NCBI GenBank assembly: GCA_964494015.1
Contig: CAZBQC010000001.1
Span: 7,551-71,550, forward strand
Length of the DNA stretch: 64,000 bases
Direction: 5' to 3'
DNA from: an uncultured Muribaculaceae bacterium
GTDB taxonomy: Bacteria; Bacillota_I; Bacilli_A; RF39; UBA660
In this document: positions 1 through 64,000 of the stretch, piece by piece
Layout of the letters: each line of letters opens with the position of its first letter
Numbering within the stretch: position 1 is the stretch's first letter
The notes under the pieces: generated by a model
The model's input: only the letters and a program-made list of their open reading frames with translations
Told to the model about the DNA's origin: nothing
The model's database searches: none
Translations under genes and position numbers: made by a program

Positions 1-911
1 GAATCGATGAACCAACATTACAGATGACGATTGGTACTAATTCTAGTCCTTTTGTGGGACTGGATGGTAAGATCTTGACAGCGAGAAAGATCGAAGAGAG
101 ATTAGTCAAAGAAACCCAAAAAGATGTCAGTTTAAGAGTTGAACCATACGATAAAGAAAGTTTCTTAGTTAGTGGTCGAGGAGAGTTACATTTAGGGATT
201 CTAGTTGAAAACATGCGTCGTGAAGGTTTTGAGATCGAAATTAGTAAACCGGTTGTCATTATTAAGGAAGTTGACGGGATTAAGATGGAGCCTTATGAAG
301 AGTTACAAGTTGAAGTACCAGAAGAGACAGTCGGTAATGTCATCGAGGAGTTAGGACAGCGTGGTGCGATCATGGAAAACATGACTAATTTTGGCAATCA
401 GGCCCGAATTATTTATTCGATTTCCTCTCGTGGTTTAATTGGCTTTATGACTGATTTTATGACTCTAACTAAAGGTTATGGAATTATCAATCACAGTTTT
501 AAGGAGTATCGTCCATATCAAAATATTGTCATCGGAGAGAGGACTTTAGGAGTACTTGTTTCATCAGAAACGGGGAAGGCGACAGCTTATGGAATTGGAC
601 AGTTAGAAGATCGTGGAGTTATGTTTATCGAACCAGGAACTGATGTTTATCAAGGAATGATCGTTGGAGAGTGTAATCGTGATCATGACTTAGCTATCAA
701 TATCGTAAAAGGTAAACAGCTTACCAACATGAGAGCAGCCGGAAGTGATCATACCGTCGTATTAAAGAGACCAAGACCAATTACTCTAGAATATGCCATG
801 GAATACATCAATCACGATGAATTAATTGAAGTGACACCAAACTATATTAGATTACGAAAAAGACTCCTTAATGCTCTTGATCGCAAGAAAAATGAGATAA
901 GAAATAATTAA
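1..911 (+). CDS. typA: Translational GTPase TypA/BipA, C-terminal part. The gene is 5' partial and continues upstream of the window.
   Basis: The open frame reaches the window edge. The sequence is BipA C-terminal-like (GRGELHLGILVENMRREGFE, RPITLEYAMEYINHDELIEVTP). The stop is at 909-911. Confidence 0.85.
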   Translation, partial: IDEPTLQMTIGTNSSPFVGLDGKILTARKIEERLVKETQKDVSLRVEPYDKESFLVSGRGELHLGILVENMRREGFEIEISKPVVIIKEVDGIKMEPYEELQVEVPEETVGNVIEELGQRGAIMENMTNFGNQARIIYSISSRGLIGFMTDFMTLTKGYGIINHSFKEYRPYQNIVIGERTLGVLVSSETGKATAYGIGQLEDRGVMFIEPGTDVYQGMIVGECNRDHDLAINIVKGKQLTNMRAAGSDHTVVLKRPRPITLEYAMEYINHDELIEVTPNYIRLRKRLLNALDRKKNEIRNN

Positions 912-915
912 AAAT

Positions 916-957
916 AAGTATCAGTATAAAAAAAATACTAGTACTTATTTTTATTTT
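916..957 (+). terminator. Rho-independent terminator of typA.
   Basis: Stem AAGTATCAGTAT / ATACTAGTACTT (5+5 bp with a 2-nt internal mismatch) around an A8 loop, followed by ATTTTTATTTT. Confidence 0.55.
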
Positions 958-1006
958 GTGTTATGATATTCGTGTATAATATGTAAAAGATAGGAGACTA
1001 TTTATG
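925..1006 (+). repeat. Copy 1 of a duplicated ~80-nt upstream block: terminator-like ACTAGTACTTATT, an extended -10 promoter (TGTTATGAT / TATAAT) and an RBS.
   Basis: About 80% identical to 2150-2230. Both copies end in GGAGACTATTTATG / GGGGACTATTTATG. Confidence 0.7.
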
Positions 1007-1942
1007 AGTAAAAAGATTATTTTTTCCTTGATATTGTTTGTTGGAGTTTTTTTTGCGTTTGGTATAAGAGTTAAAGCCGTAAATTGTTTTTATCATAAAT
1101 ATGATTCAAATACAAGTGGACCAGATTCTACCATAAGCTTAAATATTAATAATTATGGTACTCAATCTGCTACTGTTACATTAATGGCTACGCCTGAAAA
1201 GATAACACCTGACTCAGCAAAATATGCTGACTTGACAAGCATCGATTTACTGACAGAAAAAAAAATAGGTTTTTATTACGAACAAGCAGCTCTTGGGGGT
1301 GATTATCAAGTTGAAGGAGATAGATTTATAACTTTTAGTGGAGATAGTTGTAAAGATGGAAAATGTTGCCCGCTGTATGTTGGATTTAATGTTCATAGTC
1401 CTAATGAAGAAGGTCAAGAGTATAATCCAAATATTTTTATTGTTGGTGATAATATTATTACTAGGGTAGAAGGAAGTTTCTTACCGACAGGTAATACCAT
1501 ACTTCCCGTTAAAGAAAATTGGAAAACATCTGGTGTCAGCTCAAAATCAGAAATCCCAACGATATTTACGCCACAATATATTTATGGAACATACATTGTA
1601 GATGAGGAAAAAACGGAAGATAAAATTGATAAATATGAAGGTCTTATTGGAACAGATGTTGAAAATACTTGTGAAGGTATTTTAGGTAAAGATTTCGTTG
1701 ATTTTATGAATAACTATATATTTTTGCCTCTAAAAATCATTGTACCGATATTGTTCTTGATATTTACAATTTTAGATTTTTCCAAAGCTGTTTTTGCAGA
1801 AGATAAGGATGCTCTTAAACATGCCCAATCTAAACTTATTAAAAGAGCGATTACTGTAGTTTTGTTATTTTTACTTACATATGTTTTAGATCTACTGTTT
1901 GCAATAGTTACTAATGGAAGAATTACTGATTGTTTTAAGTAG
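1004..1942 (+). CDS. T4SS-associated secreted surface protein, paralog A. It has a signal peptide, a variable ectodomain and a conserved C-terminal two-helix membrane hairpin.
   Basis: N-terminal signal peptide MSKKIIFSLILFVGVFFAFGIRVKA. The last ~100 aa (ENTCEGILG...TNGRITDCFK) are conserved with 2228-3175. There are two hydrophobic helices separated by a charged loop. An RBS (AGGAG) lies 8 nt upstream. Confidence 0.5.
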   Translation: MSKKIIFSLILFVGVFFAFGIRVKAVNCFYHKYDSNTSGPDSTISLNINNYGTQSATVTLMATPEKITPDSAKYADLTSIDLLTEKKIGFYYEQAALGGDYQVEGDRFITFSGDSCKDGKCCPLYVGFNVHSPNEEGQEYNPNIFIVGDNIITRVEGSFLPTGNTILPVKENWKTSGVSSKSEIPTIFTPQYIYGTYIVDEEKTEDKIDKYEGLIGTDVENTCEGILGKDFVDFMNNYIFLPLKIIVPILFLIFTILDFSKAVFAEDKDALKHAQSKLIKRAITVVLLFLLTYVLDLLFAIVTNGRITDCFK

Positions 1943-2149
1943 GCTTTTTGTGATGAAAAAGGAATTTTTACTATTAATTACTAAGATACTTTTTTATTAA
2001 TATTCATTAAAAGATTTTATTGATTTTGTATTTTTAATAAAAGGATACAAGATTGCTGTTACTGTGAAAATGTTGTGATATTTATTTTTTAGATATTTTT
2101 ATTTACTTTTACATGAGCTATTACATTATATTATTGGTTATATTTTCAT

Positions 2150-2230
2150 AAAAATACACTAGTACTTATTCTTATTTTATGTTATGATATTTGTATAAAA
2201 TATATTGAAGACGATAGGGGACTATTTATG
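2150..2230 (+). repeat. Copy 2 of the duplicated upstream promoter block.
   Basis: See 925-1006. Confidence 0.7.
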
Positions 2231-3175
2231 AACAGAAAAATTATTTTTTCATTAATCTTGTTTATTGGAGTATTCTTTGTGTTTGGTGTAGAAGTTAAAG
2301 CTGCTGATGAATATAGCTGTACATATTATAAATATAATGGTGGGGATGAATCTGGAAATATAGTATATCGAGATGATAAAGAATTAACTATTGTAAACTA
2401 TAATCAAGCGGATTTAGGAGTTTACTTTAACGGTATAAAAATCTTTGGAAATCAAATCGCTAGTGGTCCCTTAAGAGGTGGAGAAGTAGCATCTTCAAAA
2501 AACGAAAACATTACATTTGCTGCTGATACTCTCGTCGTCTCGAGAGTAGCTAATAAGATAGATTTTCACGATGATGTTATTAATTTTGGATATTGTCCAA
2601 AGTATGTTGGATTTTATATTGTATATTTTCCTTTTGATACCGCGTATATTTATTTTCATATTGCTGGCAGCTCTATACCTGCTCATACTCCACCTGCTGC
2701 TAACGGTGTTTGGCTTTCTGTTATGAATTCGGGAGAGAAGTTGATTTCTGGAACCGATAATAAATCCGATCAAAATGAGAATTATTATGGGTTATACATT
2801 TCTGATGCAGCCATTAAAGAGCAGAATCCCGATTTTGTGTCTAAAACAAAAGGTATAGTTTTGGAATATTCTGGTATTATTGGAACTCCAGTTGAAAATA
2901 CTTGTGAAGGTATTTTAGGACAAGAGTTTATCAATTGGTTAGTTGATTATATATTTAATCCTTTGAAAATAATTTCTCCAATATTACTTTTAATCTTTAC
3001 GACCTTAGATTTTGCTAAAACAGTATTTGGAGAAGATCAAGAAGCTCTTAAAAAGGCTCAATCTAATTTTATAAAAAGAACTATTGCTGTTGTTTTATTG
3101 TTTTTGCTTGCATATATCTTGGATCTTGTTTTTACAATAGTTACCAACGGAAGAATTGATGTCTGTATCAAATAA
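2228..3175 (+). CDS. T4SS-associated secreted surface protein, paralog B. The ectodomain has diverged and the C-terminal hairpin is conserved.
   Basis: Signal peptide MNRKIIFSLILFIGVFFVFGVEVKA. It shares the CP(L/K)YVGF and ENTCEGILG...IVTNGRI C-terminal module with paralog A. Confidence 0.5.
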   Translation: MNRKIIFSLILFIGVFFVFGVEVKAADEYSCTYYKYNGGDESGNIVYRDDKELTIVNYNQADLGVYFNGIKIFGNQIASGPLRGGEVASSKNENITFAADTLVVSRVANKIDFHDDVINFGYCPKYVGFYIVYFPFDTAYIYFHIAGSSIPAHTPPAANGVWLSVMNSGEKLISGTDNKSDQNENYYGLYISDAAIKEQNPDFVSKTKGIVLEYSGIIGTPVENTCEGILGQEFINWLVDYIFNPLKIISPILLLIFTTLDFAKTVFGEDQEALKKAQSNFIKRTIAVVLLFLLAYILDLVFTIVTNGRIDVCIK

Positions 3176-3202
3176 AGTTTATTTCAGTTAAGGAGGTAAT
3201 TC

Positions 3203-5494
3203 ATGTTTGTATTTATATTGGCTGGAGATAGTATAGAAAACTGGATTCGTCAAATCTTTGTTAGTATTGATGTGGGAATTTTTTGGCTATTTGAACAGGT
3301 GTTAGCAAATGTTTTTGTTGTAGCTGGAGTAACTATTTTTAATGAAAAAATTATTAATGAAGTGCTAAATAGAATTTATATAATTATAGGATTATATATT
3401 ACATTTAAATTAGCTTTTTCGATTATCACTTATATTGTTTCTCCTGATAAAATGTCTGATCAGGAACAGGGGTTTGGTAAAATTATTACTAGAGTAATTA
3501 TCGCTTTATCACTTTTAGTTTTAGTTCCCTCTATTTTTGATTATGCTCGGAAAGCTCAATTTTATATTCTTCCAGTAATTCCTAGAATTATCTTGGGAAT
3601 ATCTTTTAACGCTGATGATCCTTCAAATGAAACGAATGAGATCAGTGAATCTACTATTAAACAAATTGCCCAAGCGATGTCATTAAATACTTATTTATCT
3701 GTTTTTAATTATAACACAAACTGTAATGATGCACATAATACGATTGCAGGTACTCCTGAAGCAACGGATCCAAACCAATTTTTAGTTGGCAAAATGAGTC
3801 ATATTTATGGAGCAGTCAATATTATGTGTGGTACTACTGAGGACGAATATAAATTTCAATACACCACATTTGTTGGTTTGGTTTTAGGATGCTTTTTAAC
3901 TTATATGATGTTGGGGATATCCATTGATGTGGCTATTCGAGCAATTAAGCTTGGTTTATTAGAGTTATTAGCTCCGATACCGATTATGAGTTATATTGAC
4001 CCAAAGTCTTCTAAAGATGGGGCATTTAGTAACTGGGTCAAATACTCGATATCAACCTATGTTGATTTGTTTGCCAGAATAAGTATTATATATTTAGTTA
4101 TCTTTTTCTTTGATCAATTATTCCAAGGGAATGTTCTAGGTGAATATGGTGCTCTTGTTTATATATCAATTATTGTTGGAATCTTTTTCTTTATGAAACA
4201 GTTTCCTAAGTTTATCAAAGATATCCTTGGATTAAAAGGTGAAGGACACATGTTTAGGGATGTTCTTACAGGGCGTGGCACTTTTGGATTGGCTACTGGT
4301 ACAATTGGAGGGGCTTACAAAGCTAAAAAAGAAGGTGGGTCAGCATTCCTTGGAGCTATAGGTGGTTTAGGGGGATCTACAAAAAAGTTTCTTAGTAATG
4401 CTGTGAAGGATGAAAGAGGGGGTACAGTTAGACCTGGTGCTAAAGCTGGAGAAGAAGTAGCTAAAGTTAATACCGGTTTTCGTGGAAGAATGAATAGGGC
4501 GGCTGGTGGAGCAAGAGCTAATAGATTAGGATATACACAATCACGAGTTGACGACTTGAGATCAGCTACGGAAAAGGCTAAATTGTTAGCAGATCAAGCT
4601 GGAAAAGAGTATAGTGCTGCTGTAACCTCTCGTAGACCTGCTTCCGAAGTTGATGCGGCACAAGCAAAGTATGATACGGCAAGGGAAGGTTATGAAAATA
4701 TTAATAAACGATATACACAGTTTAAGGGTGCCCGAGATAGTATGGTAAAAGAAATGCCGGCTGGAGAACAAATTGAAGCCGACAAAAAAGTAGCTCGGGG
4801 AAGATTAAAAACTGAGTATAAAGAGAACTTGGGTGCTGCTAGAAGTGAAAGAAAAGAAGTGGCTAGGGAAGCAAAAGAAGCTAGAATAGGTCTAAGAGAG
4901 AGTTATGAAAGTGAAGTGGAACCAGTTTTAAAAAGAAGAACAAAAACTGGTACTAGTGTAAAAAAAATTAATGACGCTATTAGAGATGAAAATGTAAAAC
5001 TAAGCAGAATACAAAGTGATATAGCTGATAGTCAAGGACTTCTTGATGAGTTAGAAGTCGATGGAGATCCTGCCGATGCTTCCAAAATTACTGAGTTAAG
5101 AGCTCACATTAGTGAAAAAGAATTAGAAAAATCAGATATAGAAAACGAAATAAAATTAAAACAAGAGGAGTTGCCAAGTGCAGAAAGAAAGTTTAAAAGA
5201 GCTAATCAAGATGTAAATAGAATAGAGGGGAAATATAGCGCATCTAAAAGAGGAATTAACGCTGCTGCTGCTGGAAATATAGGAGTAGCTAAGCAAAATA
5301 TTAGTGATTTAAAAGATGCTTATAGTAATGCTAAGGAATCAATTGATTCTGGTACTTATCTATTTAGTTCTTCGTCAACATCAAGTCCAGCACCAGCACC
5401 AAGTCCTGCATCAGCGCCAACAACTCCTGAGCCTTCTGCTGAAACTTCTCGATTGGATACTGTTCGACCTGGTGATGACGATGATGTCATGTGA
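3203..5494 (+). CDS. VirB6/TrbL-like polytopic membrane protein with a ~430-aa charged, disordered C-terminal extension.
   Basis: 6-7 predicted TM helices in the first ~340 aa. It sits in a T4SS gene context. The rest is K/E/A/R-rich coiled-coil-like sequence ending in a Pro/Ser-rich and acidic tip (SSPAPAPSPASAPTTPEPS...DDDDVM). RBS AGGAGG. Confidence 0.5.
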   Translation: MFVFILAGDSIENWIRQIFVSIDVGIFWLFEQVLANVFVVAGVTIFNEKIINEVLNRIYIIIGLYITFKLAFSIITYIVSPDKMSDQEQGFGKIITRVIIALSLLVLVPSIFDYARKAQFYILPVIPRIILGISFNADDPSNETNEISESTIKQIAQAMSLNTYLSVFNYNTNCNDAHNTIAGTPEATDPNQFLVGKMSHIYGAVNIMCGTTEDEYKFQYTTFVGLVLGCFLTYMMLGISIDVAIRAIKLGLLELLAPIPIMSYIDPKSSKDGAFSNWVKYSISTYVDLFARISIIYLVIFFFDQLFQGNVLGEYGALVYISIIVGIFFFMKQFPKFIKDILGLKGEGHMFRDVLTGRGTFGLATGTIGGAYKAKKEGGSAFLGAIGGLGGSTKKFLSNAVKDERGGTVRPGAKAGEEVAKVNTGFRGRMNRAAGGARANRLGYTQSRVDDLRSATEKAKLLADQAGKEYSAAVTSRRPASEVDAAQAKYDTAREGYENINKRYTQFKGARDSMVKEMPAGEQIEADKKVARGRLKTEYKENLGAARSERKEVAREAKEARIGLRESYESEVEPVLKRRTKTGTSVKKINDAIRDENVKLSRIQSDIADSQGLLDELEVDGDPADASKITELRAHISEKELEKSDIENEIKLKQEELPSAERKFKRANQDVNRIEGKYSASKRGINAAAAGNIGVAKQNISDLKDAYSNAKESIDSGTYLFSSSSTSSPAPAPSPASAPTTPEPSAETSRLDTVRPGDDDDVM

Positions 5495-5531
5495 TTTTGG
5501 TATTATGAAAATTAAAGGAGTGTGATACTTA

Positions 5532-5846
5532 ATGAATAACTATTTAATTCCAGCTAACAGCAAAAAAGGTCAATTAATTTTTGGTATCTTCAAAGGTGAT
5601 GATTTGATTATTTTTGGTGTTGGTGTTGGAGCGACATTACTAGCCTTGATAATTTTTCCTACTACCGATATAGTGACTGGAATACTTTGTCTATTACCGG
5701 CATTGGTAGCGGCACTTTTAGTATTTCCAGTTGCTAACTATCATAATGTTCGGACGGTTATCAAGGAAGTAATAAAATTTTACAGTGAGTCAAGAAGATA
5801 TATATGGAAAGGTTGGTGTTCTTCATATGAGCCAAAAAAGAAGTAA
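5532..5846 (+). CDS. Small two-TM membrane protein, VirB3/PrgI/TcpE-like.
   Basis: 104 aa with two hydrophobic helices. It lies immediately upstream of VirB4, as in Tn916 orf17/orf16. Confidence 0.45.
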   Translation: MNNYLIPANSKKGQLIFGIFKGDDLIIFGVGVGATLLALIIFPTTDIVTGILCLLPALVAALLVFPVANYHNVRTVIKEVIKFYSESRRYIWKGWCSSYEPKKK

Positions 5847-6378
5847 TTCTAGGTATACCGAAGATTGGATTCCAATCAAAGGTATTAGTGATGGTTCGAT
5901 TTTACTACCTAATAATTATCGAGTTACAGGTGTCAAAATCACTCCTCGAAATATCTTTATTATGGATGATTTGGAGCAAGAAAATGTTATGACGGCTCTA
6001 AAGAATTTCTATAATATGCTTAATTTTGAATTTTGGCTTATTGTGGCAGATCGTCCAGTTGACATATCGGTCTATTTATCCCAGTTGCAACTTTTATACA
6101 ACGATGCCTCTAATCAAGCCATTCGTAAATTAATTAATCAGGATATTAATAAAGCTAATATGTTTATTAATAATAATGTTGTCGATACGGAATATTACTT
6201 ATTATTTAGAGATAAAGATCCGGAGATTATTCAGAAGAAAGTTCGTTTGTTAATTAATGGGCTTGGAAGTTGTGGGCTTAATGCCAGTAAGACAACTGAT
6301 GATGATCTGAGAATAATTCTAGATAATTTCTTAAATGGTGGGGTTAGGACAGAATTTGGAACGGTGGTGCCACTATGA
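5785..6378 (+). CDS. VirB4-family conjugal transfer ATPase, N-terminal segment (separate ORF).
   Basis: The sequence DWIPIKGISDGSILLPNNYRVTGVKITP resembles the N-terminus of Gram-positive VirB4/TraE proteins. Its TGA stop overlaps the ATG of the next ORF (ATGA). The start is uncertain: GTG at 5785 or ATG at 5827. Confidence 0.5.
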   Translation: MSQEDIYGKVGVLHMSQKRSNSRYTEDWIPIKGISDGSILLPNNYRVTGVKITPRNIFIMDDLEQENVMTALKNFYNMLNFEFWLIVADRPVDISVYLSQLQLLYNDASNQAIRKLINQDINKANMFINNNVVDTEYYLLFRDKDPEIIQKKVRLLINGLGSCGLNASKTTDDDLRIILDNFLNGGVRTEFGTVVPL

Positions 6379-8159
6379 GTTTAAAATCAGAAATAGCTCC
6401 TAAAGGATTAGAATGGATGCCTAGTGAGTTTAGAATTAGTGATAAGTATGCCACTTTTTTAACAGTTGTATCTTATCCTAAATTCATTAATCCTGGTTAT
6501 CTATCAAATCTTACTAGTACACCAGGAATTAAGATTGTTATTAAACATATACCTGTACCTTTTTCAACGATTCAAAAGATGCTTAATAAACAAATTGCTG
6601 ATTTAAGGGTTCGCTATAACGAAGAAAAAGACAGGACGATGCAGGAGAGAATTAGACTTGATGCTGAAAGTTTGGAATACTTTGTAACGATGTTAGCTTC
6701 GAGTCAGTCTTTAATCTTTGATTTTCAATTACATATTATGGTTACGGCTGATACTAAAGATGAATTAGAATTAAAGAAAACCAATGTTAAGAATTACTTA
6801 GATGCTATGGAGTTGCGTGCTGTAACTCTTCGTTTTCAGCAAGAAACAATTTTTAAATCGGTTTTACCGATTTTCCCAAAACAGGCTATTGAAGAACGTA
6901 TCGGAACTCCTATTCCTTCAGTGACTGTCGCAGCCATGTATCCGTTTATTTTTGATAGCATTAAGGATCCTGGTTTATCAATTCTTTTTGGAGTAGACTT
7001 TTCTGGTGGTGTTATTCTCTTTAATCAGTTTTTATTTAAGATTCGTAAAGAGACCAATCGAAATAATGCCAATATGGTTATTTTAGGTACTTCAGGTAGT
7101 GGTAAATCTACTGCTGCTAAACTTTTATTGCGTGGTCATATTCGAAATGGTTGTCAAATTGTAGCGATCGACCCCGAAAATGAACTTGAAGAAATGACGA
7201 CGCTTTATGGTGGAGATGTAGTCGATATTGGCAAAGGTGGAGAGTTTGGAATGGTTAATCCTCTTCAAGCCATTATGGATGCCGATGAAGAAGAAGTGGC
7301 CAGTGGTCTTGGATATACTGTTTTAACTAGAACCTTACAATTTTTGAAAGCCTTTATGCGTTATTATTCACCGGATATTCAGGATGATGTTTTAACTCTT
7401 TTCAGTGAAGTTGTTCAAGATACTTATCAGAGATTTGAAATAAATTTTGATACTGATTTTTCAGATTATGAACCGGAAGATTTTCCAACTTTCAGCGATG
7501 TTTATGCTACCATTAAGGGAAGATTGACGTCGATGACCGATGCGACTCATGAACGAGATGTCATGGAACGACTTGAATTAAAAGTACGTCCATTTACTAA
7601 AGAATTAAGATATTACTTTGATGGACCGACAACTATACCATCGGATTCAGACTTTATTGTCTTCAATATTAAAGAGATAATGAATGCTGATACTAATATT
7701 AGAAATGCTTTATTCTTTAATATTTTAAAATATGCTTGGGGACTTTGCTTAGATCAGTCAGTTGATACAGTGTTAATGGTTGATGAAGCCCATGTCCTAT
7801 TAAGTGGCAACAATATTTTAGGAGCCGACTTTTTAGGTCAGGTTCAAAGACGTGCCAGAAAGTATAACACGGGAACGATTATTATTACACAACAACCTAG
7901 TGATTTCTCTGATCCTAATATTATCACTCAAGGTAAGGCTATTTTTGATAATGCCGCCTATTATTTAGTCATGGGACTAAAGAAACAGGCAGTTGAAGAT
8001 TTGTCATTGCTTATTGACTTAAACGATAATGAGAGAGAGAGTATTAAGAGATATTCACAAGGACAAGCCCTGTTTGTCTGTGGTAACCGTAGGATGCAAA
8101 TAGATGTTGTCGTTACTCAAGAAGAATTAGAATCATTCGGTAGTGGCGGAGGATTATAA
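6375..8159 (+). CDS. VirB4-family conjugal transfer ATPase (TraE/PrgJ/TcpF-like), main body.
   Basis: Walker A ILGTSGSGKSTAAK and Walker B LMVDEAH. VirB4-like length and context. Confidence 0.75.
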   Translation: MSLKSEIAPKGLEWMPSEFRISDKYATFLTVVSYPKFINPGYLSNLTSTPGIKIVIKHIPVPFSTIQKMLNKQIADLRVRYNEEKDRTMQERIRLDAESLEYFVTMLASSQSLIFDFQLHIMVTADTKDELELKKTNVKNYLDAMELRAVTLRFQQETIFKSVLPIFPKQAIEERIGTPIPSVTVAAMYPFIFDSIKDPGLSILFGVDFSGGVILFNQFLFKIRKETNRNNANMVILGTSGSGKSTAAKLLLRGHIRNGCQIVAIDPENELEEMTTLYGGDVVDIGKGGEFGMVNPLQAIMDADEEEVASGLGYTVLTRTLQFLKAFMRYYSPDIQDDVLTLFSEVVQDTYQRFEINFDTDFSDYEPEDFPTFSDVYATIKGRLTSMTDATHERDVMERLELKVRPFTKELRYYFDGPTTIPSDSDFIVFNIKEIMNADTNIRNALFFNILKYAWGLCLDQSVDTVLMVDEAHVLLSGNNILGADFLGQVQRRARKYNTGTIIITQQPSDFSDPNIITQGKAIFDNAAYYLVMGLKKQAVEDLSLLIDLNDNERESIKRYSQGQALFVCGNRRMQIDVVVTQEELESFGSGGGL

Positions 8160-8188
8160 AAACAATTAATAGTAGGAGGTGACTTGGA

Positions 8189-10567
8189 ATGGATTTATCT
8201 GCACAAAGGAAAAAATTACTAGATCGTAACAATCTAGTAAAAAATCAAAGAAAAAATATTAGTAATAGTAATTCTAATTCTAATTTTAATTCTAATGAAC
8301 AAGACACCTCTAATCCGCTTGCCAATCGTAAACCTCATCCTAATAAATCACTTTTTGGTCGATCAGATGGGGTTGATAAAAATCAAGACTCAAGTGATGA
8401 AACAAAAGATTCTAGTGAACCAGCAAGTACTGCTGGTAATAGCAATGCTGATACTAGTGATGAGTCAACTGATCTTTTAGGTGGTCTTAACAATCAGGTT
8501 TCAGGTAAGATTAAGGGGACTTTGGTTACTAAAGCGTTAGCAGTCGCTAGTCCTTTCCTTTTTGTAGGCATTTTCGTTGTCATTATTATCATTATTGTTA
8601 TTATTGAGTTAAAAAAATATTTACCATTTTTAAGTTATGGTGCTAATACCACTATTAGTGTTAATGCTAATAATACATCTTATAACTCTGTTACTCATAC
8701 GACTTCTGAAACTGATCCATTAAGAGCAAAAGAAGATCTCTTTAATCAAAAATTGGATGAAGTTTGGAATGTTTTCAACGACAAAGCCAATGTAAGTATC
8801 GATATTGATTATATTATCGGAGCTTTGTTTTATGACAAGATTGATCTCCAATTTTTAGAGTCGGAAGATTTGACGACTGAAGAAGTGACCGGTACTTATA
8901 AGAATGGTCTTGAAAAGATTTACATTTTGGCTCAGTATCAAGTTACTACTCACATCTATGAAAATAATGATAGTGGTGAATCTTCAGTTGATCCTACTGA
9001 AAAAAGAGAAGTAGCTAAAAATGATGCATCTGATACTGCTGAGACCTGGTATAAAGAAATTTTTAATGGTACTTGGAATTATGAAGAAGCTAATTTTCAA
9101 ACCCATTATGGAGAATTTGAAAATTTAGATACAGTTTATACCGTCGATGTTTCTAAGAAAGGGGTTTTTTATTGGAATTTAGTTGATGGGGATTTTATTA
9201 CTACTTATTATGCCAATCAATTTACTTCTGATATGACCGATGCTCAAAGAGAGGCTAAAAAAATTATTATTGCCGATAGAATATATCAGTTTGTTGAAGA
9301 CTTTAAAAAAGTTAAAAATAAAAATTATGGATATTTAACTGATGGATTAAAGGTTAATTTATATACCTGTGACTATAATGAAACACTTTATTTCCTTGGT
9401 GGTAACGGGTATAGTGTTTCTACTCTCGCCAATGAAGGAACAAGTTATCCGACTTACACTAATTTTAAAAATTATGTTAAGGGTGCTATTTATGGAGAAA
9501 TACCGTCTAGTATGAATGAAAATACTAAGGAGTCGGTTAAAGCGTTTATTATTGCTTTTAGTAGCTATGCTTTAGCTAGATCTAGTTACAGTAGTGGTGC
9601 TACTGAAATTGATGTCCATGTGGGAAATTGTTGGCAATTATCGTGTGATCCTTTATTAGGATGCCAATATTGCAATAGTAAAATTGGAAAATACGGTACG
9701 AATATAACTGGTGTAGATTCAACCTGTCCACATGGTAGGATTTGGTCGCCAAGAGAACCACTTGACGAGGCAACTAATGCTTGGTTCGATTCAGTTGTCG
9801 ATGAAGTTTTCGGTACAGTTATGATGAATGCTTCAGGAAATTTCTTTCGTGCTGGTCATTATGATAAAAAATCCAACCCAAATTGTGGAGCTAATTGCAT
9901 GGGGCAGGCTGATGCTGTTAAGGATGCTGCAAATGGCATGACTTATGAGCAAATTTTAGCTAAGTATTATTCTGGCTATGAGCTTGTCAATATTAAAGAA
10001 GATTTGTATATCCAAAATGCTAATTATGGTAATGGTGGTGTCGTTCTCAACCAGCTTTTTCATTATCATCAGGGAGATTATACAGAACGTAACTTTTGTG
10101 GTAGATCTGATGCTAGTATTGCTTCATCAGGTTGCGGTGTCGTAGCCGGTGCTATTGCGGTCTCGCTTTTAAAAAACCAGGCTGTTGATCCTAAAACAGT
10201 TATGGAGTTTGCTCATGCCAATAAAATGTGTGGTTATGGTATAAGTGGTACAGATGCGGGAGTATATGAATTGCTGGCTAAGAAACATCAGTTAAATTAT
10301 TCAGTGACCTACAAAGATAATGCTGTTGCTGTTGTCGATGCTTTAAAGACTAGTAAAGCCGTGGTTGTTGCCCATATTCCAGCTGGTACCAGTGGAACTT
10401 ATTCCAGCGGTTCTGGACACTATATCGTTTTTGTGGCCATCAATGCTAATGGACAAGCTTTAGTCTGGGATCCAGGGTATCGAAATAATCCACAACGTGA
10501 TAATGCATGGCATGATATGAATGAATTAGTCAAATATACCGATGCATACTATATATTGTCGAGGTAA
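8189..10567 (+). CDS. T4SS cell-wall hydrolase (VirB1 functional analogue) with a SpoIID/LytB-like domain and a C39-like/papain-like cysteine peptidase domain.
   Basis: N-terminal NSNSNS low-complexity region and a single TM helix (FLFVGIFVVIIIIIVII). ALARSSY...NCWQLSCDP...ILAKYYSGYEL resembles SpoIID. CG...SGCGVVAGA...GHYIVFVAINANGQALVWDPG is a Cys/His/Asp triad layout of the C39_2 type. RBS AGGAGGTGA. Confidence 0.45.
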   Translation: MDLSAQRKKLLDRNNLVKNQRKNISNSNSNSNFNSNEQDTSNPLANRKPHPNKSLFGRSDGVDKNQDSSDETKDSSEPASTAGNSNADTSDESTDLLGGLNNQVSGKIKGTLVTKALAVASPFLFVGIFVVIIIIIVIIELKKYLPFLSYGANTTISVNANNTSYNSVTHTTSETDPLRAKEDLFNQKLDEVWNVFNDKANVSIDIDYIIGALFYDKIDLQFLESEDLTTEEVTGTYKNGLEKIYILAQYQVTTHIYENNDSGESSVDPTEKREVAKNDASDTAETWYKEIFNGTWNYEEANFQTHYGEFENLDTVYTVDVSKKGVFYWNLVDGDFITTYYANQFTSDMTDAQREAKKIIIADRIYQFVEDFKKVKNKNYGYLTDGLKVNLYTCDYNETLYFLGGNGYSVSTLANEGTSYPTYTNFKNYVKGAIYGEIPSSMNENTKESVKAFIIAFSSYALARSSYSSGATEIDVHVGNCWQLSCDPLLGCQYCNSKIGKYGTNITGVDSTCPHGRIWSPREPLDEATNAWFDSVVDEVFGTVMMNASGNFFRAGHYDKKSNPNCGANCMGQADAVKDAANGMTYEQILAKYYSGYELVNIKEDLYIQNANYGNGGVVLNQLFHYHQGDYTERNFCGRSDASIASSGCGVVAGAIAVSLLKNQAVDPKTVMEFAHANKMCGYGISGTDAGVYELLAKKHQLNYSVTYKDNAVAVVDALKTSKAVVVAHIPAGTSGTYSSGSGHYIVFVAINANGQALVWDPGYRNNPQRDNAWHDMNELVKYTDAYYILSR

Positions 10568-10569
10568 AA

Positions 10570-11274
10570 ATGAAAAAATATAAATTATTGTTTTTAGTTA
10601 TATTGGTAGTTATTTTAACTGGTTGTCAAAGTACGACTAGTATTATAATTAATAAAGATTTATCAGTTAGTGAAGAAACATGGATCACTCAGGATACTGA
10701 GTTTTGGAATAATTTCTATAAGACTAGTCCGGCTTCATTAATTAATGAAGCTTTAAGTGATGAAAAGAATAAAAAGTTCTTAATCGATAACAATTATACT
10801 TATCGTACTGAGATTAGTAATTCTTTCAAAGGAGTAATTTTAGAAAAAAATTATTCATCACTGGAAGAATACTCTTCCAATTCAGCTTTAGCTAAAATAC
10901 CTTTTGATAAGTTAATCTATCAACAAAATGGAAATATTATTTCAGTTAAAACGGAAGGATTTAATTCATATCAAGACATAGTGGAAGATTTAGATGCCAT
11001 TTTAGTCAAATATGCCAAAATAAGTGTTTCAGTTCCTTATATTGTAACAGAACATAATGCTGATAAAGTCGATAAGGTAAATAATGTTTTTACTTGGGAA
11101 ATTGATAAAGAAACGACGGAAAAAAGTATTGTTTTAGAGTTTGATCAAAGTCGTTTGTTTATTAAACATCTTGATTTATATATATCTTTGGGAATAATTT
11201 TATTACTTTTAAGCATTCTTGGAGTGTGGTATTTAAAAATTCGAAAAAGTAATAAAATTAATAATAGAATTTAA
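10570..11274 (+). CDS. T4SS-associated lipoprotein with an additional C-terminal TM anchor. It is a possible VirB8/TcpC-position protein.
   Basis: Lipobox LTGC at residues 16-19 and a C-terminal hydrophobic helix LGIILLLLSILGVWYL. It sits between the hydrolase and the T4CP. Confidence 0.4.
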   Translation: MKKYKLLFLVILVVILTGCQSTTSIIINKDLSVSEETWITQDTEFWNNFYKTSPASLINEALSDEKNKKFLIDNNYTYRTEISNSFKGVILEKNYSSLEEYSSNSALAKIPFDKLIYQQNGNIISVKTEGFNSYQDIVEDLDAILVKYAKISVSVPYIVTEHNADKVDKVNNVFTWEIDKETTEKSIVLEFDQSRLFIKHLDLYISLGIILLLLSILGVWYLKIRKSNKINNRI

Positions 11275-11282
11275 AAGGTTTT

Positions 11283-11292
11283 GTGTTATAAT
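11283..11292 (+). promoter_or_regulatory. Extended -10 promoter (TGTTATAAT) for the coupling-protein gene.
   Basis: TGn + TATAAT lies 35 nt upstream of the GTG start. RBS AGGAGG at 11313-11318. Confidence 0.4.
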
Positions 11293-11326
11293 ATTCCTAG
11301 TTAATGAGCTTTAGGAGGTATGAGTC

Positions 11327-14290
11327 GTGAAATTAAAAATTAGAGCAGAATCAAAAGATGCTACAATCTTCATCATTTTTGCAGTTTTTCTTTTATATTT
11401 AGTAGCAGTCGGAGTACTTAATTTATCTAGTTTTGCCAGTTTTGGTGAATTTTATGGTTTAAATCCAATTGAAGCCTTTTCAGGTCGTTTTATTGTCCCA
11501 ACTATTATCTTTTATTTAATCGCTTTAGGCTCACTCTTCTTTACGACGGGATCATACTTTTTTGATTTAGAAGAGGGGATTGGTTTTTCTATCGGTTCAA
11601 AAAAAGAAAAGGGTTATAGTCGCTGGGCAACGGCTAAAGAAATGAAGAAAGAGTTAAAACTTGTTTATCCTCATGAAGAGAATTCTAGATATGCGGGTAT
11701 TCCTCTTATTAATAATGGTAAAGAAATCTGGGTTGACGACAGTCATTACCATAATTTAGTTATCGGTTCAACGGGTAGTGGTAAGACAACAGCTGTTATT
11801 TTCCCGATGGTCAGATTGCTTGCTAAACATAATGAATCAATGATTATTACCGATCCTAAAGGTGAAATTTATGAAAAGATGGCTGTCATGCTTAAATCAC
11901 GTGGTTACAATATCGTTTTATTGAATTTCCGTAATCCTCAAAATGGTAATTCATGGAATCCATTATCGATGCCATATAATCTATATAAAAATGGCAATCA
12001 GGATAAATCAATCGAGTTACTTGATGACTTAGCGCTTAATATCTTGTATGATGAAACTAATAAAAATGCCGATCCTTTCTGGGAAAAGACCTCGGCCGAT
12101 TATTTTTCTGGTATTGCTCTAGGTCTATTTGAGGATGCTGATCCGTCACAAATCAATATCAACAGTATCAGTTTAATGTCGACAGTCGGCGAAGAAAAAT
12201 TTGGTGGTTCGACCTATATTAAAGAATATTTTAATGGAAAAGATCCTACTGGTTCAGCCTTCATCAATGCTTCCAGTACGATTTTGGCACCAAGTGAAAC
12301 CAAGGGAGGGATTCTAGCTGTCTTTAAGCAAAAGATAAAACTTTTCGCTTCTCGTGAAAACCTATCAGAAATGCTTTCACATAGTGATTTTGATTTGTCG
12401 GATATTGGTAAAAAGAAAACCGCTTTATTCATCATTATTCAGGATGAGAAGAAAACCTATCATTCTTTGGCGACAATCCTTTTAAAACAGTGTTATGAAA
12501 CTTTAATCGACGTGGCTCAAGATAATGGTGGCGAACTGCCCATTAGAACTAATTTCTTAGTTGATGAGTTTGCCAATATGCCACCTTTAAAAGATATTGA
12601 CGTTATGATTACAGCAGCTCGAAGTAGAAAAATTCGTTTTACTTTGATCATTCAAAACTTTGCTCAGTTAAATGAAATTTATGGTAAAGAAACAGCTGAA
12701 ACTATTAAGGGTAACTGTGGAAATATGCTTTATTTGATCAGTACCGAGTTAGCTGCTTTGGAAGAGATAAGTAAAATGTGTGGTGAAGTAAAATCTAAAG
12801 AGAAGGATAAAACTGCTTCGACACCATTAATTACCGTCACTGATTTACAAAAATTAAAGTTAAATGAGGTCATTATCCGAAGAATTCGTCTTTCGCCATT
12901 TAAGACTAAATTAAAGGCCGAATACGAAATGAATTGGGGAAGAACTTATCCGAAAGCTCAGTATCCAGTTCGTGAAAAACAACCGATCAATATCTTCGAT
13001 ATGAGGACTTTTGTCAAAGAAAAAAAGAAAGCTAAGATGAATGAAATTTTGAATATGGATGCCAGTGGCAGTGATCCAATGGGAGGGTTTAATCCTAATA
13101 TGCCACCGTTCTTTAATCAAAATATGTTTAACAGTGAATCGCCGCCAGTTCAGGCTAATCCATATGGGATGAATGATCTTCCTCCTAATAATAACGATTT
13201 TAATATCGATGACTTGGTTAAGAAAATTGATCAGAAGATTGCTGAACTGGAAGAGGAAGAAAAAAGAAATAATCTGGCCATCGCAGCTGAGAATACCAAT
13301 TTACTGGAAGAACCAAAGGCAAGTCCTAATTTAGATCAAGCTATGGACAATTTTAAAATTGATCAGCCAATGATGGAAGAAAAACAGGTTGCTGAAGTCA
13401 GTCCTAGTCCAGGACCAGTATCATCGGAAAAAATTGTTGATTCTGATGTCGTCAATCAACCAAAAAACAATATTTTAGAAGCGGTCCCAATTCCAAACAA
13501 TAATTATTTTGAACCAATTTCTAAGAAGGAAGTTGTGCCAGCTAATATTAATTATCGTGATTTATATAATGACGAAGAAGATTCTGGCGGTGCGGTTCGG
13601 GAGATGGATAATATCAATCCCAAGGCTATTTATAACGTTTTAGAATCAACTAATTATGAATTGCCTAAAGAAGATAGACCGATTATTAAGGATGAGAAAC
13701 CTTTAGAAGACAAGGTAGTGGTAAGTGAACCAGTTAAGGAGGAACAACCAATACTAAATGCTGATTCCATACCAGTTAATGAAGAGGAGATTAATGATTT
13801 ATTTAAGAGTTTGAAAAATAATGTCGAGGAAGAAACTTTCTTTGATCAAAGAACACCTTTAAATAACAGTTTCAGTAGTCGACCTCGCTGGTTTGCTGTC
13901 GAAGAAGAGAACCAAGGTTATACAGCAGTTAGAAGACCAAAATCAAATAATCAGAACTCAGCTTTTGATTCAACTAACCACCCTAATGATAAAGTTTTTG
14001 ATAAGGGTTTGCCAGAAGATAGTTTTATCAGTCAGGAAACAGTCAATTTAAAACCAGTTGATCAACCAGTGGTAGTTGAGAAAGTAAAGTTGGAAACTGA
14101 TGATCTGTTTAAACCTAAAGACGCTAATCTCAATTGGTTTTCCGAACACGAAAATGATATAAAAAGTACAACTTTAGCAATTAATCCGGAAAATCTTCAA
14201 GAAGATATCAAGCAAGAAACCGTTAATGAAGAAACCGAATATAACGAAATAACTGATGATCAATTCTTTGATGATTTCTTTGATGACTAG
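11327..14290 (+). CDS. Type IV coupling protein (VirD4/TraG-like ATPase) with a very long acidic disordered C-terminal tail.
   Basis: N-terminal TM helices. Walker A LVIGSTGSGKTT, a DPKGE motif and Walker B LVDEFANMP. About 430 C-terminal residues are low complexity (N/P/E/D-rich) and end in DDQFFDDFFDD. Confidence 0.7.
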   Translation: MKLKIRAESKDATIFIIFAVFLLYLVAVGVLNLSSFASFGEFYGLNPIEAFSGRFIVPTIIFYLIALGSLFFTTGSYFFDLEEGIGFSIGSKKEKGYSRWATAKEMKKELKLVYPHEENSRYAGIPLINNGKEIWVDDSHYHNLVIGSTGSGKTTAVIFPMVRLLAKHNESMIITDPKGEIYEKMAVMLKSRGYNIVLLNFRNPQNGNSWNPLSMPYNLYKNGNQDKSIELLDDLALNILYDETNKNADPFWEKTSADYFSGIALGLFEDADPSQININSISLMSTVGEEKFGGSTYIKEYFNGKDPTGSAFINASSTILAPSETKGGILAVFKQKIKLFASRENLSEMLSHSDFDLSDIGKKKTALFIIIQDEKKTYHSLATILLKQCYETLIDVAQDNGGELPIRTNFLVDEFANMPPLKDIDVMITAARSRKIRFTLIIQNFAQLNEIYGKETAETIKGNCGNMLYLISTELAALEEISKMCGEVKSKEKDKTASTPLITVTDLQKLKLNEVIIRRIRLSPFKTKLKAEYEMNWGRTYPKAQYPVREKQPINIFDMRTFVKEKKKAKMNEILNMDASGSDPMGGFNPNMPPFFNQNMFNSESPPVQANPYGMNDLPPNNNDFNIDDLVKKIDQKIAELEEEEKRNNLAIAAENTNLLEEPKASPNLDQAMDNFKIDQPMMEEKQVAEVSPSPGPVSSEKIVDSDVVNQPKNNILEAVPIPNNNYFEPISKKEVVPANINYRDLYNDEEDSGGAVREMDNINPKAIYNVLESTNYELPKEDRPIIKDEKPLEDKVVVSEPVKEEQPILNADSIPVNEEEINDLFKSLKNNVEEETFFDQRTPLNNSFSSRPRWFAVEEENQGYTAVRRPKSNNQNSAFDSTNHPNDKVFDKGLPEDSFISQETVNLKPVDQPVVVEKVKLETDDLFKPKDANLNWFSEHENDIKSTTLAINPENLQEDIKQETVNEETEYNEITDDQFFDDFFDD

Positions 14291-14302
14291 AGAAACTTCC
14301 TA

Positions 14303-14350
14303 CCTATTTGTAATACTATAACATATAATACAAATAGGAGGGAGTTTTTT
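14303..14350 (+). terminator. Hairpin plus T-run downstream of the T4CP gene.
   Basis: Perfect 10-bp inverted repeat CCTATTTGTA / TACAAATAGG with a 16-nt spacer, followed by GTTTTTTATTT. Confidence 0.4.
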
Positions 14351-14354
14351 ATTT

Positions 14355-14648
14355 ATGGATACCATCGCCGTTATCGACTTTAAAAAAATAACTGGTATGG
14401 TTAAAGTAATAGATTTAAGAGATAATTATAAATATAATTTAAATAAAATACCTAATTCTATCAATGTACCATTTAGTTTTCTCATTACCAATCCTGATGA
14501 TTATATCAATAAAAATGATACTTACTATTTAATTTGTGAGTATGGTAAAAAGAGTTTAGAAGTCTCTAAGATTCTCAATCGACAAGGTTATAAAACGATT
14601 AGTATCTTAGGAGGATATCGAGATTATCAAAAAGAAGTTTCTGATTAA
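14355..14648 (+). CDS. Single-domain rhodanese-like sulfurtransferase.
   Basis: 97 aa with an active-site Cys loop CEYGKKS. RBS AGGAGGGAG. Confidence 0.6.
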   Translation: MDTIAVIDFKKITGMVKVIDLRDNYKYNLNKIPNSINVPFSFLITNPDDYINKNDTYYLICEYGKKSLEVSKILNRQGYKTISILGGYRDYQKEVSD

Positions 14649-14659
14649 ACTTCTTTTTT

Positions 14660-14760
14660 GATGATTAAATGATGATAAATTGAAGATAACCCAATTTATC
14701 TAAGAAAGATAAATATAACAAGTGAAGATAAATAATTAAAATCATCACTAAATATCTATT
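14660..14760 (+). repeat. Cluster of GATAAAT-like iterons with one 9-bp inverted repeat.
   Basis: GATAAAT at 14674, 14708 and 14727, with GATGATTAAAT / GATGATAAAT in tandem. Inverted repeat GATAAATTG (14674-82) / CAATTTATC (14692-14700). Confidence 0.4.
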
Positions 14761-14763
14761 ATG

Positions 14764-14793
14764 TTGATATTGGTGATGTTTTTTTGTTATAAT
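14764..14793 (+). promoter_or_regulatory. Sigma-A promoter of polA.
   Basis: -35 TTGATA (14764-69), an 18-nt spacer, then the extended -10 TGTTATAAT (14785-93). Confidence 0.5.
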
Positions 14794-14815
14794 ATTTTTA
14801 TAGTGGAGGGTAATC

Positions 14816-17431
14816 ATGAAAAAAGTTGTTTTAGTTGATGGAAATAATATTTTATTTAGAAGTTATTATGCAACAGCTTATAGTGGCAATATGATGAAGA
14901 ATTCAAAGGGTGTACCAACTAATGCTGTCTATGGACTTATCAATATGTTAAATAAGATTATTAGTGAAGAAAAACCTTCCTATATTCTCGTAGCACTCGA
15001 TAAAGGTAAAACTTTTCGTCATGATAAATACGAAGTATATAAACAGGGCCGAATTGAAATGCCTGATGAACTTAAGACTCAATTTCCTCTTGCGAAAGAG
15101 ATTATTAAGGCGATGGGGATCAAGTATTTAGAAATAGATAATTATGAAGCCGATGACATTATCGGAACGTTTTCGAAAATAATTAATCAAAGTAGTGATC
15201 TATCGGGAGTTATTATTAGTAGCGATAAAGATTTATTGCAGTTGATCAGTGATAAAATTGAGGTAAAATTATTAAAACAAGTTGATTATCTTCGTTTTAA
15301 TGAACAATACTTTAAAGAGACATATGGATTTGAACCTCTTAAAATGATTGATTTAAAGGCTTTGATGGGAGATGCTTCCGATAACATTCCGGGAGTTAAG
15401 GGAATCGGTGAGAAAACAGCACTCGATCTACTTCATGAGTACGGTAGTTTAGAAGGTGTCTATGAACATGTTCACGAGATTAAGGGAAAACTGCAAGAAA
15501 AGTTGTTGACTGGTCGAGAAATGGCCTTTATGAGTAAGGATATTGCAACTATTTATCAGGATATTCCAATGGACGTTTCAATTGCCGACATTCTTTATCA
15601 AGGAATTGATCAGACAAATTACTTAAAGCTTTTAGAAGAATTAGAGTTTTATTCGATCATTAAAAAATTAGATTTAAAATCAGATTCAAAAACAAATAAA
15701 GAACCAGTTCTCAATAAAAAGTTCGTTATCGTTAAAGATTTAAAAGAGATTAAAAAAGATGATGAGTATGCTCTTTATTTAGAATTATGTGGATACAACT
15801 ATCACACCGCTAAACCGTTAGGAGTTAGTTTAGTGATGGAAAATGCAACTTATTATTTACCATTTGAATTGTTGAAGAATGATCCTTACTTTTTCCAAGA
15901 TGGTAAAAAGAAATATACTTATGACTTGAAAAAGTTACTAGTTACTTTTAAGTATCATAATCTTTTTATCGATGGACAAGTTATCGATTTGATTATTGCT
16001 CTTTACTTGTTAAATTATAATATCAAGAATGATATTAGTTATGTCGCTCGTAATTTTGGCTATGAAATACCTTTTTATGAAGAGGAATTCGGAACACTTG
16101 CCAAACTACACGAACCAGATTGTAATTTTTTAACTGAAATATCTATCAAAAAGTGTGAATTTATTTATAGTGAAAAAGATAATATTTTAAATAAACTTGG
16201 GGAAGAAGGAGCTGCTGACTTATTTTATCAAATTGAGATGCCTTTAGTTTATGTTTTGGCTGATATGGAATATACGGGTATTTTAGTTTCCAAAGATTTT
16301 TTACTCGAGATGGGTGAGGAAATTAAAGTTAAGCTTAAGAAGTTAGAAAGTGAAATTTATGATTTAGCTGGATTAGAGTTTAATATTATGTCACCTCGCC
16401 AGTTAGGAGAAGTACTATTCAACAAAATGGCAATCAAGTATCCTGGTAAGGTTAAAGATAATGTTTATTCGACCAGTAAAGAAGTTCTTGATAAAATTAG
16501 AGGCTATCATCCAATTATTGATGTTATTACTGACTATCGAACCTATGCCAAACTCTATAATAATTACGTCATCGGTTTAGTTAGTGAAATTAAAGAAGAT
16601 GGGAAAATTCATACGACCTATAACCAGACTCTAACAAGAACCGGTCGTTTATCGAGCGATAGCCCGAATCTTCAGAATATTCCGGTTCGCCTAGAATATG
16701 GAAGATTGATTCGTAAAGCTTTTATTGCTCATCCCGGGAATTGTTTAGTATCTTTCGACTACTCACAAATTGAACTTAGGATTTTTGCACACTTATCGAA
16801 GGCTTCTAATCTAGTTCAAGCTTTTGTCGAAGACAAAGACATTCATAAACAAACAGCAAGCGATATCTTTAATGTCGCCTTGAATGAAGTCACTAGTGCC
16901 ATGAGGCGAACAGCCAAGGCCGTCAACTTTGGTATTCTTTATGGGATCAGCAGTTTTGGTTTATCAGAGGACTTGGGAATCGATGTCAAGAGTGCCAAAA
17001 AATTTATCGATAAGTATTTAGAGACTTATCCTGGTATTAAGGAGTACATGGAAGAAGAGATCAAAGAGGCTTACAAACTTGGATATGTGACGACGATTAT
17101 GAATCGTAAACGAACGATCGATGAACTTAAAAATAAAAATTACATGATTAGAAGTCAAGGAGAAAGAATGGCTCTTAATACCCCAATTCAAGGTAGTAGT
17201 GCCGATATTTTAAAAAAAGCCATGATCGATATTTATCAAGAATTTAACAACAGAAAATTCAAAAGTAAACTTTTGCTTCAGGTTCATGATGAATTAGTTT
17301 TTGAAGTCGTCAAAGAAGAAGAAAAAAAAGTTATTGAACTAGTTAAAGAGATTATGGAGCATGCATATAATTTAATTGTACCACTCAAAGTAGATGTCAA
17401 TGTTGGCACTAACTGGTACGAAGCAAAGTAG
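14816..17431 (+). CDS. polA: DNA polymerase I.
   Basis: 871 aa. It has an N-terminal 5'-3' exonuclease domain and C-terminal pol motifs (RRTAKAVNFGILYGIS, LQVHDELVFE). Confidence 0.92.
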   Translation: MKKVVLVDGNNILFRSYYATAYSGNMMKNSKGVPTNAVYGLINMLNKIISEEKPSYILVALDKGKTFRHDKYEVYKQGRIEMPDELKTQFPLAKEIIKAMGIKYLEIDNYEADDIIGTFSKIINQSSDLSGVIISSDKDLLQLISDKIEVKLLKQVDYLRFNEQYFKETYGFEPLKMIDLKALMGDASDNIPGVKGIGEKTALDLLHEYGSLEGVYEHVHEIKGKLQEKLLTGREMAFMSKDIATIYQDIPMDVSIADILYQGIDQTNYLKLLEELEFYSIIKKLDLKSDSKTNKEPVLNKKFVIVKDLKEIKKDDEYALYLELCGYNYHTAKPLGVSLVMENATYYLPFELLKNDPYFFQDGKKKYTYDLKKLLVTFKYHNLFIDGQVIDLIIALYLLNYNIKNDISYVARNFGYEIPFYEEEFGTLAKLHEPDCNFLTEISIKKCEFIYSEKDNILNKLGEEGAADLFYQIEMPLVYVLADMEYTGILVSKDFLLEMGEEIKVKLKKLESEIYDLAGLEFNIMSPRQLGEVLFNKMAIKYPGKVKDNVYSTSKEVLDKIRGYHPIIDVITDYRTYAKLYNNYVIGLVSEIKEDGKIHTTYNQTLTRTGRLSSDSPNLQNIPVRLEYGRLIRKAFIAHPGNCLVSFDYSQIELRIFAHLSKASNLVQAFVEDKDIHKQTASDIFNVALNEVTSAMRRTAKAVNFGILYGISSFGLSEDLGIDVKSAKKFIDKYLETYPGIKEYMEEEIKEAYKLGYVTTIMNRKRTIDELKNKNYMIRSQGERMALNTPIQGSSADILKKAMIDIYQEFNNRKFKSKLLLQVHDELVFEVVKEEEKKVIELVKEIMEHAYNLIVPLKVDVNVGTNWYEAK

Positions 17432-17440
17432 GGATTAATT

Positions 17441-18388
17441 ATGAAAATGACTCCCATTAAGACTTTAATTATAAGTTTTATTGGTAATACTTTTTTATCC
17501 GTCTTTAAAATCGTGGCCGGTTTTTTAGGAAATTCTAAATCTTTAATCGCCGATGGAATTCATTCTTTTAGTGATTTAGCAACTGATCTTTTTTCTATTT
17601 TAGGAGCTAAATTATCTCATAAGCCAGCTGATCGTGATCATCCTTATGGCCATGGCAAATATGAATATATCACGAGCAGTGTTATTTCCATCACCATTAT
17701 TCTCTTAGGTGTTTTTCTAATGGTCGATTCTTTTAATGGTAAGTCAAGAATTCCTGACTTGAGAATTCTTTGTGTTGTCATTGTAGCGATCATTACAAAA
17801 TATTTTCTAGCTAGATTCATCTTAAAAAATGGCAAGAAATTTAAGAATCAAATCTTAATATCTTCTGGAAAAGAATCTTTTCTCGATGTCTTGACATCAG
17901 TCTTTGTCTTTTTGATTGTCATTCTTTCCCAATTTGCTAAAGAAATAAAATTTTTGAGTTATATCGATAAATCTGGTTCTTTAATAATTGGAATTTTCAT
18001 TATTATTAATGGCCTTAAATTATTGGGAAGTAATTTATCCCATCTCTTGGGTGAAATTGAAGAAGATACGGAGATCTATGATCAAATCAATGAAATAATT
18101 AAAGATAATTATCGCCATGTTACCTTAATAAATTTATTACTCGTCAAGTATGGACCATATTATCAAGCTCATATTAAAATTGGACTTGATCGCGGTACCA
18201 AAGTAGAAACTTTAACAGAAATGATCGATGTAATAGAAAGTAAAATTAAACAAAAAATTATCAATATTGGTTATATAACAACCAGTATTGATTGCTTGAA
18301 TGAAGGATGTGATTTAGATGCCAGAATTACCAGAGGTCGAAACAGTAAAAGAAACACTAAAAAGAAAAATTTTAAAGAAAAAAATTAG
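17441..18388 (+). CDS. Cation diffusion facilitator (CDF) family transporter.
   Basis: Six TM helices and the CDF signature HSFSDLATDL. The last 71 nt overlap the mutM start in another frame. Confidence 0.7.
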   Translation: MKMTPIKTLIISFIGNTFLSVFKIVAGFLGNSKSLIADGIHSFSDLATDLFSILGAKLSHKPADRDHPYGHGKYEYITSSVISITIILLGVFLMVDSFNGKSRIPDLRILCVVIVAIITKYFLARFILKNGKKFKNQILISSGKESFLDVLTSVFVFLIVILSQFAKEIKFLSYIDKSGSLIIGIFIIINGLKLLGSNLSHLLGEIEEDTEIYDQINEIIKDNYRHVTLINLLLVKYGPYYQAHIKIGLDRGTKVETLTEMIDVIESKIKQKIINIGYITTSIDCLNEGCDLDARITRGRNSKRNTKKKNFKEKN

Positions 18389-19133
18389 TAAAGTTACGGT
18401 TTTACATGATAAAATTATTGCCTTGCCAAGTGTCGATGAATTTAGAGGACAGTTAATTAATCAGGAGATCGTCGATATTCGAAGAAAAGGTAAGTGGTTG
18501 ATTTTTGTCTTAACTGATTATTACTTGCTTAGTCATTTGCGCATGGAAGGAAAATATTTTTATAAAGAAGCTAGTGATCCAATAAGAAAACATGATCACG
18601 TCATTTTTGATTTTAGTGATGGGACAAGCCTTAGATACAATGATGTTCGAAAATTTGGAAAGATGTATCTAGTCGATGATTTGGAGAAAGCTGTTCCCTT
18701 TTTAGAAATAGGTTTGGAACCATGGGATGAAAAATTGGTTCCCGATTATCTAAAATCTAAATATCAAAAGAAGAGACTTCCGATTAAGACTCTTTTATTA
18801 GATCAGACGATCATTACGGGAATTGGCAATATCTATGCCGATGAAATTTTATTTTTAAGTAAAATTAATCCTCTACTTAAACCCAGTGATTTAACAACTC
18901 AAAACTTATTAGATATTATTGATAATACTAAAAGAGTATTAGAGAAGGCCATCAGTTTAGGTGGAACGACAATTAGGAGCTATACTTCGAGTGAGGGAGT
19001 GACAGGAAAATTTCAAAATGAGTTGTATGTACATGCTCGAGAAAAGGGAGAATGTTTAGTCTGTAAAACGGAAATTATTAAAATAAAAGTCAATGGCCGG
19101 GGCACTTACTATTGTCCAAACTGTCAGAAATAA
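18318..19133 (+). CDS. mutM: Formamidopyrimidine-DNA glycosylase.
   Basis: N-terminal MPELPEVETV and a C-terminal zinc finger CLVC...CPNC. Confidence 0.9.
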   Translation: MPELPEVETVKETLKRKILKKKISKVTVLHDKIIALPSVDEFRGQLINQEIVDIRRKGKWLIFVLTDYYLLSHLRMEGKYFYKEASDPIRKHDHVIFDFSDGTSLRYNDVRKFGKMYLVDDLEKAVPFLEIGLEPWDEKLVPDYLKSKYQKKRLPIKTLLLDQTIITGIGNIYADEILFLSKINPLLKPSDLTTQNLLDIIDNTKRVLEKAISLGGTTIRSYTSSEGVTGKFQNELYVHAREKGECLVCKTEIIKIKVNGRGTYYCPNCQK

Positions 19134-19177
19134 ATCAATTGATTTTGAAATTAAATAAAAAGTTATATATTTAGTTT

Positions 19178-19216
19178 GTACCTAATACATTATTTGTATT
19201 AGGTACTTTTTTTTTA
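19178..19216 (+). terminator. Rho-independent terminator of mutM.
   Basis: GTACCTAATACA / TGTATTAGGTAC stem followed by T10. Confidence 0.7.
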
Positions 19217-19301
19217 TTCATTTTTCAGAAAAGGATGATGATTTTTAGGATTTAACCTGGGAAATAAGCAATAATTTATTTTATAGAATGGAGGAACAAA
19301 A

Positions 19302-20153
19302 ATGCGAACGTTGCAAGTCTTAGAATACGAAATAAACACTAAAATTATTAATAATGAAGATTATGTATCATTGACTGATATTGCAAAAAAAGTTAATCCA
19401 GAGGCACCTAGATTTGTGATTCAGAACTGGATGAGAAATAAAAACACGATTGATTTTATTGGATTATGGGAAATCATATATAATTATAATTTTAACCGTG
19501 TTGAATTCGAGGCGGTTAAATTGAAATATGGTTTTAATAGATTTGTTATGTCACCTACAAAGTGGATTGAGAATACTAATGCAATTGGTTTTATGACAAA
19601 AGCAGGTAAATATGATGGAGGGACATATGCTCATATTGATATTGCTTTAGAATTTGCATCATGGATAAGCCCGGAATTTAAATTATATATTTACACGGAA
19701 TTTAAAAGATTAAAAACAATAGAACAAAAACAATTAGGTTGGAATTTGAGAAGAACATTATCAAAAATTAATTATAATATTCATACCGATGCAATAAAAA
19801 ATAATTTAATACCAAAAGCAGTAACTAAAGATCAAATGAATCTAATATACGCAAATGAGGCAGATGTAATTAATGTTGCATTGTTTGGAATGACTGCCAA
19901 AGAATGGAAAATAAAAAATATAGGTAAAGTAGAGAATATAAGAGATTATGCCAATGTGGCAGAATTAGTTTGTCTAGTTAATTTAGAAAATTTAAATTCA
20001 GTTTATATAAATGAAGGAATGAGTCAAAAAGATAGATTAATTAAGTTAAATAATATAGCTATTCATCAAATGCAATTATTAACAAGTGATAATCGAATAC
20101 AAGCATTAGAAGAAGTTTCTCAAGTCAAATTGATTGAGGATAAAGAAATTTAG
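19302..20153 (+). CDS. KilA-N domain protein (phage-derived orphan).
   Basis: GTYAHIDIALEFASWISPEFKLYIY resembles the KilA-N/APSES core. It is flanked by terminators. Confidence 0.55.
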   Translation: MRTLQVLEYEINTKIINNEDYVSLTDIAKKVNPEAPRFVIQNWMRNKNTIDFIGLWEIIYNYNFNRVEFEAVKLKYGFNRFVMSPTKWIENTNAIGFMTKAGKYDGGTYAHIDIALEFASWISPEFKLYIYTEFKRLKTIEQKQLGWNLRRTLSKINYNIHTDAIKNNLIPKAVTKDQMNLIYANEADVINVALFGMTAKEWKIKNIGKVENIRDYANVAELVCLVNLENLNSVYINEGMSQKDRLIKLNNIAIHQMQLLTSDNRIQALEEVSQVKLIEDKEI

Positions 20154-20284
20154 TGTAGCTATAAAGAAAATACCGTTTCGTCATATAATTTAATAACGCA
20201 ATTATTGATTCTATGAAATGCTAATTGTAACTTAGGTTTAGAACACTTCAAGATAATGCAAGCATTAGAGAATGAAAGAAACTC

Positions 20285-20329
20285 AAAAAAAGAACATCTC
20301 TTACATTTGTAAGCAGATGTTCTTTTTGT
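20285..20329. terminator. Bidirectional terminator between the convergent KilA-N and CofE-like genes.
   Basis: Nested inverted repeat AGAACATCTCTTACA ttt TGTAAGCAGATGTTCT with A/T runs on both sides. Confidence 0.7.
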
Positions 20330-21525
20330 TAATCGGAATAATTTGTAAAATATCCTTTCGTAAGAACTAAAGGGGTACCTTTATCTCCACTTCCGGAAGT
20401 TAAATCACACAGTGATCCAATTAAATCAACATATCTTCTAGGAGTTGTTCCCAGTGAAATATTTTGAGCCATTAAATCCTTATCCTTTAATCTTATTTCT
20501 TCCTTAATTAAATCTTCAAGTTCTTCTCCCTTTGAATTTCTAAATTTATTATCAGCTAAATACTTAAGTTTAAGTTCATTTGGACTTCCTTCTAAGCCCT
20601 TTGTATATCCTGGACTTACGACAGGATCGGCAAGTTCCCATATTTTTCCAACCGGATCTTTAAATGCCCCATCACCGTAAACCATCACTTCGATAGTTTT
20701 ACCAGTTATTTCTTTTAATCTCTTTTGAATTTCTTCTACCACTTCTTGTGAATTACGGGGAAATAACTTCACTTTCTCTTCAGTAGCTCTGTTTGATCCT
20801 AACAGACCGTATGTTTCATTAAAACCATTTCCATTTCCTTTAGTAGTGTTAATATCGTCCAATCCATAGACGACTTGACAACCATTTTTTCTCAAGATAT
20901 TTTTGGATTCTTCTCTCGTATGAATATCACAACATAACACTTTATCAACATATCTTAAAATCGTCTCGACATGGTTAGCAAAAACGAACTCACATTCACA
21001 GTTTTCACTTTCGACTATTTCTTTATACAAATCGACATAATTTATTCCTGTAAAAAGATGTTTTTCTTGACCAAAATATTGTCGATATTCCTCCTCAGTT
21101 AGGACTTGATCATATGGATTAATATGATATTCACTCAATAACTCTTTTCTAAACAAGTGATTGCCTACTTCGTCAGCTGGATAACTTAAAACAATTGTTA
21201 ATTTATCCATGGCTCTAGCAAAAGCTTTCAATAAAATGGCAAATCTATTTCTACTTAAGATTGGAAAAGTAAGTCCAATATGACTTGACTTAAATTTATT
21301 TTTAACATCAGTCGCTATTTCATCGACAGTAACATAATTGCCAGCACTTCTACTTACAACTGCTTCAGTAATGGCTACGATATCACGGTCATCAAATTCG
21401 AAATTTTCGCTTTGACTAGCTCTTAACAAGGAAGATATCACAATATCTATTAAATCATCTCCCTCTTTAATAATTGGAGTTCTTATACCTCTTACAACGG
21501 TACCTACATCTTTCACAAACCTCAC
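20329..21525 (-). CDS. F420-0:gamma-glutamyl ligase (CofE)-like family protein of unknown role.
   Basis: The N-terminal IKEGDDLIDIV...DRDIVAITEAVVSRSAG resembles the CofE fold. At 398 aa it is longer than canonical CofE. Confidence 0.35.
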   Translation of the reverse strand: MRFVKDVGTVVRGIRTPIIKEGDDLIDIVISSLLRASQSENFEFDDRDIVAITEAVVSRSAGNYVTVDEIATDVKNKFKSSHIGLTFPILSRNRFAILLKAFARAMDKLTIVLSYPADEVGNHLFRKELLSEYHINPYDQVLTEEEYRQYFGQEKHLFTGINYVDLYKEIVESENCECEFVFANHVETILRYVDKVLCCDIHTREESKNILRKNGCQVVYGLDDINTTKGNGNGFNETYGLLGSNRATEEKVKLFPRNSQEVVEEIQKRLKEITGKTIEVMVYGDGAFKDPVGKIWELADPVVSPGYTKGLEGSPNELKLKYLADNKFRNSKGEELEDLIKEEIRLKDKDLMAQNISLGTTPRRYVDLIGSLCDLTSGSGDKGTPLVLTKGYFTNYSD

Positions 21526-21659
21526 CTCTTCTTTAATTATAGCATACTTTATTTTGGGTTGTCTGCTTTAACGAAGGCAAATATTGGTAAAAATATAGAA
21601 ATAATCGAAATAAAATGATATAATACTTCTCAAATATTTAAAGGGAAGGGGGCTATTTT

Positions 21660-22457
21660 ATGGAAAAATACGAGGAAGCATTAAAATTATTTATTAATAA
21701 AATGGGATATAAAACTAATGAAAATGTTATTGGAATAGTTTTATATGGTAGTCATTTAACTGGTTATGCTCACAGTAAATCAGATATAGATTTACATGTT
21801 ATCATGCGCGATAACATAGATGTTTTGATTAGAGGGGCTTCAGTTGATTATGATTTTAAAACAGAATATTTTGAGAAGCCATTACAAGATTTGTATTTAT
21901 CAGCTGATAATGATTTTGTATCACAGAATAATGCTATGGTTCCAATAATAGGATATGGGAAAATATTATATGATCCAACCGGCGTAGTAAAAGTACTTCA
22001 AGGTTATATTTTAGAAAAATATAAAGAGCCATTGCCACCGTTAGAACTTGACGACGCAAAAGAAATGGCAGTAATAATAGCTAATAGAATTTCAACATTA
22101 CAAGTAATGTATGAAAATGATAGTCCATGGTTTAATCATAACTATCATAAAACAATAGAAAAGCTAAGGAAGTTTTATTCAAGAAAACTTGGTTGTCCTG
22201 ATATACCTGATTATAAAGCAGAAAAATTATATTCAAATGAAAATTATCGGCAAGCATTTTGCAAATCCATAATACCAGATATAGAATTTATTAGATTATA
22301 TTTTGAAGCAGCTACTTGTGATGGAGACAATAAAGAAAAAATGACATATATAAATGCTATTTATGAGTATACAACAAAAGACTTAAACTTAGATCCAAAT
22401 AATTATAGGATTATGATTAAATCAAGAAATAATCCTATGAATAAAATTCACGAATAA
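21660..22457 (+). CDS. Nucleotidyltransferase-domain protein (ANT/Lnu-like minimal NTase fold).
   Basis: The GS-X9-SDIDL motif is present as LYGSHLTGYAHSKSDIDLHV. 265 aa. Confidence 0.4.
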   Translation: MEKYEEALKLFINKMGYKTNENVIGIVLYGSHLTGYAHSKSDIDLHVIMRDNIDVLIRGASVDYDFKTEYFEKPLQDLYLSADNDFVSQNNAMVPIIGYGKILYDPTGVVKVLQGYILEKYKEPLPPLELDDAKEMAVIIANRISTLQVMYENDSPWFNHNYHKTIEKLRKFYSRKLGCPDIPDYKAEKLYSNENYRQAFCKSIIPDIEFIRLYFEAATCDGDNKEKMTYINAIYEYTTKDLNLDPNNYRIMIKSRNNPMNKIHE

Positions 22458-22458
22458 A

Positions 22459-22490
22459 AAGAAATAATCAAAAAATTATTTCTTTTTCCT
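22459..22490 (+). terminator. Terminator after the NTase gene.
   Basis: AAGAAATAAT caaaaa ATTATTTCTT is a perfect 10-bp stem followed by TTTCC. Confidence 0.5.
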
Positions 22491-22658
22491 ATTCTGGATT
22501 TACCTTGGGAAAAAATAGATTTTCCTAATTGAGTATAATTAATGTTAATGACAAATGCTTGATTTTAAAGCATTTTTATACTGTAATATTATTTAAACAA
22601 GTTAAGTAATAGTTTATTATTTATCTTTTTCATTATATAATAACGGTAGGTGATTTAG

Positions 22659-24416
22659 ATGTTCAAAGAGAAATTAGCTTTAGTACCATCACTTCCTGGC
22701 TGCTATCAAATGAAAAATAAAGATGGGATGATTATTTATGTTGGTAAAGCCAAGAATTTAAAGCATCGTCTTCGAAGTTATTTTACAGGAACAGTTACGG
22801 GTAAGACTTTGATGTTAGTCAATGATATAGTTGACTTTGAATATATTGTCACAAGTAGTGAATTAGAAAGTTTGATCCTAGAAATAAATCTCATTAAAAA
22901 ATATAATCCGAAATATAATATTCTGTTAAAAGATGATAAAAGTTATCCTTATATTGAACTTACCTTAGATAAATATCCAGTTTTAAAAGTAGTTAGATAT
23001 GCTAATCGAAAAAAGAATCGTACTAATTTATTTGGACCATATCCCAGTGTCGGAAGTGCCAGAAATACCGTGGAACTTTTAAATCGTATTTATCCACTTC
23101 GCAAATGTGAAAGATTAAAAAAAGAGGTTTGTCTATATTATCATATTGGAGAATGCCTTGGCTATTGTCAGAATGATATTGATCCGATCAAAATAAAAAA
23201 ATTGGTCAAAGAAATTTCCGTTTTTTTGAATGGTAACAGTCAAAATATTCTTGAAAAATTAGAAAAAGAAATGGTTAAAGCGAGCGATAGCTTAAACTTT
23301 GAACGAGCTAAAGAGTTAAAAGAGTTAATGAATAATGTTAAGATTACTTTAAGACCACAGAATATCGATCTAAATAAAAATTATCATTTTGATATCTTTG
23401 GGGCCTATAAGAATAATAATTACTTATCTATTCAAGTTTTCTTTATTCGAAATGGACTCTTATTTGGAAGACACAAAGATATTATTCAGATTGTCGACGA
23501 AGAACAAGAAGAATTGTTAGAGTATATTATTAAGTTCTACGACAAGAATAATCTTTTACCAAAAGAAATCTTAGTAGGTTCAAAGATCGATCAAGAACTA
23601 TTGAAAGACTATTTAAAAATTAAAGTGACGTTACCTAAGAAAGGTAAGCTAAAGAAATTATTAGAAATGGTTACCGATAATGCCAGAATTGAACTTCATA
23701 ATCAGGAGGCAGTTTTAAATAACAATGAAAAAGTTAGATTGGAAGCTCTTCAAGACTTGAAATCACTATTAAAAATGGATCAGGTGAAAAGAATTGAAGC
23801 TTTCGATAATTCACATTTATTTGGAACTTTCTATGTTGGCGGGATGGTCGTCTTTGAAGACTTTTTGCCAGTTAAAAATGATTATCGAAAATATAAGATT
23901 GCTACTTCAGTCAAAGACGATATCAGTGCGATGAAAGAAGTAATTTATCGAAGATATTTTAAAGTCTTAATGGAGAACTTGGTTAAACCTGATTTAATCA
24001 TTGTCGATGGTGGTAAAGCTCAAGTTCGTGTGGCGAAAGAAATTATCGATAGTTTAAAATTAAAGATTAAGGTTATCGGTCTAAAGAAGGATGATAGACA
24101 TAATACGGATGTCATAATTGATGAAGAGGGTCAAGAAATCAAAATTGATAACCATAGTAATCTCTTTCTCTTTTTAGCTAAAATTCAAAAAGAAGTTCAT
24201 GAGTATACTGTCAATTATCATCGCAATATTAAAAGTAAAGGAGCTTTAATGAGTCTTTTAGATCTCGTTCCTGGAGTTGGCGAGGTTCGAAAAAAAGACT
24301 TATTAAAGAAATATTCCTCACTGAAGAAAATGAAAGATGCTACTTTAGAAGAATTAGAAGAATTTCTTAATAAAGATGTGGCTTTATCTTTATTTACTTA
24401 TTTAAAAGAGTTATAA
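22659..24416 (+). CDS. uvrC: Excinuclease ABC subunit C.
   Basis: GIY-YIG N-terminus (GCYQMKNKDGMIIYVGKAKNLKHRLRSY) and a C-terminal HhH. RBS GGTAGGTGAT. Confidence 0.9.
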   Translation: MFKEKLALVPSLPGCYQMKNKDGMIIYVGKAKNLKHRLRSYFTGTVTGKTLMLVNDIVDFEYIVTSSELESLILEINLIKKYNPKYNILLKDDKSYPYIELTLDKYPVLKVVRYANRKKNRTNLFGPYPSVGSARNTVELLNRIYPLRKCERLKKEVCLYYHIGECLGYCQNDIDPIKIKKLVKEISVFLNGNSQNILEKLEKEMVKASDSLNFERAKELKELMNNVKITLRPQNIDLNKNYHFDIFGAYKNNNYLSIQVFFIRNGLLFGRHKDIIQIVDEEQEELLEYIIKFYDKNNLLPKEILVGSKIDQELLKDYLKIKVTLPKKGKLKKLLEMVTDNARIELHNQEAVLNNNEKVRLEALQDLKSLLKMDQVKRIEAFDNSHLFGTFYVGGMVVFEDFLPVKNDYRKYKIATSVKDDISAMKEVIYRRYFKVLMENLVKPDLIIVDGGKAQVRVAKEIIDSLKLKIKVIGLKKDDRHNTDVIIDEEGQEIKIDNHSNLFLFLAKIQKEVHEYTVNYHRNIKSKGALMSLLDLVPGVGEVRKKDLLKKYSSLKKMKDATLEELEEFLNKDVALSLFTYLKEL

Positions 24417-24436
24417 TTATCTAAGAAAGGTAAAAT

Positions 24437-24814
24437 ATGATCGATAGAATTAAATTTATTTGTAAGTTAGTTATCGTGTTAGTAGTTTTAGGAGTATTAG
24501 GGAGCTTTGTTTATTATTATATTATAAAAACGATTAGGAGTACTCAAAAATATGCCTACAATATCATCGAATTAAATATGCAGTCAGCAGTAATTTCTTA
24601 TTTTTTAAGTGATTCTGAATTACTTGTTTCTAAGTTTACGAAAAAAGTGGGTTTAGAAGAATTAGTAACTAGTGGGCATTTAGATGGAAAAAGTATTGCT
24701 ACAGAATGTAATCAGAGTAAAAGTTATGTAATTGGAACAGTTGATGATAACAAGAGTATATCTTATCAAGTTTGTTTAATTTGTGAGGGATATAAATCAG
24801 ATAGTTGTTCTTAA
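24437..24814 (+). CDS. Small membrane-anchored hypothetical protein.
   Basis: 125 aa with an N-terminal TM helix. It is wedged between uvrC and mutL. Confidence 0.35.
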   Translation: MIDRIKFICKLVIVLVVLGVLGSFVYYYIIKTIRSTQKYAYNIIELNMQSAVISYFLSDSELLVSKFTKKVGLEELVTSGHLDGKSIATECNQSKSYVIGTVDDNKSISYQVCLICEGYKSDSCS

Positions 24815-24824
24815 GAGGGTGGTG

Positions 24825-26552
24825 ATGGAAGTGACAAATAAAGTTCATTTGATGAGTGAAGAATTATCCAATAAAATAGCAGCTGGAGAAGTGGTCGAAA
24901 AAGTGATGAATGTCGTCAAGGAACTCGTTGAAAACAGTATTGATGCTCTAAGTACTGAAATTAAAATAGCCCTAGTTGAATCGGGAATTAAAGAAATAAC
25001 AGTGAGTGATGATGGGTTAGGTATGGATGAAGAAGACGCCGTTTTAGCGTTTTCAAGACATGCGACCAGTAAATTATTGGAGCTTGATGATTTATTTTCG
25101 ATTAATACTTTAGGATTTAGAGGAGAAGCCTTACCTTCGATTGCAGCGATTAGTGAACTTGTTTTAAAAACTTCAAATACTAAGACAGGAACGATGGTTG
25201 TTATCAATGGTGGTAAAATTATTGAGGTTCTTAAATCTGATTTAAGAAAAGGGACCATCATTACTGTTAAAAATTTATTTTATAACACTCCTGTTCGTCT
25301 AAAGTATTTAAACAGTCTTTATAGTGAATTAGCAAATACTGTTGACTATGTCAATAAGATGGCTTTAAGTTATCCAAATATTAGGTTTACTTTAACGAAT
25401 AATGATAAAGTTTTATTAAGTACTGATGGCAGTAATAATTTATTAAAAGTAATCAATAGTATCTATGGACTTGAAGTCAGTAAAAAAATGTTAGAATTGG
25501 ATTCATCGAATGAAGATTATCAGCTTAGTGGATATATATCATATCCAGAAATAGCCAGAAGCAGCAAGAGTAATATGACAGTTTTGGTCAATAATCGAGT
25601 TATTCGTAATAATGAGATTATTAAAACAGTTTTAGAAGCATATCATACTTATATTCCAGTCGATAAATATCCAATTATGGTCTTGAAGATTGAAGTTGAT
25701 CCAAGTTTAATCGATGTCAATATTCATCCAACCAAGATGGATATTAAGTTTTCTAAATTGGAGAAATTAAAAGAGTTAATTAATGAGACGATCAATAAAA
25801 AATTAAAAGAAGCATTATTGATACCAGAAATTAGAATTGATCGAGAACCTCTTAAGGAAGATTTTTCTAGTCTTGAAATAAAAAAAGATATAGAACCTGA
25901 TTTAAAATATGAGGATTTATCTTTTAACTTGGAAGTTAGCGATAATCATGAAGAAGATGTTAAAGAAAGTCGGATCAAAGAGATGTATCCAGTTGGATTA
26001 GTACATGGTACTTATATTATTGCCGAAAACGAAATAGGGATGTTTATTATCGATCAACATGCAGCAGCTGAGAGAGTTAATTATGAAAAATACTTAAATA
26101 ATCTAATGCAAGAAAAAGTTGATACGATTAACTTATTAGTACCAATTACAATCGAATTAACCAATAAAGAATATTTAATCTTAAAAGAACATTTTCAGAT
26201 TTTAGAAGAGTTAAAAATAGACTATGAAGAGTTTGGATTAAATACGATTATGATTCGAAGTCATCCGGTCTGGTTACCTAAATATGCCTTGGAAGAGTCA
26301 ATTAGAAAGATTATCGAAATCATTATCGATAACTTAGATTTCAATTTAGAAAGATTTAGAGAGAAAGTAGCGATTACTTTAGCTTGTAAGTTAAGTATTA
26401 AGGGTAATATGGCTACAACTAGTGAAGATATGACTTATTTAATTGAAGCTTTACGAAAGACTAATAATCCTTTTACTTGTCCACATGGAAGACCAACGAT
26501 TATAACTTATTCGAAATATGATTTAGAGAAATTATTTAAAAGGGCTGAGTAG
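24825..26552 (+). CDS. mutL: DNA mismatch repair protein MutL.
   Basis: GHKL ATPase motifs (KIAAGEVVE, ELVENSIDA, GFRGEAL). The probable start is ATG 24825 after RBS AGAGGGTGG. The GTG at 24783 is the ORF-track start. Confidence 0.9.
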   Translation: MEVTNKVHLMSEELSNKIAAGEVVEKVMNVVKELVENSIDALSTEIKIALVESGIKEITVSDDGLGMDEEDAVLAFSRHATSKLLELDDLFSINTLGFRGEALPSIAAISELVLKTSNTKTGTMVVINGGKIIEVLKSDLRKGTIITVKNLFYNTPVRLKYLNSLYSELANTVDYVNKMALSYPNIRFTLTNNDKVLLSTDGSNNLLKVINSIYGLEVSKKMLELDSSNEDYQLSGYISYPEIARSSKSNMTVLVNNRVIRNNEIIKTVLEAYHTYIPVDKYPIMVLKIEVDPSLIDVNIHPTKMDIKFSKLEKLKELINETINKKLKEALLIPEIRIDREPLKEDFSSLEIKKDIEPDLKYEDLSFNLEVSDNHEEDVKESRIKEMYPVGLVHGTYIIAENEIGMFIIDQHAAAERVNYEKYLNNLMQEKVDTINLLVPITIELTNKEYLILKEHFQILEELKIDYEEFGLNTIMIRSHPVWLPKYALEESIRKIIEIIIDNLDFNLERFREKVAITLACKLSIKGNMATTSEDMTYLIEALRKTNNPFTCPHGRPTIITYSKYDLEKLFKRAE

Positions 26553-26555
26553 GGT

Positions 26556-27458
26556 ATGAAATTAGAAGATAAAACAATTATTGTGATCACTGGACCAACA
26601 GGAGTTGGAAAAACCAAGTTAAGTATTGCTTTAGCCAAGTTATTAGCTGGTGAAGTTATCAATGCCGACAGTATGCAAGTCTATAAAGATTTAAATATTG
26701 GAACAGCTAAGATCAAAGAAGAAGAAAAAGAAGGAATTAAACACCATCTTTTTGATATTTGTGAACTTGACCATGATTATAATATTTTTGAATATCAGAA
26801 AGATTGTCGAAAAAAAATTAAAGAGATTTTTAAACGAGGCAAAACTCCTATTCTAGTAGGAGGAAGTGGCTTATATATTAAAGCTGCATTATTTGATTAT
26901 AATTTTCAGGAAGAAACGATTAAAGATGATTATGAAGACTTATCAAACGAAGAAATATTAAATAAAATTAAAGAATTTAATCCCGAATGCAGTATTCATA
27001 TCAATAATCGGAAGAGATTGGTTAGAGAATTAAACAAGTGTCGTAATAATAATCTTGCTAATAAGAATGGCAATAAGTTACTGTATAAAGCTATTTTTAT
27101 CGGTTTAACGACAAGTCGTGAAGAGTTATATCAAATAATTAATCGTCGTGTCGACAAGATGATTCATAAAGGTTTGATTCAGGAGGTCGAAGAGTTATAT
27201 AAAAAGAAAATCTGGACGAAAGCGATTCAAACAGCGATCGGGTACAAAGAATTATATAAATACTTTGATCAGGAAATAACTAAAGAAGAAGCGATTGAAC
27301 TGATCAAGAAGAATTCCCGTAATTATGCTAAGAGGCAATATACTTTTTTACATCATCAAATAAGTGTTAATTGGTTTTTAGTTAATTTTAATAATTTTAA
27401 AGAAACGATTAGTGAAATTCACAAATTTATTAAAAATGAAAAAAAGCTATTGAAATAA
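26556..27458 (+). CDS. miaA: tRNA dimethylallyltransferase.
   Basis: P-loop GPTGVGKT. It follows mutL, which is the conserved order. Confidence 0.85.
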   Translation: MKLEDKTIIVITGPTGVGKTKLSIALAKLLAGEVINADSMQVYKDLNIGTAKIKEEEKEGIKHHLFDICELDHDYNIFEYQKDCRKKIKEIFKRGKTPILVGGSGLYIKAALFDYNFQEETIKDDYEDLSNEEILNKIKEFNPECSIHINNRKRLVRELNKCRNNNLANKNGNKLLYKAIFIGLTTSREELYQIINRRVDKMIHKGLIQEVEELYKKKIWTKAIQTAIGYKELYKYFDQEITKEEAIELIKKNSRNYAKRQYTFLHHQISVNWFLVNFNNFKETISEIHKFIKNEKKLLK

Positions 27459-27504
27459 ATAATCATTGATGATAGAATTTAAGTAGTATGATAGGAGGAA
27501 TAAG

Positions 27505-30357
27505 ATGTACACGGAATACGACAAAGAAGGAAATTATACACAAGATGAAAAACCAGATCGTAAAAAGCTATATATCATAATAGCCATTATAATTGGTATA
27601 TTACTTTTAATTTGGTTATTTTTCTTTAGTGGCTGGATAAAATTTGGTTATGGTTCAAGAGTTAAAAATATTAGTATTAACATGAAGACTTTAGGTTTAA
27701 AGCCTAAAGATACTTATCAGCTCTATGCCGAAGTAGGGCCAAATAATGCTAAAAATAAAACGGTTACTTGGCACAGTAGCGATAGTAATGTTGCCGAAGT
27801 AGATTCGAAAACAGGACTAGTAACGGCTATTGCTGAAGGTCAAGCGATGGTGGTCGTTGTCAGTAACGATAATAAAAAGGTTTCGGCTGACTGTATTGTG
27901 ACGGTAAGCAATAATTTAACTGATGTCACAGGAATATCCTTTACAAGTGATGAAATAACAATCTATAAAGGTAGTGGCGAGTTATTAGAAGTTACTGTTT
28001 CACCAGATACAGCTAAGACGCCAGTCTTGAAATATATTAGTAGCAATAATGTTGTTGTCAAGGTTAACGATATTGGATATGTCACAGGCGTTGATGTTGG
28101 AACAGCGACAGTTATGGTTCAAACGGAAGATGGCAAGTTCAGTGATACAATTACAGTTTATGTCAAATCCGGAAGTGGTTCGACAGTCATTAATCCAACC
28201 GGTCTTAAGTTTGCTGCTGATAGTGTTGATATTGTTGTCAACACAACTCAAAATTTAGGAATAACATTTACACCAACTAATGCAACTAATACATCTTTGA
28301 CCTGGGCAAGTACTGATACCTCAGTAGTTAAAGTTAACAATGGTGCAGTGACAGGATTAAAAATAGGAACAGCACAAGTTAAAGCAACAACCTTTAATAA
28401 TATAACGGCAACTATTAATGTTAATGTTATAGCTGCCCCAATACCTGTTACAGGGCTAACAGTAAGTCCAACTTCAGTTACTTTGAAGATGGGTGGAACA
28501 AGACAAATAACACCAACGATTGCGCCAGCTAATGCTTCAAACCAAGAAGTTACTTATACTTCTAGCAATACTAGTATAGCAACAGTATCTGAAAATGGTC
28601 TAATAACAGGAGTGTCTACTGGATCAGCTACAATTACGGTAAAGACTAAAGATCAAGGAAAAGAAGCAACAGTAGCTGTTACAGTGTCAAGTGAAAGTAG
28701 TGGTGGATCGTCTGGTGGAAGTAGTGGAGGATCGTCTGGCGGGAGTAGTTCTTCTGCTACAGTGTCTATTTCCGGACCAACTCAAATATTTAAAAATACT
28801 ACAGTTAAATATATAGTAAATGGATTACCTGCAACTGCTGTGGGTGTAGAGTGCTATGTAAGAGAGCAAGATAAGCCTTATTCAAATGTTTCTTCTGACA
28901 AATATAATAAATCGTTATGTACCCTTAAAGGTTTAACAGCTGGAAAAGATATAGTACTTACTGCTAAAGTTTTTGATGCTGGCAAAACTTATACTGTTAG
29001 TATTAAAGTAAAAATTATTGAGTTAGAAAAAGGTGAAAGCGGTCCTAAAGAAATTAAATCAATTAAATTTATTGCCAAAACCGGAAATTTAAAATTGGGT
29101 AGTACCTTTGGCTTTTCTGTAGTTTTAGAGCCTTCTGATGTAAAACTTTCTGGTGGTGTTACATGGCAAAATTCAGATACTAGTGTTGTTAACCTTTTAA
29201 AATCTACAGAAACTTTCGCCAGAGCAACAGGCAAAAAAGCCGGGACAGCGGTTATCTCTGCAATAGCAATGGATATGTATGGAAATAAAGTTTCGGTATC
29301 TGCTATCGTTACTGTTTATTCAGATGTAATAGATAAAACTCCTCCAATATGTGGTGATAAGCATGATGAGCCAAGTGTGTTGAGTTGGACTAGAAATGAC
29401 AGAACAATTAAGGTTGATTGCAAAGATGAAGGTGGTTCGGGATGCACCCAATCAAGTTTTACAAAGACTTTTACCAAAGACGGTGAATTTGATATGATAG
29501 AAATATCTGATAAAGCCGGAAATACAACCCTTTGTCCAGTTAGAATAAATATTGATCAAAAACCACCAGCATGTAAAACTGGTTCAGGTGAAAGTATTAA
29601 TTGGACACGCGGTACCAATGGTAGTAAAACAATTACAGTTAAGTGTGAAGACAGTAGTTCTGGATGCAAAAGTCCTACATTTACATTAACCTTTAATACA
29701 ACTATAAAACAGTCAACAATAACAATTGAAGATAAAGTTGGTAATACAGTAAAATGTCCAGTCAATGTTTTTCTTGATACAACGCCTCCTAACAAATGTA
29801 CAATTAGTACTTCTCCCGGGGTTGGAACTTCTAAAACTATTACGGTAAAAGATAATGGTGATAGTCATAGTGGCATTAAAAATGTCAAAATTGGAACTTC
29901 ATCTGGATCAAGTGTAGCTTCCCAGTCATATTCATCTACTGGAAAATTTGTTGGAACCGTAACTGATAATGCAGGTAATACTAATAGTTGTTCACTTACT
30001 TTAGTTAGTAAGAAACAGTATAAATATTCAACTTGTACGACAGGAAAGAGATGTAGTCTTGCTGGTAAAGAAGTTTGCTCTGGATGGTCTAATCCAAAGT
30101 ACCTTTGTTATAGTTCAGCATCCGAAGCGAAGAATTTAAATACTTGGAAAACCACCATATGTAATAAAATAAACGATCCTGATTGTAAGTACAGTTGTAA
30201 AACTTTCAGTTGTGATTCTTGGCGTTATAATGAGAGTTGTTCAAAATGTGGATGTGGTTCATGGAGTTCGTGGTCCGAAAATTGGAGTGATGTGAGAATA
30301 AATGAAAGTAACTGTCGTCAAAGACTGGAAAGAACAGTTTATTATCAATCAAGCTAA
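27505..30357 (+). CDS. Large surface protein with an N-terminal TM anchor, multiple Big_2-type Ig-like repeats, a (GGS)n linker and three Cys-rich C-terminal repeats.
   Basis: Repeated VTWxSSDxxVAxV... Ig-like units. SSGGSSGGSSGGSSGGSSSS at 28690-28750. The ~55-aa unit C..W....I.V.C.D..SGC...F...F......I.D..GN...CPV is present three times. Confidence 0.55.
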   Translation: MYTEYDKEGNYTQDEKPDRKKLYIIIAIIIGILLLIWLFFFSGWIKFGYGSRVKNISINMKTLGLKPKDTYQLYAEVGPNNAKNKTVTWHSSDSNVAEVDSKTGLVTAIAEGQAMVVVVSNDNKKVSADCIVTVSNNLTDVTGISFTSDEITIYKGSGELLEVTVSPDTAKTPVLKYISSNNVVVKVNDIGYVTGVDVGTATVMVQTEDGKFSDTITVYVKSGSGSTVINPTGLKFAADSVDIVVNTTQNLGITFTPTNATNTSLTWASTDTSVVKVNNGAVTGLKIGTAQVKATTFNNITATINVNVIAAPIPVTGLTVSPTSVTLKMGGTRQITPTIAPANASNQEVTYTSSNTSIATVSENGLITGVSTGSATITVKTKDQGKEATVAVTVSSESSGGSSGGSSGGSSGGSSSSATVSISGPTQIFKNTTVKYIVNGLPATAVGVECYVREQDKPYSNVSSDKYNKSLCTLKGLTAGKDIVLTAKVFDAGKTYTVSIKVKIIELEKGESGPKEIKSIKFIAKTGNLKLGSTFGFSVVLEPSDVKLSGGVTWQNSDTSVVNLLKSTETFARATGKKAGTAVISAIAMDMYGNKVSVSAIVTVYSDVIDKTPPICGDKHDEPSVLSWTRNDRTIKVDCKDEGGSGCTQSSFTKTFTKDGEFDMIEISDKAGNTTLCPVRINIDQKPPACKTGSGESINWTRGTNGSKTITVKCEDSSSGCKSPTFTLTFNTTIKQSTITIEDKVGNTVKCPVNVFLDTTPPNKCTISTSPGVGTSKTITVKDNGDSHSGIKNVKIGTSSGSSVASQSYSSTGKFVGTVTDNAGNTNSCSLTLVSKKQYKYSTCTTGKRCSLAGKEVCSGWSNPKYLCYSSASEAKNLNTWKTTICNKINDPDCKYSCKTFSCDSWRYNESCSKCGCGSWSSWSENWSDVRINESNCRQRLERTVYYQSS

Positions 30358-30364
30358 GGGTTAT

Positions 30365-30406
30365 TAAAAAGCATAAAATGGAGTGAATTCATTCTATGCT
30401 TTTTTT
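30365..30406. terminator. Bidirectional terminator between the surface-protein gene (+) and sodA (-).
   Basis: AGCATAAAATG...CATTCTATGCT hairpin with A5 upstream and T7 downstream. Confidence 0.55.
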
Positions 30407-31008
30407 GTGTTTTTATAGTTATTATTTATGGTATTGAAATCTACTATTTCAAAGAAATTATCGATATATTTATTTCGCTCATTTTTATATTTCAAGTAAT
30501 AGGCATGTTCCCATAAGTCTAGTGCCATGATTGGTGTATATCCAAAAGAATATGGTGTCTCTTGATTAGTGACATTGATAATATTTAAATTACCATTATC
30601 ATCAACTACCAACATGGTATAACCACTTCCAACTAAATTGTTAGCGTACTCCTTAAATGTATTCTTAAAATTATTAAAGTTTTGATATTTGCCATTAATA
30701 GCAGTTGCTATCTCATTTGCTGGAACATTATTTTTATTTGGACTCATATTATCAAAATATAAAATATGGTTTAGTACCCCTCCTAAATTAAAGAGAATAT
30801 CTCCTCGATCATTGATATCAAAAATATCCAAGTGATTGACTAATTCTTCCATTGAGTAACGATAATCATAATTATTCCTCTTTAGTAGGGCGTTTAAATT
30901 ATCCATATACTTCTGGGCATGTTTATCATGATGTAGTCGCATTGTTTCCTCATCGATGTATGGTTCTAGGGCATTATGAGGATACTTTAATGGTGGTAAT
31001 TCATACAT
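30394..31008 (-). CDS. sodA: Fe/Mn superoxide dismutase.
   Basis: HHDKHAQKYMDNLN and DLWEHAYYL motifs. Confidence 0.9.
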   Translation of the reverse strand: MYELPPLKYPHNALEPYIDEETMRLHHDKHAQKYMDNLNALLKRNNYDYRYSMEELVNHLDIFDINDRGDILFNLGGVLNHILYFDNMSPNKNNVPANEIATAINGKYQNFNNFKNTFKEYANNLVGSGYTMLVVDDNGNLNIINVTNQETPYSFGYTPIMALDLWEHAYYLKYKNERNKYIDNFFEIVDFNTINNNYKNTKKA

Positions 31009-31109
31009 AGTAAAACCTCCTACTTAATCGTATTAATTTCTCTTCTTTTTAGAATTAGTATTTGAGATTATTTGATTTTGTAATATAATATAATTAGAGT
31101 AGGTGAATA

Positions 31110-32108
31110 ATGAAAATATTAGTGACGGGTGGAACAGGGTATATTGGTAGTCATACTTGTGTCGAACTATTAAGAAATGGATTTGAGATAGTAGTGATTG
31201 ATAACTTGTCTAATTCTAAGATTGAGGTTGTCGATAAGATCAAGAAAATTACGGGGAAAGATTTTACCTTTTATCAGGGTGATATCAGAGATAGTTTACT
31301 ACTGGAAGAGATCTTTCAAAAAGAAGAAATTGATGCAGTGATTCATTTTGCGGGTTTAAAAGCTGTTGGAGAATCAGTTTCCAAGCCACTTCTTTACTAC
31401 CGTAATAATATCGATGGAACTTTGATTCTATGTGAGATTATGAACAAATATAACTGTAAGAGGCTGGTTTTTTCGAGTAGTGCGACAGTCTATGGTAAAC
31501 CAGAAACTTTACCTATTAAAGAAGATTTTCAATTATCGACGACTAATCCTTATGGTTCAACTAAATTATATATTGAAGGTATATTAAAAGACCTATATAT
31601 AGCTGATCATGAGTGGTCGATCGTCATCCTTCGTTATTTTAATCCGATTGGATCGGATAAATCTGGTTTGATTGGTGAAAATCCTAACGATATTCCTAAT
31701 AATTTAATGCCTTATATCATGAAAGTGGCAGTAGGGGAACTACCTCATTTAAATGTCTTTGGCAATGACTATGATACACCTGACGGAACTGGTGTTAGAG
31801 ATTATATTCATGTAGTCGATCTAGCTCTTGGACACTTGAGTGCTTTAAACATTTTAACTCCAGGAGTTGAGTACATCAATTTAGGTACTGGTAAAGGTTA
31901 CAGTGTCCTTGATCTTGTCAGTACTTTTATGAAGGTTAATCGAGTAGATGTTCCTTATAAGATTGTCGAACGACGTCCAGGAGACATCGATGCCTGTTAT
32001 GCCGACGTGACCTATGCTAAGAAAAGGTTAGGTTGGGAAGCTAAACATACTCTTGAAGAGATGTGCAAGGATGCCTATAATTTCATTAAAAACGAAAAGA
32101 ATCTTTAG
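31110..32108 (+). CDS. galE: UDP-glucose 4-epimerase.
   Basis: Rossmann N-terminus MKILVTGGTGYIGSH and a YxxxK SDR motif. Confidence 0.85.
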   Translation: MKILVTGGTGYIGSHTCVELLRNGFEIVVIDNLSNSKIEVVDKIKKITGKDFTFYQGDIRDSLLLEEIFQKEEIDAVIHFAGLKAVGESVSKPLLYYRNNIDGTLILCEIMNKYNCKRLVFSSSATVYGKPETLPIKEDFQLSTTNPYGSTKLYIEGILKDLYIADHEWSIVILRYFNPIGSDKSGLIGENPNDIPNNLMPYIMKVAVGELPHLNVFGNDYDTPDGTGVRDYIHVVDLALGHLSALNILTPGVEYINLGTGKGYSVLDLVSTFMKVNRVDVPYKIVERRPGDIDACYADVTYAKKRLGWEAKHTLEEMCKDAYNFIKNEKNL

Positions 32109-32193
32109 GATTTTTTTTAATTTCGATATAAAGTGATAAGTAGTGACATTACTTAAAATATATGTTAAAATTCTATTAGTAGAGGTGACTAGG

Positions 32194-32598
32194 ATGAATC
32201 GAAGTAAGTTAAGAGAAATAGCGATGAAAGTTTTATATCAAGTGTACATTCTTAACAATACTAAAGTTAAGTATGAGACTTGTGACCTCATCAAAGAACA
32301 ATTGGAAGTTGAAAACGATTTTATTAATACGATTGTCTTTGGAGTTATTAAAGAACAAAAAAATATTGAAAAATTAGCTAATAAATATTTAGTTGATTGG
32401 GAGTTAAATCAATTAAATAAGGTTGATAAAGCAATTCTTTCTCTTAGTATTTATGAACTTCTATATACTGATACACCTCATATTGTTTCAATTAATGAAG
32501 CAATTGAGTTATCAAAGGTTTATAGTGATCCGAAAGTTACTAAAATGATCAATGCGGTTTTAGATAATATTTATCATCATGAGGTTTTAGATGAATAA
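32194..32598 (+). CDS. nusB: Transcription antitermination factor NusB.
   Basis: MNRSKLREIAMKVLYQ... RBS AGAGGTGAC. The ORF track begins at 32143, but the ATG at 32194 fits the RBS. Confidence 0.8.
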   Translation: MNRSKLREIAMKVLYQVYILNNTKVKYETCDLIKEQLEVENDFINTIVFGVIKEQKNIEKLANKYLVDWELNQLNKVDKAILSLSIYELLYTDTPHIVSINEAIELSKVYSDPKVTKMINAVLDNIYHHEVLDE

Positions 32599-33847
32599 TG
32601 ATAAGTATCTTTCGGTTACGGAGTTAACTAGATATATTAAAGATTTAATCGATAATGATTTATTTTTAAATAATGTTTTTCTAAGAGGAGAAATATCCAA
32701 TTTTAAAGCTCATACGAGAGGTCACTTTTATTTTACTTTAAAAGATGAAAATTCAAGAATTAATGCCGTGATGTTTCTAGGTCAGGCTAGTAAAATAAAG
32801 TTTACACCGACTGATGGGATGAAAGTGTTAGTAACGGGCCGAATCAGTGTCTATGAGACAACTGGAGGATACCAAATTTATGTCGAAGAGATGATTGAGG
32901 ATGGGATTGGCAACTTATATATTGCTTTTGAACAGTTAAAGAAAAAATTAGAAGAAGAGGGCTTGTTTAGGGCTGAGCATAAGAGAAAGATTCCTAAGAT
33001 TCCAAAGAAGATTGGAATTGTTACAGCGTCTACTGGGGCAGCTGTCAAAGATATTTTATCGACGATTAAAAGAAGATGGCCACTAGCTGAAACTATTCTT
33101 TTTCCCAGTTTAGTTCAAGGAGAGTTGGCAGCTGACGATATTGTCAAAAATATTCAGTTAGCTAATAATTGTGACATTGATGTTTTGATAGTTGGTCGAG
33201 GTGGAGGCAGTATCGAAGATTTATGGCCTTTTAACGAAGAAATAGTCGCTCGAGCTATCTACAATTCCAAAGTGCCAGTTATCAGTGCTGTTGGGCATGA
33301 AATTGACTTTTCGATCAGTGATTTTGTGGCAGATTTAAGAGCTCCAACGCCAACCGGAGCGGCTGAATTATCGGTTCCTAATATCATCGATGTTTTGAAT
33401 TATTTAAGTCAGATTGATATTCGCTTAAATAAAGTCATCAGTCATAAGATTGATTTTAATCAAGAAATTTTAAATCGTTTAAAAAAGAGTTATGTTCTTA
33501 CTAATCCCATGTCAATTTATCAGATTAAAGAACAAAACTTTGATAATTTAATTGAAAGATTAAAGTTAAATATTTTAGCAATTATTAAGAATAATACAGA
33601 TTATTTTAAAAATCTTAAGAATAATTATCTTTTAAAAAATCCTAAGGTTCTATATGAAGCAAAAGCGAAAGAATATCAATATTTATTAAATAAGTTAGAA
33701 ATACTTAATCCTCTTTTAACGATTAAGCGAGGTTATAGTATTACTAAAAATAAAGGTAAGATAGTTAAAAGTATTAAAGATGTTAAAAAGAATGATCAAC
33801 TTAATATTGAAGTTACCGATGGTGTAATTGACGCCATCGTAGTATAG
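32591..33847 (+). CDS. xseA: Exodeoxyribonuclease VII large subunit.
   Basis: OB-fold N-terminus (VFLRGEISNFKAHTRGHFYFTLKD) and the catalytic region GRGGGSIEDLWPFNEE. Confidence 0.88.
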   Translation: MNNDKYLSVTELTRYIKDLIDNDLFLNNVFLRGEISNFKAHTRGHFYFTLKDENSRINAVMFLGQASKIKFTPTDGMKVLVTGRISVYETTGGYQIYVEEMIEDGIGNLYIAFEQLKKKLEEEGLFRAEHKRKIPKIPKKIGIVTASTGAAVKDILSTIKRRWPLAETILFPSLVQGELAADDIVKNIQLANNCDIDVLIVGRGGGSIEDLWPFNEEIVARAIYNSKVPVISAVGHEIDFSISDFVADLRAPTPTGAAELSVPNIIDVLNYLSQIDIRLNKVISHKIDFNQEILNRLKKSYVLTNPMSIYQIKEQNFDNLIERLKLNILAIIKNNTDYFKNLKNNYLLKNPKVLYEAKAKEYQYLLNKLEILNPLLTIKRGYSITKNKGKIVKSIKDVKKNDQLNIEVTDGVIDAIVV

Positions 33848-33855
33848 GAGGGAAT

Positions 33856-34080
33856 ATGGAAAAGAAAGAGTTAAGTTTTGAAGAAAATATTAAAAAGTTA
33901 GAGAGTATTGTTAAAGAACTCGAAAATGGTGAAGTACCACTGGATGAAGCCATTAAAAAATATCAGGAAGCTATGACTTTAGCTAAACTTTGCGATGACA
34001 AGTTAAAGAATGCTACCGAAACAATCAATAAGATTATGAATAAAGATGGCAGTCTATCTGATTTCAAGGCAGAAGAGTAA
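33856..34080 (+). CDS. xseB: Exodeoxyribonuclease VII small subunit.
   Basis: 74-aa coiled coil (ENIKKLESIVKELENGEVPLDEAIKKYQEA). Confidence 0.85.
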   Translation: MEKKELSFEENIKKLESIVKELENGEVPLDEAIKKYQEAMTLAKLCDDKLKNATETINKIMNKDGSLSDFKAEE

Positions 34081-34102
34081 TAGTGATTGGGGGAAGATTA
34101 AG

Positions 34103-34624
34103 ATGGCACGAAGTGATGAGTACGATAGAAGTTATGCAAAAATAAATACTTTATTAAATTTATATAACAAGATATATGAAATACCTTATACTTATAAAAA
34201 CAAAGATTCGATGCAGGACTTGTGCTTTTTGATGAATGAAATAGGACTTTCTCTTGGTGATTATTGTTTTGGTTTATATCATAGTGGTCCATTTTCCTAT
34301 ATCTTAGATGATCAAATTGACGAGTGTTTTAGAGAAAAAACAAACGAAAAAGAAATAACAAAACAAAATTACACTGAACTAGGTAATTTTGCCATCGAAG
34401 GTTTAAGAGTTCTAAAATATAGAATAATCAAATCTAATTGTACTGATTTATTGAAAGAAAAAAAGGATGATATTGTTTATTTTATGAACGCTATTGCTAT
34501 TGCAAAATATCTTATAGAGTATGAAAGACAAAGAGATGTTTTAAATACTTTAAATATTATGAGAGATAGAAAAGATGTTAATGAAATAGCTGTTGGAGAA
34601 GCTAGAAAATTACAAAGAATATGA
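34103..34624 (+). CDS. Hypothetical protein. It is the first gene of the accessory island.
   Basis: ORF with RBS GGGGGAAG 8 nt upstream of ATG 34103. I recognise no motif. Confidence 0.4.
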   Translation: MARSDEYDRSYAKINTLLNLYNKIYEIPYTYKNKDSMQDLCFLMNEIGLSLGDYCFGLYHSGPFSYILDDQIDECFREKTNEKEITKQNYTELGNFAIEGLRVLKYRIIKSNCTDLLKEKKDDIVYFMNAIAIAKYLIEYERQRDVLNTLNIMRDRKDVNEIAVGEARKLQRI

Positions 34625-34706
34625 TAAGAGTTTAAATAGATAAAAATTTTAATTTATAAAAACAAAAATATAGAGATTGATAAAAAATATCAATTTTTTT
34701 TGTTCT

Positions 34707-34765
34707 TGTTAGGATTTATTTTTTTTATGAGAAATATTATTAATAGGGGGTATTTTAAATAACAG
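34707..34765 (+). repeat. Conserved ~60-nt upstream element, copy A.
   Basis: About 80% identical to 36230-36282 (TTGTTAG[G/A]ATTT...GAGAAATATT[A/C]TTAATA[G/A]GG...). Confidence 0.5.
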
Positions 34766-34792
34766 AAAAACGAAAAAAAATTAGCTGAAAAG

Positions 34793-34819
34793 ATTTCTGT
34801 CGGAAATTTCGACAGAAAT
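34793..34819 (+). promoter_or_regulatory. 27-bp near-perfect palindrome upstream of the Bro-N gene. It is a candidate operator.
   Basis: ATTTCTGTCGGAAATTTCGACAGAAAT has 13/13 mirrored pairs except for one mismatch. It lies ~57 nt upstream of ATG 34876. Confidence 0.5.
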
Positions 34820-34875
34820 TCAGGAGTAGGGAAATTTAAAGTATATTATTTCTATGTCGTAGAAGGAGGATAGAT

Positions 34876-35658
34876 ATGGAAGAAAATAAGATGCGTTTAA
34901 TTAACAAAATATTTAATAATGAAACCATAAGAACGGTATGGGATAAAGAAGTTCAAAAATATTACATAAGTATTGTTGATGTTGTAGCATTATTATCAGA
35001 GAGCAAAAATCCACAAATATATTGGAGAGTATTAAAAAAGCGTTTGAAGGATGAAGGGAATGAAACCGTTACAAATTGTAACGGTTTGAAGTTAAGGGCT
35101 CAAGATGGTAAATATCGATTGGCTGATGTCTGTGATATTAAAGGAATTTTTAGAATTATAGAATCTATTCCATCTAAAAATGCCGAACCTATAAAACAAT
35201 GGCTAGCTAAACTTGGTAGTGAAAGAGTAGATGAGACTTTTGATCCTTCTCTTGCCCTTCAAAGAGCTATAGATTTATATAGGATAAAAGGTTATGATGA
35301 AAATTGGATTGCCAAAAGAATAAGGGTATTACAAGAAAGGAAGCAACTTACTGATGTTTGGAAAGAAAATGGTGTAACCGAACAAACGGAATATGCCATT
35401 CTTACCAATGAAATATATAAAAAATGGTCGGGTATGACGGCTAAAGAATATAAAGAATTTAAAGGGTTAAGAAGAGAAAGTCTTAGAGATAATATGGATA
35501 ATATTGAATTAATTTTAACAGATTTGTCAGAAGAAGCCACTAAAAGACTAGTAGTTAAGAAAAAACCTCAGGGATTGAAAGAAAATATTGGCGTTGCTAG
35601 ATTGGGAGGGAATGCTGCAAAATTGGCAAGAGAGGATATAGAAAAAAATCTTGGTTAA
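34876..35658 (+). CDS. Bro-N domain protein (phage antirepressor-like).
   Basis: FNNETIRTVWDKEVQKYYISIVDVVALL...GKYRLADVCDIKGIFRIIESIPSKNAEPIKQWLAKLG resembles Bro-N. RBS GAAGGAGG. Confidence 0.55.
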   Translation: MEENKMRLINKIFNNETIRTVWDKEVQKYYISIVDVVALLSESKNPQIYWRVLKKRLKDEGNETVTNCNGLKLRAQDGKYRLADVCDIKGIFRIIESIPSKNAEPIKQWLAKLGSERVDETFDPSLALQRAIDLYRIKGYDENWIAKRIRVLQERKQLTDVWKENGVTEQTEYAILTNEIYKKWSGMTAKEYKEFKGLRRESLRDNMDNIELILTDLSEEATKRLVVKKKPQGLKENIGVARLGGNAAKLAREDIEKNLG

Positions 35659-35702
35659 TCAGTAGTTACAAAAGATAGTAAATTAGACTATGAATATATA
35701 AA

Positions 35703-35729
35703 GGAAAATTCGGAAATTCCGTAAATTCT
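35703..35729 (+). repeat. Three tandem 9-mers that contain an 11-bp perfect palindrome.
   Basis: The 9-mers are GGAAAATTC, GGAAATTCC and GTAAATTCT. The 11-bp perfect palindrome is CGGAAATTCCG (35711-35721). Confidence 0.5.
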
Positions 35730-35761
35730 ATTAAACTAATAAATTTTTATGACTATAGAAA

Positions 35762-36211
35762 GTGATAACTGTGAAAAATGAAATAATATTATTTGAAAAT
35801 CAAAATGTTAAACTTGAAGTTAATATGCACGATGAAACAGTTTGGCTTAATAGGGAACAATTGGCTCAGTTGTTTGATAGAGACATTAAAATAATTGGCA
35901 AGCATGTTAATAATGTATTAAAAGAAGAATTAGATAAGGAAGTGGTTGTCGCAAAATTTACGACAACCACTAAACATGGTGCGATAGCTGGGAAAGAACA
36001 AAAAAGCATAGTTGATTATTACAATTTAGATATGATTATTAGTATCGGGTATCGTGTTAAAAGGAATAATGGTATTATTTTTAGAAAATGGGCAAATAAA
36101 ATTTTAAGAGATTATTTAATCCAAGGTTATGCAATTAATAATAAACGGTTAGAGTATCTTGAAAAAATTATTAAGATAATCGACATTGCAAATCAGATTT
36201 ATGCAAAATAG
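35762..36211 (+). CDS. RhuM-family N-terminal domain protein. It is a truncated paralog that lacks the Doc domain.
   Basis: NEIILFENQNVKLEVN..ETVWLNREQLAQLF...NLDMIISIGYRVK...FRKWANKILRDYLIQGYAINNKRL is RhuM-N. It is 149 aa and stops just after a 106-nt block that is ~97% identical to 36578-36683. The likely real start is GTG 35771, which aligns with the ATG of copy 2. Confidence 0.5.
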   Translation: MITVKNEIILFENQNVKLEVNMHDETVWLNREQLAQLFDRDIKIIGKHVNNVLKEELDKEVVVAKFTTTTKHGAIAGKEQKSIVDYYNLDMIISIGYRVKRNNGIIFRKWANKILRDYLIQGYAINNKRLEYLEKIIKIIDIANQIYAK

Positions 36212-36229
36212 CAATTCTTTTGTTAGAAT

Positions 36230-36282
36230 TTGTTTTTTTGACGAGAAATATTCTTAATAAGGTATATTAGAAAGTAATAACT
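36230..36282 (+). repeat. Conserved upstream element, copy B.
   Basis: See 34707-34765. Confidence 0.5.
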
Positions 36283-37215
36283 ATGAAAAATGAAATTATT
36301 ATATTTGAAAATCAAAATATTAAACTTGAAGTTAATCTTCAAAAAGAAACAGTTTGGTTAACTCAAAAACAGATAGCTATTCTTTTTGAAAAGGATGAAA
36401 ATACAATAAATGATCATATTAAAAACATATTTTTGGAAGGCGAATTAGAAAAAGAAACTTCCACCGGGATTTCCGGTAAAAGTTTTGGTGGCAGAAAAGC
36501 AAAAACATATAATTTAGATGTTATAATTTCGGTTGGATATCGAGTTAAATCTAAAAATGGTATTATCTTTCGTCAGTGGGCAAATAAAATTTTAAGAGAT
36601 TATTTAATCCAAGGTTATGCAATTAATAATAAACGGTTAGAGTATCTTGAAAAAACTATTAAGATAATCGACATTGCTAATCGTATTGATGAAAAATTAG
36701 AAAATAAGGAAGCCAAAGAAATTTTAAATATTATTGGCAAATATACCAAAGCTCTTAATATGTTAGATAATTATGATCATAAAAAAACAACTAAACCAAA
36801 AGGAACAAAAAATGATCAACGAATTAACTATGATGAATGTCTAGAACTTATTAATATTTTAAAAACTAACCAAAATAGTACTATTTTTGCACTGGAAAGA
36901 GACAATGGTTTAGAAGGAATTATTAAAGATATTTACCAAACATATGAATGCAAAGAACTATATCCTACTGTTGAAGAAAAAGCTGCTAATTTTTTATATA
37001 TGATTGTCAAAAATCATGTTTTTATTGATGGAAATAAAAGAATAGCAGCGACATTATTTATTTACTTTCTATTCAAATATGAAATTTTGTATATTAATGA
37101 TAAGCAAATCATCGACAATAACACTTTAACTGCAATGACTTTATTAATTGCTGAATCTAATCCTAAAGAAAAGGAAGTGATTATTGATCTAATATTAAAT
37201 TTCTTTAATAACTGA
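36283..37215 (+). CDS. RhuM-family protein with a C-terminal Fic/Doc (death-on-curing-like) domain.
   Basis: The N-terminal domain is as in 35762-36211. The C-terminal HVFIDGNKRIAATLF matches the Doc motif HxFxDGNKR. Confidence 0.6.
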   Translation: MKNEIIIFENQNIKLEVNLQKETVWLTQKQIAILFEKDENTINDHIKNIFLEGELEKETSTGISGKSFGGRKAKTYNLDVIISVGYRVKSKNGIIFRQWANKILRDYLIQGYAINNKRLEYLEKTIKIIDIANRIDEKLENKEAKEILNIIGKYTKALNMLDNYDHKKTTKPKGTKNDQRINYDECLELINILKTNQNSTIFALERDNGLEGIIKDIYQTYECKELYPTVEEKAANFLYMIVKNHVFIDGNKRIAATLFIYFLFKYEILYINDKQIIDNNTLTAMTLLIAESNPKEKEVIIDLILNFFNN

Positions 37216-37467
37216 TGTTTATTGAGTAAAACATTTTATAATGAAACAATAGAACTTTATGGAATAAAAAAGTTGAAAAATATTACATAAGTATTGTAGA
37301 CATAATTTAAGTTCTTGCAGAAAGTAGGGAGCCAAGAAAATATTGAAATTGGTTAAAAATAAATTGCAAAAAGAAGAGGAATTTGAAGTGTCTAGTATTA
37401 CTAAACACTTGAAATTGAAATCTGCTGATGGTAAATATTATAATACTAAGGTACTTGAAACTAAATA
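37216..37467 (+). pseudogene. Decayed fragment of a second Bro-N paralog.
   Basis: It is ~75% nt identity to codons ~1-85 of 34876-35658 (ATGtTTTTAtT..AATGAAACAATAGAAC..AAATATTACATAAGTATTGTAGAC). It has frameshifts and early stops, and no intact start. Confidence 0.55.
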
Positions 37468-37558
37468 AAAATTAATAAATATTTAAAATAAATTTATTTG
37501 CTAATATCTCTTTTATTTCCTTTTAAGTTGTTGTATAATGTCTTTTATTGGAGGTTTT

Positions 37559-39583
37559 ATGAATTTATCAAGAGAAGAGTTGCAACAGGAAGAAGCATAT
37601 TTAAAAGCTTGCTTACAGGAACTTGATGAACAAATAAAAGAACTGAAGTCTAATCTGATTGTTGAAGAACAGGAAATCAAGGATTTTAATAAGTATCTTT
37701 GGAATGAGCGTGGCAACATGGATCCAGTAGAAATTAGAAGTGGCATGTTGGAGTCCGATTTAGAAATACAAGAATTTGAAAGGAAAAGCAAATACTTAAA
37801 AAAATTATTAAGAATAAAAAACAGTCCTTATTTTGGAAGAATTGATTTTAATTCAGACCAAGAATATCAAGTGTATATAGGAATTACTCATTTAACCAAA
37901 AATTTAAAAAATTTAATTTATGATTGGCGTAGCCCAATTGCTAGTTTGTTTTATGATTCAAATATTGGTCATACTTCCTATCTTGCACCAGAAGGAAAAA
38001 TCTCTGGTTATCTATCCAAGAAAAGACAATATCGGATTGAAGAACGGAAAATAAAAGCCATTTTCGATAATAATTTAAATGTTACCGATGAGTTATTGCA
38101 ACAAGTACTGGCTAATAATAGTACTGAGAAAATGAAAAATATCGTCAATACTATTCAGGAAGAACAAAATGAAATTATTCGAAACATTAAAGATAAATAT
38201 CTAATTATTCAGGGAATTGCAGGAAGTGGTAAAACTTCGGTGGCTCTTCATCGTATTGCTTTTCTTTTATATAAGATTGATAAACTGACGAGTGAAGATG
38301 TGCTTATCTTTTCACCCAACAATATTTTTTCTTCCTATATTTCAAATGTTTTGCCAGAATTGGGGGAAGATAATACTAAGGAAACAACTTTCAGTGATTT
38401 TGCTATTAAATATGTTTCTGAATTCAAAAGTATTGAATCGTTTACTAGTTTTATCGCCCGTTCTTTTCAAAAAAGAGATAATGAACATGATTACAATTTG
38501 ATTAAATTCAAATTGAGTGATGATTTTATTAAGATCATTGAAGATTATGCCAAGGAAATAGAAAGAAATAGTAAGTTTCTACAAGATTTAATATATGAAG
38601 AAAGAACAGTTTTCAAAGAAGATTTGAATGAGTTAATACACGATCGATACAGTCGTTTAACTCTTTATGAAAGGATTCCTCAAATAAGTGAGCATCTGTG
38701 TCATAAGTTTGGTTTAAAAGTTACTCAACATGCTCGTTCGATCGAAAGCAGGCTTTATCGAATTTCGAATATCAGCAAAGACTTTATTAAAATTTATCAG
38801 AACTTGTATCAAAGTGCCTCTTTTAAAAGTAATTATGGTGTCATTCGAAGTGATCAACTACCTCAAAGTGACAATATTCTAAATTATGAAGATAGTCTGG
38901 CCTTCATTTACTTAAAAGGATTACTGACAGGTTTTCCTTACAGTAATCAGATTAAAGAAATAGTTGTCGATGAAGCACAGGATTACAGTAAACTACAATA
39001 TTTAATTTTAAAGACTATTTTTAAACGAGCAACTTTTACCATCTTAGGTGATATTAATCAAACTATTAATCCTTATTATCAATATCGATCTTTAGAAGAG
39101 TTAAGTTCAATATTTTCAAACGCTAAATATTTAGAGCTCACTAAAACTTATCGTTCTAGTGAAGAGATTATTAAATTTTCTAATCGTATTTTAGATTTAG
39201 ATTATGCTGTCAGTGTCCGTAAAAGTAATAATGTTCCAGTTAAAGAACGAGTCAGCCAAAATATTATTTCGGATCTTGTCGTCGATTTAACTAAAGGTTT
39301 AAATAAATATCGAAAAATGGCAATTATAACTAAAAGCATGGACGAAGCTAATTATCTTTATAAATCTTTAAAGTTTTCTTTTAAGGATCTTTCCTTAGCT
39401 ACTGAAACCAATTATACTAACACTAATTTAGTAATACTGCCGATTTACTTAGCTAAAGGGTTAGAATTTGATCAAGTTATTATCTATACTGATCATAATA
39501 ACAAGTATACTGACCGAGAAAAAAAGCTGTATTATGTGGCTGCAACTAGAGCTCAACATGAATTAATTGTCTATAATCAGTAA
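37559..39583 (+). CDS. helD: HelD-like UvrD/Rep superfamily-1 helicase.
   Basis: N-terminal coiled coil followed by Walker A GIAGSGKTSVALHR, motif II VVDEAQDYS and motif VI YVAATRAQHEL. RBS GGAGG precedes ATG 37559. The ORF track starts at 37538, inside the -10. Confidence 0.65.
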   Translation: MNLSREELQQEEAYLKACLQELDEQIKELKSNLIVEEQEIKDFNKYLWNERGNMDPVEIRSGMLESDLEIQEFERKSKYLKKLLRIKNSPYFGRIDFNSDQEYQVYIGITHLTKNLKNLIYDWRSPIASLFYDSNIGHTSYLAPEGKISGYLSKKRQYRIEERKIKAIFDNNLNVTDELLQQVLANNSTEKMKNIVNTIQEEQNEIIRNIKDKYLIIQGIAGSGKTSVALHRIAFLLYKIDKLTSEDVLIFSPNNIFSSYISNVLPELGEDNTKETTFSDFAIKYVSEFKSIESFTSFIARSFQKRDNEHDYNLIKFKLSDDFIKIIEDYAKEIERNSKFLQDLIYEERTVFKEDLNELIHDRYSRLTLYERIPQISEHLCHKFGLKVTQHARSIESRLYRISNISKDFIKIYQNLYQSASFKSNYGVIRSDQLPQSDNILNYEDSLAFIYLKGLLTGFPYSNQIKEIVVDEAQDYSKLQYLILKTIFKRATFTILGDINQTINPYYQYRSLEELSSIFSNAKYLELTKTYRSSEEIIKFSNRILDLDYAVSVRKSNNVPVKERVSQNIISDLVVDLTKGLNKYRKMAIITKSMDEANYLYKSLKFSFKDLSLATETNYTNTNLVILPIYLAKGLEFDQVIIYTDHNNKYTDREKKLYYVAATRAQHELIVYNQ

Positions 39584-39615
39584 ATATGATATGATACTAT
39601 TATAAGGATGGTATT

Positions 39616-40365
39616 ATGAAATGTATTTTATTATGTGCTGGTTATGCAACGAGACTGTTTCCATTGACAGAAAATTTTCCGAAAGCACTTTTACCAATTG
39701 GTAAGAAACAACTTTTAAATTATATTTATGATCAAGTGGAAACGATTCCTGATGTCGATGAAGTTTATATTATTACCAATAATCGTTATTATCAGCATTT
39801 TGTCACTTGGCAAAAAGCTTTAAAAACGGCAAAAAAAGTCAAGATTATTAACGATGGAACTAATTCCAATGATGATCGACTAGGAGCTATTGGTGACATT
39901 ATCTACACGATAAAACAAGAAGAAATTAATGATGATTTAATGATTATTGCGGGCGATAATTTATTTAATTATAAATTAATTGATGTTGTCAATTTCTATA
40001 AAGATAAAAATAAGACCGTTCTTTGTGCTAAAGAGTTAGATGATATCGATTTATTAAGAAGATTTGCAGTTGCTTTAGTTGATGATGACAGTAAAGTTAC
40101 ATCATTGGAGGAAAAACCCGAACATCCAAAAAGTAATTTAGGAGTTTATGCTACTTATCTTTATCCTCAAGAAGTTTTAAAATACTTTGATAAATATCAA
40201 GCAGCTGGATTAAAGATGGATGCTCCGGGACATTTTCCGGCCTACTTATATCAGTTTGAAGATGTTTATGTCTATAAATTTCAAGGTGAATGCTACGATA
40301 TTGGAACACATGAGACTTATCAATTGGTAAATGATTTATATTCAAAAAATGATTTAAATAATTAA
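39616..40365 (+). CDS. Sugar-phosphate/NTP nucleotidyltransferase family protein.
   Basis: The N-terminal LLCAGYATRLFPLTENFPKALLPIGKK is the signature of NTP-transferase fold proteins. Confidence 0.6.
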   Translation: MKCILLCAGYATRLFPLTENFPKALLPIGKKQLLNYIYDQVETIPDVDEVYIITNNRYYQHFVTWQKALKTAKKVKIINDGTNSNDDRLGAIGDIIYTIKQEEINDDLMIIAGDNLFNYKLIDVVNFYKDKNKTVLCAKELDDIDLLRRFAVALVDDDSKVTSLEEKPEHPKSNLGVYATYLYPQEVLKYFDKYQAAGLKMDAPGHFPAYLYQFEDVYVYKFQGECYDIGTHETYQLVNDLYSKNDLNN

Positions 40366-40416
40366 AGATAGCCATAATAATACTGTAGCTTTGCTTTTAA
40401 AAAGGAGTTGATCCTT

Positions 40417-41400
40417 ATGAAGTTTAAAAACAAACTACTTACACTATTTCTAGCTATTTTTATTATACCATTTCAAGTATTAGCTTATTCCTCCTATCTA
40501 ATTCCAGGCGGAGAATCAGTCGGGATTAAACTTGAATCAAAAGGTGTCATTATCGTCGGATTCTATAAAGTGAATGATGAATATATTGGCAGTGATTCAG
40601 GATTATCAATTGGCGATCGAATTGTTTCGATTAACGATAAAACCATTTCCAACATCGATGACTTAGTCAGAAATGTCAATGGAGAAAATAGTACGGTAAT
40701 TTTAAAAATTGGGTATCTTCATAACAATAGTTTAAGATACACTGATTTAAAGTTAGTAAAAGATCAAGATGGTATTTATAAAACGGGTTTATACGTCAAG
40801 GATAGTATCAATGGAATAGGGACCTTAACTTTTATCGACCCAGCGACTAAATTGTATGGTGCTTTAGGACATGAAATTGTCGAGAAGACCAGCAATTTAA
40901 AAATTGAAGTCAAAAATGGGAAGATATTTAAGTCTATCATTACAGGTATTGAAAGAAGTACCGATGGAAATCCAGGTGAAAAGAATGCCAGACTCTTTAG
41001 TGATGTTATTTATGGTAATGTTTCAATCAATGGTATTACTGGTGTTTTTGGGACCTATTCAGGAGCACTTCCTAATAAAAAGCTCATGAAAGTAGCTGAA
41101 CCTGATGAAATAACTTTAGGTAAAGCTCAAATAATGACCGTCTTGTCTGGCGAAAAAGTCGAAACTTTCGAAATTAAAATTTTATCGATTGACAAAAAGG
41201 GTACAATCAAAAATATTTTATTTGAAGTCACTGATTCGCGTCTTTTAGACGTAGCTGGTGGAATTATTCAGGGAATGTCAGGAAGTCCAATTATTCAGAA
41301 TAATATGATTATTGGAGCTGTTACTCATGTTGTGGTCAATGACGCAACTAAGGGATATGGTATTTTTATAACTAATATGCTAGATAGTGTAAACGAGTAG
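40417..41400 (+). CDS. SpoIVB-like S55 serine peptidase with a PDZ domain.
   Basis: Signal/TM N-terminus and a PDZ-like segment. GTLTFIDPATKLYGALGHEI and QGMSGSPII are S55 active-site regions. RBS AAGGAG precedes ATG 40417. Confidence 0.65.
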   Translation: MKFKNKLLTLFLAIFIIPFQVLAYSSYLIPGGESVGIKLESKGVIIVGFYKVNDEYIGSDSGLSIGDRIVSINDKTISNIDDLVRNVNGENSTVILKIGYLHNNSLRYTDLKLVKDQDGIYKTGLYVKDSINGIGTLTFIDPATKLYGALGHEIVEKTSNLKIEVKNGKIFKSIITGIERSTDGNPGEKNARLFSDVIYGNVSINGITGVFGTYSGALPNKKLMKVAEPDEITLGKAQIMTVLSGEKVETFEIKILSIDKKGTIKNILFEVTDSRLLDVAGGIIQGMSGSPIIQNNMIIGAVTHVVVNDATKGYGIFITNMLDSVNE

Positions 41401-41427
41401 AGACATTTAATTGTCTCTATTCTTTTT
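41398..41427 (+). terminator. Terminator of the spoIVB-like gene.
   Basis: TAGAGACA tttaat TGTCTCTA followed by TTCTTTTT. Confidence 0.6.
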
Positions 41428-41516
41428 CCAAAAAAGTTTGTTAATTTCATGATTAAAGATTGCTTTTTTAATTAAAAAAAACTATAATAAAAATCATGTT
41501 GAAAGGAAGGGAAATT

Positions 41517-43838
41517 ATGATTAAGACCAATTTACCAGTACTTGTTTTAAGAAATATCGTTTTATTTCCCTTCAGTGAAATTAGAATTGAAATCGATAAT
41601 ATCGAAGATAAAAAATTAATCTCTTTAGCCGAGTCTTATTATAATAATACTTTGTTGGTAATAACTAAAAGGGATAGTGAAACTGATGAAGTGGATCTTA
41701 ATCAGTTGCCAAAAGTAGGAGTTGTCGGCGAGATCAAGTTAAAGATGGAAATGCCTAACGGGAAAATGCGTCTAGTCATTGCTGGAGCAGTGAGAAATAA
41801 AATCTATGCTTATAGTGAAGACGATAGTGTTTTAGATTCGATGGTTGGAAGTGTCACTTACGAAGAGATCGATAATGTTGAGGAAATGGCCTATGCCCGA
41901 AGCTTAATTAAGCAGGTTGAACTTTATGTCAATAATGTTCCCCAGATTGGAAATAGTCTTTTATCTCAGATATCTAACGTGAGTAACATCGATAAAATTA
42001 CTGATTTAGTGGCTTTAGTTTTACCTTTTCCTCTTGATCGTAAAATCGATTATATCGAAGAAATAAATCCAATTGACAGAGTGAAGATGCTCCTTGATGA
42101 TATTAATCGTGATTTAGAAGTAATCAAACTAGAGAAAAAAATTGAAGATGAAGTGAGAGTTCAACTCGATGATGCTCAGAGGGAATTTGTCCTACGTGAG
42201 AAATTAAAAGCGATTAAGAATGAGCTAGGAGAAGCCATCAGTTTTGATCAAGAGGCTGACAATTTAAGAGAAAAAATTAATAATTTAAAATGTCCAGCTC
42301 GAATCAAAAAACGTCTTAATGAAGAGTTACATCGCTATATGACTTCTAATCCTAATTCTCCAGAGGTCAGCAATATTAGGAATTATTTAGAATATCTGTT
42401 ACAATTACCATGGGAAGTTTATACCAAGGATAATTTGAATTTAAAAGATATTTTAAAAAAGCTAGATGAGAGTCATTATGGCTTGAATAAAATTAAGGAT
42501 CGAATTATCGAATACATTGCTGTCAAGCAGTTTACTAATAATAATGCCACGAGTCCCATTATCTGTTTTGTCGGTCCACCAGGAGTTGGAAAAACTACCC
42601 TAGCTAAAAGTATTGCCAACAGTCTAAACCGAAAATGTGCCAAAATTTCAGTTGGTGGAGTAAACGATGAAGCCGAAATTGTCGGTCATCGTCGAACCTA
42701 TATTGGAGCAGCACCTGGCAAGATTATTGCCGGAATCAAAAAAGCTGGGAGTAATAATCCCGTTTTTATCATCGATGAGATCGACAAGATGACTAAAGAT
42801 ATTAAAGGTGACCCAGCCAGTGCTCTTTTAGATGTCTTAGATAAGGAACAAAACAATAAGTTTGTCGACTTGTATTTGGAAGAAGAGTTTGATTTATCAA
42901 AAGTGCTGTTTATTTTAACAGCTAATTATATAGAACAAATTCCTTATGAACTATTAGATCGTTTGGAAATTATCGAATTATCAAGTTATACCGAAGTAGA
43001 AAAATTAGAAATTGCTAAAAATCATCTTTTTAAAAAATTGATTAAAGAACATGGTTTAGGAAAAAAAGAAATAAAGATAACCGATGAAGCTATCTCTCAT
43101 ATCATCAGATTTTATACGATGGAGGCTGGAGTTAGAGAGTTAGAGCGCATGCTTTCGACAATTTTTCGTAAAATCGTCAAAGATTTATTAATCAATAAAG
43201 GCAAAAAAACTTATCAAATTGAAGTCGGAGATTTACCAAGCTATCTTGGAGAAATAAAATTTTCTCATCTTCTAAATGACCATGAGAACGAATCTGGAGT
43301 AGTTAATGCCTTATCCTATACTCCTTATGGTGGAGAGTTGTTAAAAATTGAAGTGACTAGCTTTAAAGGAGAAGGTAAAGTAATAATTACCGGTTCGGTG
43401 GGCAAAGTAATGGAAGAATCAATTATGATTGCTGTCAGTTACATTAAAAGTCGATGTGATGAGTTTGAAATCGATCCGAATCTTTTAAAGAAGAATGATT
43501 TTCATATTCATATTCCTGAAGGGGCAGTTAAAAAAGATGGTCCCAGTGCTGGAGTAACCATTACAACCGCCATTATTTCATTGTTAAAACGAAGGAAAGT
43601 CACCAATGCCATTTCGATGACCGGCGAAATTACTTTGGTAGGCAATATTCTTCCTGTGGGCGGAATCTATGAAAAGATGGTTGTAGCGAGCAAGAATATG
43701 ATCACCAAAGTCTTTATCCCAGTTCAAAACAAACATGATCTTACCGATTTACCAAGTTATGTCAAAGACAATTTATCGTTTGTTCCAGTAACAAATTATC
43801 TTGATATATATCAAGAGTTGTTTAAAAAGGAGATATAA
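41517..43838 (+). CDS. lon: ATP-dependent Lon protease.
   Basis: The LON N-domain, AAA+ GPPGVGKTT / FIIDEIDK and the protease serine DGPSAGVT. RBS AAAGGAAGGG precedes ATG 41517. Confidence 0.92.
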   Translation: MIKTNLPVLVLRNIVLFPFSEIRIEIDNIEDKKLISLAESYYNNTLLVITKRDSETDEVDLNQLPKVGVVGEIKLKMEMPNGKMRLVIAGAVRNKIYAYSEDDSVLDSMVGSVTYEEIDNVEEMAYARSLIKQVELYVNNVPQIGNSLLSQISNVSNIDKITDLVALVLPFPLDRKIDYIEEINPIDRVKMLLDDINRDLEVIKLEKKIEDEVRVQLDDAQREFVLREKLKAIKNELGEAISFDQEADNLREKINNLKCPARIKKRLNEELHRYMTSNPNSPEVSNIRNYLEYLLQLPWEVYTKDNLNLKDILKKLDESHYGLNKIKDRIIEYIAVKQFTNNNATSPIICFVGPPGVGKTTLAKSIANSLNRKCAKISVGGVNDEAEIVGHRRTYIGAAPGKIIAGIKKAGSNNPVFIIDEIDKMTKDIKGDPASALLDVLDKEQNNKFVDLYLEEEFDLSKVLFILTANYIEQIPYELLDRLEIIELSSYTEVEKLEIAKNHLFKKLIKEHGLGKKEIKITDEAISHIIRFYTMEAGVRELERMLSTIFRKIVKDLLINKGKKTYQIEVGDLPSYLGEIKFSHLLNDHENESGVVNALSYTPYGGELLKIEVTSFKGEGKVIITGSVGKVMEESIMIAVSYIKSRCDEFEIDPNLLKKNDFHIHIPEGAVKKDGPSAGVTITTAIISLLKRRKVTNAISMTGEITLVGNILPVGGIYEKMVVASKNMITKVFIPVQNKHDLTDLPSYVKDNLSFVPVTNYLDIYQELFKKEI

Positions 43839-43848
43839 AAAAAATATC

Positions 43849-44364
43849 ATGACAAATAGTGATGAAGTAGTTTTACTCTCGCAGTTTAAGTATGATTTAT
43901 TTGAAGCTAATCCATCTTTTATAAAGGGAACTTATTTTTTAGAAGATAGTAAAATAAAAGGTTTAGATCTTTTTCAAACCTTGATAAATGGCCAGGATGG
44001 AAAATACTATCGTTCTAATTATATTACTAATAAAATTTTGTTCATTATTGAGGAAAGTACTTTTATTGATCGCTTTTCTAAAGAGGATCAAATCAAGATT
44101 TTTTTATTGATTAAAAGTCTTATTAAAAATAATCAAGATCTTTTAGTTGGTCAAGATAAATTATTAATGTATCGGCAAAAAGTTATTAGGGAATATTTCG
44201 TCATCCAAAAGGTTCTTGCTGATCAAAAAGAGACAGTATTCGATAGTAAACTTTTAAATTTATTCAACGAATTTCTTTATGATTATGTTGGTGTATTTCT
44301 TAAAGATGATCTTCTTTTAGGAAAATTTCAAAAATACCTGGCGATTTGTACTAAAGAAAAGTAA
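43849..44364 (+). CDS. Hypothetical protein.
   Basis: ORF only. I recognise no motif. Confidence 0.4.
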   Translation: MTNSDEVVLLSQFKYDLFEANPSFIKGTYFLEDSKIKGLDLFQTLINGQDGKYYRSNYITNKILFIIEESTFIDRFSKEDQIKIFLLIKSLIKNNQDLLVGQDKLLMYRQKVIREYFVIQKVLADQKETVFDSKLLNLFNEFLYDYVGVFLKDDLLLGKFQKYLAICTKEK

Positions 44365-44491
44365 CGATGTCATCAGAAAGTCGAAAGCTATTTTTATCGA
44401 CAATATCTATTGCTAAAAATGAATAGAATGACGAGAAACTTGGAAGTTAAATAATAGAATTGATAGTTGGTTTATTGACTGGACCAATTTT

Positions 44492-44517
44492 AACTATACG
44501 AAAGTATAGTTTTTTTC
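44492..44517 (+). terminator. Rho-independent terminator.
   Basis: AACTATAC gaaa GTATAGTT followed by T6. Confidence 0.6.
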
Positions 44518-44561
44518 ATATCATCAAAAATCTTTCATATATATCTAATAGGAGGAATTAA

Positions 44562-45266
44562 ATGAATAAAATAATACCATTTACGAAAGAAATATACTTT
44601 AAGACGATGATTAAGGAAATTACTAGTATTTCACTTGATCATACGATCAATGTTCAAAGAAATAATACGATCAGTGGAGAATTTATTGTCAGTGGAACTT
44701 ACAAGATGACTGAAGCTTCAGCCTTAGAAGAAGAATTTAATTACAGTATTCCAATCAATATCGAAATTGATGATAAGTATGAAACCAGTAATTGTAAAGT
44801 TCTAATCGATGACTTTAACTATGAAATTGTCAACGAAGAACGATTAAAAGTTCACATTGATTTATTGATCGATAATTTGGAAGAGATTATCAAAGAGGAA
44901 TTTTCATTAGATCCAGAAGTAATTAAAAAACATCTTGATAAAAGTAATCTTGAAGTAGAATTAAATAAAGAAGAGTCAAATATCAACATCGAAGATAAAT
45001 CCTTGGAATTAGTTCGCGATGATAAGAACAATGCTATCAAGGAAGAGGTAAATATTATGGATATATTCAATAGTATCAACAATAATCAGAAAGAAACTTA
45101 TTCGACGTATTCAGTTTATTTCTTTAAAGAAGATGATACGATCGATCGAATAGTTGAAAAGTATAATGTTACCAAAGAAGAATTAGCTAATTATAATAAG
45201 TTAGATGAAGTTAAGGCTGGTACGAAAGTGATTATTCCATGTCATAAACTTGATGAAAAATCTTAG
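44562..45266 (+). CDS. Protein with a C-terminal LysM domain. It may be a SpoVID/SipL-like spore morphogenetic protein.
   Basis: The C-terminal YSVYFFKEDDTIDRIVEKYNVTKEELANYNKL...GTKVIIP is LysM-like. The N-terminal ISLDHTINVQRNNTISGEFIVSGTY is reminiscent of the SpoVID N-terminus. RBS AGGAGG. Confidence 0.4.
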   Translation: MNKIIPFTKEIYFKTMIKEITSISLDHTINVQRNNTISGEFIVSGTYKMTEASALEEEFNYSIPINIEIDDKYETSNCKVLIDDFNYEIVNEERLKVHIDLLIDNLEEIIKEEFSLDPEVIKKHLDKSNLEVELNKEESNINIEDKSLELVRDDKNNAIKEEVNIMDIFNSINNNQKETYSTYSVYFFKEDDTIDRIVEKYNVTKEELANYNKLDEVKAGTKVIIPCHKLDEKS

Positions 45267-46173
45267 AGAAATACTCGACAAACACGAACTTAATCCCTAT
45301 CGATATACCTGTTATAAAAAGGCTCGAATTATTGATACGGAAGAAGGTTCTTTTGTTTTAAAAGCAAAATGTAATCTCGATACCTATAATTATTTATTAT
45401 CACGAAATTTTGATTATTTTCCTAGAATTATTAGTGATAGTGGCGAGGATTATGAAATAACTGAATATATTGATGGAGTCGACTATCCAAGTGAGCAAAA
45501 ATCAATTGATTTAATATATTTAGTCAGTATTCTCCATAACAAAACTCTTTTTTATCGAGAAACTGATTTAAATAGAATTAAAACTACTTATGAAGAGTCC
45601 TTAAAAAAGCAGGAAGAATTAAGTAATTATTACTATAGTTTGAATGATGTGATCGATTCAGTTATCTATATGTCGCCAGCTATTTATCTATTAGCTAGAA
45701 ATATTTCCAAAATCTACTATGCCTTATATTTAACTAAGGAATATCTTGAAAAATGGTATAAGATCGTTTCTGATAAAAAAAAAGAACGCCTAGTGTTGGT
45801 CCATAATAATCTAGATGTATCTCATTTAATTAGAAGCAATAAAGAATACTTGGTCAGCTGGGATAATGCTAGACAGGATTTACCCATTATCGATCTATAT
45901 GTCTTATTTAAAAATAATTATCGTAATATTGATTTTATTACGTTACTTAACTATTATGAAAGTAAGTTCCCTCTTTTAAAGGAAGAAAAACTATTGTTGT
46001 TAATCAAGTTATTATTGTCTGATAAATTAGAGCTCAGTAGTAATGTCTATACCGATACGATTAATTTTAATAACTATTTCATCTATTTAGATAAGGTCTT
46101 GGACCTAAATAATCATCTAGAAAATCATTTTAATGATCAGAAAGAAAAGCAGGAACATTTGAAACAAGAGTAA
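45250..46173 (+). CDS. CotS-family / phosphotransferase (kinase-like) fold protein.
   Basis: The VHNNLDVSHLI region resembles the kinase catalytic loop of CotS/APH family proteins. Confidence 0.35.
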   Translation: MMKNLREILDKHELNPYRYTCYKKARIIDTEEGSFVLKAKCNLDTYNYLLSRNFDYFPRIISDSGEDYEITEYIDGVDYPSEQKSIDLIYLVSILHNKTLFYRETDLNRIKTTYEESLKKQEELSNYYYSLNDVIDSVIYMSPAIYLLARNISKIYYALYLTKEYLEKWYKIVSDKKKERLVLVHNNLDVSHLIRSNKEYLVSWDNARQDLPIIDLYVLFKNNYRNIDFITLLNYYESKFPLLKEEKLLLLIKLLLSDKLELSSNVYTDTINFNNYFIYLDKVLDLNNHLENHFNDQKEKQEHLKQE

Positions 46174-46338
46174 GAAGGTATTAAATCTCGTAATAAAAAG
46201 TAAAGTTATAATGGCTTGATAAGCAATGATGATAATTAAAGCAAAGATGATAAAGGAGTAGGAAACACTACTTCTTCTTTTGTTTTTACAATTGTTACAA
46301 AAGCAAAACATCCCGTGGCCATTATTTCTTTTGAACAT
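46117..46338 (-). CDS. Candidate small membrane protein with an N-terminal Cys cluster.
   Basis: RBS GGTAGGTGAT 5 nt upstream of the ATG on the minus strand. The protein has the CFCNNC motif followed by one TM helix. Its 3' end overlaps the CotS-like gene. Confidence 0.3.
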   Translation of the reverse strand: MFKRNNGHGMFCFCNNCKNKRRSSVSYSFIIFALIIIIAYQAIITLLFITRFNTFLLLFQMFLLFFLIIKMIF

Positions 46339-46435
46339 TTACTATCACCTACCATAGTTTATGTTAAAAGAAAAGATTTGTTATAAATACCTATTAATTT
46401 TATGGTATACTTGTGATAGTAGGTGATTTAAAGAT

Positions 46436-47665
46436 ATGAAAAAGAGGCGAATAAAGAGAAAAAAAATCGTTAGTTTGATCGTAATCTTAGGTTCGTTTTT
46501 CCTGGGAGTTTTTCTGATCAAAGATCGATTTTTATCCGAACCTGAACCAGTTGAAGAGGAGTTTGTTATCATTGGCAAAAGCCTGCAGGAAGTAGAAGAT
46601 TACGCTAAGGAGCATGATTATACTGTCAAAAAGGAATTTGTCTACGATAAAGTAATCTTAGAGAATATTGTCGTTTCGGGTACTAAAAAGGGAAATACTA
46701 TCGAGATCATTATTTCAAAGGGGAAGATACCACTTAGTGTCTATCAAGATAACAAAGTTAATGAATTAGGTAAAATTCCAATTATGATGTATCACGGAAT
46801 CGTCAATACAACGACGACTAAATATGTCGGGGGAAATGTCGATAAGGATGGTTACAATCGAACTGTGACCGCCTTTAAAAACGATTTAGAGTTTTATTAT
46901 GAAAACAATTATCGAATGATTAGATTAATCGACTATGTAGGTGGTAATATTACGACCGAATTAGGAAAAAGTCCCCTGGTTTTAACTTTTGATGATGGTC
47001 GTGAAGACAACTTTAAGGTGTTAGGAAAAAATGCCGATGGAAGCTTAGAAATTGATCCCAATAGTGCGGTTGGAATCCTTGAGGAATTTAAAAACAAATA
47101 TCCAGACTTTAATGTAACGGCGACCTTCTTCTTAAATTATGAACTATTTCAGCAGAAAACTTATAACGAAGATATTTTAAAATGGTTGATCGAAAACGGT
47201 TATGATGTTGGTAATCATACCACTAATCATGCCGACATCAAGACGATTACAGCTAGCAAGACCGAGGAAATAGTTGGCAAAATGTATGAAAAATTAGCTA
47301 GTATTATTCCTGATAAATATGTCCAAATCGTAGCCTTGCCGTTTGGTTCTCCTTATGTCAAGAGCCATAGTAATTTTTCCCACATTTTAAAAGCAAACTA
47401 TAACAGTCAAACTTATGAGACGCTTTCAACCTTAAGAGTAGGGTGGGAGCCAGAATTGTCACCTTATCATCAAAATTTTGATCAAACATTCTTAAAGAGA
47501 TGCCGTGCTTACGACAATAATGGTCAGGAATTTGATATTAAGATGGTCTTTAATTCTTTAAAGTCAACTCGCTATGTGTCTGATGGGGACCTAACAACAG
47601 TGGTTATTAAACAAGGAACTACTAACTTAAATGATAAAATTACGAAAGAGATAATTAAATACTAA
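46436..47665 (+). CDS. Polysaccharide deacetylase (NodB homology domain) with an N-terminal TM anchor.
   Basis: LTFDDGRED and DVGNHTTNHADI are NodB motifs. RBS TAGGTGAT. Confidence 0.7.
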   Translation: MKKRRIKRKKIVSLIVILGSFFLGVFLIKDRFLSEPEPVEEEFVIIGKSLQEVEDYAKEHDYTVKKEFVYDKVILENIVVSGTKKGNTIEIIISKGKIPLSVYQDNKVNELGKIPIMMYHGIVNTTTTKYVGGNVDKDGYNRTVTAFKNDLEFYYENNYRMIRLIDYVGGNITTELGKSPLVLTFDDGREDNFKVLGKNADGSLEIDPNSAVGILEEFKNKYPDFNVTATFFLNYELFQQKTYNEDILKWLIENGYDVGNHTTNHADIKTITASKTEEIVGKMYEKLASIIPDKYVQIVALPFGSPYVKSHSNFSHILKANYNSQTYETLSTLRVGWEPELSPYHQNFDQTFLKRCRAYDNNGQEFDIKMVFNSLKSTRYVSDGDLTTVVIKQGTTNLNDKITKEIIKY

Positions 47666-47736
47666 AATTAGCTCTTTTTGATTGAAGAGATGATACTTTT
47701 ATGTTAGAATATGAAGTGTAATAAATAATAGCGAGT

Positions 47737-50700
47737 GTGATTATTTTGAAAAAAAGACAAGTTTTAATTTTTAAGTTTAAACGCTTTCTTACCAATATTA
47801 AAGAAAAAAGAATAATCCTATCAATTATTTCTGTTTTGTTGTTGATAGGTTTAGTTATTGGAGTCAGTTATGCCATCTTAGAATACCAAACTAATAAATC
47901 AGTCGATAATTTGTTGACAACGACAGTTGGTGAATTATCGATAACTTTTTCTTCTAATAGCAATACCATTGCCCTTGAAAATGCTCAACCGGTGTCTGAT
48001 CAACAGGGGCTTCTACAAGCTCCATACACTTTCACGGTTTCTAGTTCGAGCTCTTATGATGTTTATTTTGTTGTTAAATTAAATGAATTTTATTATAACA
48101 GTAGCACCCATGATGATACAGGGTTACAGTTTCCAGATAACACTTTGAAAATAAATGTCGATAATGGTACTTCATCATCGACGAATTATTTGACTAATAG
48201 TTATACTGTTGTTGACGATACGATTCCAGGTCAAGGTACACAAAACAAAACCTATTCAATTAGAATTTGGATCGATGAAAATGCTGGTAGTGAGGTAAGT
48301 GGTAAGCATTATCATGGTCGAATCGAACTGATTAATTCTCACAGCGATCAATTAAGTTCACTAGTACAATATAATTTAAAGAATAACTTATTTACTCCTG
48401 CAGAGGATACTGAACAGACTTTTATTGTCGGAACAGCTAGCGACGATAACTATGAACCGAATAATTACTTATGGTACAGTGGCAAAATGTGGCGAATCCT
48501 AGCTTTAAATAAAACAGATGGAGCAGTGACATCCATTAAAGTAATTACTCAAAACTTAATGACAGCTACGTTTAGAAATGGAACGGTTGAAAATGGTGGC
48601 AGTGGACTAAGTTCTATATACGAAAATAGTTATATGTATCAATGGTTGAATGAAGATTTTTATGATACCTTAAGGAGTCCAACTAATTTTGTTGTGACCA
48701 ATTACTTGTGGAATGCCACACAAACTTCAAGTGTTAGTAAACCTCTTAATACGACGATGGTAGCTGGTAATGTCGGATCATTAAATCTTTACGAGTACGT
48801 CAAGAGTTATACAAATACTACCGCAGCTAACGGCTATTTAAATCTTAGCTATAATTGGTGGTTGATAAATCCACACCCTACAACCGACTGGGCCAATTTT
48901 GTTGATTCTAATGGTTATATTGGTAGTGATATTTTTTCCAATATATTTTCAATTCGTCCAGCGATAAACTTAAAACCCAATCTGCTTGTAGTTAAAGGGA
49001 ACGGAACGAGTTCTAATCCCTATCGATTAGAAGGAGATAACGATGAAGAAGAAGATTTACTAAACGATAATTTAAACACTAGGTATAGTGGGGAATATGT
49101 CAGATTTAATAATGAGGATTATCGAATCATGAAAATAGAAGGAAATCTTACTAAAATTGTCAAAGTTGATTATCTTAAATCATCAGGTGAAAATTTATCA
49201 TTAGCCTATGCTTCCGGCAGTAATTATTTATATTCTTCTTCCATCTCTGGCGGTACTAGTTATTGGGGAGGATACTTAAATACTACTTGGTATGATGGTT
49301 TATCTACAAGTGATAAAAACATGGTTGAAACAGGAACTTGGTATTCAGGGGTGGTTACTTTAAATACCAGTTATAAAAAAAGTATTTGCGAGACAGTGGC
49401 TGTTGGAACTTTAACGAGTACTTGCGGTAAGACTACCTTATCGACCACGGCCAAAGTCGGTCTTATTAGATTAGGAGAAATGTTTTCAAGTCAACTTGGT
49501 GATATTGGAAGTGCAGTTAATTTTCGACTACTGACTCCATACTCAACGAGTGGTTCGGTTTTTTTGAACCAAAATACGGCAACAACGGCTACTTCTGCGG
49601 TTACTACTTCTTATGCCACCAGACAGACTTTGTATTTAAAATCCAATGTAAAAATAGTTAGTGGAGATGGTACACCTGATAATCCATTTATTATTGAAGG
49701 TCTATCAACAATTCTAGATAAAATTAATTCAGATCTAAGTAGTAATTTATATACCCCATCTGGTGATACTGATCAAACTTTTATTGTCGGAACAAGTAGT
49801 GATACAAATTATAAGCCAAATAATTATCTATGGTATAGTGGCAAACTATGGAGAATTGTGGCATTAAATAAAACTTCCGGGGTGGTAACTTCTGTAAAAA
49901 TAATAACTCAGAACTTAATGTCAGGTTTTTATCGTTCCAGTTCACAGTATGACTTGGTATATTATGGAAGTTATATGTACCAATGGTTTAAGGAAGATTT
50001 TTATGATACATTAAGAAATCCGACTAACTTTATTGTTACTAACTATCTGTGGAATGCTACCGCAGTTACGAATAGTAATAAACCACCTACTACAACAATG
50101 GTAGCTGGTAATGTTGGGTCCTTAAATGGCTATGAATATGTAAAGTCATACACTAATACCACCGCTGCCAATGGCTATTTAAATCTTGGTTGTTACTGGT
50201 TTCTAATAAGCCCGGAGTCTGGTAGTTCAAATGGTATCTGGAGTGTCAGTACTACTGGTGCATATTCTTCGTATTCAGCATCTAATCGATTTTCAATTCG
50301 TCCAGCCGTCAATTTAAAAGCCGATTTATGCATTGTGAGTGGAAATGGGACAAGTACTAGTCCTTATCGTTTAGAGGGAGATAATGATCAAGAGGTTGAT
50401 TTATTAAACGATGGTTTAAATACGAGGTACAGTGGAGAATATGTCAAGTTTGCTGGTGAAGATTATCGAATTATGAAAGTAGAAGGCAGTCTAACTAAGA
50501 TCGTCAAGGTTGATTATCTTAAGTCGGAAGGAACAATTGTAACTAAGGCTTTTGCTGCCAGTAGTTCTTTATATTCAGCTTCTATTTCTGGTGGAACTAA
50601 TTATTGGGGAGGGTATTTAAATACAACCTGGTACGGTAGCTTAAGCACAGATTATCAAAATATGATTGAAACAGGGACTTGGTATTCAGGAACGGTAGGT

Positions 50701-51042
50701 TCGCAGGCAAGTTATAAATTAAGTATTTGTGCCACTGTAACAACCGGAACTTTAACAAGTACTTGTACTAGGACGACTGTATCAACTACTGCTAAAATCG
50801 GATTAATTAGGTTAGGAGAAATGTTTTCCAGTCATCTTGCTATTAGTGGAGAAGCTGCTAGTTTCCGTTTATTAACTCCAGATTCAAGCAGTACTGTCTT
50901 TTATGGACCCACTAATGCCAACATATTTACCGGTGCTGTTACTACTGCTTATGCTACAAGACCGACATTCTATCTTAAAGCAGGTGTCTATATTACTGAC
51001 GGCGACGGCACACCTAGCAATCCTTTTACCATTGCTATGTAA
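47737..51042 (+). CDS. Large N-terminally anchored surface protein built from two tandem ~440-aa repeats.
   Basis: A TM helix at residues 25-47. Repeat 1 (~48350-49690) and repeat 2 (~49690-51040) share LYTP..DT[ED]QTFIVGT.SD.NY.PNNYLWYSGK.WRI.ALNKT.G.VTS.K.ITQNLM and the remaining sequence at ~75% nt identity. Confidence 0.55.
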   Translation: MIILKKRQVLIFKFKRFLTNIKEKRIILSIISVLLLIGLVIGVSYAILEYQTNKSVDNLLTTTVGELSITFSSNSNTIALENAQPVSDQQGLLQAPYTFTVSSSSSYDVYFVVKLNEFYYNSSTHDDTGLQFPDNTLKINVDNGTSSSTNYLTNSYTVVDDTIPGQGTQNKTYSIRIWIDENAGSEVSGKHYHGRIELINSHSDQLSSLVQYNLKNNLFTPAEDTEQTFIVGTASDDNYEPNNYLWYSGKMWRILALNKTDGAVTSIKVITQNLMTATFRNGTVENGGSGLSSIYENSYMYQWLNEDFYDTLRSPTNFVVTNYLWNATQTSSVSKPLNTTMVAGNVGSLNLYEYVKSYTNTTAANGYLNLSYNWWLINPHPTTDWANFVDSNGYIGSDIFSNIFSIRPAINLKPNLLVVKGNGTSSNPYRLEGDNDEEEDLLNDNLNTRYSGEYVRFNNEDYRIMKIEGNLTKIVKVDYLKSSGENLSLAYASGSNYLYSSSISGGTSYWGGYLNTTWYDGLSTSDKNMVETGTWYSGVVTLNTSYKKSICETVAVGTLTSTCGKTTLSTTAKVGLIRLGEMFSSQLGDIGSAVNFRLLTPYSTSGSVFLNQNTATTATSAVTTSYATRQTLYLKSNVKIVSGDGTPDNPFIIEGLSTILDKINSDLSSNLYTPSGDTDQTFIVGTSSDTNYKPNNYLWYSGKLWRIVALNKTSGVVTSVKIITQNLMSGFYRSSSQYDLVYYGSYMYQWFKEDFYDTLRNPTNFIVTNYLWNATAVTNSNKPPTTTMVAGNVGSLNGYEYVKSYTNTTAANGYLNLGCYWFLISPESGSSNGIWSVSTTGAYSSYSASNRFSIRPAVNLKADLCIVSGNGTSTSPYRLEGDNDQEVDLLNDGLNTRYSGEYVKFAGEDYRIMKVEGSLTKIVKVDYLKSEGTIVTKAFAASSSLYSASISGGTNYWGGYLNTTWYGSLSTDYQNMIETGTWYSGTVGSQASYKLSICATVTTGTLTSTCTRTTVSTTAKIGLIRLGEMFSSHLAISGEAASFRLLTPDSSSTVFYGPTNANIFTGAVTTAYATRPTFYLKAGVYITDGDGTPSNPFTIAM

Positions 51043-51059
51043 CAAATATTATATTTTTG

Positions 51060-51088
51060 TTGACATTGTCATATAATATGTGTATAAT
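51060..51088 (+). promoter_or_regulatory. Consensus sigma-A promoter of the infC-rpmI-rplT operon.
   Basis: TTGACA (51060-65), a 17-nt spacer, then TATAAT (51083-88). Confidence 0.6.
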
Positions 51089-51094
51089 TATCAT

Positions 51095-51240
51095 GTAAAT
51101 TTAAAAAGAAAGAGATTTTTATCCACCCGATTATGAATAGTAATGGGTCAAAAGCTTGTTTTAAAATATTATTTTAATATTTAATAGGTTTTTAAGTGGA
51201 TAGAGATATCCACTTTTTAATTATTTTGGAGGTGTTTTAT
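51095..51240 (+). promoter_or_regulatory. infC leader with terminator/antiterminator geometry. It is a candidate L20-responsive attenuator.
   Basis: A 9-bp perfect hairpin AAGTGGATA gaga TATCCACTT (51194-51215) with a downstream U-run. An upstream ATCCAC (51121-26) could alternatively pair with GTGGAT (51196-51201). Confidence 0.45.
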
Positions 51241-51768
51241 ATAGCTGTTTCGAAAGGTAATTTGCTAATTAACGATCAGATCAAAGTTAGTCATGCCTTA
51301 GTTATCGGTCCGAACGGAGAGCAAGTAGGTGTCAAGTCAATCGGCGATGCTCTAACTTTGGCGTCTTATGCCAATTTAGATTTAGTGTTGATTAATCCAA
51401 CCGGTACGCCACCGGTCTGTAAAGTTATGGACTATAACAAGTATCGTTACGAAAAGTCGAAAAAAGAGAAGGAAGCTTTAAGACGTCAACGAGTCAATAG
51501 TGTCGAAACCAAAGAGTTTCGTCTTTCGCCTAATATCGATGTTGGAGATTTTGAAACCAAGATTAATAATGTTACAAAATACTTATTAAAAGGTGACAAG
51601 ATTAAGTTAACGATTAGGTTTAAAGGTCGTCAGTTGGCACACATCGATTTAGGGAAGGAAGTCTTAATTCGTTTTGCTAATCGCTTAATGGATATTGCTG
51701 AAGTTGTGGAAAATCCTAAGTTAGATGGTAAGAACATGTCAATGCTAATTTCACCGAAAAAAAAGTAA
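51241..51768 (+). CDS. infC: Translation initiation factor IF-3, probably starting at a non-canonical ATA codon.
   Basis: The IF-3 sequence begins (I)AVSKGNLLINDQIKVSHALVIGPNGEQ. RBS GGAGGTG (51228-34) is followed 6 nt later by in-frame ATA 51241. The only in-frame upstream NTG is GTG 51196, which lies inside the leader hairpin and has no RBS. Confidence 0.8.
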   Translation: MAVSKGNLLINDQIKVSHALVIGPNGEQVGVKSIGDALTLASYANLDLVLINPTGTPPVCKVMDYNKYRYEKSKKEKEALRRQRVNSVETKEFRLSPNIDVGDFETKINNVTKYLLKGDKIKLTIRFKGRQLAHIDLGKEVLIRFANRLMDIAEVVENPKLDGKNMSMLISPKKK

Positions 51769-51783
51769 ATAAGGAGGAGAATT

Positions 51784-51972
51784 ATGCCTAAATTAAAGAC
51801 TCATAAAGGAGTAAAAAAAGTTTTAAAAGTAAGAAAAGGTGGTACGATTAGTATCGGTATGCCAGGTGGAAGACATAATACTGGCAAAAAGAATGCGAAA
51901 GTAAATCGTAAAAAAAGAAAGGGTTCAGTATTAGCGCAAGCTGATCAGAAGAGATTAAAAAATTTAATTTAA
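51784..51972 (+). CDS. rpmI: 50S ribosomal protein L35.
   Basis: [20 protein letters not shown]... RBS AGGAGGAG. Confidence 0.9.
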
Positions 51973-51997
51973 TCGTCGTATAGAGGAGGAAAAAGAG

Positions 51998-52597
51998 ATG
52001 GCAAGAGTAAAAAACGGAGTTGTTACCAAAGCACGTCGTAAAAAGGTTTTAAAGGCAGCTAGTGGTTATTTTGGTAGCAAACATAGATTATTTAAGACCG
52101 CCAGAGAGCAATTGATGCATTCTGGCCAATATGCTTTTCGTGATCGTAGACAAAAGAAAAGAGAATTTAGAAAATTATGGATTACGAGAATTAATGCTGC
52201 CTGTCGTGAAAACGGAATTAGTTATTCGAGATTTATTGAAGGATTAAGTAAGGCTTCTGTCGAAGTCAACAGAAAGATGTTGAGTGAGATTGCAATTAAC
52301 GATCCTAAAGCTTTCAGTGAATTAGTGAAGGTAGCAAAAGATGGTAAAGCCGGAAAAGTTAAAAAAGAAGTTGAAAAACAAAAAACGGATCAGGTAGTTA
52401 AAGAAGAAGTTAAAGTCGAAAAACCAGTTAAAATTGAAAAGAAAGTAACGATCAAAACGAAAGTTACCAAAGAGAAAGAAAGTATCGACTATCGTAAATT
52501 GACGGTAGCTGAATTAAAAGAATTAGCTAAAAAGGCTAAAGTCGAAGGCTTTTCAACCATGAAGAAAAATAAATTGATAGAAAGTCTTCAAAAATAA
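51998..52597 (+). CDS. rplT: 50S ribosomal protein L20 with a ~80-aa K/E-rich C-terminal extension ending in a Rho_N-like motif.
   Basis: The L20 core [19 protein letters not shown]...[14 protein letters not shown]. The tail ends [32 protein letters not shown]. Confidence 0.88.
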
Positions 52598-52621
52598 ACA
52601 TATTAATGGATTTAAATGCCT

Positions 52622-52650
52622 AGTGCTTGAGTTCTCAAGTGGTGTTTATT
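52622..52650 (+). terminator. Terminator after rplT.
   Basis: GCTTGAG tt CTCAAGT hairpin followed by GGTGTTTATT. Confidence 0.45.
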
Positions 52651-52688
52651 AGAAATTAATAGAAGATTAAACGAAAAGGAGAAGAAAT

Positions 52689-53735
52689 ATGACTGTTATT
52701 TCAATGAGTTATTTATTAGAAGCAGGTGTTCATTTTGGACACCAAAAGAAAAGATGGAATCCAAAGATGAAGGAGTATATCTTTTCATCACGTGATGATA
52801 TTTATATTATCGATTTACAAAAGACGGTTAAAAAGCTAGAAGAAGCTTATACTAAGTTAGAAGAAATTACTAAGAATGGTGGCAAGGTTATCTTTGTTGG
52901 AACTAAAAAGCAAGCTAAAGAAGCGGTCGAAGAATGTGCTAACCGTACAAAGATGTATTTTGTCAGTGAAAGATGGTTAGGAGGAACTCTAACTAATTTC
53001 AAGACCATTAGAAGCCGAGTTAGAAGACTTGAAGAAATCGAAAAGATGGAAAAGGATGGTATTTTTGAAATTCTACCTAAAAAAGAAGTATCTTTATTAA
53101 ATAAAGAATATCAGAAGCTTAATCGTTATTTAAGAGGAATTAGAGACATGGAAAAACTTCCTCAAGCAATGATTATTGTCGATCCACAAAAGGAATTAAA
53201 TGCCATTCATGAAGCTAAAAAGTTACATATTCCCGTCGTTGGACTGGTCGATACTAATGGCGACCCGGATTTAGTCGATTATGTCATTCCTGGTAATGAT
53301 GATGCTGTCAGGTCAGTCAAACTAGTGTTAGGTGGCTTAACTAATGCCATTGCTAGTGTCAATGGCAACGAAGTCATCGATTATGTAGTTGAAGATGAAA
53401 AAGGTGCTAAAAAAACTAAGGTTCATGAAAGTAAAGAAGAGTCTGTTTTAGTTGAAGAAGTGATAACCAAAGAAGAAGTAAAAGAAGAAATTAAAGAAGA
53501 AATTAAAGAAGAAATTAAAGAAGAAATTAAAGAAGAGGTTATCGTTAACGAGGAAGTACCAGTAGCTCCTAAAAAGACCAGAGTTAAAAAAGAAGTAGCG
53601 AAGAAAGAACCAGAAATATCTCTTAAGAACCTTTCTAAGATGAATATTACTGAATTAAAGGCTCTTGCTAAAGAAAAGGGTATTAAAGGTTATTCTAAGT
53701 TAAAAAAAGATGAATTAATTAAAGAATTAAAATAG
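52689..53735 (+). CDS. rpsB: 30S ribosomal protein S2 with a ~95-aa acidic/basic C-terminal extension ending in a Rho_N-like motif.
   Basis: The S2 core [27 protein letters not shown]. The tail carries (EEIK)n and ends [29 protein letters not shown]. Confidence 0.9.
53484..53531 (+). repeat. In-frame 12-nt tandem repeat, four perfect copies.
   Basis: The unit GAAGAAATTAAA encodes EEIK repeats inside rpsB. Confidence 0.85.
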
Positions 53736-53744
53736 GAGAGAGAC

Positions 53745-54617
53745 ATGACAAGTGCAAATGATATTAAAGCTTTGAGGGAAAAAACGGGTGCTGGATTTTC
53801 AGACTGCAAAAAAGCCTTAGAAGCTACTAATAATGATATGGAAAAAGCTATTGATTGGTTACGTGAAAAAGGAATTAGCAGTGCGGCTAAAAAAGAGGCG
53901 AGGATTGCGGCTGAAGGACTTTGCAATATTCAGGTTGTTGGAAATACTGCTGTCATCGTCGAAGTTAATTCAGAAACTGATTTTGTAGCTAGGAATATAG
54001 AATTTCAAAATTTATGTCAGTTTCTTGCTACTCAAATTTTAAATAATGACGTTACTGATTTAGAGAGTGTTTTTAATTTAAAAACAACTGACGGAACAGT
54101 CAAAGATACAATTATTAGTTACATTTCTAAAATTGGAGAAAAATTATCTTTAAGACGTTTTGCAAAATTAGTGAAAGAAGAAAATCAAGTGTTTGGAACT
54201 TATTTACATATGGGTGGTAAAATTGGAGTCTTGGTTCTTTTAGATGGCAATGATCAAGAAGTAGCCAAGGATGTTGCTATGCATATTGCAGCGATGAAAC
54301 CAAGTTATATTAGTCGTAATGAAATAAGTAGTGAGACTTTAGAAAAAGAAAAAGCAATTATCAAGGAACAAGCGATCAACGAAGGGAAATCTCCAGAAAT
54401 AGCTGAAAAGATGATTACTGGTCGCATCAATAAATTTTATCAAGAAGTCTGCCTACTTGAACAATTATTTGTTAAAAATGATGATCTTCAAGTAGGAGTC
54501 TATGTTCAAAATCATCAAAGTGCCGTCAAGCAAATGATTCGTTTCGAAGTTGGAGAAGGACTTGAAAAAAGATGTGAAGATTTTGCCGAAGAGGTCATGA
54601 AACAGATTAGGAATTAA
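53745..54617 (+). CDS. tsf: Elongation factor Ts.
   Basis: The N-terminal UBA-like IKALREKTGAGFSDCKKALE. Confidence 0.9.
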   Translation: MTSANDIKALREKTGAGFSDCKKALEATNNDMEKAIDWLREKGISSAAKKEARIAAEGLCNIQVVGNTAVIVEVNSETDFVARNIEFQNLCQFLATQILNNDVTDLESVFNLKTTDGTVKDTIISYISKIGEKLSLRRFAKLVKEENQVFGTYLHMGGKIGVLVLLDGNDQEVAKDVAMHIAAMKPSYISRNEISSETLEKEKAIIKEQAINEGKSPEIAEKMITGRINKFYQEVCLLEQLFVKNDDLQVGVYVQNHQSAVKQMIRFEVGEGLEKRCEDFAEEVMKQIRN

Positions 54618-54621
54618 AATT

Positions 54622-55179
54622 ATGAAGAAGTATTTGATATTATTATTAATCGTGGTTTTGGTTGGAAGTGGATGTACGATTACTAAATTAAAGAAAGATA
54701 GTATTAGTTTTAGTGAAGAGTATAATATCAGTAAAAATAATATGTTTGTCTATGCAACAGCAGACGAAGTAATCGATATTTTAAAAAAGGGAACGGGAAT
54801 AATTTATTTTGGTTTTCCTGAATGCCCATGGTGTCAAGCAGCTATCAAGATGTTTTATGAGGTAGCCAGCAAGAAAAATGTCGAGAAGGTATATTATCTG
54901 AATATTAAAGAAATGCGCAATCAAAACACGAAAGAATATCAAGATATTGTTACTTTGATTAGCGATTATTTATACAAGGATTCGCAAGATCAAAAAAGAA
55001 TCTTTGTACCAGATTTCTACTTTGTAAAAGATGGAAAAGTTCTTTATCATAATAACGATATGTCGACTAATAGTGGGGATATAGAAGAATATTTAACTGA
55101 TGAAGTTAAAGAAGAGATCAAAGGTAAATACTTGGAAGGAATTGTCAAAATTTATTCAGTCAGTTGTAAAGAATGTTAA
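54622..55179 (+). CDS. Thioredoxin-fold lipoprotein with a CxxC motif.
   Basis: Lipobox LVGSGC and redox motif FPECPWCQ. Confidence 0.55.
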   Translation: MKKYLILLLIVVLVGSGCTITKLKKDSISFSEEYNISKNNMFVYATADEVIDILKKGTGIIYFGFPECPWCQAAIKMFYEVASKKNVEKVYYLNIKEMRNQNTKEYQDIVTLISDYLYKDSQDQKRIFVPDFYFVKDGKVLYHNNDMSTNSGDIEEYLTDEVKEEIKGKYLEGIVKIYSVSCKEC

Positions 55180-55257
55180 TGAATAACTACTAGTAATAGT
55201 AGTTTTTAATTGAAAAATATTTGTTTCAATGATAAGATTATCTTATATGAGGTAAAT

Positions 55258-55965
55258 ATGTATAAGAGAGTACTTTTAAAACTTAGTGGCGAGTCGCTTG
55301 GAAAAGAGAAAGAAGGCTTAGATTTTGCTTTAGTTTTAGAAGTTTGCAATTATGTTAAGTTTTTGATCGAAAAGGGTTATGAGATAGTTATCGTCGTCGG
55401 TGGTGGCAATTATTGGCGAGGTCGGGATAATTTAGAAATTGAAAAGGTCACTTCTGATACGATTGGGATGCTGGGTACCATTATCAATGCGTTAGCTTTA
55501 AAAGATGGTTTTCGTCAGGTAGGTATCAAGGCAATCGTTTCAACACCATTTAATTTTAACGAGTTGTTACCACAATATAAAAGCCAAGAATTGGTGTCAG
55601 CCTTAGATTTGAAGAATGTCGTTATCTTTGGTGGTGGAATCGGTAAATCTGGTTATTCAACTGATTCAGCGGCATCTCACGAAGCGGTGGTTACCAAGTG
55701 CGATTTGATTGTAAAATTAACTAATGTCGATGGAGTTTATGATCGTGATCCAAGTGTCGATAAGGATGCCCAAAAATATGACCAGATATCCTTTAAAGAG
55801 GTACTCGACAAAGGTCTGAAGATTATGGATTTATCAGCTATTAAAGAGTGTATGGAAAACAATATCAGTATTGCCGTCATCAATTTTAAGGACAAAGATA
55901 ATCTTTTAAGAATCTTAAATCAAGAGAAAGTAGGGACGTTGATAAGTAATGAGAAAAGTAATTAA
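55258..55965 (+). CDS. pyrH: UMP kinase.
   Basis: YKRVLLKLSGESLG and VVGGGNYWRG motifs. RBS TGAGGTAAAT precedes ATG 55258. Confidence 0.88.
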   Translation: MYKRVLLKLSGESLGKEKEGLDFALVLEVCNYVKFLIEKGYEIVIVVGGGNYWRGRDNLEIEKVTSDTIGMLGTIINALALKDGFRQVGIKAIVSTPFNFNELLPQYKSQELVSALDLKNVVIFGGGIGKSGYSTDSAASHEAVVTKCDLIVKLTNVDGVYDRDPSVDKDAQKYDQISFKEVLDKGLKIMDLSAIKECMENNISIAVINFKDKDNLLRILNQEKVGTLISNEKSN

Positions 55966-56167
55966 TCTTGACAATGATCAGCTAGTAAAAAACTTAAAAA
56001 AGCGAAAAATACTTCGCTATGTAATTATCTTTTTAGCTCTTCTAACAGTCTTTTTAGCAGCTTATTCGCTATTTACTGATTTTTCTTTCTATTATTCACT
56101 AATTCCCTTTGTAATGTATACATTTTTTAAGTATTGGCGAGATAGTTTAAAGATCGAAAAGAAATAG
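55949..56167 (+). CDS. Small two-TM membrane protein, hypothetical.
   Basis: 72 aa. It overlaps the pyrH stop (ATGA-type coupling). Confidence 0.35.
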   Translation: MRKVINLDNDQLVKNLKKRKILRYVIIFLALLTVFLAAYSLFTDFSFYYSLIPFVMYTFFKYWRDSLKIEKK

Positions 56168-56170
56168 ATT

Positions 56171-56398
56171 TCACTTTTGGTGAAATCTATTTTTTAGTAT
56201 TTCCAAGATCGTTTTTTTAAAGTTTTCGTCTCCATCCGTCCAAATAATTTCAAAGAAAACTCCCATGCCAGGAAGAGTGACTTCATCTTGCTCACTAATA
56301 CTGGCATTAATAGCTTTTTTAATAGTTTCATCGTCATCATTTTTGAAATTATTAATTATATATTCCCTAATACTTTTATCCATATCTAGTCCTTTCAA
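56171..56398 (-). CDS. Small acidic hypothetical protein.
   Basis: 75-aa ORF convergent with the previous gene. I recognise no motif. Confidence 0.3.
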   Translation of the reverse strand: MKGLDMDKSIREYIINNFKNDDDETIKKAINASISEQDEVTLPGMGVFFEIIWTDGDENFKKTILEILKNRFHQK

Positions 56399-56486
56399 TA
56401 ATATTATTGATAGATATTCAAAAAATATACTAGTATTTTTCTCTAAAATATAGTATAATTAATAGTAGAAAAGGAGGAACTAGTTT

Positions 56487-57035
56487 ATGTGGTGGATTAT
56501 ACCAGTTGTTATTGTTTTATTACTTGTATTGTGGTTTTTAACAACTTATAACAAGTTAATTGTTTTAAGAAACAGAAAGGATGATCAGTGGGCTCAGATC
56601 GATGTTCAATTAAAGAGAAGAGCTGATTTAATTCCTAATTTAGTTGAGACTGTTAAAGGTTATGCTAAACATGAAAGTGGAACTTTAGAGTCTGTTATTC
56701 AAGCTCGAAACAGTTATGTTAGTGCCAAGACACCAGAAGATAAAATCGATGCTAGCAATCAGTTGACTGGTGCGATTAGTAAGCTATTTGCTTTATCAGA
56801 AAGTTATCCTGACTTAAAAGCCAATCAAAACTTTTTAAGCCTTCAGACTGACTTAAAAGAAACTGAGGATAAGATAAGTATTACAAGACAGTTCTATAAT
56901 GATACAGTCCTTAAATATAACAACAAATTAGAAGTGGTGCCAAGTAATATTGTGGCTAGTATAGCTGGATTTAAGAAAGCAAAATTTTTTGAAGTTAGCG
57001 ATGCTGAAAAAGAAGCACCAAAAGTTGCGTTTTAG
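56487..57035 (+). CDS. lemA: LemA family membrane protein.
   Basis: An N-terminal TM helix and the LemA core NKLIVLRNRKDDQWAQIDVQLKRRADLIPNLVETVKGYAKHE. Confidence 0.8.
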   Translation: MWWIIPVVIVLLLVLWFLTTYNKLIVLRNRKDDQWAQIDVQLKRRADLIPNLVETVKGYAKHESGTLESVIQARNSYVSAKTPEDKIDASNQLTGAISKLFALSESYPDLKANQNFLSLQTDLKETEDKISITRQFYNDTVLKYNNKLEVVPSNIVASIAGFKKAKFFEVSDAEKEAPKVAF

Positions 57036-57080
57036 AATAAACTTGCTTTAAGCAAGTTTTTTTAAGGAGAAGATATTAAT

Positions 57081-58988
57081 ATGAAAAAATTATTTTATTT
57101 ATTAGTTTTATTTATCTTTATTATTCCTTTTAAGGTTGGTGCTGTTTATACTACTGATAAATATTATTTTGATATTAAAATCAATCAGGATGGATCCTTA
57201 TTGGTTAGAGAACTGGCTATTTTAGAGGGAACTTATAATAATCGTGAATTAACAATTAAGTATCGTGATGCTAACTTACGACACTTCACAGGAGTTAAAG
57301 AAGATTTTTATGAGAGTGATATCTATAACAATGCTGGTATTACCGATATTAAAGTTGGAGATGTGTTAGTCGACGATGATTTTAGTTTTGATTATATCGA
57401 TCAGGTAAATCAGTACTATACCAAGTCCTCTTATGTTAATAATGGGGACTGTGGCAAGTATGTATTCACCGAGATAACTGACGGTATCAGTTTAAAAATT
57501 GCCTGTTCTAGTGATTATCGAAGAGCTTTCTATGTCGAATATAAGGTTCTTAATGCGGTTGTTATTCATAACGATGTTGCTGAATTTTATTATCCGATTT
57601 TAGGCAGTGATTACACAGAAAACATTACTGATTTTCAGGTTAAGGTCCATTTACCTAGCGATGGTTCGACGATGAGGTTTTGGGCTCACGGACCTCTTAA
57701 CAGCAGTGTCGAGAAACTAGATGAAAAGACAATTTATTTGAAGTCGGATTTTATTGGAGCTTACAATCCTGTCGATGTCCGAGTAATTTTTGATAAGAAT
57801 TTAGTACCTAATAGTACTAAAAAAAGTAATGTCGAGGCCACTCATTATATATTAGAAATTGAAGAAGAAAGAGCTGACGAGGCTAATCAGCAAAGAGCAG
57901 AAGCTAAACTTCTGATTGGTTTTGTTAAAGGATCAACTATTATTTGGTATTTAGGTGTGATAGCCTTTCTTATCTATACATACATTAAATATGATAAAGA
58001 GAGAACACCAAATTATAAATATGATTACTATCGTGAAATACCTCTTGATTATCCTCCAGAGTTAGTCGAATATTTAATGAAGAAGAATGTGTCAGTTTTA
58101 GGATTTAAAGCTAATATTTTATCTTTGATTGAGCGAAAGAAAATTAAAGTTGAGGGAACACCTGCTGATAAAAATAATTATCGTTTGATTTTGGTTAATA
58201 AAGAAAATCTAAATGAGTTAGATAGTATTATCATTGAATTATTGTTTGAAAAGATTGGTGCTAATGAAGGAGTCACTCTAAAAGAAATAGAAAAGTATAG
58301 TAAAAATTATACCAATGCCCAAACTTTTATGAACAGTTACAATAGATGGTTAAGTTTGGCTAAAGGAAACGGTACGAAAGCTGGTCTTTTTGAATCACAT
58401 CTTGGCTTTAAAGTTTTAAGCTTTATACTGGTATTTTTAAGTGGTGTTTCAATCTTTATTTTAAATGTTAATCTCGGGATGTTTTCAGAGGCTAATATTA
58501 GTATTTATAGTGTTTTTCTATTCTTGTTGTTGCCTTTATTAATCTTTAGCTCCATCTATTTAATTGCGTTTAAGAAAAGAACTGTCAAAGGAGTAGAAGA
58601 CTATAATATATGGAATGCCTTTAAGAGATTTTTATTAGATTTTGGACATTTTAGTGATAAAGAATTGCCAGAGATAGCTCTATGGGAAAAGTATTTAGTC
58701 TATGCTACGGTGTTAGGTTGTGCTAGACAATTAGAAAAAAGCATGAAGATTAAGCTTCAAGAGATGTCAACTACTGTCAATAATCCGACTTTGATGAATT
58801 ACTACATTACGAGCAGTATTTTAAATTCGACGATTTCAAGTAGTGTCAGTAATGCCGTGACAACTGCTGTTTCCTCAAGTCGTGCTTCGATTGCTAGAAG
58901 CCAATCATCGTCAGGTGGAGGTTTTGGTGGCGGGTTCTCAGGTGGTGGATTCTCGGGTGGCTTCGGCGGAGGCGGAGGTCGCTCTTAA
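57081..58988 (+). CDS. DUF2207-type membrane protein, the usual LemA partner, with a Gly-rich C-terminal tail.
   Basis: A signal peptide, an extracellular domain and multiple TM helices. The C-terminus ends GGGFGGGFSGGGFSGGFGGGGGRS. It lies immediately downstream of lemA. Confidence 0.6.
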   Translation: MKKLFYLLVLFIFIIPFKVGAVYTTDKYYFDIKINQDGSLLVRELAILEGTYNNRELTIKYRDANLRHFTGVKEDFYESDIYNNAGITDIKVGDVLVDDDFSFDYIDQVNQYYTKSSYVNNGDCGKYVFTEITDGISLKIACSSDYRRAFYVEYKVLNAVVIHNDVAEFYYPILGSDYTENITDFQVKVHLPSDGSTMRFWAHGPLNSSVEKLDEKTIYLKSDFIGAYNPVDVRVIFDKNLVPNSTKKSNVEATHYILEIEEERADEANQQRAEAKLLIGFVKGSTIIWYLGVIAFLIYTYIKYDKERTPNYKYDYYREIPLDYPPELVEYLMKKNVSVLGFKANILSLIERKKIKVEGTPADKNNYRLILVNKENLNELDSIIIELLFEKIGANEGVTLKEIEKYSKNYTNAQTFMNSYNRWLSLAKGNGTKAGLFESHLGFKVLSFILVFLSGVSIFILNVNLGMFSEANISIYSVFLFLLLPLLIFSSIYLIAFKKRTVKGVEDYNIWNAFKRFLLDFGHFSDKELPEIALWEKYLVYATVLGCARQLEKSMKIKLQEMSTTVNNPTLMNYYITSSILNSTISSSVSNAVTTAVSSSRASIARSQSSSGGGFGGGFSGGGFSGGFGGGGGRS

Positions 58989-59060
58989 AAATATGATTTT
59001 TCATATTTTTTCTTTTTTTTACGGATTTTTAAAGATTTGTGTAATAATATATAAGAAGAG

Positions 59061-59089
59061 TTGACAAAATAAATAATTATTAGTATAAG
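59061..59089 (+). promoter_or_regulatory. Consensus sigma-A promoter of topA.
   Basis: TTGACA (59061-66), a 17-nt spacer, then TATAAG (59084-89). Confidence 0.5.
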
Positions 59090-59111
59090 TTATAAGAGTG
59101 AGGTGTAATTC

Positions 59112-61130
59112 ATGAATTTAGTAATCGTCGAATCTCCACATAAAAGTAAAACGATTGAAAAGTATTTAGGTAAAAATTATAAGGTTGTTTCAAGTGTCGG
59201 TCATATCCGTGATTTGGCAACAACTGGCAAGTATGGTCTAGGAGTCGATATCGACAATGATTTTAAACCTAGCTATATTCCAATTACAGGGAAGAAAAAA
59301 GTAATCAGTAACTTAAAGAAAGCGGTTAAAGAGAGTGATAAAGTTTATTTGGCGACTGACCCCGATCGAGAAGGGGAGGCTATCAGTTGGCATTTAAAGG
59401 ATACTCTTAATTTAAAAGAAAATAATTATGCTCGAATACTGTTTCATGAAATAACCAAGGATAAGGTTATCGAGGCTTTTAATCAGCCAGGAAAAATCGA
59501 TGATCACTTAGTTAAAAGTCAGGAAACAAGAAGGATATTGGACAGAATCATTGGCTTTCGCTTAAGTAAATTGATCCAGTCGAAGACGAGTGCCAAAAGT
59601 GCTGGTCGTGTTCAGAGTGTTGCTTTAAAGTTAATTGTCGACCGTGAACGTGAAATCCAAGCTTTTGTCAGTGAAGAATATTATACAATTACCGGTGTCT
59701 TTGATGATTTTGAAGCTGATTTATTTAATTATAATCATCAAGATTTGGAAATAAAAGATTTAAAAACAGCTGAAGCTATTCTAGAAAAATTAAGTAAACA
59801 ATTTAAGATTATCAGTATCGAAAAGAAGACGAAGAAAAAAAATGCTAAGTATCCGTTTACGACCAGTACTTTGCAGATCGATGCTTCCCAAAAGTTAGGA
59901 TTTTCAGCTAAGAAAACGATGACTATTGCCCAAAAACTTTATGAAGGTATCACTTTAGAAAATGAAACCGTCGGACTTATTACCTATATGCGTACTGATT
60001 CGATTAGATTAAGTGATGAGTTTATCGGTCAAACGATGAATTACATCGATAAACATTACGGTAAGAATTATGTTGGCTATGTTAAAAAGGCTAAAAATAC
60101 TGAGAATGTTCAGGATGCTCATGAAGCTGTTCGACCAACTTCCATTTTAAGGGAGCCAGATGAGATAAAAGGCTATTTATCGCCTGATGAATACAAATTA
60201 TATAAACTTATTTATACGAGATCTTTAGCCAGTTTAATGGCTGACGCTAAAACTGACAATACGACCATTATTTTAGATAATAACAATTATCAGTTTAAGG
60301 CTACTGGCCAGATTCTAATCTTCGATGGTTATTTAAAAGTCTATAGTGATTATGAGGACAGTGAAGATAGAATACTGCCTGACTTGGAAGTTAATAAGAT
60401 ATTAAATTCTAATGATATCTTTTATGAGCAGCATTTTACCAAGCCACCTGTTAGATATACGGAAGCCAAACTCATTAAAGAATTAGAAGAGTTAGGAATT
60501 GGACGTCCTTCGACTTATGCAAAAATCATGGATATCATTCGTGAACGTGATTATGTCATAACTGAAGACAAGAAATTTATTCCAACTGAAATAGGGATTG
60601 AATTGACTGACAAACTGCAAGAGTTTTTCAGTAATATTATCAACGTTAAATATACCGCCGATATGGAAAATGATCTAGATAAGATTGCTGATGGCAAGAT
60701 CGATAACATTAGAGTTTTAAAAGATTTCTATACTATCTTTGAACCGACTTTAAATTCAGCTTTTAAAGAAATGGAAAAACCGGCTCCCACTGAAACGGGA
60801 GAGAATTGTCCAAATTGTGGCAGTCCTTTAGTTGTTCGTAAAGGTAAATATGGTGAATTTGTAGCTTGCAGTAATTATCCAACTTGCAAATATGTCAAAA
60901 AGGAAGCTAAAGAGATAAAGTATATTATGGATTGTCCATTATGTGATGGTAAAGTCATCGAAAAAACCACCCGCAAAGGTAAAATCTTTTATGGTTGCAA
61001 TAACTATCCAAAGTGTACATTTGCCACTTGGGATGAACCGACTAACGAGTTTTGTCCAAAATGTCAAAGCGTCTTAGTCAAAAAAGATCATCATCTTAAA
61101 TGCAGTAAATGTGACTATCAGAGCGAGTAA
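59112..61130 (+). CDS. topA: DNA topoisomerase I.
   Basis: The TOPRIM N-terminus MNLVIVESPHKSKTIEKYLG and three C-terminal C4 zinc ribbons. Confidence 0.92.
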   Translation: MNLVIVESPHKSKTIEKYLGKNYKVVSSVGHIRDLATTGKYGLGVDIDNDFKPSYIPITGKKKVISNLKKAVKESDKVYLATDPDREGEAISWHLKDTLNLKENNYARILFHEITKDKVIEAFNQPGKIDDHLVKSQETRRILDRIIGFRLSKLIQSKTSAKSAGRVQSVALKLIVDREREIQAFVSEEYYTITGVFDDFEADLFNYNHQDLEIKDLKTAEAILEKLSKQFKIISIEKKTKKKNAKYPFTTSTLQIDASQKLGFSAKKTMTIAQKLYEGITLENETVGLITYMRTDSIRLSDEFIGQTMNYIDKHYGKNYVGYVKKAKNTENVQDAHEAVRPTSILREPDEIKGYLSPDEYKLYKLIYTRSLASLMADAKTDNTTIILDNNNYQFKATGQILIFDGYLKVYSDYEDSEDRILPDLEVNKILNSNDIFYEQHFTKPPVRYTEAKLIKELEELGIGRPSTYAKIMDIIRERDYVITEDKKFIPTEIGIELTDKLQEFFSNIINVKYTADMENDLDKIADGKIDNIRVLKDFYTIFEPTLNSAFKEMEKPAPTETGENCPNCGSPLVVRKGKYGEFVACSNYPTCKYVKKEAKEIKYIMDCPLCDGKVIEKTTRKGKIFYGCNNYPKCTFATWDEPTNEFCPKCQSVLVKKDHHLKCSKCDYQSE

Positions 61131-61201
61131 GTAATTATCAAAAACGTATAGTTTGCCTTAGATTATACGTTTTTGTTATACTTAAAACAAGGAGTTTATA
61201 A

Positions 61202-62032
61202 ATGAAGGAAAAGTCTTTTGCTAAAGTAAATTTAGCTATTAATGTAATCAGAAAGCTACCTAATGGCTATCATGAATTAGATATGATCATGCTACCTATT
61301 TCTCTTTACGATGAAATAGAAATTAATTTTGCCCCTGATGATTTGCTTAATGGGAGAAGTTTTAATGATGTAGTTGTCAAGAATAATTTAATTGTTAAAA
61401 CCATCGAGCTAATGCGAAGAAAATATGATTTAGTTTTCAATTTTGATATTCAAATAACGAAAAGAATTCCTCTTTCAGCTGGTTTGGGAGGAGGCAGTTC
61501 CAATGCTGCCACTACCATCAAGATCTTAAATAAACTTTGTAATCTTGGACTTCAATTAGAGGAAATGTCTGAAATTGGACAACAGTTGGGCGCTGATGTT
61601 CCCTTCTTTTTATATGGTCAGCCAGCTCGAGTTAGAGGGATTGGCAATCTAATTTCTCCTCTTGAGATAGAGCCAATTACTTTACTTTTGATTAAACCGT
61701 TAGAGGGGATATCTACCAAGGAAGCATTCCAAAAACTAAATCTAAATGAATGTAATCATCCTAATATCGATCAGATAATTCAAAATATTAATGATCAAAA
61801 GAATTGGTTTAATCTGTTAGGAAACTCTTTGGAGTATTCAGCTAATATTCTTCTTCCTAAGTTGGAAGCTATTAAACAAGAGTTGTTTATGTCTGGAATT
61901 GATAAAATAATCATGTCAGGAAGTGGATCAACCTTAATTTTTTTAGCTAGTGATGAGCAAATACTGAATAAAGTTTTGACGAAAAAAGATTCTCGTTACG
62001 ACTTATTTGGAAAATATAAAACATTAAAATAA
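61202..62032 (+). CDS. ispE: 4-diphosphocytidyl-2-C-methyl-D-erythritol kinase.
   Basis: A GHMP kinase with the motif PLSAGLGGGSSNAA. Confidence 0.85.
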   Translation: MKEKSFAKVNLAINVIRKLPNGYHELDMIMLPISLYDEIEINFAPDDLLNGRSFNDVVVKNNLIVKTIELMRRKYDLVFNFDIQITKRIPLSAGLGGGSSNAATTIKILNKLCNLGLQLEEMSEIGQQLGADVPFFLYGQPARVRGIGNLISPLEIEPITLLLIKPLEGISTKEAFQKLNLNECNHPNIDQIIQNINDQKNWFNLLGNSLEYSANILLPKLEAIKQELFMSGIDKIIMSGSGSTLIFLASDEQILNKVLTKKDSRYDLFGKYKTLK

Positions 62033-62085
62033 AAAAAGTGGAAATATTGTCGATTTTTATGTATAATGATGATAGAGGTAATAAA

Positions 62086-62640
62086 ATGTACAACTATATA
62101 ATTGGGAAGGTTACAGAAATAAATACTAATATGATAACTTTAGATAATAACGGGGTAGGATATTTAATTCATACTCCAAACCCTTATTCGTTTAACGAAG
62201 GAGATTCTTATCTGGTATATATCTATCATCATCTTCGAGAAGATGAAAGCAGTTTATATGGTTTTAAAACGTATGAAGAAAAAGATTTGTTTTTGAAACT
62301 TCTTTCGGTAAAAGGACTTGGACCCAAGATGGCTCTACCGATTGTTGCTAGTTCCTCAATCAATGGCATTGCCGATGCAATTAATCGTGAAAATGTCTTA
62401 TATTTGAAGAAGTTTCCTAAAATAGGGGATAAGTTAGCTAAACAGATAATTTTAGATTTAAAAGGAAAATTGGTTGTCAATGCTACGCTAAGTAACAATG
62501 ATTATACTGATGAATTGTATGATGTTTTAAAGGGACTTGGATACAATGATAAAGATATCAAAAATATTATGCCACGAATCAATAAAGATTTATCACTTGA
62601 GGAGCAAATAAAGGAAGCACTAAAATTGATGCTTAGATAG
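62086..62640 (+). CDS. ruvA: Holliday junction branch-migration protein RuvA.
   Basis: MYNYIIGKV... and the HhH region. RBS GAGGT precedes ATG 62086. -10 TATAAT at 62062-67. Confidence 0.85.
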
Positions 62641-62648
62641 GAGGTCAT

Positions 62649-63632
62649 ATGAACAGTAGTGAAGACGTAGGATACGAACAGAATATTCGTCCTAATCGCT
62701 TAAATGAATATATTGGTCAAAGTGATGTCAAGGAAAATATTCGAGTCTTTGTCGAAGCTGCTAAGATGCGAAATGAACCTCTCGACCATGTTCTTCTTTA
62801 TGGCCCACCGGGATTGGGTAAAACAACTTTAGCCTATATTATTGCCAATGAGTTAAATAGCAATATTCGAACAGCTAGTGGACCAGCGATTGAGAAACCT
62901 GGAGACTTGGCAGCTATTCTTTCTTCACTTGAACCAGGAGATGTCCTATTTATCGACGAGATTCATCGCTTGCCGAGATTCATTGAAGAAATTCTCTATC
63001 CGGCGATGGAAGACTTTACTTTAGATATTATTGTCGGCAGTGAAGGGAGCAGTCGAAGCATCAAAATAAATTTGCCACCTTTCACATTAGTAGGAGCGAC
63101 TACTCGAGCTGGTGATTTATCTAGTCCGTTAAGAGACCGGTTTGGAATTGTCTCAAAATTAAAGTATTATACGATCGATGAATTAAATGATATTGTCAAA
63201 AGAACTTCCAAGGTCTTGGAGATGGCAATTGACGATGATGCTTCGCTGTTACTTGCTAAAAGGAGTAGGGGTACGCCAAGAGTGGCCAATCGCCTGTTTA
63301 AAAGAGTGCGGGATTTTGCTATAGTTGATGGCAGGAGTCATATCGATCTTAGTATTACTAATTTGGCTCTTGATCGATTAAAAGTTGATGATTTAGGGCT
63401 GGATGAAACCGATCATCAATTGCTAAAAGCTATCATTGAAAAATTTAATGGAGGACCAGTTGGTATCGAATCAATTGCCAGTTCGATAGGCGAAGAAGTG
63501 ACGACTATTCTCGATGTTTACGAACCATATCTATTACAAATTGGTTTTTTAAAGAGAACCTCACGTGGTCGGGTCGTGACCGATAAAGCTTATCGACATT
63601 TAGGAATATCTAATCAAGGAAGTTTATTTTAG
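62649..63632 (+). CDS. ruvB: Holliday junction helicase RuvB.
   Basis: AAA+ motifs [14 protein letters not shown] and LFIDEIHRL. Confidence 0.92.
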
Positions 63633-63640
63633 GAGGATAT

Positions 63641-64000
63641 ATGGAGTTAAATAAAGATATGAAAAATTTGCAAAATCAAAGAGTGAATTATGAAAAGAAA
63701 AAAGGATCGCATCAGTTATTGAGCGATGTAATGACTGTTTTAAAATGGGCATTAGGAGCCTTGGCGGTTACTGGTTTATTTGGTTTATCATTTGCTGGCT
63801 ATCCATTAGTTTATTTGCTTGGAACAGCCACAATCGGAAGTATTGGTGTCTATGGATTAACTAAATTATCGAATCATGAAAATAATATGGTGGTAAATTA
63901 TGACCGAAATATTAGTCAGGTTCATTCCGAGATGGGCCAACTAGAAGCTCAAAAAGGAGCTGTCAAAAGAGGTCCAAAAGTTCAATTAACCTTACCAGCG
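63641..64000 (+). CDS. Hypothetical two-TM membrane protein. The gene is 3' partial and continues past the window.
   Basis: The ORF reaches the window edge. RBS AGGAGG. Confidence 0.35.
   Translation, partial: MELNKDMKNLQNQRVNYEKKKGSHQLLSDVMTVLKWALGALAVTGLFGLSFAGYPLVYLLGTATIGSIGVYGLTKLSNHENNMVVNYDRNISQVHSEMGQLEAQKGAVKRGPKVQLTLPA

Follow-up and report, generated by a model that had tools for sequence, protein, structure and literature searches.

A chromosomal Gram-positive T4SS in uncultured Bacilli, without linked mobility genes and probably vertically inherited

Is the T4SS cluster that lies between the typA and polA genes of this Bacilli genome part of a mobile element, or has the chromosome kept a secretion apparatus for some other use? 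The first-pass annotation of the window, by which we mean the whole 64-kb stretch of DNA analysed, suggested either a relaxase-less ICE of the mollicute kind or a domesticated T4SS. The components that it named (VirB6-like, VirB3-like, VirB4, hydrolase, lipoprotein and VirD4) are established by profile matches, motifs and position and, as judged from sequence, the block is a real and complete Gram-positive T4SS with all the core components intact. It occupies 1004-14290 and comprises nine ORFs, all in one direction (+) with the genes where they had been placed, and not eight, VirB4 being split between two of them (Table 1).

Table 1. Predicted features of the T4SS block and its borders (positions in the window).
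Feature	Position	Strand	Characteristics
typA	24-911		directly upstream neighbour of the T4SS block
Hairpin right behind typA stop codon	906-956	.	inverted repeat I11, 22-nt arms, 86% complementary
Promoter-like leader of gene A	929-1003	+	holds TTTTGTGTTATGATATT (extended -10-like); direct repeats D3, D4, D9
Gene A, 312 aa	1004-1942	+	signal peptide, variable Cys-containing ectodomain, C-terminal VirB2-like pilin domain
Promoter-like leader of gene B, duplicated	2150-2227	+	84% identical to 929-990
Gene B, 315 aa	2228-3175	+	paralog of A; signal peptide and pilin domain conserved, middle hypervariable
VirB6-like polytopic membrane protein, 763 aa	3203-5494	+	six hydrophobic segments
VirB3/PrgI-like small membrane protein, 104 aa	5532-5846	+	two TM helices; position
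Stand-alone VirB4 N-terminal domain	5785-6378	+	NF045975 positions 95-276, 7.7e-15; TrsD-like in architecture
VirB4 ATPase, 594 aa	6375-8159	+	NF045975 at 4.7e-106; PDB 4AG5 (a VirB4) at 1.7e-55
Membrane-anchored bifunctional wall hydrolase (VirB1 role)	8189-10567	+	one TM segment, SpoIID-like and C39_2/papain-like modules
Lipoprotein, 234 aa	10570-11274	+	lipobox LTGC; additional C-terminal TM anchor
Extended -10-like motif, 5' of VirD4	11279-11305	+	direct repeats D4 and D9
VirD4-type coupling protein, 987 aa	11327-14290	+	PF02534 at 3e-55; NF045973 294 bits, above cutoff of 250
Hairpin behind VirD4 stop codon, right boundary of T4SS operon	14293-14348	.	inverted repeat I21
Rhodanese, single-domain	14355-14648	+	PF00581 at 1.1e-11
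polA	14816-17431		downstream of rhodanese

The profile searches uphold the assignment of the two ATPases to the VirB4 and VirD4 types. The Walker A (GTSGSGKS) and Walker B (VLMVDE) motifs of the VirB4 ATPase are intact, and its match to NF045975, a mycoplasma ICE family, scores 355 bits, below the family cutoff of 590. Overlapping it by ATGA is the ORF of the VirB4 N-domain, the start codon of which is uncertain (5785, 5818 or 5827) and whose orthologs carry PF26593 TraC-like. VirD4 has two TM segments at the N-terminus, followed by an ATPase core and then by an acidic low-complexity C-terminal tail of ~490 residues, with Walker A and B motifs present and weak PDB matches to DotL and TrwB. The VirB6-like protein, which is weakly pilin-like at its N-terminus and ends in a long, coiled-coil, low-complexity tail, is matched by the VirB6 of an Erysipelotrichaceae ICE; its orthologs match PF19597 TrbL_4 (12 members, 6e-11), NF045890 pLS20_p028 (9) and NF045889 Mbov_0396 (7). 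In the hydrolase the SpoIID-like region, the glycan-cleaving module, aligns with SpoIID+CHAP orthologs and the C39_2-like peptidase module is C-terminal; orthologs at the same position pair SpoIID, Glucosaminidase or lysozyme with M23, CHAP, C39_2, NlpC/P60 or M15. The identities of the VirB3-like protein and the lipoprotein are weaker, resting on marginal matches and gene position. For the former the PrgI match has an E-value of only 0.035, its orthologs match PrgI and TcpE, the VirB3 proteins of two Erysipelotrichales ICEs find the ORF as tblastn queries, and the position is kept in 84 loci. The lipoprotein is 28% identical to the ortholog at one related locus (L081; E = 1e-10) and one ortholog matches NF041428 TrsH; a TrsH/VirB8-type scaffold is possible, though not shown.

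The first two genes had been recorded as surface-protein paralogs. The paralogy stands, with 39% identity overall between A and B and the ends almost unchanged, while the C-terminal domain had gone unrecognised: by their sequences both proteins start with a signal peptide, continue into a hypervariable ectodomain and end in a conserved VirB2-like two-helix pilin domain. In gene A this domain has two hydrophobic helices and a charged loop, with conserved cysteines flanking both sides. A 107-aa pilin-only ortholog matches gene A by tblastn (E = 9.5e-11), and in the aligned family PF18895 T4SS_pilin matches 12 of the 20 members and TrbC/VirB2 two. Gene B gives a weak match to NF045848 MMCAP2_0566, a family that 13 orthologs match, the best at 9e-12.

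The borders are those originally described, typA to the left and the rhodanese and polA genes to the right, with intergenic gaps of 92 nt on the typA side and 64 and 167 nt on the polA side. The GC content of the block is that of the surrounding DNA, and the other 50 kb of the window is core genome. No att-like repeat is present at the left boundary, which is marked by the typA hairpin. A copy of the gene A leader precedes gene B, and the extended -10-like motif recurs 5' of gene B, VirD4 and polA. As had been reported, neither direct repeats bracketing the block nor any tRNA were found in the window, and the nine block proteins and 20 other non-obvious ORFs gave no Pfam match to a relaxase, recombinase, transposase or Rep protein, the ~20 remaining window ORFs being called housekeeping by translation alone. 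The rhodanese, correctly placed but taken for an outside gene, may belong to the block since it is a recurrent 3' neighbour of VirD4 at 23 loci of other lineages that differ in their wider context; a functional link is unproven.

Among the relatives, for which ±10 kb around each cluster was read, the order pilin-VirB6-VirB3-VirB4N-VirB4C-hydrolase-lipoprotein-VirD4 is kept in 86 loci, with VirB4 split in 85 of 85 from different species. VirB4 relatives were found in at least 80 species genomes, at least 530 confirmed stretches and more than 7000 protein clusters, and probably span several hundred species genomes. This conservation applies to the related loci examined, the fraction of clade genomes without the cluster not having been measured. 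The VirB4s of the clade form a single 50%-identity cluster, beyond which relatives follow at 44% and 40%, and after these at no more than 34%. The divergence of the cluster appears to track that of PolA and the neighbouring housekeeping genes: VirB4 identities of 100, 93 and then 76-81% parallel PolA identities of 100, 82 and then 61-64%, VirB4 being the better conserved, and pairwise VirB4 identity correlates with that of RmuC (rho 0.77) and DedA (0.66). With respect to the closest relative, dN/dS is 0.03 for VirB4 (N-domain 0.033, ATPase 0.032) and TypA, 0.05 for PolA, 0.15 for VirD4 and 0.28-0.46 for the surface components, which are very divergent (41-54% identity). On these estimates, which are only qualitative since dS is saturated (>1), purifying selection on VirB4 is as strong as on TypA. 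The flanks are housekeeping genes that depend on the lineage. The window and the 93% relative share typA and polA, 53-58 of the 86 loci have a Tad-pilus locus, and in further lineages the neighbours are ackA-nrnA-engB-sepF-sigma and ftsW; in relatives topA precedes polA.

The conserved order and content, the purifying selection, the PolA-like divergence, the neighbours that vary with lineage and the absence of mobility genes from all the DNA examined support the domesticated T4SS of the two original suggestions. We consider it likely that the block is a chromosomally fixed, vertically inherited T4SS of the MPF_FATA (Gram-positive) class and not a mobile element, vertical inheritance being inferred from distance profiles and synteny without a reconciled species tree. 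The Bacilli concerned form a large clade, uncultured, associated with the gut and with small genomes, an ancestor of which would have retained the mating-channel module from a conjugative element, whereas the genes for relaxase, integrase and replication were lost or had never been linked to it. The VirB6-like and VirB3-like proteins would form a membrane translocon powered by the two-polypeptide VirB4, a TrsD-like N-domain and an ATPase, with the wall opened locally by the membrane-anchored two-module hydrolase and the lipoprotein in the part of a scaffold. Both pilin-domain proteins may remain at the surface or build a short fibre, their hypervariable ectodomains mediating contact, and VirD4 would recruit a cytoplasmic substrate and feed it into the channel. 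Assembly, contact-dependence and the direction of transport are inferred, there being no expression or functional data.

The substrate is unknown. Exchange of protein or other macromolecules with neighbouring cells, of the Patescibacteria kind, seems somewhat more likely than relaxase-dependent transfer of chromosomal DNA. The latter, compatible with domestication, remains a possible though doubtful role, in which DNA would be exchanged as in mycoplasma chromosomal transfer, or released as with the gonococcal island, and which would depend on a relaxase, or another protein that processes DNA, with its gene elsewhere. VirD4 is kept in the operon in all lineages and is under purifying selection, the closest homologs are all conjugative systems and the best family matches are proteins of mycoplasma ICEs, whose T4SS also moves chromosomal DNA (PMC12857230, PMC6030558). 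However, genes for a relaxase, an SSB, a primase or a ParA-type protein were not found in or beside the cluster at any of ~100 loci, the slot immediately upstream of VirD4 that holds a MobL relaxase in a related ICE is here filled by the lipoprotein, and protein secretion via VirD4 is known too (PMC12857230). Since reading was confined to ±10 kb per cluster and to the 64 kb of the window, the genomes could still have a relaxase or oriT elsewhere. Being relaxase-less and chromosomal, and with a Tad-like pilus locus beside it in most relatives, the cluster could also be thought to take up DNA in the manner of the ComB or Ced systems; in Ced and in competence of the Tad type, pili help to bring DNA into the cell (10.1101/2025.01.22.634366). 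This would seem unlikely: ComB lacks the VirD4 coupling protein that is conserved here, and none of the loci examined has ComEA or ComEC genes linked with it.

That the integrase, relaxase and att sites of an ordinary ICE or genomic island lie just beyond the window is harder still to sustain. The T4SS genes are typical of ICEs and the contig (74,073 bp) runs ~10 kb further, but typA and polA abut the cluster, bracketing repeats were not found, and the cluster is in every related locus examined, yet in differing housekeeping contexts. A tyrosine integrase does adjoin VirD4 in some relatives, although that seen in IMG/VR contigs is part of a neighbouring prophage that also encodes a CI repressor and a G39P loader. 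The nearest out-clade VirB4s, 33-34% identical, sit in true ICEs (the best plasmid-borne VirB4 is ~29% identical): a Thomasclavelia ramosa element (L087/L088) has an SSB, a Toprim protein and a serine recombinase, and an Erysipelotrichaceae element (L101) has ArdC, a MobL relaxase adjoining VirD4 and TnpV. No homolog of these mobility proteins was found in the window or at the ~100 loci. The Erysipelotrichales ICEs share the order VirB6-VirB3-(VirB4N)-VirB4-hydrolase, and VirB4 of the T. ramosa element is likewise split (225 and 606 aa); they differ in carrying mobility genes, in being inserted beside housekeeping genes and in having sortase-dependent SpaA pilins as adhesins and not VirB2-like proteins. 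The first-pass annotation was also right that this is no Tn916/ICEBs1-type element. A decaying, functionless remnant of an ancient ICE is strongly disfavoured, for although the cluster lacks mobility genes and its surface components have diverged strongly, each of the nine ORFs is intact, both here and in relatives, as are the ATPase motifs, VirB4 outdoes PolA in conservation, its split with the coupled ATGA overlap is kept in 85 of 85 loci and gene order is held across at least 80 species.

Set beside the mycoplasma ICEs (ICEA/ICEB), in which CDS5 is VirD4, CDS17 VirB4 and CDS16 VirB6-like (PMC6030558, PMC12857230), the cluster is truly homologous without being a member. In NCBIfam it is families of these ICEs that best match VirB4 (NF045975), the VirB6-like protein (NF045889) and the pilin-like domain (NF045848), a canonical relaxase has not been identified in them either, and the host lineage of the window is related to Mycoplasmatales. 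In contrast to them, the cluster has neither a DDE (CDS22) recombinase nor element ends, is not mobile but fixed in its chromosomal place, includes a wall hydrolase and has a split VirB4 scoring below the family cutoff. The MPF_FATA subclass with TrsD and TrsE, of the pGO1/pSK41 and pIP501 type, has, as described in part in the Patescibacteria study cited below, the same separate VirB4 N-domain-like gene (TrsD), VirB3-like TrsC, bifunctional hydrolase TrsG/TraG, lipoprotein TrsH, T4CP TrsK and VirB6-like TrsL, but is plasmid-borne with a relaxase (Nes/TraA); a direct HMM match of the window system to TrsD was not obtained. These plasmid systems are not known to have a VirB2-like pilin. The 89K T4SS of Streptococcus suis, also a minimal Gram-positive VirB1/3/4/6/D4-type system, has a non-DNA substrate, secreting the protein SspA-1 (PMC12857230), but lies within a single species, on a pathogenicity island/ICE rather than at a core locus shared by a whole lineage, and has no pilin genes.

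The original proposal of an undescribed system is plausible for these Bacilli, no such relaxase-less chromosomal T4SS having been reported for them in the literature searched; the concept of a chromosomal non-conjugative T4SS is already published, for Patescibacteria. There, in Southlakia epibionticum ML1 and TM7x of the Saccharibacteria (Microb Genom 2025, bioRxiv 10.1101/2025.01.22.634366; reviewed in PMC12857230), is the closest analogue, chromosomal, relaxase-less, pilin-bearing and non-conjugative. Domestication in the Bacilli was probably independent, because the nearest sequence relatives are the Erysipelotrichales ICEs and mycoplasma ICE families, although no phylogeny stands behind this. 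Both systems are monoderm, MPF_FATA-derived and lineage-wide without a nearby relaxase, occur in small genomes, and have a separate TrsD-like VirB4 N-domain gene adjoining virB4, PrgI/VirB3 and VirB6, peptidoglycan hydrolases downstream of virB4, arrays of divergent VirB2-like pilins (PF18895) and, alongside, genes for a different kind of pilus, T4P there and the Tad-like locus in most relatives here. They differ in phylum, the present one being in Bacillota, class Bacilli, in VirD4, usually unlinked there and within the operon here, and in the pilin domain, which in the window genome is fused to a hypervariable ectodomain of ~200 aa.

Nine open reading frames make up the cluster (see the table below), in a window of about 31% GC in which the plus strand carries nearly all of the genes. 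From their profile matches, the identities of the coupling protein VirD4 and the ATPase VirB4 are unambiguous. VirD4 matches PF02534 (3e-55), together with PF10412 and PF12696, and scores 294 bits against a cutoff of 250 for NF045973; the VirB4 ATPase ORF matches NF045975 (4.7e-106), TIGR00929 (5.5e-23) and the VirB4 structure PDB 4AG5 (1.7e-55). FtsK/SpoIIIE- or HerA-type ATPases were considered in their place and rejected, as those families match the P-loop only, PF01580 being confined to this region. The first-pass annotation had named FtsK or an unrelated AAA protein as the finding that would refute its assignment of a type IV secretion system (T4SS); the VirB4/VirD4 profile matches and the match to 4AG5 exclude both FtsK and a generic AAA protein. 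Its observation of a T4SS is confirmed, with VirB4, VirD4, the VirB6-like and VirB3-like proteins and the wall hydrolase all supported by matches.

Features of the T4SS cluster, with positions in the window
Feature	Position	Length	Characteristics
Nine tightly packed co-directional ORFs	1004-14290		Between typA (24-911) and rhodanese (14355-14648), then polA (14816-17431)
Paralog A	1004-1942		Duplicated promoter-like leader, near-identical signal peptide, hypervariable middle, conserved C-terminal domain of ~100 aa
Paralog B	2228-3175		As paralog A
VirB6-like protein		763 aa	Six hydrophobic segments; orthologs match TrbL_4, pLS20_p028 and the mycoplasma ICE family Mbov_0396
VirB3/PrgI-like protein		104 aa	Weak PrgI match (E = 0.035); tblastn from VirB3 of two ICEs; conserved position beside virB4
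VirB4 N-domain ORF (E1)	5785/5827-6378		Matches NF045975 positions 95-276; ATGA overlap with ATPase ORF
VirB4 ATPase	6375-8159	594 aa	Walker A and B
Wall hydrolase		792 aa	Membrane-anchored; SpoIID-like (glycan-cleaving) module and C39_2-like peptidase module; VirB1 role
Lipoprotein		234 aa	Lipobox and second, C-terminal anchor
VirD4-type coupling protein	11327-14290	987 aa	Two N-terminal TM segments; Walker A and B

Since E1 matches the N-terminal part of the model for VirB4 and its end overlaps the start of the ATPase ORF, VirB4 is made as two polypeptides. The same split is present in 85 of 85 related loci, with the same ATGA overlap in most. VirB6 proteins of integrative and conjugative elements (ICEs) also match the window by tblastn. 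No block protein matched the VirB7, VirB9 or VirB10 families of the outer-membrane core in Pfam or NCBIfam. On the features tested the cluster is a Gram-positive T4SS of the MPF_FATA class, a class inferred by way of its NCBIfam and Pfam matches and its nearest relatives. The parts list of a monoderm T4SS is complete, the ATPase motifs are intact and the cluster is maintained by selection. For the lipoprotein, modelled alone with AlphaFold2, the pLDDT of 46.4 was too poor for a fold search. An extended -10-like motif, TTTTGTGTTATRATATT, recurs at 954-980, 2175-2201, 11279-11305 and 14780-14796, upstream of A, B, VirD4 and polA, which suggests that the pilin genes and VirD4 may have separate promoters. 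Rfam gave no family match anywhere in the window, and there is thus no sign of riboswitch-type regulation.

The conserved C-terminal domain of paralogs A and B consists of a charged loop between two hydrophobic helices, with conserved cysteines on both sides. In most related genomes this domain is a free-standing protein of 107-130 aa. When the family was aligned, 12 of 20 members matched PF18895 (T4SS_pilin), one of them at 27.7 bits against a cutoff of 26.6, and two of the 20 TrbC/VirB2; 13 orthologs matched the mycoplasma ICE family MMCAP2_0566. Alone, A and B of the window fall below the Pfam threshold; what joins them to the family is the alignment, together with tblastn matches at 1e-9 to 1e-10. 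From the Pfam and NCBIfam matches of the family and the stand-alone orthologs, A and B are inferred to be VirB2-like pilin domains fused to variable ectodomains. The cysteine pair that flanks the two-helix domain is near-invariant in the pilin-domain alignment A5 (window 1640-1939 and 2873-3172); a disulfide between them could tie the ends of the domain, by analogy with the head-to-tail cyclisation of TrbC/VirB2 pilins. When homologs of paralog B were sought, only four proteins came up because the ectodomain is too variable, and an AlphaFold2 model of B from a four-sequence alignment (pLDDT 36.6) was too poor for a fold search. The pilin-domain profile gave no meaningful match against PDB sequences.

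The wall hydrolase, which also had no meaningful match in the PDB, keeps a fixed position after VirB4 while its catalytic modules are swapped between species, the adjacent VirB4 staying ~80% identical. In the hydrolase alignment A4 the glycan-cleaving module is SpoIID in 26 cases, Glucosaminidase in 5 and phage lysozyme in 3, and the peptidase module is M23 (22), CHAP (6), C39_2 (6), NlpC/P60 (3) or M15 (1). The SpoIID-like module prompted consideration of an analogue of the sporulation feeding tube (SpoIIIA), which was rejected as the other parts are plainly VirB/VirD4 and relatives carry other glycosidases instead.

It had been claimed from the first reading that no MOB relaxase, recombinase, transposase or Rep gene occurs in the 64 kb, and that the block has neither flanking direct repeats nor a tRNA target. 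Both statements hold within the searches made. Neither the nine block proteins nor 20 other non-obvious ORFs gave a Pfam or NCBIfam match to a relaxase, recombinase, transposase or Rep protein, and the remaining ORFs were read, from their translations only, as housekeeping genes (uvrC, mutL, miaA, sodA, galE, nusB, xseA, lon, infC, rplT, rpsB, tsf, pyrH, topA, ispE and ruvAB). Searches of the window found no tRNA, no direct repeats bracketing the block and no terminal repeats; its borders carry only hairpins after typA and after VirD4, plus the promoter-like motif common to polA. No element integrase or recombinase was found in 10 Pfam-annotated related contexts.

Several other genes of the window merit description. 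Ribosomal proteins L20 (199 aa, 51998-52597) and S2 (348 aa, 52689-53735) each carry, after a lysine/glutamate-rich linker, a C-terminal Rho_N domain (PF07498; 29 and 36 bits, respectively, cutoff 24.9), an extension unusual for both. Between xseA and a UvrD-like helicase gene lies an AT-rich islet (34046-37215, 25-31% GC) with an unknown ORF of 192 aa and genes for a Bro-N protein, a truncated RhuM and a RhuM plus Fic/DOC protein; this could be what is left of a small defence locus or mobile element, and it has no link to the T4SS. Near the block, only one further gene has a phage or MGE character: it encodes a KilA-N domain protein (19302-20153, 1.1e-18) and lies between mutM and a minus-strand F420-ligase-like gene. 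Sporulation genes at 40408-41400 and 44562-46173 encode a SpoIVB peptidase and a SpoVID-N plus LysM protein, with an adjacent 307-aa ORF that has no Pfam match, and the source organism probably has a wall and forms spores, even though its affinities are with MAGs labelled 'Tenericutes'. A 1101-aa DUF6273 protein (47737-51042) has a TM segment at its N-terminus and is duplicated internally in tandem. In 51 of 86 related loci DUF6273 proteins of smaller size lie beside T4SS or Tad genes, and from this neighbourhood a functional link between the family and the T4SS is possible.

All related loci have the cluster, at a site that varies by lineage and is always among housekeeping genes, the comparison being between species, not strains. 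Only in the window and in the relative with the closest VirB4 (93% identical) is it flanked by typA and polA. In relatives polA instead has topA upstream, its downstream neighbours, CDF and mutM, being kept as in the window. In another sub-lineage the cluster has ackA-nrnA-engB-sepF-sigma factor on one side and genes for a cadherin-like protein and ftsW on the other. In 53-58 of 86 related loci (for example 1-5400 of locus L081 and 1-4400 of L089) the T4SS pilin genes are immediately preceded, on their own strand, by a Tad-like pilus locus that encodes CpaB/RcpC, a T2SSE ATPase, proteins like TadB/TadC and TadZ, and a pilin-like protein of 60 aa; this gene set is absent from the 64-kb window. 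Such a pattern belongs to an operon long resident in genomes that rearrange, and not to an insertion.

A search with the VirB4 ATPase ORF returned more than 7000 protein clusters, of which the top 120 are all ~595 aa and, except for the one at 93%, 78-81% identical. When a library is clustered at 50% identity, a single VirB4 cluster takes in the entire clade, made up of uncultured small-genome gut Bacilli, with the next relatives at 44%, 40% and then ≤34%. Scanning one genome per GTDB species with VirB4 gave at least 530 confirmed stretches. The best 80 of these each came from a different MAG; the MAGs bear the labels Bacilli, Tenericutes, Erysipelotrichaceae or Candidatus Onthousia, their hosts are humans, mice, rabbits, ruminants and chickens, in all cases from the gut, and two are closed chromosomes of 1.31 and 1.52 Mb. 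NCBI places Candidatus Onthousia no more finely than Bacilli incertae sedis. The order pilin, VirB6, VirB3, VirB4 N-domain, VirB4 ATPase, hydrolase, lipoprotein(s), VirD4 is kept across related loci. Against the closest relative, dN/dS was 0.03 for both VirB4 ORFs, 0.03 for TypA, 0.05 for PolA, 0.15 for VirD4 and 0.28-0.46 for the pilin-domain proteins, VirB6, hydrolase and lipoprotein; these values are qualitative only because dS is saturated. The identity profile of VirB4 (100, 93, then 76-81%) has the same shape as that of PolA (100, 82, then 61-64%), PolA being the less conserved. Among loci, pairwise VirB4 identity correlated with that of VirD4 (rho 0.87) and of the neighbouring housekeeping proteins RmuC (0.77) and DedA (0.66). 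This reading is limited to ±10 kb around each related cluster and 64 kb of the source genome, without species-tree reconciliation.

Outside the clade, the closest named VirB4 proteins (33-34% identical) are from Thomasclavelia ramosa/Coprobacillus, Solobacterium and Erysipelotrichaceae, with one at 29% on a Mycoplasmatota plasmid; in PLSDB the best plasmid-borne VirB4 is ~29% identical. The T. ramosa element has the same two-ORF VirB4 as the window and, adjoining housekeeping genes, carries sortase-dependent pilins, an SSB, a Toprim protein and a serine recombinase, while the Erysipelotrichaceae element has ArdC, TnpV and a MobL relaxase immediately upstream of VirD4. With the proteins of both ICEs, tblastn found VirB3, VirB4, VirB6 and VirD4 in the window and related loci, and no homolog of their SSB, Toprim protein, serine recombinase or MobL in ~100 loci (91 for the serine recombinase; MobL was also not found in the window). 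Mycoplasma ICEs have a DDE (Mutator-like) recombinase, CDS22, and inverted-repeat ends; the window has no transposase family match and no terminal repeats. Their CDS17-type VirB4 is modelled by NF045975 (cutoff 590), against which the ATPase and N-domain ORFs of the window score 355.5 and 53.7 bits, respectively; by these scores the window VirB4 is related to the CDS17 family and not an equivalog. Judged on sequence alone, the tested defining features of an ICE, namely integrase, relaxase and ends, are thus not met, the whole genome not having been scanned for a relaxase, and neither are those tested for a mycoplasma ICE. The first-pass annotation had left the choice between a mollicute-type relaxase-less ICE and a domesticated T4SS; the former does not stand, as the tested features failed, and the latter is supported. 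A viral origin was also considered, as the cluster occurs on four IMG/VR contigs (VirB4 68% identical), and was rejected. In two of these contigs (L098, 13207-17766; L100, 13154-17259) a prophage module lies immediately downstream of VirD4, with a tyrosine integrase, an S24 CI-like repressor and a G39P loader by Pfam in the first and ORFs matching in size and order in the second. The viral label arises because of this inserted prophage, to which the only integrase next to the cluster belongs.

According to a 2025 review, nearly all known Gram-positive T4SSs are conjugative, dedicated non-conjugative T4SSs in Gram-positives are a long-standing question, and Patescibacteria are the only monoderms known to have VirB2-like pilins (PMC12857230). 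The chromosomal T4SS of Patescibacteria lacks a relaxase, has TrsD, VirB4, PrgI, VirB6, hydrolases and PF18895 pilin arrays, and is essential in Southlakia (10.1101/2025.01.22.634366; PMC12857230). For RFN20 and RF39, nothing relevant on a T4SS or VirB4 was found in the literature; a 2024 study describes RFN20, RF39 and ML615J-28 as reduced lineages partly dependent on scavenged muropeptides and mentions neither secretion nor conjugation (PMC10868615).

From established T4SS biology, VirB6 and VirB3 would form a membrane channel energised by the VirB4 N-domain and ATPase subunits, the anchored hydrolase would cut the wall locally, the lipoprotein may serve as a scaffold and VirD4 would select the substrate. 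The pilin-domain proteins are inferred to make up a fibre or cap at the surface, with variable ectodomains that may contact other cells. The fast-diverging surface parts and the swaps of hydrolase modules fit exposure to selection imposed from outside, whether by partner cells, phages or the immune system. The absence of DNA-processing genes at the locus, together with the Patescibacteria parallel, slightly favours non-conjugative exchange as the function, though the substrate cannot be inferred and there are no expression or functional data. Transfer of chromosomal DNA remains a live rival, VirD4 being compatible with both a DNA and a protein substrate. The cluster does not fit a ComB-type T4SS for DNA uptake, a type that has no VirD4 and works with ComEC, since VirD4 is present and conserved and the neighbourhoods of the loci showed no ComEC.

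Returning to non-conjugative exchange, the cluster might be a Firmicute counterpart of the Patescibacteria T4SS: ancient, vertically inherited and relaxase-independent, with VirB2-like pilins, in most members acting jointly with an adjacent Tad-type pilus, part of the core physiology (possibly essential) of an order-level group of genome-reduced gut Bacilli, serving contact-dependent exchange of protein, nutrients or DNA, and a sibling or the source of the mycoplasma ICE channel. This joint reading is tentative, and we would sooner expect it to fail than to hold in full. If the main reading, a domesticated T4SS, is right, there would be a second monoderm lineage with a chromosomal, relaxase-less, pilin-bearing T4SS, constrained more strongly than DNA polymerase I; its members, abundant but uncultured, are gut Bacilli of humans, ruminants, rabbits, mice and chickens and are related to Mycoplasmatales. 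Such a system would indicate a cell-contact-dependent lifestyle for these genome-reduced bacteria, make an independent T4SS domestication available for comparison and give evolutionary context to the unusual mycoplasma ICE machinery. The locus would also provide a conserved marker and, once members are cultured, testable targets in VirB4, the pilins and the modular hydrolase. With this cluster, a phenomenon recognised only recently extends to a large gut lineage of medical and agricultural relevance.

The chromosomal T4SS of Patescibacteria is, by analogy, the closest putative functional analogue of the cluster. Unlike that system, the cluster is found in another phylum, has VirD4 inside the operon and carries fusions of ectodomain and pilin. 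Its origin is probably different, no CPR sequences having been compared; the nearest named relatives, in Erysipelotrichales and Mycoplasmatota, suggest that it may be separate from that of CPR VirB4. Like the Patescibacteria system, the window cluster is chromosomal, conserved across its lineage and without an associated relaxase, has divergent VirB2-like pilin genes (PF18895/PF04956) beside it, with two paralogs in the window, and has a separate TrsD-like gene for the VirB4 N-domain beside virB4, E1 being judged here by its N-terminal NF045975 match and the 85/85 split, not by a TrsD profile.

What the first reader, a model, noticed from the sequence alone, without database searches (positions are those of the whole stretch)
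925..3175. A tandem gene-plus-promoter duplication encodes two surface proteins with diversified ectodomains and a conserved C-terminal two-helix membrane hairpin.
Genes 1004-1942 and 2228-3175 share a signal peptide and a C-terminal ~100 aa module. The module is ENTCEGILG, then helix 1, a charged loop, helix 2 and finally TNGRI..C.K. Their ~190-aa ectodomains have diverged, and only CP(L/K)YVGF is retained. Each gene is preceded by the same ~80-nt block of terminator-like ACTAGTACTTATT, TGTTATGAT and an RBS. The C-terminal hairpin has the topology of VirB2/TrbC pilins. A pilin-like anchor carrying a large variable displayed domain would be an unusual T4SS adhesin or receptor-binding subunit. 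The duplication could reflect diversifying selection for recipient or target specificity.
Basis: partly seen in the sequence, partly recalled or inferred. Interest (0 to 1): 0.7.

Follow-up and report, generated by a model that had tools for sequence, protein, structure and literature searches.

The report
Tandem pilin-like T4SS surface protein genes
Two neighbouring genes at the head of a chromosomal type IV secretion gene cluster in an uncultured gut-type Bacillus-class bacterium encode exported proteins that join a fast-evolving outer domain to a conserved membrane hairpin related to conjugative (VirB2-type) pilins, which reviews say Gram-positive bacteria largely lack.

Summary
Genes 1004-1942 and 2228-3175 are real paralogs (BLASTP E=2e-58). 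Signal peptides match at 19/25 residues and the C-terminal 102 aa at 69%, but the ectodomains at only 23%. A 75-78 nt upstream block is duplicated at 83% identity.

The C-terminal module folds as a confident two-helix hairpin (pLDDT 89-95). A module profile finds about 6,000 representative proteins, and profile searches link it to Pfam T4SS_pilin (PF18895). The window genes score below Pfam's threshold; a 54%-identical relative passes. Among the 150 best representatives, 117 carry long N-terminal ectodomains, so the architecture is common in metagenomes but I found no description of it.

The genes head a chromosomal cluster: large membrane protein, VirB3-like, TrsD-like, VirB4, wall hydrolase, lipoprotein, VirD4. 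It has no relaxase or integrase and sits between bipA and polA. Relatives share this layout, which resembles the Patescibacteria T4SS with pilin arrays.

Caveat: many more distant homologs lie between housekeeping genes with no T4SS within about 10 kb. Tandem pairs with conserved anchors and diverged ectodomains recur in eight other MAG loci.

Best reading: variable pilin-like adhesin or receptor-binding subunits. Filament assembly is untested.

The parts
906..956 (+). Intrinsic terminator hairpin of the upstream bipA/typA gene (arms 906-927 and 935-956, then a U-run). Its 3' arm contains ACTAGTACTTATT (937-949).
   Evidence: Inverted repeat I2, 86% complementary. RNA fold dG -15.4 kcal/mol. 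The same arrangement is present in L001.
929..1003 (+). Upstream block, copy A: extended -10-like TGTTATGAT (959-967), second -10-like TATAAT (975-980), Shine-Dalgarno AGGAG (992-996).
   Evidence: 65/78 identical to 2150-2227. This is more conserved than synonymous sites of the adjacent coding sequence (pS 0.56). The block is also conserved in the related locus L001. The promoter assignment is by inspection; the consensus scan did not list it.
1004..1942 (+). Gene A, 312 aa: signal peptide (aa 1-25, nt 1004-1078), ectodomain (aa 26-210), pilin-like module (aa 211-312, nt 1634-1939). Cys at 28, 116, 121, 122, 223, 310.
   Evidence: NCBIfam and Pfam give only weak hits.
1943..2149 (.). 207-nt AT-rich spacer of unknown origin between the two duplicated units. 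It carries a weak AT-rich hairpin at its 5' end.
   Evidence: No similarity above shuffles to the bipA end, to the region after gene B or to the T4SS cluster, and no ORF. No Rfam match.
2150..2227 (+). Upstream block, copy B: ACTAGTACTTATT (2158-2170) without a 5' partner arm, TGTTATGAT (2180-2188), Shine-Dalgarno AGGGGA (2216-2221).
   Evidence: The aligned part (2121-2309) is identical in the independent contig L002.
2228..3175 (+). Gene B, 315 aa: signal peptide (aa 1-25), ectodomain (aa 26-213), pilin-like module (aa 214-315, nt 2867-3172). Cys at 31, 123, 226, 313. Only 27 nt separate it from the next gene, with no terminator.
   Evidence: (AF2: helices 232-268 and 271-305, pLDDT 89-95). 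Pfam T4SS_pilin E=0.0015-0.019, below the gathering score.
3203..5494 (+). 763-aa membrane protein with a coiled-coil, low-complexity C-terminus, in the VirB6 position. Its N-terminal hairpin (aa 49-114) weakly resembles the pilin module.
   Evidence: Pfam T4SS_pilin E=9e-4 on aa 49-114. hhalign of the module profile against an N-terminal alignment: probability 55%, E=1.2e-4. No TrbL/VirB6 family hit, and no BLASTP similarity to pRE25 TraL, so the VirB6 role is inferred from position only.
5532..5846 (+). 104-aa PrgI/VirB3-like small membrane protein.
   Evidence: Pfam PrgI E=0.035, weak. Conserved in L001, L027 and L028.
5785..6378 (+). 197-aa TrsD-like protein (stand-alone VirB4 N-terminal domain). 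It overlaps the VirB4 start (ATGA).
   Evidence: NCBIfam VirB4_plasma positions 95-276, E=7.7e-15. The homolog in L001 carries PF26593 TraC-like. The split is conserved in L001, L027, L028 and L031-33. The TrsD concept is from PMC12102498.
6375..8159 (+). VirB4-type ATPase, 594 aa.
   Evidence: NCBIfam VirB4_plasma E=4.7e-106 and CD1110 family E=1.3e-48. 24% identity, E=9e-24 to pRE25 TraE.
8189..10567 (+). 792-aa probable cell-wall hydrolase (VirB1-like role).
   Evidence: Weak Pfam Peptidase_C39_2 and SpoIID hits. The homolog in L031 carries PF08486 SpoIID.
10570..11274 (+). 234-aa lipoprotein with a C-terminal membrane segment.
   Evidence: Lipobox LTGC seen in the translation. Weak Pfam LPAM_1 hit. 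Conserved in relatives.
11327..14290 (+). VirD4-type coupling protein, 987 aa, with a long low-complexity acidic C-terminal extension.
   Evidence: Pfam T4SS-DNA_transf E=3e-55. NCBIfam CD1115 family 294 bits, above the cutoff of 250.

Best explanation
Genes A and B are paralogous subunits of the adjacent chromosomal type IV secretion system.

Proposed steps:
1. Each protein is exported by Sec. The signal peptide is probably cleaved after VKA.
2. The protein stays in the membrane through a C-terminal VirB2-superfamily (Pfam T4SS_pilin-like) helical hairpin. Topology: TM1 out-to-in, a short basic cytoplasmic loop (EDxxALKKAQSxFIKR), then TM2 in-to-out.
3. A conserved cysteine just before TM1 and another just after TM2 both lie outside. 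They probably form a disulfide that staples the hairpin ends, a functional analogue of the head-to-tail cyclisation of T-pilin and TrbC.
4. The roughly 190-aa N-terminal ectodomain has its own conserved cysteine pair (C-x-Y ... C-P-x-Y). It is displayed on the cell surface.
5. If the hairpins are recruited by the VirB4 ATPase and the large membrane protein into a VirB2-like fibre or stalk, the ectodomain would lie on the outside of that fibre.
6. The ectodomain is the contact (adhesin or receptor-binding) part. It diversifies quickly while the hairpin, signal peptide and promoter are conserved.
7. The old tandem duplication (dS about 1) gives the cell two specificities or antigenic forms. Gene B is probably co-transcribed with the machine. 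Gene A has its own copy of the promoter.

Shown: the paralogy, the domain layout, the helical hairpin prediction, the homology to the T4SS_pilin family, the linkage to the T4SS in this clade, purifying selection on the module, and rapid ectodomain turnover.

Inferred: signal peptide cleavage, the disulfides, recruitment by the T4SS, fibre formation and the adhesin role.
For: Module and family:
- AF2 with a 150-sequence alignment predicts two long helices, 232-268 and 271-305, at pLDDT 89-95. Hydropathy shows exactly the signal peptide plus two membrane segments.
- A module profile finds 5,969 representatives at E<=1e-3, and in all of the top 150 the module lies at the C-terminus.
- The profile hits PF18895-annotated roughly 100-130-aa proteins at E 6e-31 to 1e-16. 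P0155, 54% identical to the module, scores 29.3 bits against the PF18895 gathering score of 26.6.
- C226 is invariant and C313 is at least 90% conserved across 150 proteins.

Linkage to the T4SS:
- In the window the genes sit immediately upstream of the T4SS genes. The same holds in L001, L002, L024, L027 and L031-33.
- L027 has a bare 138-aa form plus a 403-aa long form. L031-33 have 103-aa and 132-aa bare forms in the same position.
- The gap between gene B and the next gene is 27 nt and has no terminator.

Selection and turnover:
- Module dN=0.20, dS=1.0.
- Between the window and L001: VirB4 93%, TrsD-like 90%, BipA 91%, VirD4 78%, module 62%, and the ectodomains are not alignable.
- Eight other tandem pairs have modules 68-99% identical but ectodomains only 13-35% identical.

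Precedents in the literature:
- Patescibacteria have a chromosomal, relaxase-poor T4SS of the Gram-positive/archaeal mating-pair class MPF-FATA, with arrays of 2-11 divergent VirB2-like pilins (PMC12102498). One such array is essential (PMC12857230).
- Bartonella Trw carries variable VirB2/VirB5 copies (PMC12857230).
- pIP501 TraB is an essential protein with a signal peptide and a two-helix hairpin, both termini outside (PMC9083827).
Against: - Neither window protein reaches Pfam's gathering score for T4SS_pilin (15.5-19 bits against 26.6).
- No sequence link to solved VirB2/TraA structures. Foldseek on the model returns only generic membrane hairpins at E of about 7.
- hhalign against pIP501-type TraB (CagC family) is not significant.
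- Many more distant homologs are not near any T4SS gene. L007, L014 and L017 have a DnaD-like gene, then the gene(s), then thrS. L005 has lon, then the gene, then a LemA gene.
- The ectodomain is modelled at pLDDT below 50, so nothing supports an adhesin fold.
- No bare short pilin-like gene exists in the 64-kb window. A fibre would therefore have to be built from subunits that each carry about 20 kDa, which is unprecedented.
- No relaxase is present, so the substrate and purpose of the T4SS are unknown.
Confidence: 0.55

Rival explanations
1. They are membrane-anchored surface adhesins or receptors that never polymerise. The pilin-derived hairpin serves only as a membrane anchor and perhaps as a docking element to the T4SS membrane protein. 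The ectodomain mediates contact with target cells or host surfaces.
For: - The ectodomain (about 190 aa here, up to about 480 aa elsewhere) is large for a pilus subunit.
- Many homologs lie away from T4SS genes.
- The N-terminal hairpin of the 763-aa protein resembles the module, which suggests hairpin-hairpin packing in the membrane rather than fibre growth.
Against: - Bare 100-140-aa family members occupy the same position in related T4SS clusters and look like ordinary VirB2-type pilins.
- The strong conservation of the loop and of the Cys pair is more than a simple anchor would need.
Confidence: 0.25
2. They are general cell-surface proteins of this bacterial lineage and are functionally unrelated to type IV secretion. 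Their adjacency to the T4SS in this clade would be a historical accident of gene order.
For: - At least 13 loci with at least 5 kb of downstream flank show no VirB4, VirD4 or VirB6-position homolog.
- A conserved DnaD-like gene, then the gene(s), then thrS is seen in L007, L014 and L017.
- L005 has the gene between lon and a LemA gene.
Against: - Homology to the T4SS_pilin family.
- Immediate adjacency, same strand and a 27-41 nt gap to the first T4SS gene in the window and L001, and the same position in L024, L027 and L031-33, across PolA or VirB4 divergence down to about 60-70%.
- L028 carries both the DnaD-like context and the T4SS 6 kb away.
- In Patescibacteria too, only 1,135 of 1,948 assemblies with pilin genes have one near virB4.
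Confidence: 0.12
3. They are exclusion or self-recognition proteins. Each would interact with the variable extracellular parts of the neighbouring VirB6-position protein to block or direct transfer between kin cells, by analogy with the exclusion lipoprotein of ICEBs1, which acts on that element's VirB6-like ConG protein (recalled from the literature, not checked here).
For: - The genes lie directly upstream of the VirB6-position gene, which also evolves fast (52% identity between the window and L001, against 93% for VirB4).
- The ectodomains are variable.
Against: - No mobile element is evident, so there is no obvious need for exclusion.
- The module belongs to a pilin family.
- Bare forms without any ectodomain occupy the same position in relatives.
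Confidence: 0.06
4. The tandem arrangement is an assembly artefact that joins two strain alleles.
For: The source is a metagenome-style contig. The conserved gene ends could in principle mislead an assembler.
Against: - A unique 207-nt spacer joins the copies.
- The independent contig L002 reproduces the spacer end, gene B and the next gene; the two proteins are 100% identical and the aligned upstream DNA is identical.
- The shared parts are only 74-84% identical at the DNA level.
- Nine other loci have tandem pairs.
Confidence: 0.02

Closest known systems
Pfam T4SS_pilin (PF18895) proteins and the VirB2-like pilin arrays of Patescibacteria T4SSs (PMC12102498; PMC12857230)
   Same: - Signal peptide followed by a two-helix hairpin with a basic loop.
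- Linked to PF18895-annotated proteins at profile level.
- Tandem, sequence-divergent copies.
- Located next to a chromosomal T4SS with VirB6-position, VirB3/PrgI, TrsD, VirB4, hydrolase and VirD4 genes; no relaxase here, and none in most Patescibacteria clusters.
   Different: - The host is a Bacillota bacterium with sporulation genes (SpoIVB, SpoVID-N), not a Patescibacterium.
- The window proteins carry a roughly 190-aa N-terminal ectodomain, whereas the T4SS_pilin-type proteins recovered here are small, about 100-130 aa.
- They score below Pfam's gathering score.
TraB of pIP501/pRE25 (Pfam T4SS_CagC, PF16943), a small essential T4SS protein of Gram-positive conjugative plasmids (PMC9083827)
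   Same: - Cleaved signal peptide, two membrane helices, cytoplasmic loop, both termini outside.
- Encoded at the head of a transfer operon with the order TraB, TraC, TraD, TraE; TraE is VirB4-like. Equating TraC with VirB3 and TraD with TrsD is recalled from the literature, not tested here.
   Different: - No significant sequence or profile similarity (hhalign probability 1.4%).
- TraB is 80 aa when mature and has no ectodomain.
- It is plasmid-borne and sits beside a relaxase.
Agrobacterium VirB2, RP4 TrbC and F TraA conjugative pilins
   Same: - Helical hairpin with both ends outside and a basic loop.
- Encoded with VirB4 and VirB6.
- The conserved Cys pair could mimic the cyclisation of T-pilin and TrbC (inference).
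   Different: - Only one relative gave even a weak TrbC (PF04956) hit, E=0.003.
- No match to solved pilins by sequence or Foldseek.
- Those pilins are diderm systems with no N-terminal globular domain.
Bartonella Trw system with multiple variable trwL (VirB2) and trwJ (VirB5) copies
   Same: Tandem amplification and diversification of surface-exposed T4SS subunits, proposed to widen target specificity (PMC12857230).
   Different: In Bartonella the variation lies in small pilins and in a separate VirB5 adhesin. Here the adhesin-sized domain and the pilin-like hairpin are one polypeptide.

Membership tests
Pfam T4SS_pilin (PF18895) | The sequence scores at or above the family's gathering score (26.6 bits). 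| tested here: not met
   Gene B scores 15.5 bits for the full protein and 19.0 bits for the module alone. Gene A gives no hit.
Pfam T4SS_pilin (PF18895) | Homology to accepted members, shown by profile search. | tested here: met
   The A4 module profile hits PF18895-annotated proteins P0155 (5.6e-31), P0162 (6.5e-24), P0167 (1.1e-22) and others. P0155 is 54% identical to the module and scores 29.3 bits on PF18895.
Pfam T4SS_pilin (PF18895) | Small protein of about 100-130 aa: a signal peptide plus the hairpin only (the size of the T4SS_pilin-type proteins recovered). | tested here: not met
   The window proteins are 312 and 315 aa with roughly 190-aa ectodomains. Bare forms do exist in relatives.
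VirB2/TrbC conjugative pilins (PF04956) | Two hydrophobic helices joined by a short basic loop, after a cleaved signal peptide. | tested here: met
   AF2 helices 232-268 and 271-305 at pLDDT 89-95. Hydropathy agrees. Signal peptide cleavage was not tested.
VirB2/TrbC conjugative pilins (PF04956) | Sequence match to the TrbC/VirB2 model or to solved pilins. | tested here: not met
   No PF04956 hit for the window proteins. One relative (P0010) scores E=0.003. The PDB profile search found nothing. Foldseek returned no pilin.
VirB2/TrbC conjugative pilins (PF04956) | Encoded with VirB4 and a VirB6-type gene. | tested here: met
   True in the window and in L001, L002, L024, L027 and L031-33. Not true for at least 13 more distant loci.
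VirB2/TrbC conjugative pilins (PF04956) | Polymerises into an extracellular, lipid-containing filament. | not testable with these tools
   Needs microscopy or biochemistry.
T4SS_CagC / pIP501 TraB family (PF16943) | Sequence similarity to TraB or CagC. | tested here: not met
   pRE25 TraB hits PF16943 at 1.3e-15. hhalign of the module profile against TraB gives probability 1.4%.
Conjugative element (ICE or plasmid) transfer module | A relaxase, plus an integrase or replication functions, associated with the T4SS. | tested here: not met
   All ORFs from 925 to 14290 are accounted for and none is a relaxase or integrase. The flanks are bipA on one side and rhodanese, polA and fpg on the other. 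The same locus is found in relatives. Of the rest of the window, 41 ORFs of 90 aa or more up to 51.8 kb were scanned and none is a relaxase. A relaxase elsewhere in the genome is not excluded.

The most novel reading that the evidence does not exclude
A lineage of uncultured gut Bacillota keeps a vertically inherited T4SS that lacks a relaxase. Its VirB2-type subunits each carry a hypervariable, adhesin-sized ectodomain, so the cell would build a 'decorated' T4SS fibre or stalk, combining pilin and adhesin in one chain. The fibre would serve cell-to-cell contact with partner or prey bacteria, as proposed for the Patescibacteria T4SS. This would be a second, independent case of a pilin-bearing T4SS in monoderm bacteria. 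It would also be a candidate source for the Patescibacteria pilins, whose origin is currently unexplained.
Probability: 0.2. Interest if true: 0.85.

Novelty: new variant of a known kind. Interest (0 to 1): 0.62.

Why it matters
A 2025 review states that VirB2 and VirB5 subunits are absent from Gram-positive T4SSs, with Patescibacteria as the single exception (PMC12857230). The Patescibacteria study could not say where those pilins came from, because the Gram-positive/archaeal MPF-FATA systems supposedly lack them (PMC12102498).

This locus shows T4SS_pilin-family genes at the head of a TrsD/VirB4-type, chromosomal T4SS without a relaxase in a Bacillota genome that carries sporulation genes. 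The same cluster with a bare pilin-like gene (P0248) was indexed in 681 blocks of the assembly collection.

If the proteins really work with the machine, three things follow:
- Pilin-like subunits are not foreign to monoderm T4SSs.
- A fusion of pilin hairpin and large variable domain is a common solution for surface display (117 of the top 150 representatives) that I did not find described.
- These reduced-genome gut Bacilli may use a T4SS for something other than conjugation.

The paired, rapidly diverging ectodomains also give a concrete handle for studying target specificity.

Tried and rejected
- **Shallow structure model.** AF2 with the 4-sequence alignment gave an unusable model (pLDDT 36.6).
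- **Fold search.** Foldseek against the PDB returned only sensory-rhodopsin-transducer hairpins at E of about 7. Helical hairpins are too generic, so I ran no further fold searches.
- **Solved structures by sequence.** The profile search of PDB sequences found nothing.
- **Plasmids.** tblastn of the module against 72,556 plasmids found no match.
- **Ectodomain homologs.** jackhmmer with either ectodomain against the 153 family proteins found only the query itself. No ectodomain family could be built, and ectodomain dN/dS is not computable because the sequences are not alignable.
- **Genome scan query.** A narrower alignment was used instead, and it did not recover the window's own genome.
- **Origin of the spacer.** I tested whether spacer 1943-2149 is a decayed copy of the sequence after gene B, as a simple tandem duplication would predict. 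It shows no similarity above shuffles.
- **Promoters, terminators and RNAs.** The consensus promoter/terminator scan found nothing in the conserved block or after the genes, so the promoter and terminator statements rest on inspection and folding. Rfam and tRNA scans were empty.
- **Similarity to pIP501-type components.** BLASTP of the 763-aa and TrsD-like proteins against pRE25 TraL and TraD found nothing. Only VirB4 matches TraE.
- **Rejected: split VirB4 as a frameshift pseudogene.** The split is conserved in six related loci and corresponds to the known TrsD plus VirB4 arrangement.
- **Organism name.** The PolA search gave only 'Bacilli bacterium'.


Full report
**1. Observation**

The region holds two intact + strand ORFs, 1004-1942 (312 aa, gene A) and 2228-3175 (315 aa, gene B). 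They are clear paralogs: BLASTP gives 39% identity, E=2e-58. The similarity is strongly regional:

| Region | Identical | z against shuffles |
|---|---|---|
| Signal peptide | 19/25 | 12.5 |
| Ectodomain (about 185-188 aa) | 48/208 | 3.7 |
| C-terminal 102 aa | 70/102 | 32 |

- The retained ectodomain motifs are C-x-Y near the N-terminus, CP(L/K)YVGF, and YG(T/L)YI(V/S)D.
- Upstream, 929-1003 and 2150-2227 are 65/78 identical. Both contain ACTAGTACTTATT, TGTTATGAT and a Shine-Dalgarno sequence.
- In the C-terminal module, dN=0.20 and dS=1.0. The duplication is therefore old and the module is under purifying selection.
- The non-coding block is better conserved (17% differences) than synonymous sites (56% differences). 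It is also conserved in a related species (L001). This argues that it is a functional promoter and leader.
- ACTAGTACTTATT is the 3' arm of the bipA terminator hairpin in copy A (906-927 / 935-956, dG -15.4). Copy B lacks the 5' arm.
- A 207-nt spacer (1943-2149) of untraceable origin separates the two units.
- Gene B is followed after 27 nt, with no hairpin of note, by the next gene.
- An independent assembly (L002) reproduces the spacer end, gene B and the next gene; both proteins are 100% identical and the aligned upstream DNA is identical.

**2. What the proteins are**

- Hydropathy shows exactly three hydrophobic stretches in each protein: the signal peptide and two C-terminal segments.
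- AF2 with four sequences was useless (pLDDT 36.6).
- AF2 with 150 family sequences predicted the C-terminal module confidently. Helices 232-268 and 271-305 have pLDDT 89-95. The ectodomain stayed below 50 apart from a beta-hairpin at the CP.YVGF motif.
- Direct family scans give only sub-threshold hits: Pfam T4SS_pilin PF18895 at 15.5-19 bits against a gathering score of 26.6, and NCBIfam MMCAP2_0566 (a mycoplasma ICE protein) at E about 0.003-0.012.
- The word-indexed search found only three other clusters with the same signal peptide and module and quite different ectodomains: P0002, P0003 (which is gene A itself) and P0004.
- An exhaustive HMMER search with the module profile found 5,969 representative proteins at E<=1e-3, of which 810 reach E<=1e-10.
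- In the top 150 the module is always C-terminal. Thirteen are bare forms of about 100-135 aa (signal peptide plus module). 117 have N-terminal extensions of at least 150 aa. 99 of 133 long forms share the early C-x-[YFW] and later CP motifs.
- A broader module profile hits many roughly 100-130-aa proteins that carry a precomputed PF18895 annotation, at E 6e-31 to 1e-16. P0155, 54% identical to the window module, passes the PF18895 gathering score.
- I therefore treat the module as a divergent member of the T4SS_pilin (VirB2-like) superfamily. The window proteins themselves fail the curated threshold.
- The cysteine before helix 1 is invariant, and the one after helix 2 is at least 90% conserved across 150 proteins. 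Both should be extracellular, which suggests a disulfide staple. This is inference.
- There is no sequence link to solved pilins and Foldseek is uninformative. pIP501/pRE25 TraB has the same topology and is essential for transfer (PMC9083827). It belongs to Pfam T4SS_CagC but is not detectably homologous to the module.

**3. Surroundings**

Downstream gene order:

| Coordinates | Product |
|---|---|
| 3203-5494 | 763-aa membrane protein |
| 5532-5846 | 104-aa PrgI/VirB3-like protein |
| 5785-6378 | 197-aa TrsD-like protein (VirB4 N-terminal domain) |
| 6375-8159 | VirB4 |
| 8189-10567 | 792-aa SpoIID/C39-like wall hydrolase |
| 10570-11274 | lipoprotein |
| 11327-14290 | VirD4 |

- There is no relaxase or integrase in the cluster.
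- The cluster lies between bipA (24-911) and rhodanese, polA, a cation-efflux gene and fpg.
- The rest of the window up to 51.8 kb is housekeeping, plus SpoIVB and a SpoVID-N/LysM protein. The host is therefore a Bacillota bacterium with sporulation genes.
- The nearest PolA relatives are 82% identical and then about 63% identical. The only organism name given is 'Bacilli bacterium'.
- L001 (PolA 82%, BipA 91%, VirB4 93%) has the same locus with a single pilin-like gene, again right after the bipA terminator.
- L027 has a bare 138-aa gene plus a 403-aa gene, then the same cluster, then rhodanese.
- P0248 is a 103-aa bare form indexed in 681 blocks of the assembly collection, on contigs up to 1.3 Mb. 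It heads the same cluster next to obg, rplU and rpmA.
- This is therefore a vertically inherited chromosomal T4SS of a clade of uncultured, mostly gut or rumen Bacilli (record titles).
- Its make-up (pilin-like genes, VirB6-position protein, VirB3/PrgI, TrsD, VirB4, hydrolase, VirD4; chromosomal; no relaxase) parallels the Patescibacteria T4SS described in PMC12102498.

**4. Evidence that cuts the other way**

- Of the 28 genome-collection loci, only L024, L027 and L028 carry T4SS genes like those in the window.
- At least 13 loci with at least 5 kb of downstream flank have none (L005-L010, L012, L014, L016, L017, L019, L021, L029).
- Pfam annotation shows housekeeping contexts. L007 runs gyrA, then a DnaD-like gene, then a tandem pair, then thrS. 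L017 runs ftsK, then a DnaD-like gene, then the gene, then thrS and pheT. L005 runs lon, then a 121-aa gene, then a LemA gene.
- L028 combines the DnaD-like context with the T4SS 6 kb downstream.
- Linkage to the T4SS therefore holds for the window's clade but not for the whole family. For comparison, in Patescibacteria 1,135 of the 1,948 assemblies with pilin genes have one near virB4.
- Whether the unlinked genomes have the T4SS elsewhere could not be checked.

**5. Pattern of variation**

- Between the window and L001, cytoplasmic parts are conserved: VirB4 93%, TrsD-like 90%, VirD4 78%.
- Exposed parts are not: module 62%, 763-aa protein 52%, hydrolase 50%, lipoprotein 50%. The ectodomains are unrelated in length and sequence. 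P0004 has an internal repeat of the C..CP unit and a poly-Asn linker.
- Nine further loci hold tandem pairs. In eight of them the modules are 68-99% identical while the ectodomains are 13-35% identical.
- Near-identical modules beside unrelated ectodomains (L025 at 99%, L003 at 93%) suggest gene conversion or cassette exchange between conserved flanks.
- The signal peptide is almost invariant between P0001, P0002 and P0004, which fits the same picture.

**6. Mechanism proposed**

- The proteins are Sec-exported.
- They are anchored by a VirB2-like hairpin with both ends outside and a basic loop inside.
- The hairpin ends are probably disulfide-stapled.
- The N-terminal ectodomain is displayed on the surface.
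- Most likely (0.55) they are the pilin-like, contact-making subunits of the adjacent T4SS. The two paralogs would give two specificities or antigenic forms.
- Gene B would be transcribed with the machine and gene A from its own promoter copy.
- A rough volume estimate of mine (not a tool result) suggests that a 20-kDa domain per subunit could fit around a VirB2-type helical fibre, but nothing here shows polymerisation.
- The main rival (0.25) is a non-polymerising anchored adhesin. Lesser rivals are a T4SS-unrelated surface protein (0.12), an exclusion or recognition factor (0.06) and an assembly artefact (0.02).

**7. Comparison with known systems, and novelty**

- The closest known kind is the VirB2-like T4SS_pilin family and its variable tandem arrays in Patescibacteria. 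Variable VirB2/VirB5 copies in Bartonella Trw are an analogous case (PMC12857230).
- The differences are the host phylum, the large N-terminal ectodomain fused to the hairpin, and failure of the curated Pfam threshold.
- The review literature says that VirB2 is absent from Gram-positive T4SSs except in Patescibacteria. However, pIP501 TraB already belongs to the CagC family.
- Searches for this system in uncultured Bacilli found no description.
'Unusual' is wrong in sequence space but right with respect to the described literature. Function remains inferred.
- Rating: a new variant of a known kind, with interest 0.62.

Noticed in passing
window 5785-6378 and 6375-8159: VirB4 is encoded as two overlapping ORFs (ATGA overlap): a 197-aa N-terminal-domain protein and a 594-aa ATPase. 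The split is conserved in L001, L027, L028 and L031-33. It corresponds to the TrsD plus VirB4 arrangement reported for pGO1-type and Patescibacteria T4SSs, so it is not a frameshift.
   Followed up: yes
window 925-14290 and flanks 24-911, 14355-19133: The whole T4SS cluster has no relaxase or integrase and lies between bipA and rhodanese, polA, a cation-efflux gene and fpg. The same chromosomal position is kept in relatives: L001 has bipA upstream, L027 has rhodanese downstream, and a PolA homolog is recorded on a contig of the same length as L001's. It looks vertically inherited rather than mobile.
   Followed up: partly
window 3203-3600 (aa 49-114 of the 763-aa protein): The N-terminal hairpin of the VirB6-position protein weakly resembles the pilin-like module. 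Pfam T4SS_pilin gives E=9e-4, and hhalign gives probability 55%, E=1.2e-4. A 182-aa ORF in L019 (1873-2421) matches both profiles.
   Followed up: partly
window 3203-14290 compared with L001: There is a steep conservation gradient between two related genomes. VirB4 is 93% identical, TrsD-like 90%, VirD4 78% and PrgI-like 75%. The 763-aa protein is 52%, the hydrolase 50% and the lipoprotein 50%. All exposed parts of the machine evolve fast, not only the pilin-like genes.
   Followed up: partly
window 12800-14290 (VirD4 aa ~500-987): The coupling protein carries a roughly 490-aa low-complexity, Pro/Asn/Glu-rich C-terminal extension that ends in an acidic DDQFFDDFFDD tail.
   Followed up: no
L007 7420-13620; L014 7643-14105; L017 4681-12326; L028 4759-10333: There is conserved synteny in other Bacilli MAGs: ftsK, a 175-aa ORF, a DnaD/DnaB_2-like gene, one or two module-bearing genes, then thrS in L007, L014 and L017. 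The family thus has a second, housekeeping-type chromosomal home. ftsK and the 175-aa ORF were identified in L017 and L028 only.
   Followed up: partly
L027 1997-8323: Directly upstream of the pilin-like genes and T4SS in this relative lies what looks, by inspection of the translations, like a Tad/Flp-type pilus cluster: a CpaF/TadA-like ATPase, two TadB/C-like membrane proteins, two small TadE-like proteins and a ParA/CpaE-like protein.
   Followed up: no
L031-L033 (P0248 at 8001-8312): A 103-aa bare pilin-like protein is indexed in 681 blocks of the assembly collection, on contigs up to 1.3 Mb. It heads the same T4SS type next to obg, rplU and rpmA. The system is therefore widespread in a common, small-genome gut organism.
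   Followed up: partly
window 19302-20153, 34876-35658, 35762-37215: Scattered phage- or mobile-type genes sit among housekeeping genes: a KilA-N domain protein, a Bro-N domain protein, and two RhuM-family genes, the second fused to a Fic domain.
   Followed up: no
window 40408-41400 and 44562-45266: A SpoIVB peptidase and a SpoVID-N/LysM protein indicate a sporulating, or formerly sporulating, Bacillota host.
   Followed up: no
window 27505-30357 and 47737-51042: Two large probable surface proteins: a 950-aa protein with four Big_2 repeats, and a 1101-aa protein with a DUF6273 domain.
   Followed up: no
window 937-949, 2158-2170; L001 ~427-466: The conserved ACTAGTACTT core contains overlapping palindromes (ACTAGT, AGTACT, TACTAGTA). 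It is kept perfectly in copy B although the terminator partner arm is missing. It could be a regulator binding site as well as a terminator arm.
   Followed up: no

What the first reader, a model, noticed from the sequence alone, without database searches (positions are those of the whole stretch)
8189..10567. The T4SS wall-remodelling enzyme combines a SpoIID/LytB-like domain with a C39-like cysteine peptidase.
After a low-complexity NSNSNS stretch and one TM helix, the protein has a segment resembling SpoIID lytic transglycosylases (ALARSSY..CWQLSCDP..ILAKYYSGYEL). It then has a C-terminal Cys..His..Asp arrangement (SGCGVVAG ... GHYIVFVAI ... VWDPG) typical of C39_2/papain-like peptidases. 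Known Gram-positive T4SS hydrolases use SLT, CHAP or NlpC/P60 domains. A sporulation-type SpoIID domain recruited into a T4SS would be a new domain combination.
Basis: partly seen in the sequence, partly recalled or inferred. Interest (0 to 1): 0.55.

Follow-up and report, generated by a model that had tools for sequence, protein, structure and literature searches.

The report
T4SS wall enzyme: SpoIID plus cysteine peptidase
A membrane-anchored protein in the middle of a chromosomal type IV secretion gene cluster joins a SpoIID-type glycan-cutting domain to a papain-like (C39_2) cysteine peptidase, a pairing not reported for secretion-system wall hydrolases, and it defines a family of at least 70 unannotated metagenomic protein clusters.

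Summary
ORF 8189-10567 (+) encodes 792 aa: a low-complexity cytoplasmic tail, one TM helix, a helical domain of unknown fold, a SpoIID-like domain (about 385-605) and a C39_2/papain-like domain (about 619-792). The window protein alone gives only sub-threshold Pfam/NCBIfam hits. Family evidence is strong: all 58 aligned relatives hit Peptidase_C39_2, 24 hit Pfam SpoIID, and the family profile finds solved SpoIID structures at E 2e-8. An AlphaFold model (pLDDT 84.6) matches papain-like peptidases, SleC and SpoIID. Q628/C649/H744 are invariant and D761 is present in 62 of 63. The Glu aligned to the C. difficile SpoIID catalytic E101 is E437, and the C-x5-C zinc motif is C486/C492. In six divergent lineages the gene lies between VirB4 and a lipoprotein plus VirD4. 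The module is chromosomal, syntenic with housekeeping flanks, and has no relaxase in 64 kb. The likeliest role is a VirB1-type wall hydrolase. I infer, but have not shown, that the peptidase strips stem peptides so the SpoIID domain can cut bare glycan. Corrections: the quoted SpoIID motifs are not the catalytic residue, the combination is a family and not a one-off, and the system may not be conjugative. Novelty: new variant of a known kind.

The parts
8189..10567 (+). Complete ORF (792 aa plus stop): membrane-anchored SpoIID-like + C39_2-like protein
8174..8179 (+). Shine-Dalgarno AGGAGG, 9 nt upstream of the ATG
8189..8524 (+). Residues 1-112: low-complexity (S/N/D-rich) N-terminal tail, inferred cytoplasmic. 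27% identical to the orthologue.
8525..8617 (+). Residues about 113-143: single TM anchor (Kyte-Doolittle 19-residue maximum 3.42)
   Evidence: 58 of 70 two-domain relatives have an N-terminal TM, and the other 12 are short, probably truncated sequences
8717..9340 (+). Residues 177-384: mostly helical extracellular domain of unknown fold. pLDDT is mixed, with low confidence at about residues 264-310. The last ~60 residues are conserved in the closest ~35 relatives.
   Evidence: no Pfam, PDB or PHROG match
9341..10003 (+). Residues 385-605: SpoIID/LytB-like domain (putative lytic transglycosylase)
9497..9499 (+). Codon E437: aligns with the catalytic E101 of C. difficile SpoIID (motif G-x-x-x-G-E). 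Glu in 43 of 63 family members.
9644..9664 (+). C486-x5-C492: same spacing as the Zn-binding C140-x5-C146 turn of C. difficile SpoIID, and C492 aligns with C146. C486 is invariant (63/63) and C492 is present in 62/63.
10043..10564 (+). Residues 619-792: papain-like cysteine peptidase domain of the Peptidase_C39_2 type
10070..10072 (+). Codon Q628: putative oxyanion-hole Gln, invariant 63/63
10133..10135 (+). Codon C649: putative nucleophile (S-G-C-G), invariant 63/63
10418..10420 (+). Codon H744: putative general base (G-H-Y), invariant 63/63
10469..10471 (+). Codon D761: putative third triad member (V-x-D-P), 62/63
3203..5494 (+). Neighbour: 763-aa polytopic membrane protein. It is VirB6-like by size and topology and gives a weak T4SS_pilin hit at its N-terminus.
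   Evidence: MPF-FA VirB6 proteins are 700-900 aa (PMC12857230)
5532..5846 (+). Neighbour: 104-aa membrane protein with a hydrophobic region at residues 22-71 (likely two TM helices), possibly VirB3-like. Conserved in all contexts.
5785..8159 (+). Neighbours: TraC-like 197-aa protein (5785-6378) and VirB4 ATPase (6375-8159)
10570..11274 (+). Neighbour: 234-aa lipoprotein (lipobox LTGC) with a C-terminal TM. It always follows the hydrolase, in one or two copies.
11327..14290 (+). Neighbour: VirD4/TraG-type coupling protein
14355..14648 (+). Neighbour: 97-aa rhodanese. It follows VirD4 in 4 of the 6 lineages examined, so it may belong to the module.

Best explanation
This is the VirB1-type cell-wall hydrolase of a monoderm (MPF-FA-like) type IV secretion system. 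A single TM helix anchors it in the membrane. Its N-terminal tail stays in the cytoplasm and three domains sit outside: a helical spacer, a SpoIID-like lytic transglycosylase and a papain-like (C39_2) cysteine peptidase.

Shown:
- The two domain identities.
- Conservation of the catalytic residues (E437; Q628/C649/H744/D761).
- The membrane anchor.
- The fixed gene position between VirB4 and a lipoprotein plus VirD4 in six divergent lineages.

Inferred mechanism: the enzyme opens a local gap in peptidoglycan so the channel can assemble or pass its substrate. SpoIID enzymes cut only glycan strands already stripped of peptides. I therefore propose that the cysteine peptidase acts first as an amidase or endopeptidase on stem peptides, and that the SpoIID-like domain then cleaves the denuded glycan. 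That would put the two-protein SpoIIP-then-SpoIID logic of sporulation into one polypeptide.
For: **Domains**
- All 58 aligned relatives hit PF13529 and 24 of 58 hit PF08486.
- Precomputed Pfam gives PF08486 plus PF13529 on P0152 and P0030.
- The family profile hits PDB SpoIID 4rwr, 5i1t and 5txu at E 2e-8 to 5e-6, in two colinear stretches.
- The AF2 model has pLDDT 84.6. Foldseek matches it to Alr0975, staphopain, the pseudomurein endoisopeptidase PeiR, the C39-like 3erv, SleC, and SpoIID 5i1t at probability 0.96.

**Catalytic residues**
- E437 aligns with CdSpoIID E101, and C486-x5-C492 corresponds to C140-x5-C146. I checked the numbering against the published Zn ligands.
- Q628, C649 and H744 are invariant, and D761 is present in 62 of 63.

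**A wall-directed role for this C39_2 subtype**
- Its nearest viral structural relatives sit inside phage tape-measure proteins and phi29 gp13-like wall hydrolases, at 21-24% identity and rmsd 2.6-3.4 A.
- Peptidase_C39_2 is catalogued as a catalytic domain of lysins from phages of Gram-positives (PMC8223927; PMC13284279).

**Context**
- The gene order is the same in six lineages.
- All known Gram-positive VirB1 homologues are membrane-anchored with extracellular catalytic domains (PMC12857230).
- 58 of 70 two-domain relatives have the TM anchor, and the rest are short, probably truncated sequences.
- Distant members add M23 or CHAP domains, as multidomain T4SS hydrolases such as PrgK do.
- Relatives carrying the module have FtsW/RodA and MraY next to it, so a wall exists.

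**Sequential mechanism**
- SpoIID alone is inactive on intact peptidoglycan and needs strands denuded by SpoIIP (PMC6221140).
- The domain order SpoIID then C39 holds in 70 of 70 two-domain proteins.
Against: - No activity has been measured, and the bond cleaved by any C39_2 domain of this subtype is unknown to me.
- The window protein's own Pfam/NCBIfam scores are below the curated cutoffs.
- About 20 of 63 relatives have N, Y or S in place of the SpoIID catalytic Glu while keeping the peptidase tetrad. The peptidase therefore does not depend on an active SpoIID domain, and in those members the SpoIID-like domain may only bind glycan.
- The two His ligands of the C. difficile Zn site are not conserved (G491 replaces H145), so metal binding is uncertain.
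- The Foldseek match to SpoIID itself is modest (E 0.09).
Confidence: 0.72

Rival explanations
1. The enzyme acts on another cell's wall, that of a recipient, partner or prey. It would be the outward-facing cutting or adhesion tool of a relaxase-less chromosomal T4SS that has been co-opted for cell-cell interaction or DNA/nutrient acquisition, as proposed for Patescibacteria.
For: - The module is chromosomal and syntenic with typA and polA flanks in a relative.
- No relaxase or integrase lies in the 64 kb window.
- The extracytoplasmic parts (hydrolase 50%, lipoprotein 50%, VirB6-like 54%) diverge much faster than the housekeeping genes (77-91%) or VirB4 (93%). That is the pattern expected for surfaces that meet a variable partner.
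- The closest viral folds are virion enzymes that breach walls from outside.
- Patescibacteria have a similar relaxase-less chromosomal T4SS, with essential peptidase/lysozyme genes just downstream of virB4 (PMC12102498).
- Inactive VirB1 homologues have been proposed to act as adhesins (PMC12857230).
Against: - The protein is tethered to its own membrane by a TM helix. The extracellular spacer is only about 200 residues, so reaching across two walls is doubtful.
- Fast divergence of surface parts also fits phage or immune pressure.
- A relaxase could lie outside the 64 kb window.
- Nothing is known about the lifestyle of this organism.
Confidence: 0.15
2. The C39-like domain is a protein-processing protease, as classical C39 domains are when they cut double-glycine leader peptides. 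It would mature a T4SS pilin, adhesin or substrate, or process the hydrolase itself, and would not cut peptidoglycan.
For: - 17 of 58 relatives also give weak hits to the classical PF03412 Peptidase_C39 family, and 21 to C70 (AvrRpt2).
- Structural neighbours include true proteases such as staphopain and SpvD.
- The module begins with two paralogous small membrane proteins and a protein with a weak T4SS_pilin hit, all of which could be substrates.
Against: - The best Pfam match by far is C39_2, not C39.
- The nearest viral relatives are embedded in wall-degrading virion proteins.
- The domain is always fused to a glycan-cleaving domain, and in distant members to M23 or CHAP wall peptidases.
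- No double-glycine leader substrate was identified.
Confidence: 0.08
3. It is an antibacterial effector, and the downstream lipoprotein is its immunity protein, as in the Xanthomonas/Stenotrophomonas killing T4SSs.
For: - A lipoprotein gene always follows the hydrolase gene directly.
- Peptidoglycan-hydrolase effectors with lipoprotein immunity partners are known for killing T4SSs (PMC6759196, listed; the pairing itself is from my own knowledge).
Against: - The protein has an N-terminal TM anchor and no recognisable C-terminal secretion signal domain.
- It occupies the canonical VirB1 slot next to VirB4.
- The lipoprotein also has a C-terminal TM helix, which fits a structural wall-spanning subunit better.
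Confidence: 0.05

Closest known systems
Gram-positive VirB1-type T4SS hydrolases: PrgK (pCF10; LytM-muramidase-CHAP), TraG (pIP501; SLT-CHAP), Orf14 (Tn916), CwlT (ICEBs1; muramidase + NlpC/P60)
   Same: - N-terminal TM anchor with extracellular catalytic domains.
- One glycan-cleaving domain plus one Cys/His peptidase-type domain.
- Gene placed next to virB4.
- A long cytoplasmic tail, as in the DELTA-class PrgK (PMC12857230).
   Different: - The glycan domain is SpoIID-like, a different fold from SLT or lysozyme-type muramidases.
- The peptidase is C39_2-type, not CHAP or NlpC/P60.
- There is an extra helical domain of unknown fold.
- The host module is chromosomal with no relaxase in view.
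- The CwlT domain composition is from my own knowledge.
SpoIID (B. subtilis, B. anthracis 4rwr, C. difficile 5i1t/5txu), the sporulation lytic transglycosylase
   Same: - Profile match at E 2e-8 over two colinear stretches.
- The catalytic Glu is conserved (E437 = E101).
- The E-x-x-K-A helix is present, and so is the C-terminal Q...G-x-x-Y-x-x-I-L-x-x-Y-Y motif.
- C-x5-C at the Zn turn, as in C. difficile SpoIID.
   Different: - The window protein is below the Pfam and TIGRFAM cutoffs.
- An insertion of about 30 residues lies between the two matched stretches, and it carries an extra Cys at 513.
- The His Zn ligands are absent.
- It is fused to a peptidase instead of partnering with a separate SpoIIP and SpoIIM.
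- The context is a T4SS, not a sporulation operon.
Peptidase_C39_2 (PF13529) domains, including 3erv (B. anthracis putative C39-like peptidase) and C39_2 domains of Gram-positive phage lysins and tail proteins
   Same: - Near-full-length profile match (positions 12-142 of 143).
- The Q/C/H/D arrangement.
- The papain-like fold.
   Different: - The window protein scores 20.7 bits against a cutoff of 24.
- This subfamily has two extra invariant Cys residues (C637 and C681), perhaps forming a disulfide.
- Substrate specificity has not been established for any close relative.
Relaxase-less chromosomal T4SS of Patescibacteria (PMC12102498)
   Same: - Monoderm-type T4SS on the chromosome and widely conserved in a lineage.
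- No relaxase nearby.
- Wall-enzyme genes immediately downstream of virB4.
   Different: - A different phylum: this organism is an uncultured Bacilli/Mollicutes-like gut lineage.
- The Patescibacterial VirB1 homologues described there carry SLT/CHAP, M23 or LysM, not SpoIID or C39_2.

Membership tests
SpoIID/LytB (Pfam PF08486; NCBIfam TIGR02669) | Sequence score at or above the curated cutoff | tested here: not met
   The window protein scores 15.9 bits on PF08486 (cutoff 23) and 16.5 bits on TIGR02669 (cutoff 83.3). Relatives in the same alignment do pass, for example P0067 at 41.4 bits and P0062 at 32.3 bits. Homology is therefore supported by transitivity and by the family-profile hit to PDB SpoIID at E 2e-8.
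SpoIID/LytB (Pfam PF08486; NCBIfam TIGR02669) | Catalytic glutamate (E101 in C. difficile SpoIID, essential in vitro and in vivo; PMC6221140) | tested here: met
   E437 aligns with E101. It is Glu in 43 of 63 family members and in all 16 closest ones.
SpoIID/LytB (Pfam PF08486; NCBIfam TIGR02669) | SpoIID fold | tested here: met
SpoIID/LytB (Pfam PF08486; NCBIfam TIGR02669) | Lytic transglycosylase activity on denuded glycan strands | not testable with these tools
   This needs purified protein and muropeptide LC-MS.
Peptidase_C39_2 (PF13529), clan CA papain-like | Sequence score at or above the curated cutoff | tested here: not met
   The window protein scores 20.7 bits against a cutoff of 24, at E 6.8e-4, covering profile positions 12-142 of 143. 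All 58 aligned relatives hit the family at E < 0.01, best 2e-16, and many are well above the cutoff at 43-53 bits.
Peptidase_C39_2 (PF13529), clan CA papain-like | Gln / Cys / His / Asp(Asn) catalytic arrangement in papain order | tested here: met
   Q628, C649 and H744 are invariant, and D761 is present in 62 of 63.
Peptidase_C39_2 (PF13529), clan CA papain-like | Papain-like fold | tested here: met
   Foldseek gives probability 1.00 to Alr0975, staphopain, PeiR and 3erv, and E 1e-8 to a phage peptidase.
VirB1-type T4SS peptidoglycan hydrolase of monoderms | Encoded within a T4SS gene cluster next to virB4 | tested here: met
   This holds in the window and in five further lineages.
VirB1-type T4SS peptidoglycan hydrolase of monoderms | Membrane anchor with extracellular catalytic domain(s) | tested here: met
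   A single TM lies at about 113-143, and 58 of 70 relatives have one. The criterion is from PMC12857230. The N-in/C-out orientation is inferred, not measured.
VirB1-type T4SS peptidoglycan hydrolase of monoderms | Homology to the SLT / muramidase / CHAP / LytM domains that define classes ALPHA, BETA and DELTA | tested here: not met
   The window protein has no SLT, lysozyme, CHAP, NlpC/P60 or M23 hit. Only distant relatives add M23 or CHAP. It is therefore a functional analogue outside the existing classes.
VirB1-type T4SS peptidoglycan hydrolase of monoderms | Required for T4SS function; degrades peptidoglycan | not testable with these tools
   This needs genetics and biochemistry in an organism that has not been cultured.

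The most novel reading that the evidence does not exclude
The protein is the wall-cutting head of a vertically inherited, relaxase-less chromosomal T4SS that is conserved across a deep lineage of uncultured, genome-reduced gut Bacilli. That system would not be used for conjugation. It would serve obligate cell-cell interaction or uptake of DNA or nutrients from neighbouring bacteria, as proposed for Patescibacteria. Its single-polypeptide 'strip the peptide, then cut the glycan' engine would be derived from the sporulation engulfment machinery.
Probability: 0.15. Interest if true: 0.8.

Novelty: new variant of a known kind. Interest (0 to 1): 0.52.

Why it matters
T4SSs of monoderm bacteria must cross a thick wall, and the enzymes that open it are few and fall into a small set of domain types (SLT, muramidase, CHAP, NlpC/P60, LytM).

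- **A new hydrolase solution.** This family adds a solution built from two different folds. It suggests a testable mechanism in which a peptidase feeds denuded glycan to a SpoIID-type transglycosylase.
- **A possible evolutionary link.** It points to a link between the sporulation engulfment machinery and secretion-system assembly.
- **A detection gap.** The family is missed by current annotation. The sources give no names, the window protein falls below the Pfam cutoffs, and CONJScan-type VirB1 profiles would not be expected to find it.
- **An undescribed T4SS lineage.** It marks a conserved chromosomal T4SS in poorly known gut Bacilli whose function is open.

Tried and rejected
- **First AlphaFold run.** With a two-sequence alignment it gave pLDDT 34.8 and was unusable. 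It was replaced by a run with a 63-sequence alignment.
- **Word-index homologue searches.** Two searches returned almost nothing, the second probably because low-complexity N-terminal words swamped the candidate set. A trimmed alignment gave only 8 hits. The exhaustive HMMER search was what opened up the family.
- **Genome collection scan with the protein.** It found no relative. The organism had to be placed through PolA instead.
- **Exact look-up of the window protein's contig.** It failed.
- **PDB searches with the single sequence or the two-sequence profile.** They gave only noise: arsenate reductase and a geopilin.
- **My first assignment of E448 as the catalytic Glu.** This was wrong. 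E448 lies in the conserved E-x-x-K-A helix (E109 in C. difficile numbering). The catalytic E101 aligns with E437.
- **Other scans without result.** PHROGs gave nothing for the hydrolase or its unknown neighbours. Annotated plasmids and phages hold no two-domain relative, only partial C39_2 matches. Cluster look-up gave no source names. Rfam and tRNA scans of the window were empty.
- **L024.** I examined it as a possible sister module with a different hydrolase. It holds only an orphan truncated VirD4.
Full report
**1. The observation**

The ORF at 8189-10567 (+) is real and encodes 792 aa. An AGGAGG ribosome-binding site lies 9 nt upstream of its ATG. There is one strong hydrophobic segment at about 113-143. 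A weaker one at 642-662 is the buried catalytic helix of the peptidase fold, not a membrane helix.

The neighbours confirm a type IV secretion context:

| Window position | Neighbour |
|---|---|
| 3203-5494 | 763-aa polytopic membrane protein with a weak T4SS_pilin hit |
| 5532-5846 | 104-aa membrane protein with a hydrophobic region at residues 22-71 |
| 5785-6378 | TraC-like protein |
| 6375-8159 | VirB4 |
| 10570-11274 | lipoprotein |
| 11327-14290 | VirD4 coupling protein (PF02534, E 3e-55) |

**2. Domain identities**

On its own the window protein gives only sub-threshold matches:

| Family | Residues | E-value | Score or coverage |
|---|---|---|---|
| Peptidase_C39_2 (PF13529) | 645-762 | 6.8e-4 | 20.7 bits (cutoff 24); profile positions 12-142 of 143 |
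| Pfam SpoIID (PF08486) | 424-470 | 0.021 | 15.9 bits (cutoff 23) |
| NCBIfam SpoIID_LytB (TIGR02669) | 571-600 | 0.006 | matches the last 30 positions of the model |

The two SpoIID hits are colinear with the start and the end of a SpoIID domain. That was suggestive but not sufficient.

The word-index homologue search found one orthologue, P0002, at 50% identity. The exhaustive HMMER search found 1104 relatives at E<=1e-3 and 48 at E<=1e-30, and dozens of 700-850 aa proteins matched across the whole region 330-809. In an alignment of 58 of these:
- Every member hits Peptidase_C39_2 (best E 2e-16), and 24 hit Pfam SpoIID (best E 7e-8).
- Individual relatives pass the curated SpoIID cutoff, for example P0067 at 41.4 bits and P0062 at 32.3 bits.
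- Two relatives carry precomputed PF08486 plus PF13529 annotations.
- The family profile hits the solved SpoIID structures 4rwr (E 2e-8), 5i1t and 5txu in two colinear stretches.

A first AlphaFold model from two sequences was useless, with pLDDT 34.8. A second model of residues 165-791, built from a 63-row alignment, reached mean pLDDT 84.6 and mostly above 90 from residue about 315 onward.
- Against the PDB, Foldseek matched the C-terminal domain to papain-like enzymes: phytochelatin-synthase-like Alr0975, staphopain, the pseudomurein endoisopeptidase PeiR and the 'putative C39-like peptidase' 3erv.
- It matched the middle domain to the germination lytic transglycosylase SleC (E 4.7e-4) and to SpoIID 5i1t (probability 0.96, E 0.09).
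- Against viral models the best matches (21-24% identity, rmsd 2.6-3.4 A) were a phage peptidase and domains inside a tape-measure protein and phi29 gp13-like 'morphogenesis protein 1' wall hydrolases.

**3. Catalytic residues**

For the peptidase, Q628, C649 and H744 are invariant in 63 sequences that are only 23-59% identical to the query, and D761 is present in 62 of 63. This is the papain-order Gln/Cys/His/Asp set. C637 and C681 are also invariant and may form a disulfide; that is an inference.

For the SpoIID-like domain I first took E448 to be the catalytic Glu, which was wrong. PMC6221140 establishes E101 as the catalytic residue of C. difficile SpoIID and H134/C140/H145/C146 as its zinc ligands. 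Indexing the aligned fragment of 5txu puts H134, C140, H145 and C146 exactly on those numbers and puts E101 in the 'LAGEM' motif. That position aligns with E437 here ('IYGEIP'). E448 and K451 belong to the conserved E-x-x-K-A helix.

E437 is Glu in 43 of 63 members and in all of the closest 16. A more distant subgroup of about 20 proteins has N, Y, S or D there while keeping the peptidase tetrad.

C486-x5-C492 is invariant or nearly so. It has the same spacing as C140-x5-C146, and C492 aligns with C146. The two His ligands are not kept (G491 replaces H145). Other Cys residues (C481, C566, C570) are common in the family.

**4. Architecture across the family**

I built domain HMMs from the trimmed alignment and searched all 157 retrieved cluster representatives.
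- 70 have both domains, always in the order SpoIID-like then C39-like.
- 58 of those 70 have an N-terminal TM segment. The 12 without one are 145-635 aa long, against a median of 814, and are probably truncated by contig ends.
- Some distant members (1095-1315 aa) add a Peptidase_M23 or a CHAP domain, as multidomain T4SS hydrolases do.

**5. Genomic context**

Six lineages show the same order: large membrane protein, ~105-aa protein, TraC-like protein, VirB4, hydrolase, one or two ~230-aa lipoproteins, VirD4. The six are the window, P0002, P0153/P0005, P0155, P0055 and P0081, the last two at roughly 22-25% identity. A small rhodanese follows VirD4 in four of them.

The flanks are chromosomal:
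- typA upstream and polA, a cation-efflux gene, fpg and uvrC downstream in the window.
- FtsW/RodA and MraY next to the module in other lineages.

Identity between the window and its relative L001:

| Group | Gene: identity |
|---|---|
| Housekeeping flanks | typA 91%, polA 82%, uvrC 82%, fpg 77% |
| Cytoplasmic T4SS parts | VirB4 93%, TraC-like 90%, VirD4 67% |
| Extracytoplasmic T4SS parts | VirB6-like 54%, hydrolase 50%, lipoprotein 50% |

The module is therefore vertically inherited at a fixed locus, and its extracytoplasmic parts evolve much faster than the rest. Within the hydrolase, identity by region is 27% (cytoplasmic tail), 58% (N-domain), 65% (SpoIID-like) and 51% (C39-like).

No relaxase or integrase is present in the 64 kb. 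PolA places the organism among uncultured gut 'Bacilli / Mollicutes / Tenericutes' MAGs, at no more than about 60% identity to any species representative. The window also carries SpoIVB, a SpoVID-N/LysM protein and a polysaccharide deacetylase. The lineage therefore has a wall and has, or once had, sporulation genes.

**6. Mechanism**

- **Shown:** domain homology, conserved catalytic residues, the membrane anchor, and the fixed position in the T4SS cluster.
- **Established elsewhere:**
  - All known Gram-positive VirB1 homologues are membrane-anchored with extracellular catalytic domains that open the wall for the channel (PMC12857230).
  - SpoIID is inactive on intact peptidoglycan and cleaves only glycan strands from which SpoIIP has removed the peptides (PMC6221140).
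  - Peptidase_C39_2 is counted among the catalytic domains of lysins from phages of Gram-positives (PMC8223927; PMC13284279).
- **Inferred:** the protein is the wall hydrolase of this T4SS. Its cysteine peptidase removes or cuts stem peptides, and the SpoIID-like domain then cleaves the bared glycan. This would be the SpoIIP-then-SpoIID sequence in one chain.

The subgroup that has lost the Glu but kept the peptidase shows that the peptidase is the indispensable activity. The sequential model cannot therefore hold for the whole family.

**7. Rivals**

- **Action on a partner cell's wall, in a co-opted non-conjugative T4SS.**
  - For: the missing relaxase, the vertical inheritance, the fast-evolving surface parts, and the parallel with Patescibacteria (PMC12102498).
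  - Against: the membrane tether.
- **A protein-processing role for the C39-like domain.**
  - For: weak C39/C70 hits and protease neighbours.
  - Against: the constant fusion to wall enzymes and the phage relatives.
- **An effector with a lipoprotein immunity partner.** This is unlikely given the anchor and the VirB1 slot.

**8. Comparison with the known, and novelty**

The December 2025 review lists CHAP, SLT, muramidase and LytM as the domains of Gram-positive VirB1 homologues, in classes ALPHA, BETA and DELTA. Full-text searches found no paper that links SpoIID or C39 to a T4SS hydrolase. The nearest mention is a sentence noting that a few 'polyvalent proteins' of phages and conjugative elements carry a SpoIID-like domain (PMC5512222). 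No annotated plasmid or phage record holds a two-domain relative, and the public sources give the family members no names.

The protein works like a VirB1-type hydrolase but lies outside the existing classes, so I rate it a new variant of a known kind.

Noticed in passing
window 1004-14648; loci L001, L058, L060, L061, L063, L064: The whole T4SS module is chromosomal and vertically inherited. It has the same flanks (typA, polA) in a relative whose housekeeping genes are about 80% identical, the same gene order in six lineages, and no relaxase or integrase in 64 kb. The extracytoplasmic parts are 50-54% identical while VirB4 is 93%.
   Followed up: partly
window 14355-14648; L001 12355-12642; L063 15086-15358; L064 18053-18322: A ~90-97 aa rhodanese gene follows VirD4 directly in four of the six lineages. 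A PedC-like thioredoxin lies just upstream of the module in L063 and L064. Both hint at thiol/disulfide chemistry linked to the Cys-rich extracellular hydrolase.
   Followed up: no
L024 4393-5754: In a related genome (UMGS1739) a truncated VirD4-like gene (453 aa) stands alone next to polA, with a DNA polymerase III alpha gene upstream and no other T4SS gene. It looks like a decayed remnant of the module at the same locus.
   Followed up: partly
window 52689-53735 and 51998-52597: Ribosomal proteins S2 (348 aa) and L20 (199 aa) both carry a C-terminal extension that matches the Rho_N domain (E 7e-9 and 1e-6). This is an unusual fusion seen twice in one window.
   Followed up: no
window 40408-41400, 44562-45266, 46436-47665: Three sporulation-type genes are present: a SpoIVB S55 peptidase, a SpoVID-N plus LysM protein, and a polysaccharide deacetylase. 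They sit in a lineage usually labelled Mollicutes/Tenericutes-like, which suggests a walled lineage that forms spores now or did once.
   Followed up: no
window 1004-1942 and 2228-3175: Two paralogous ~312-aa membrane proteins (an N-terminal signal/TM plus two C-terminal TM helices) head the module. They have no family match. Only their N-terminal ~30 and C-terminal ~100 residues are conserved in the relative, where a single 383-aa gene stands in their place.
   Followed up: partly
alignment A4: P0037, P0040-P0047, P0050, P0053, P0056-P0059, P0065, P0071-P0074, P0082-P0103: About 20 family members have N, Y, S or D in place of the SpoIID catalytic Glu but keep the full cysteine-peptidase tetrad. 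Their SpoIID-like domain may be a non-catalytic glycan binder.
   Followed up: partly
window 19302-20153, 34876-35658, 36283-37215: KilA-N, Bro-N and RhuM/Fic domain genes are scattered among housekeeping genes. They are possibly phage-derived or defence-related insertions.
   Followed up: no
window 27505-30357 and 47737-51042: Two large surface-type proteins are present: a 950-aa protein with four Big_2 domains and a 1101-aa protein with DUF6273.
   Followed up: no
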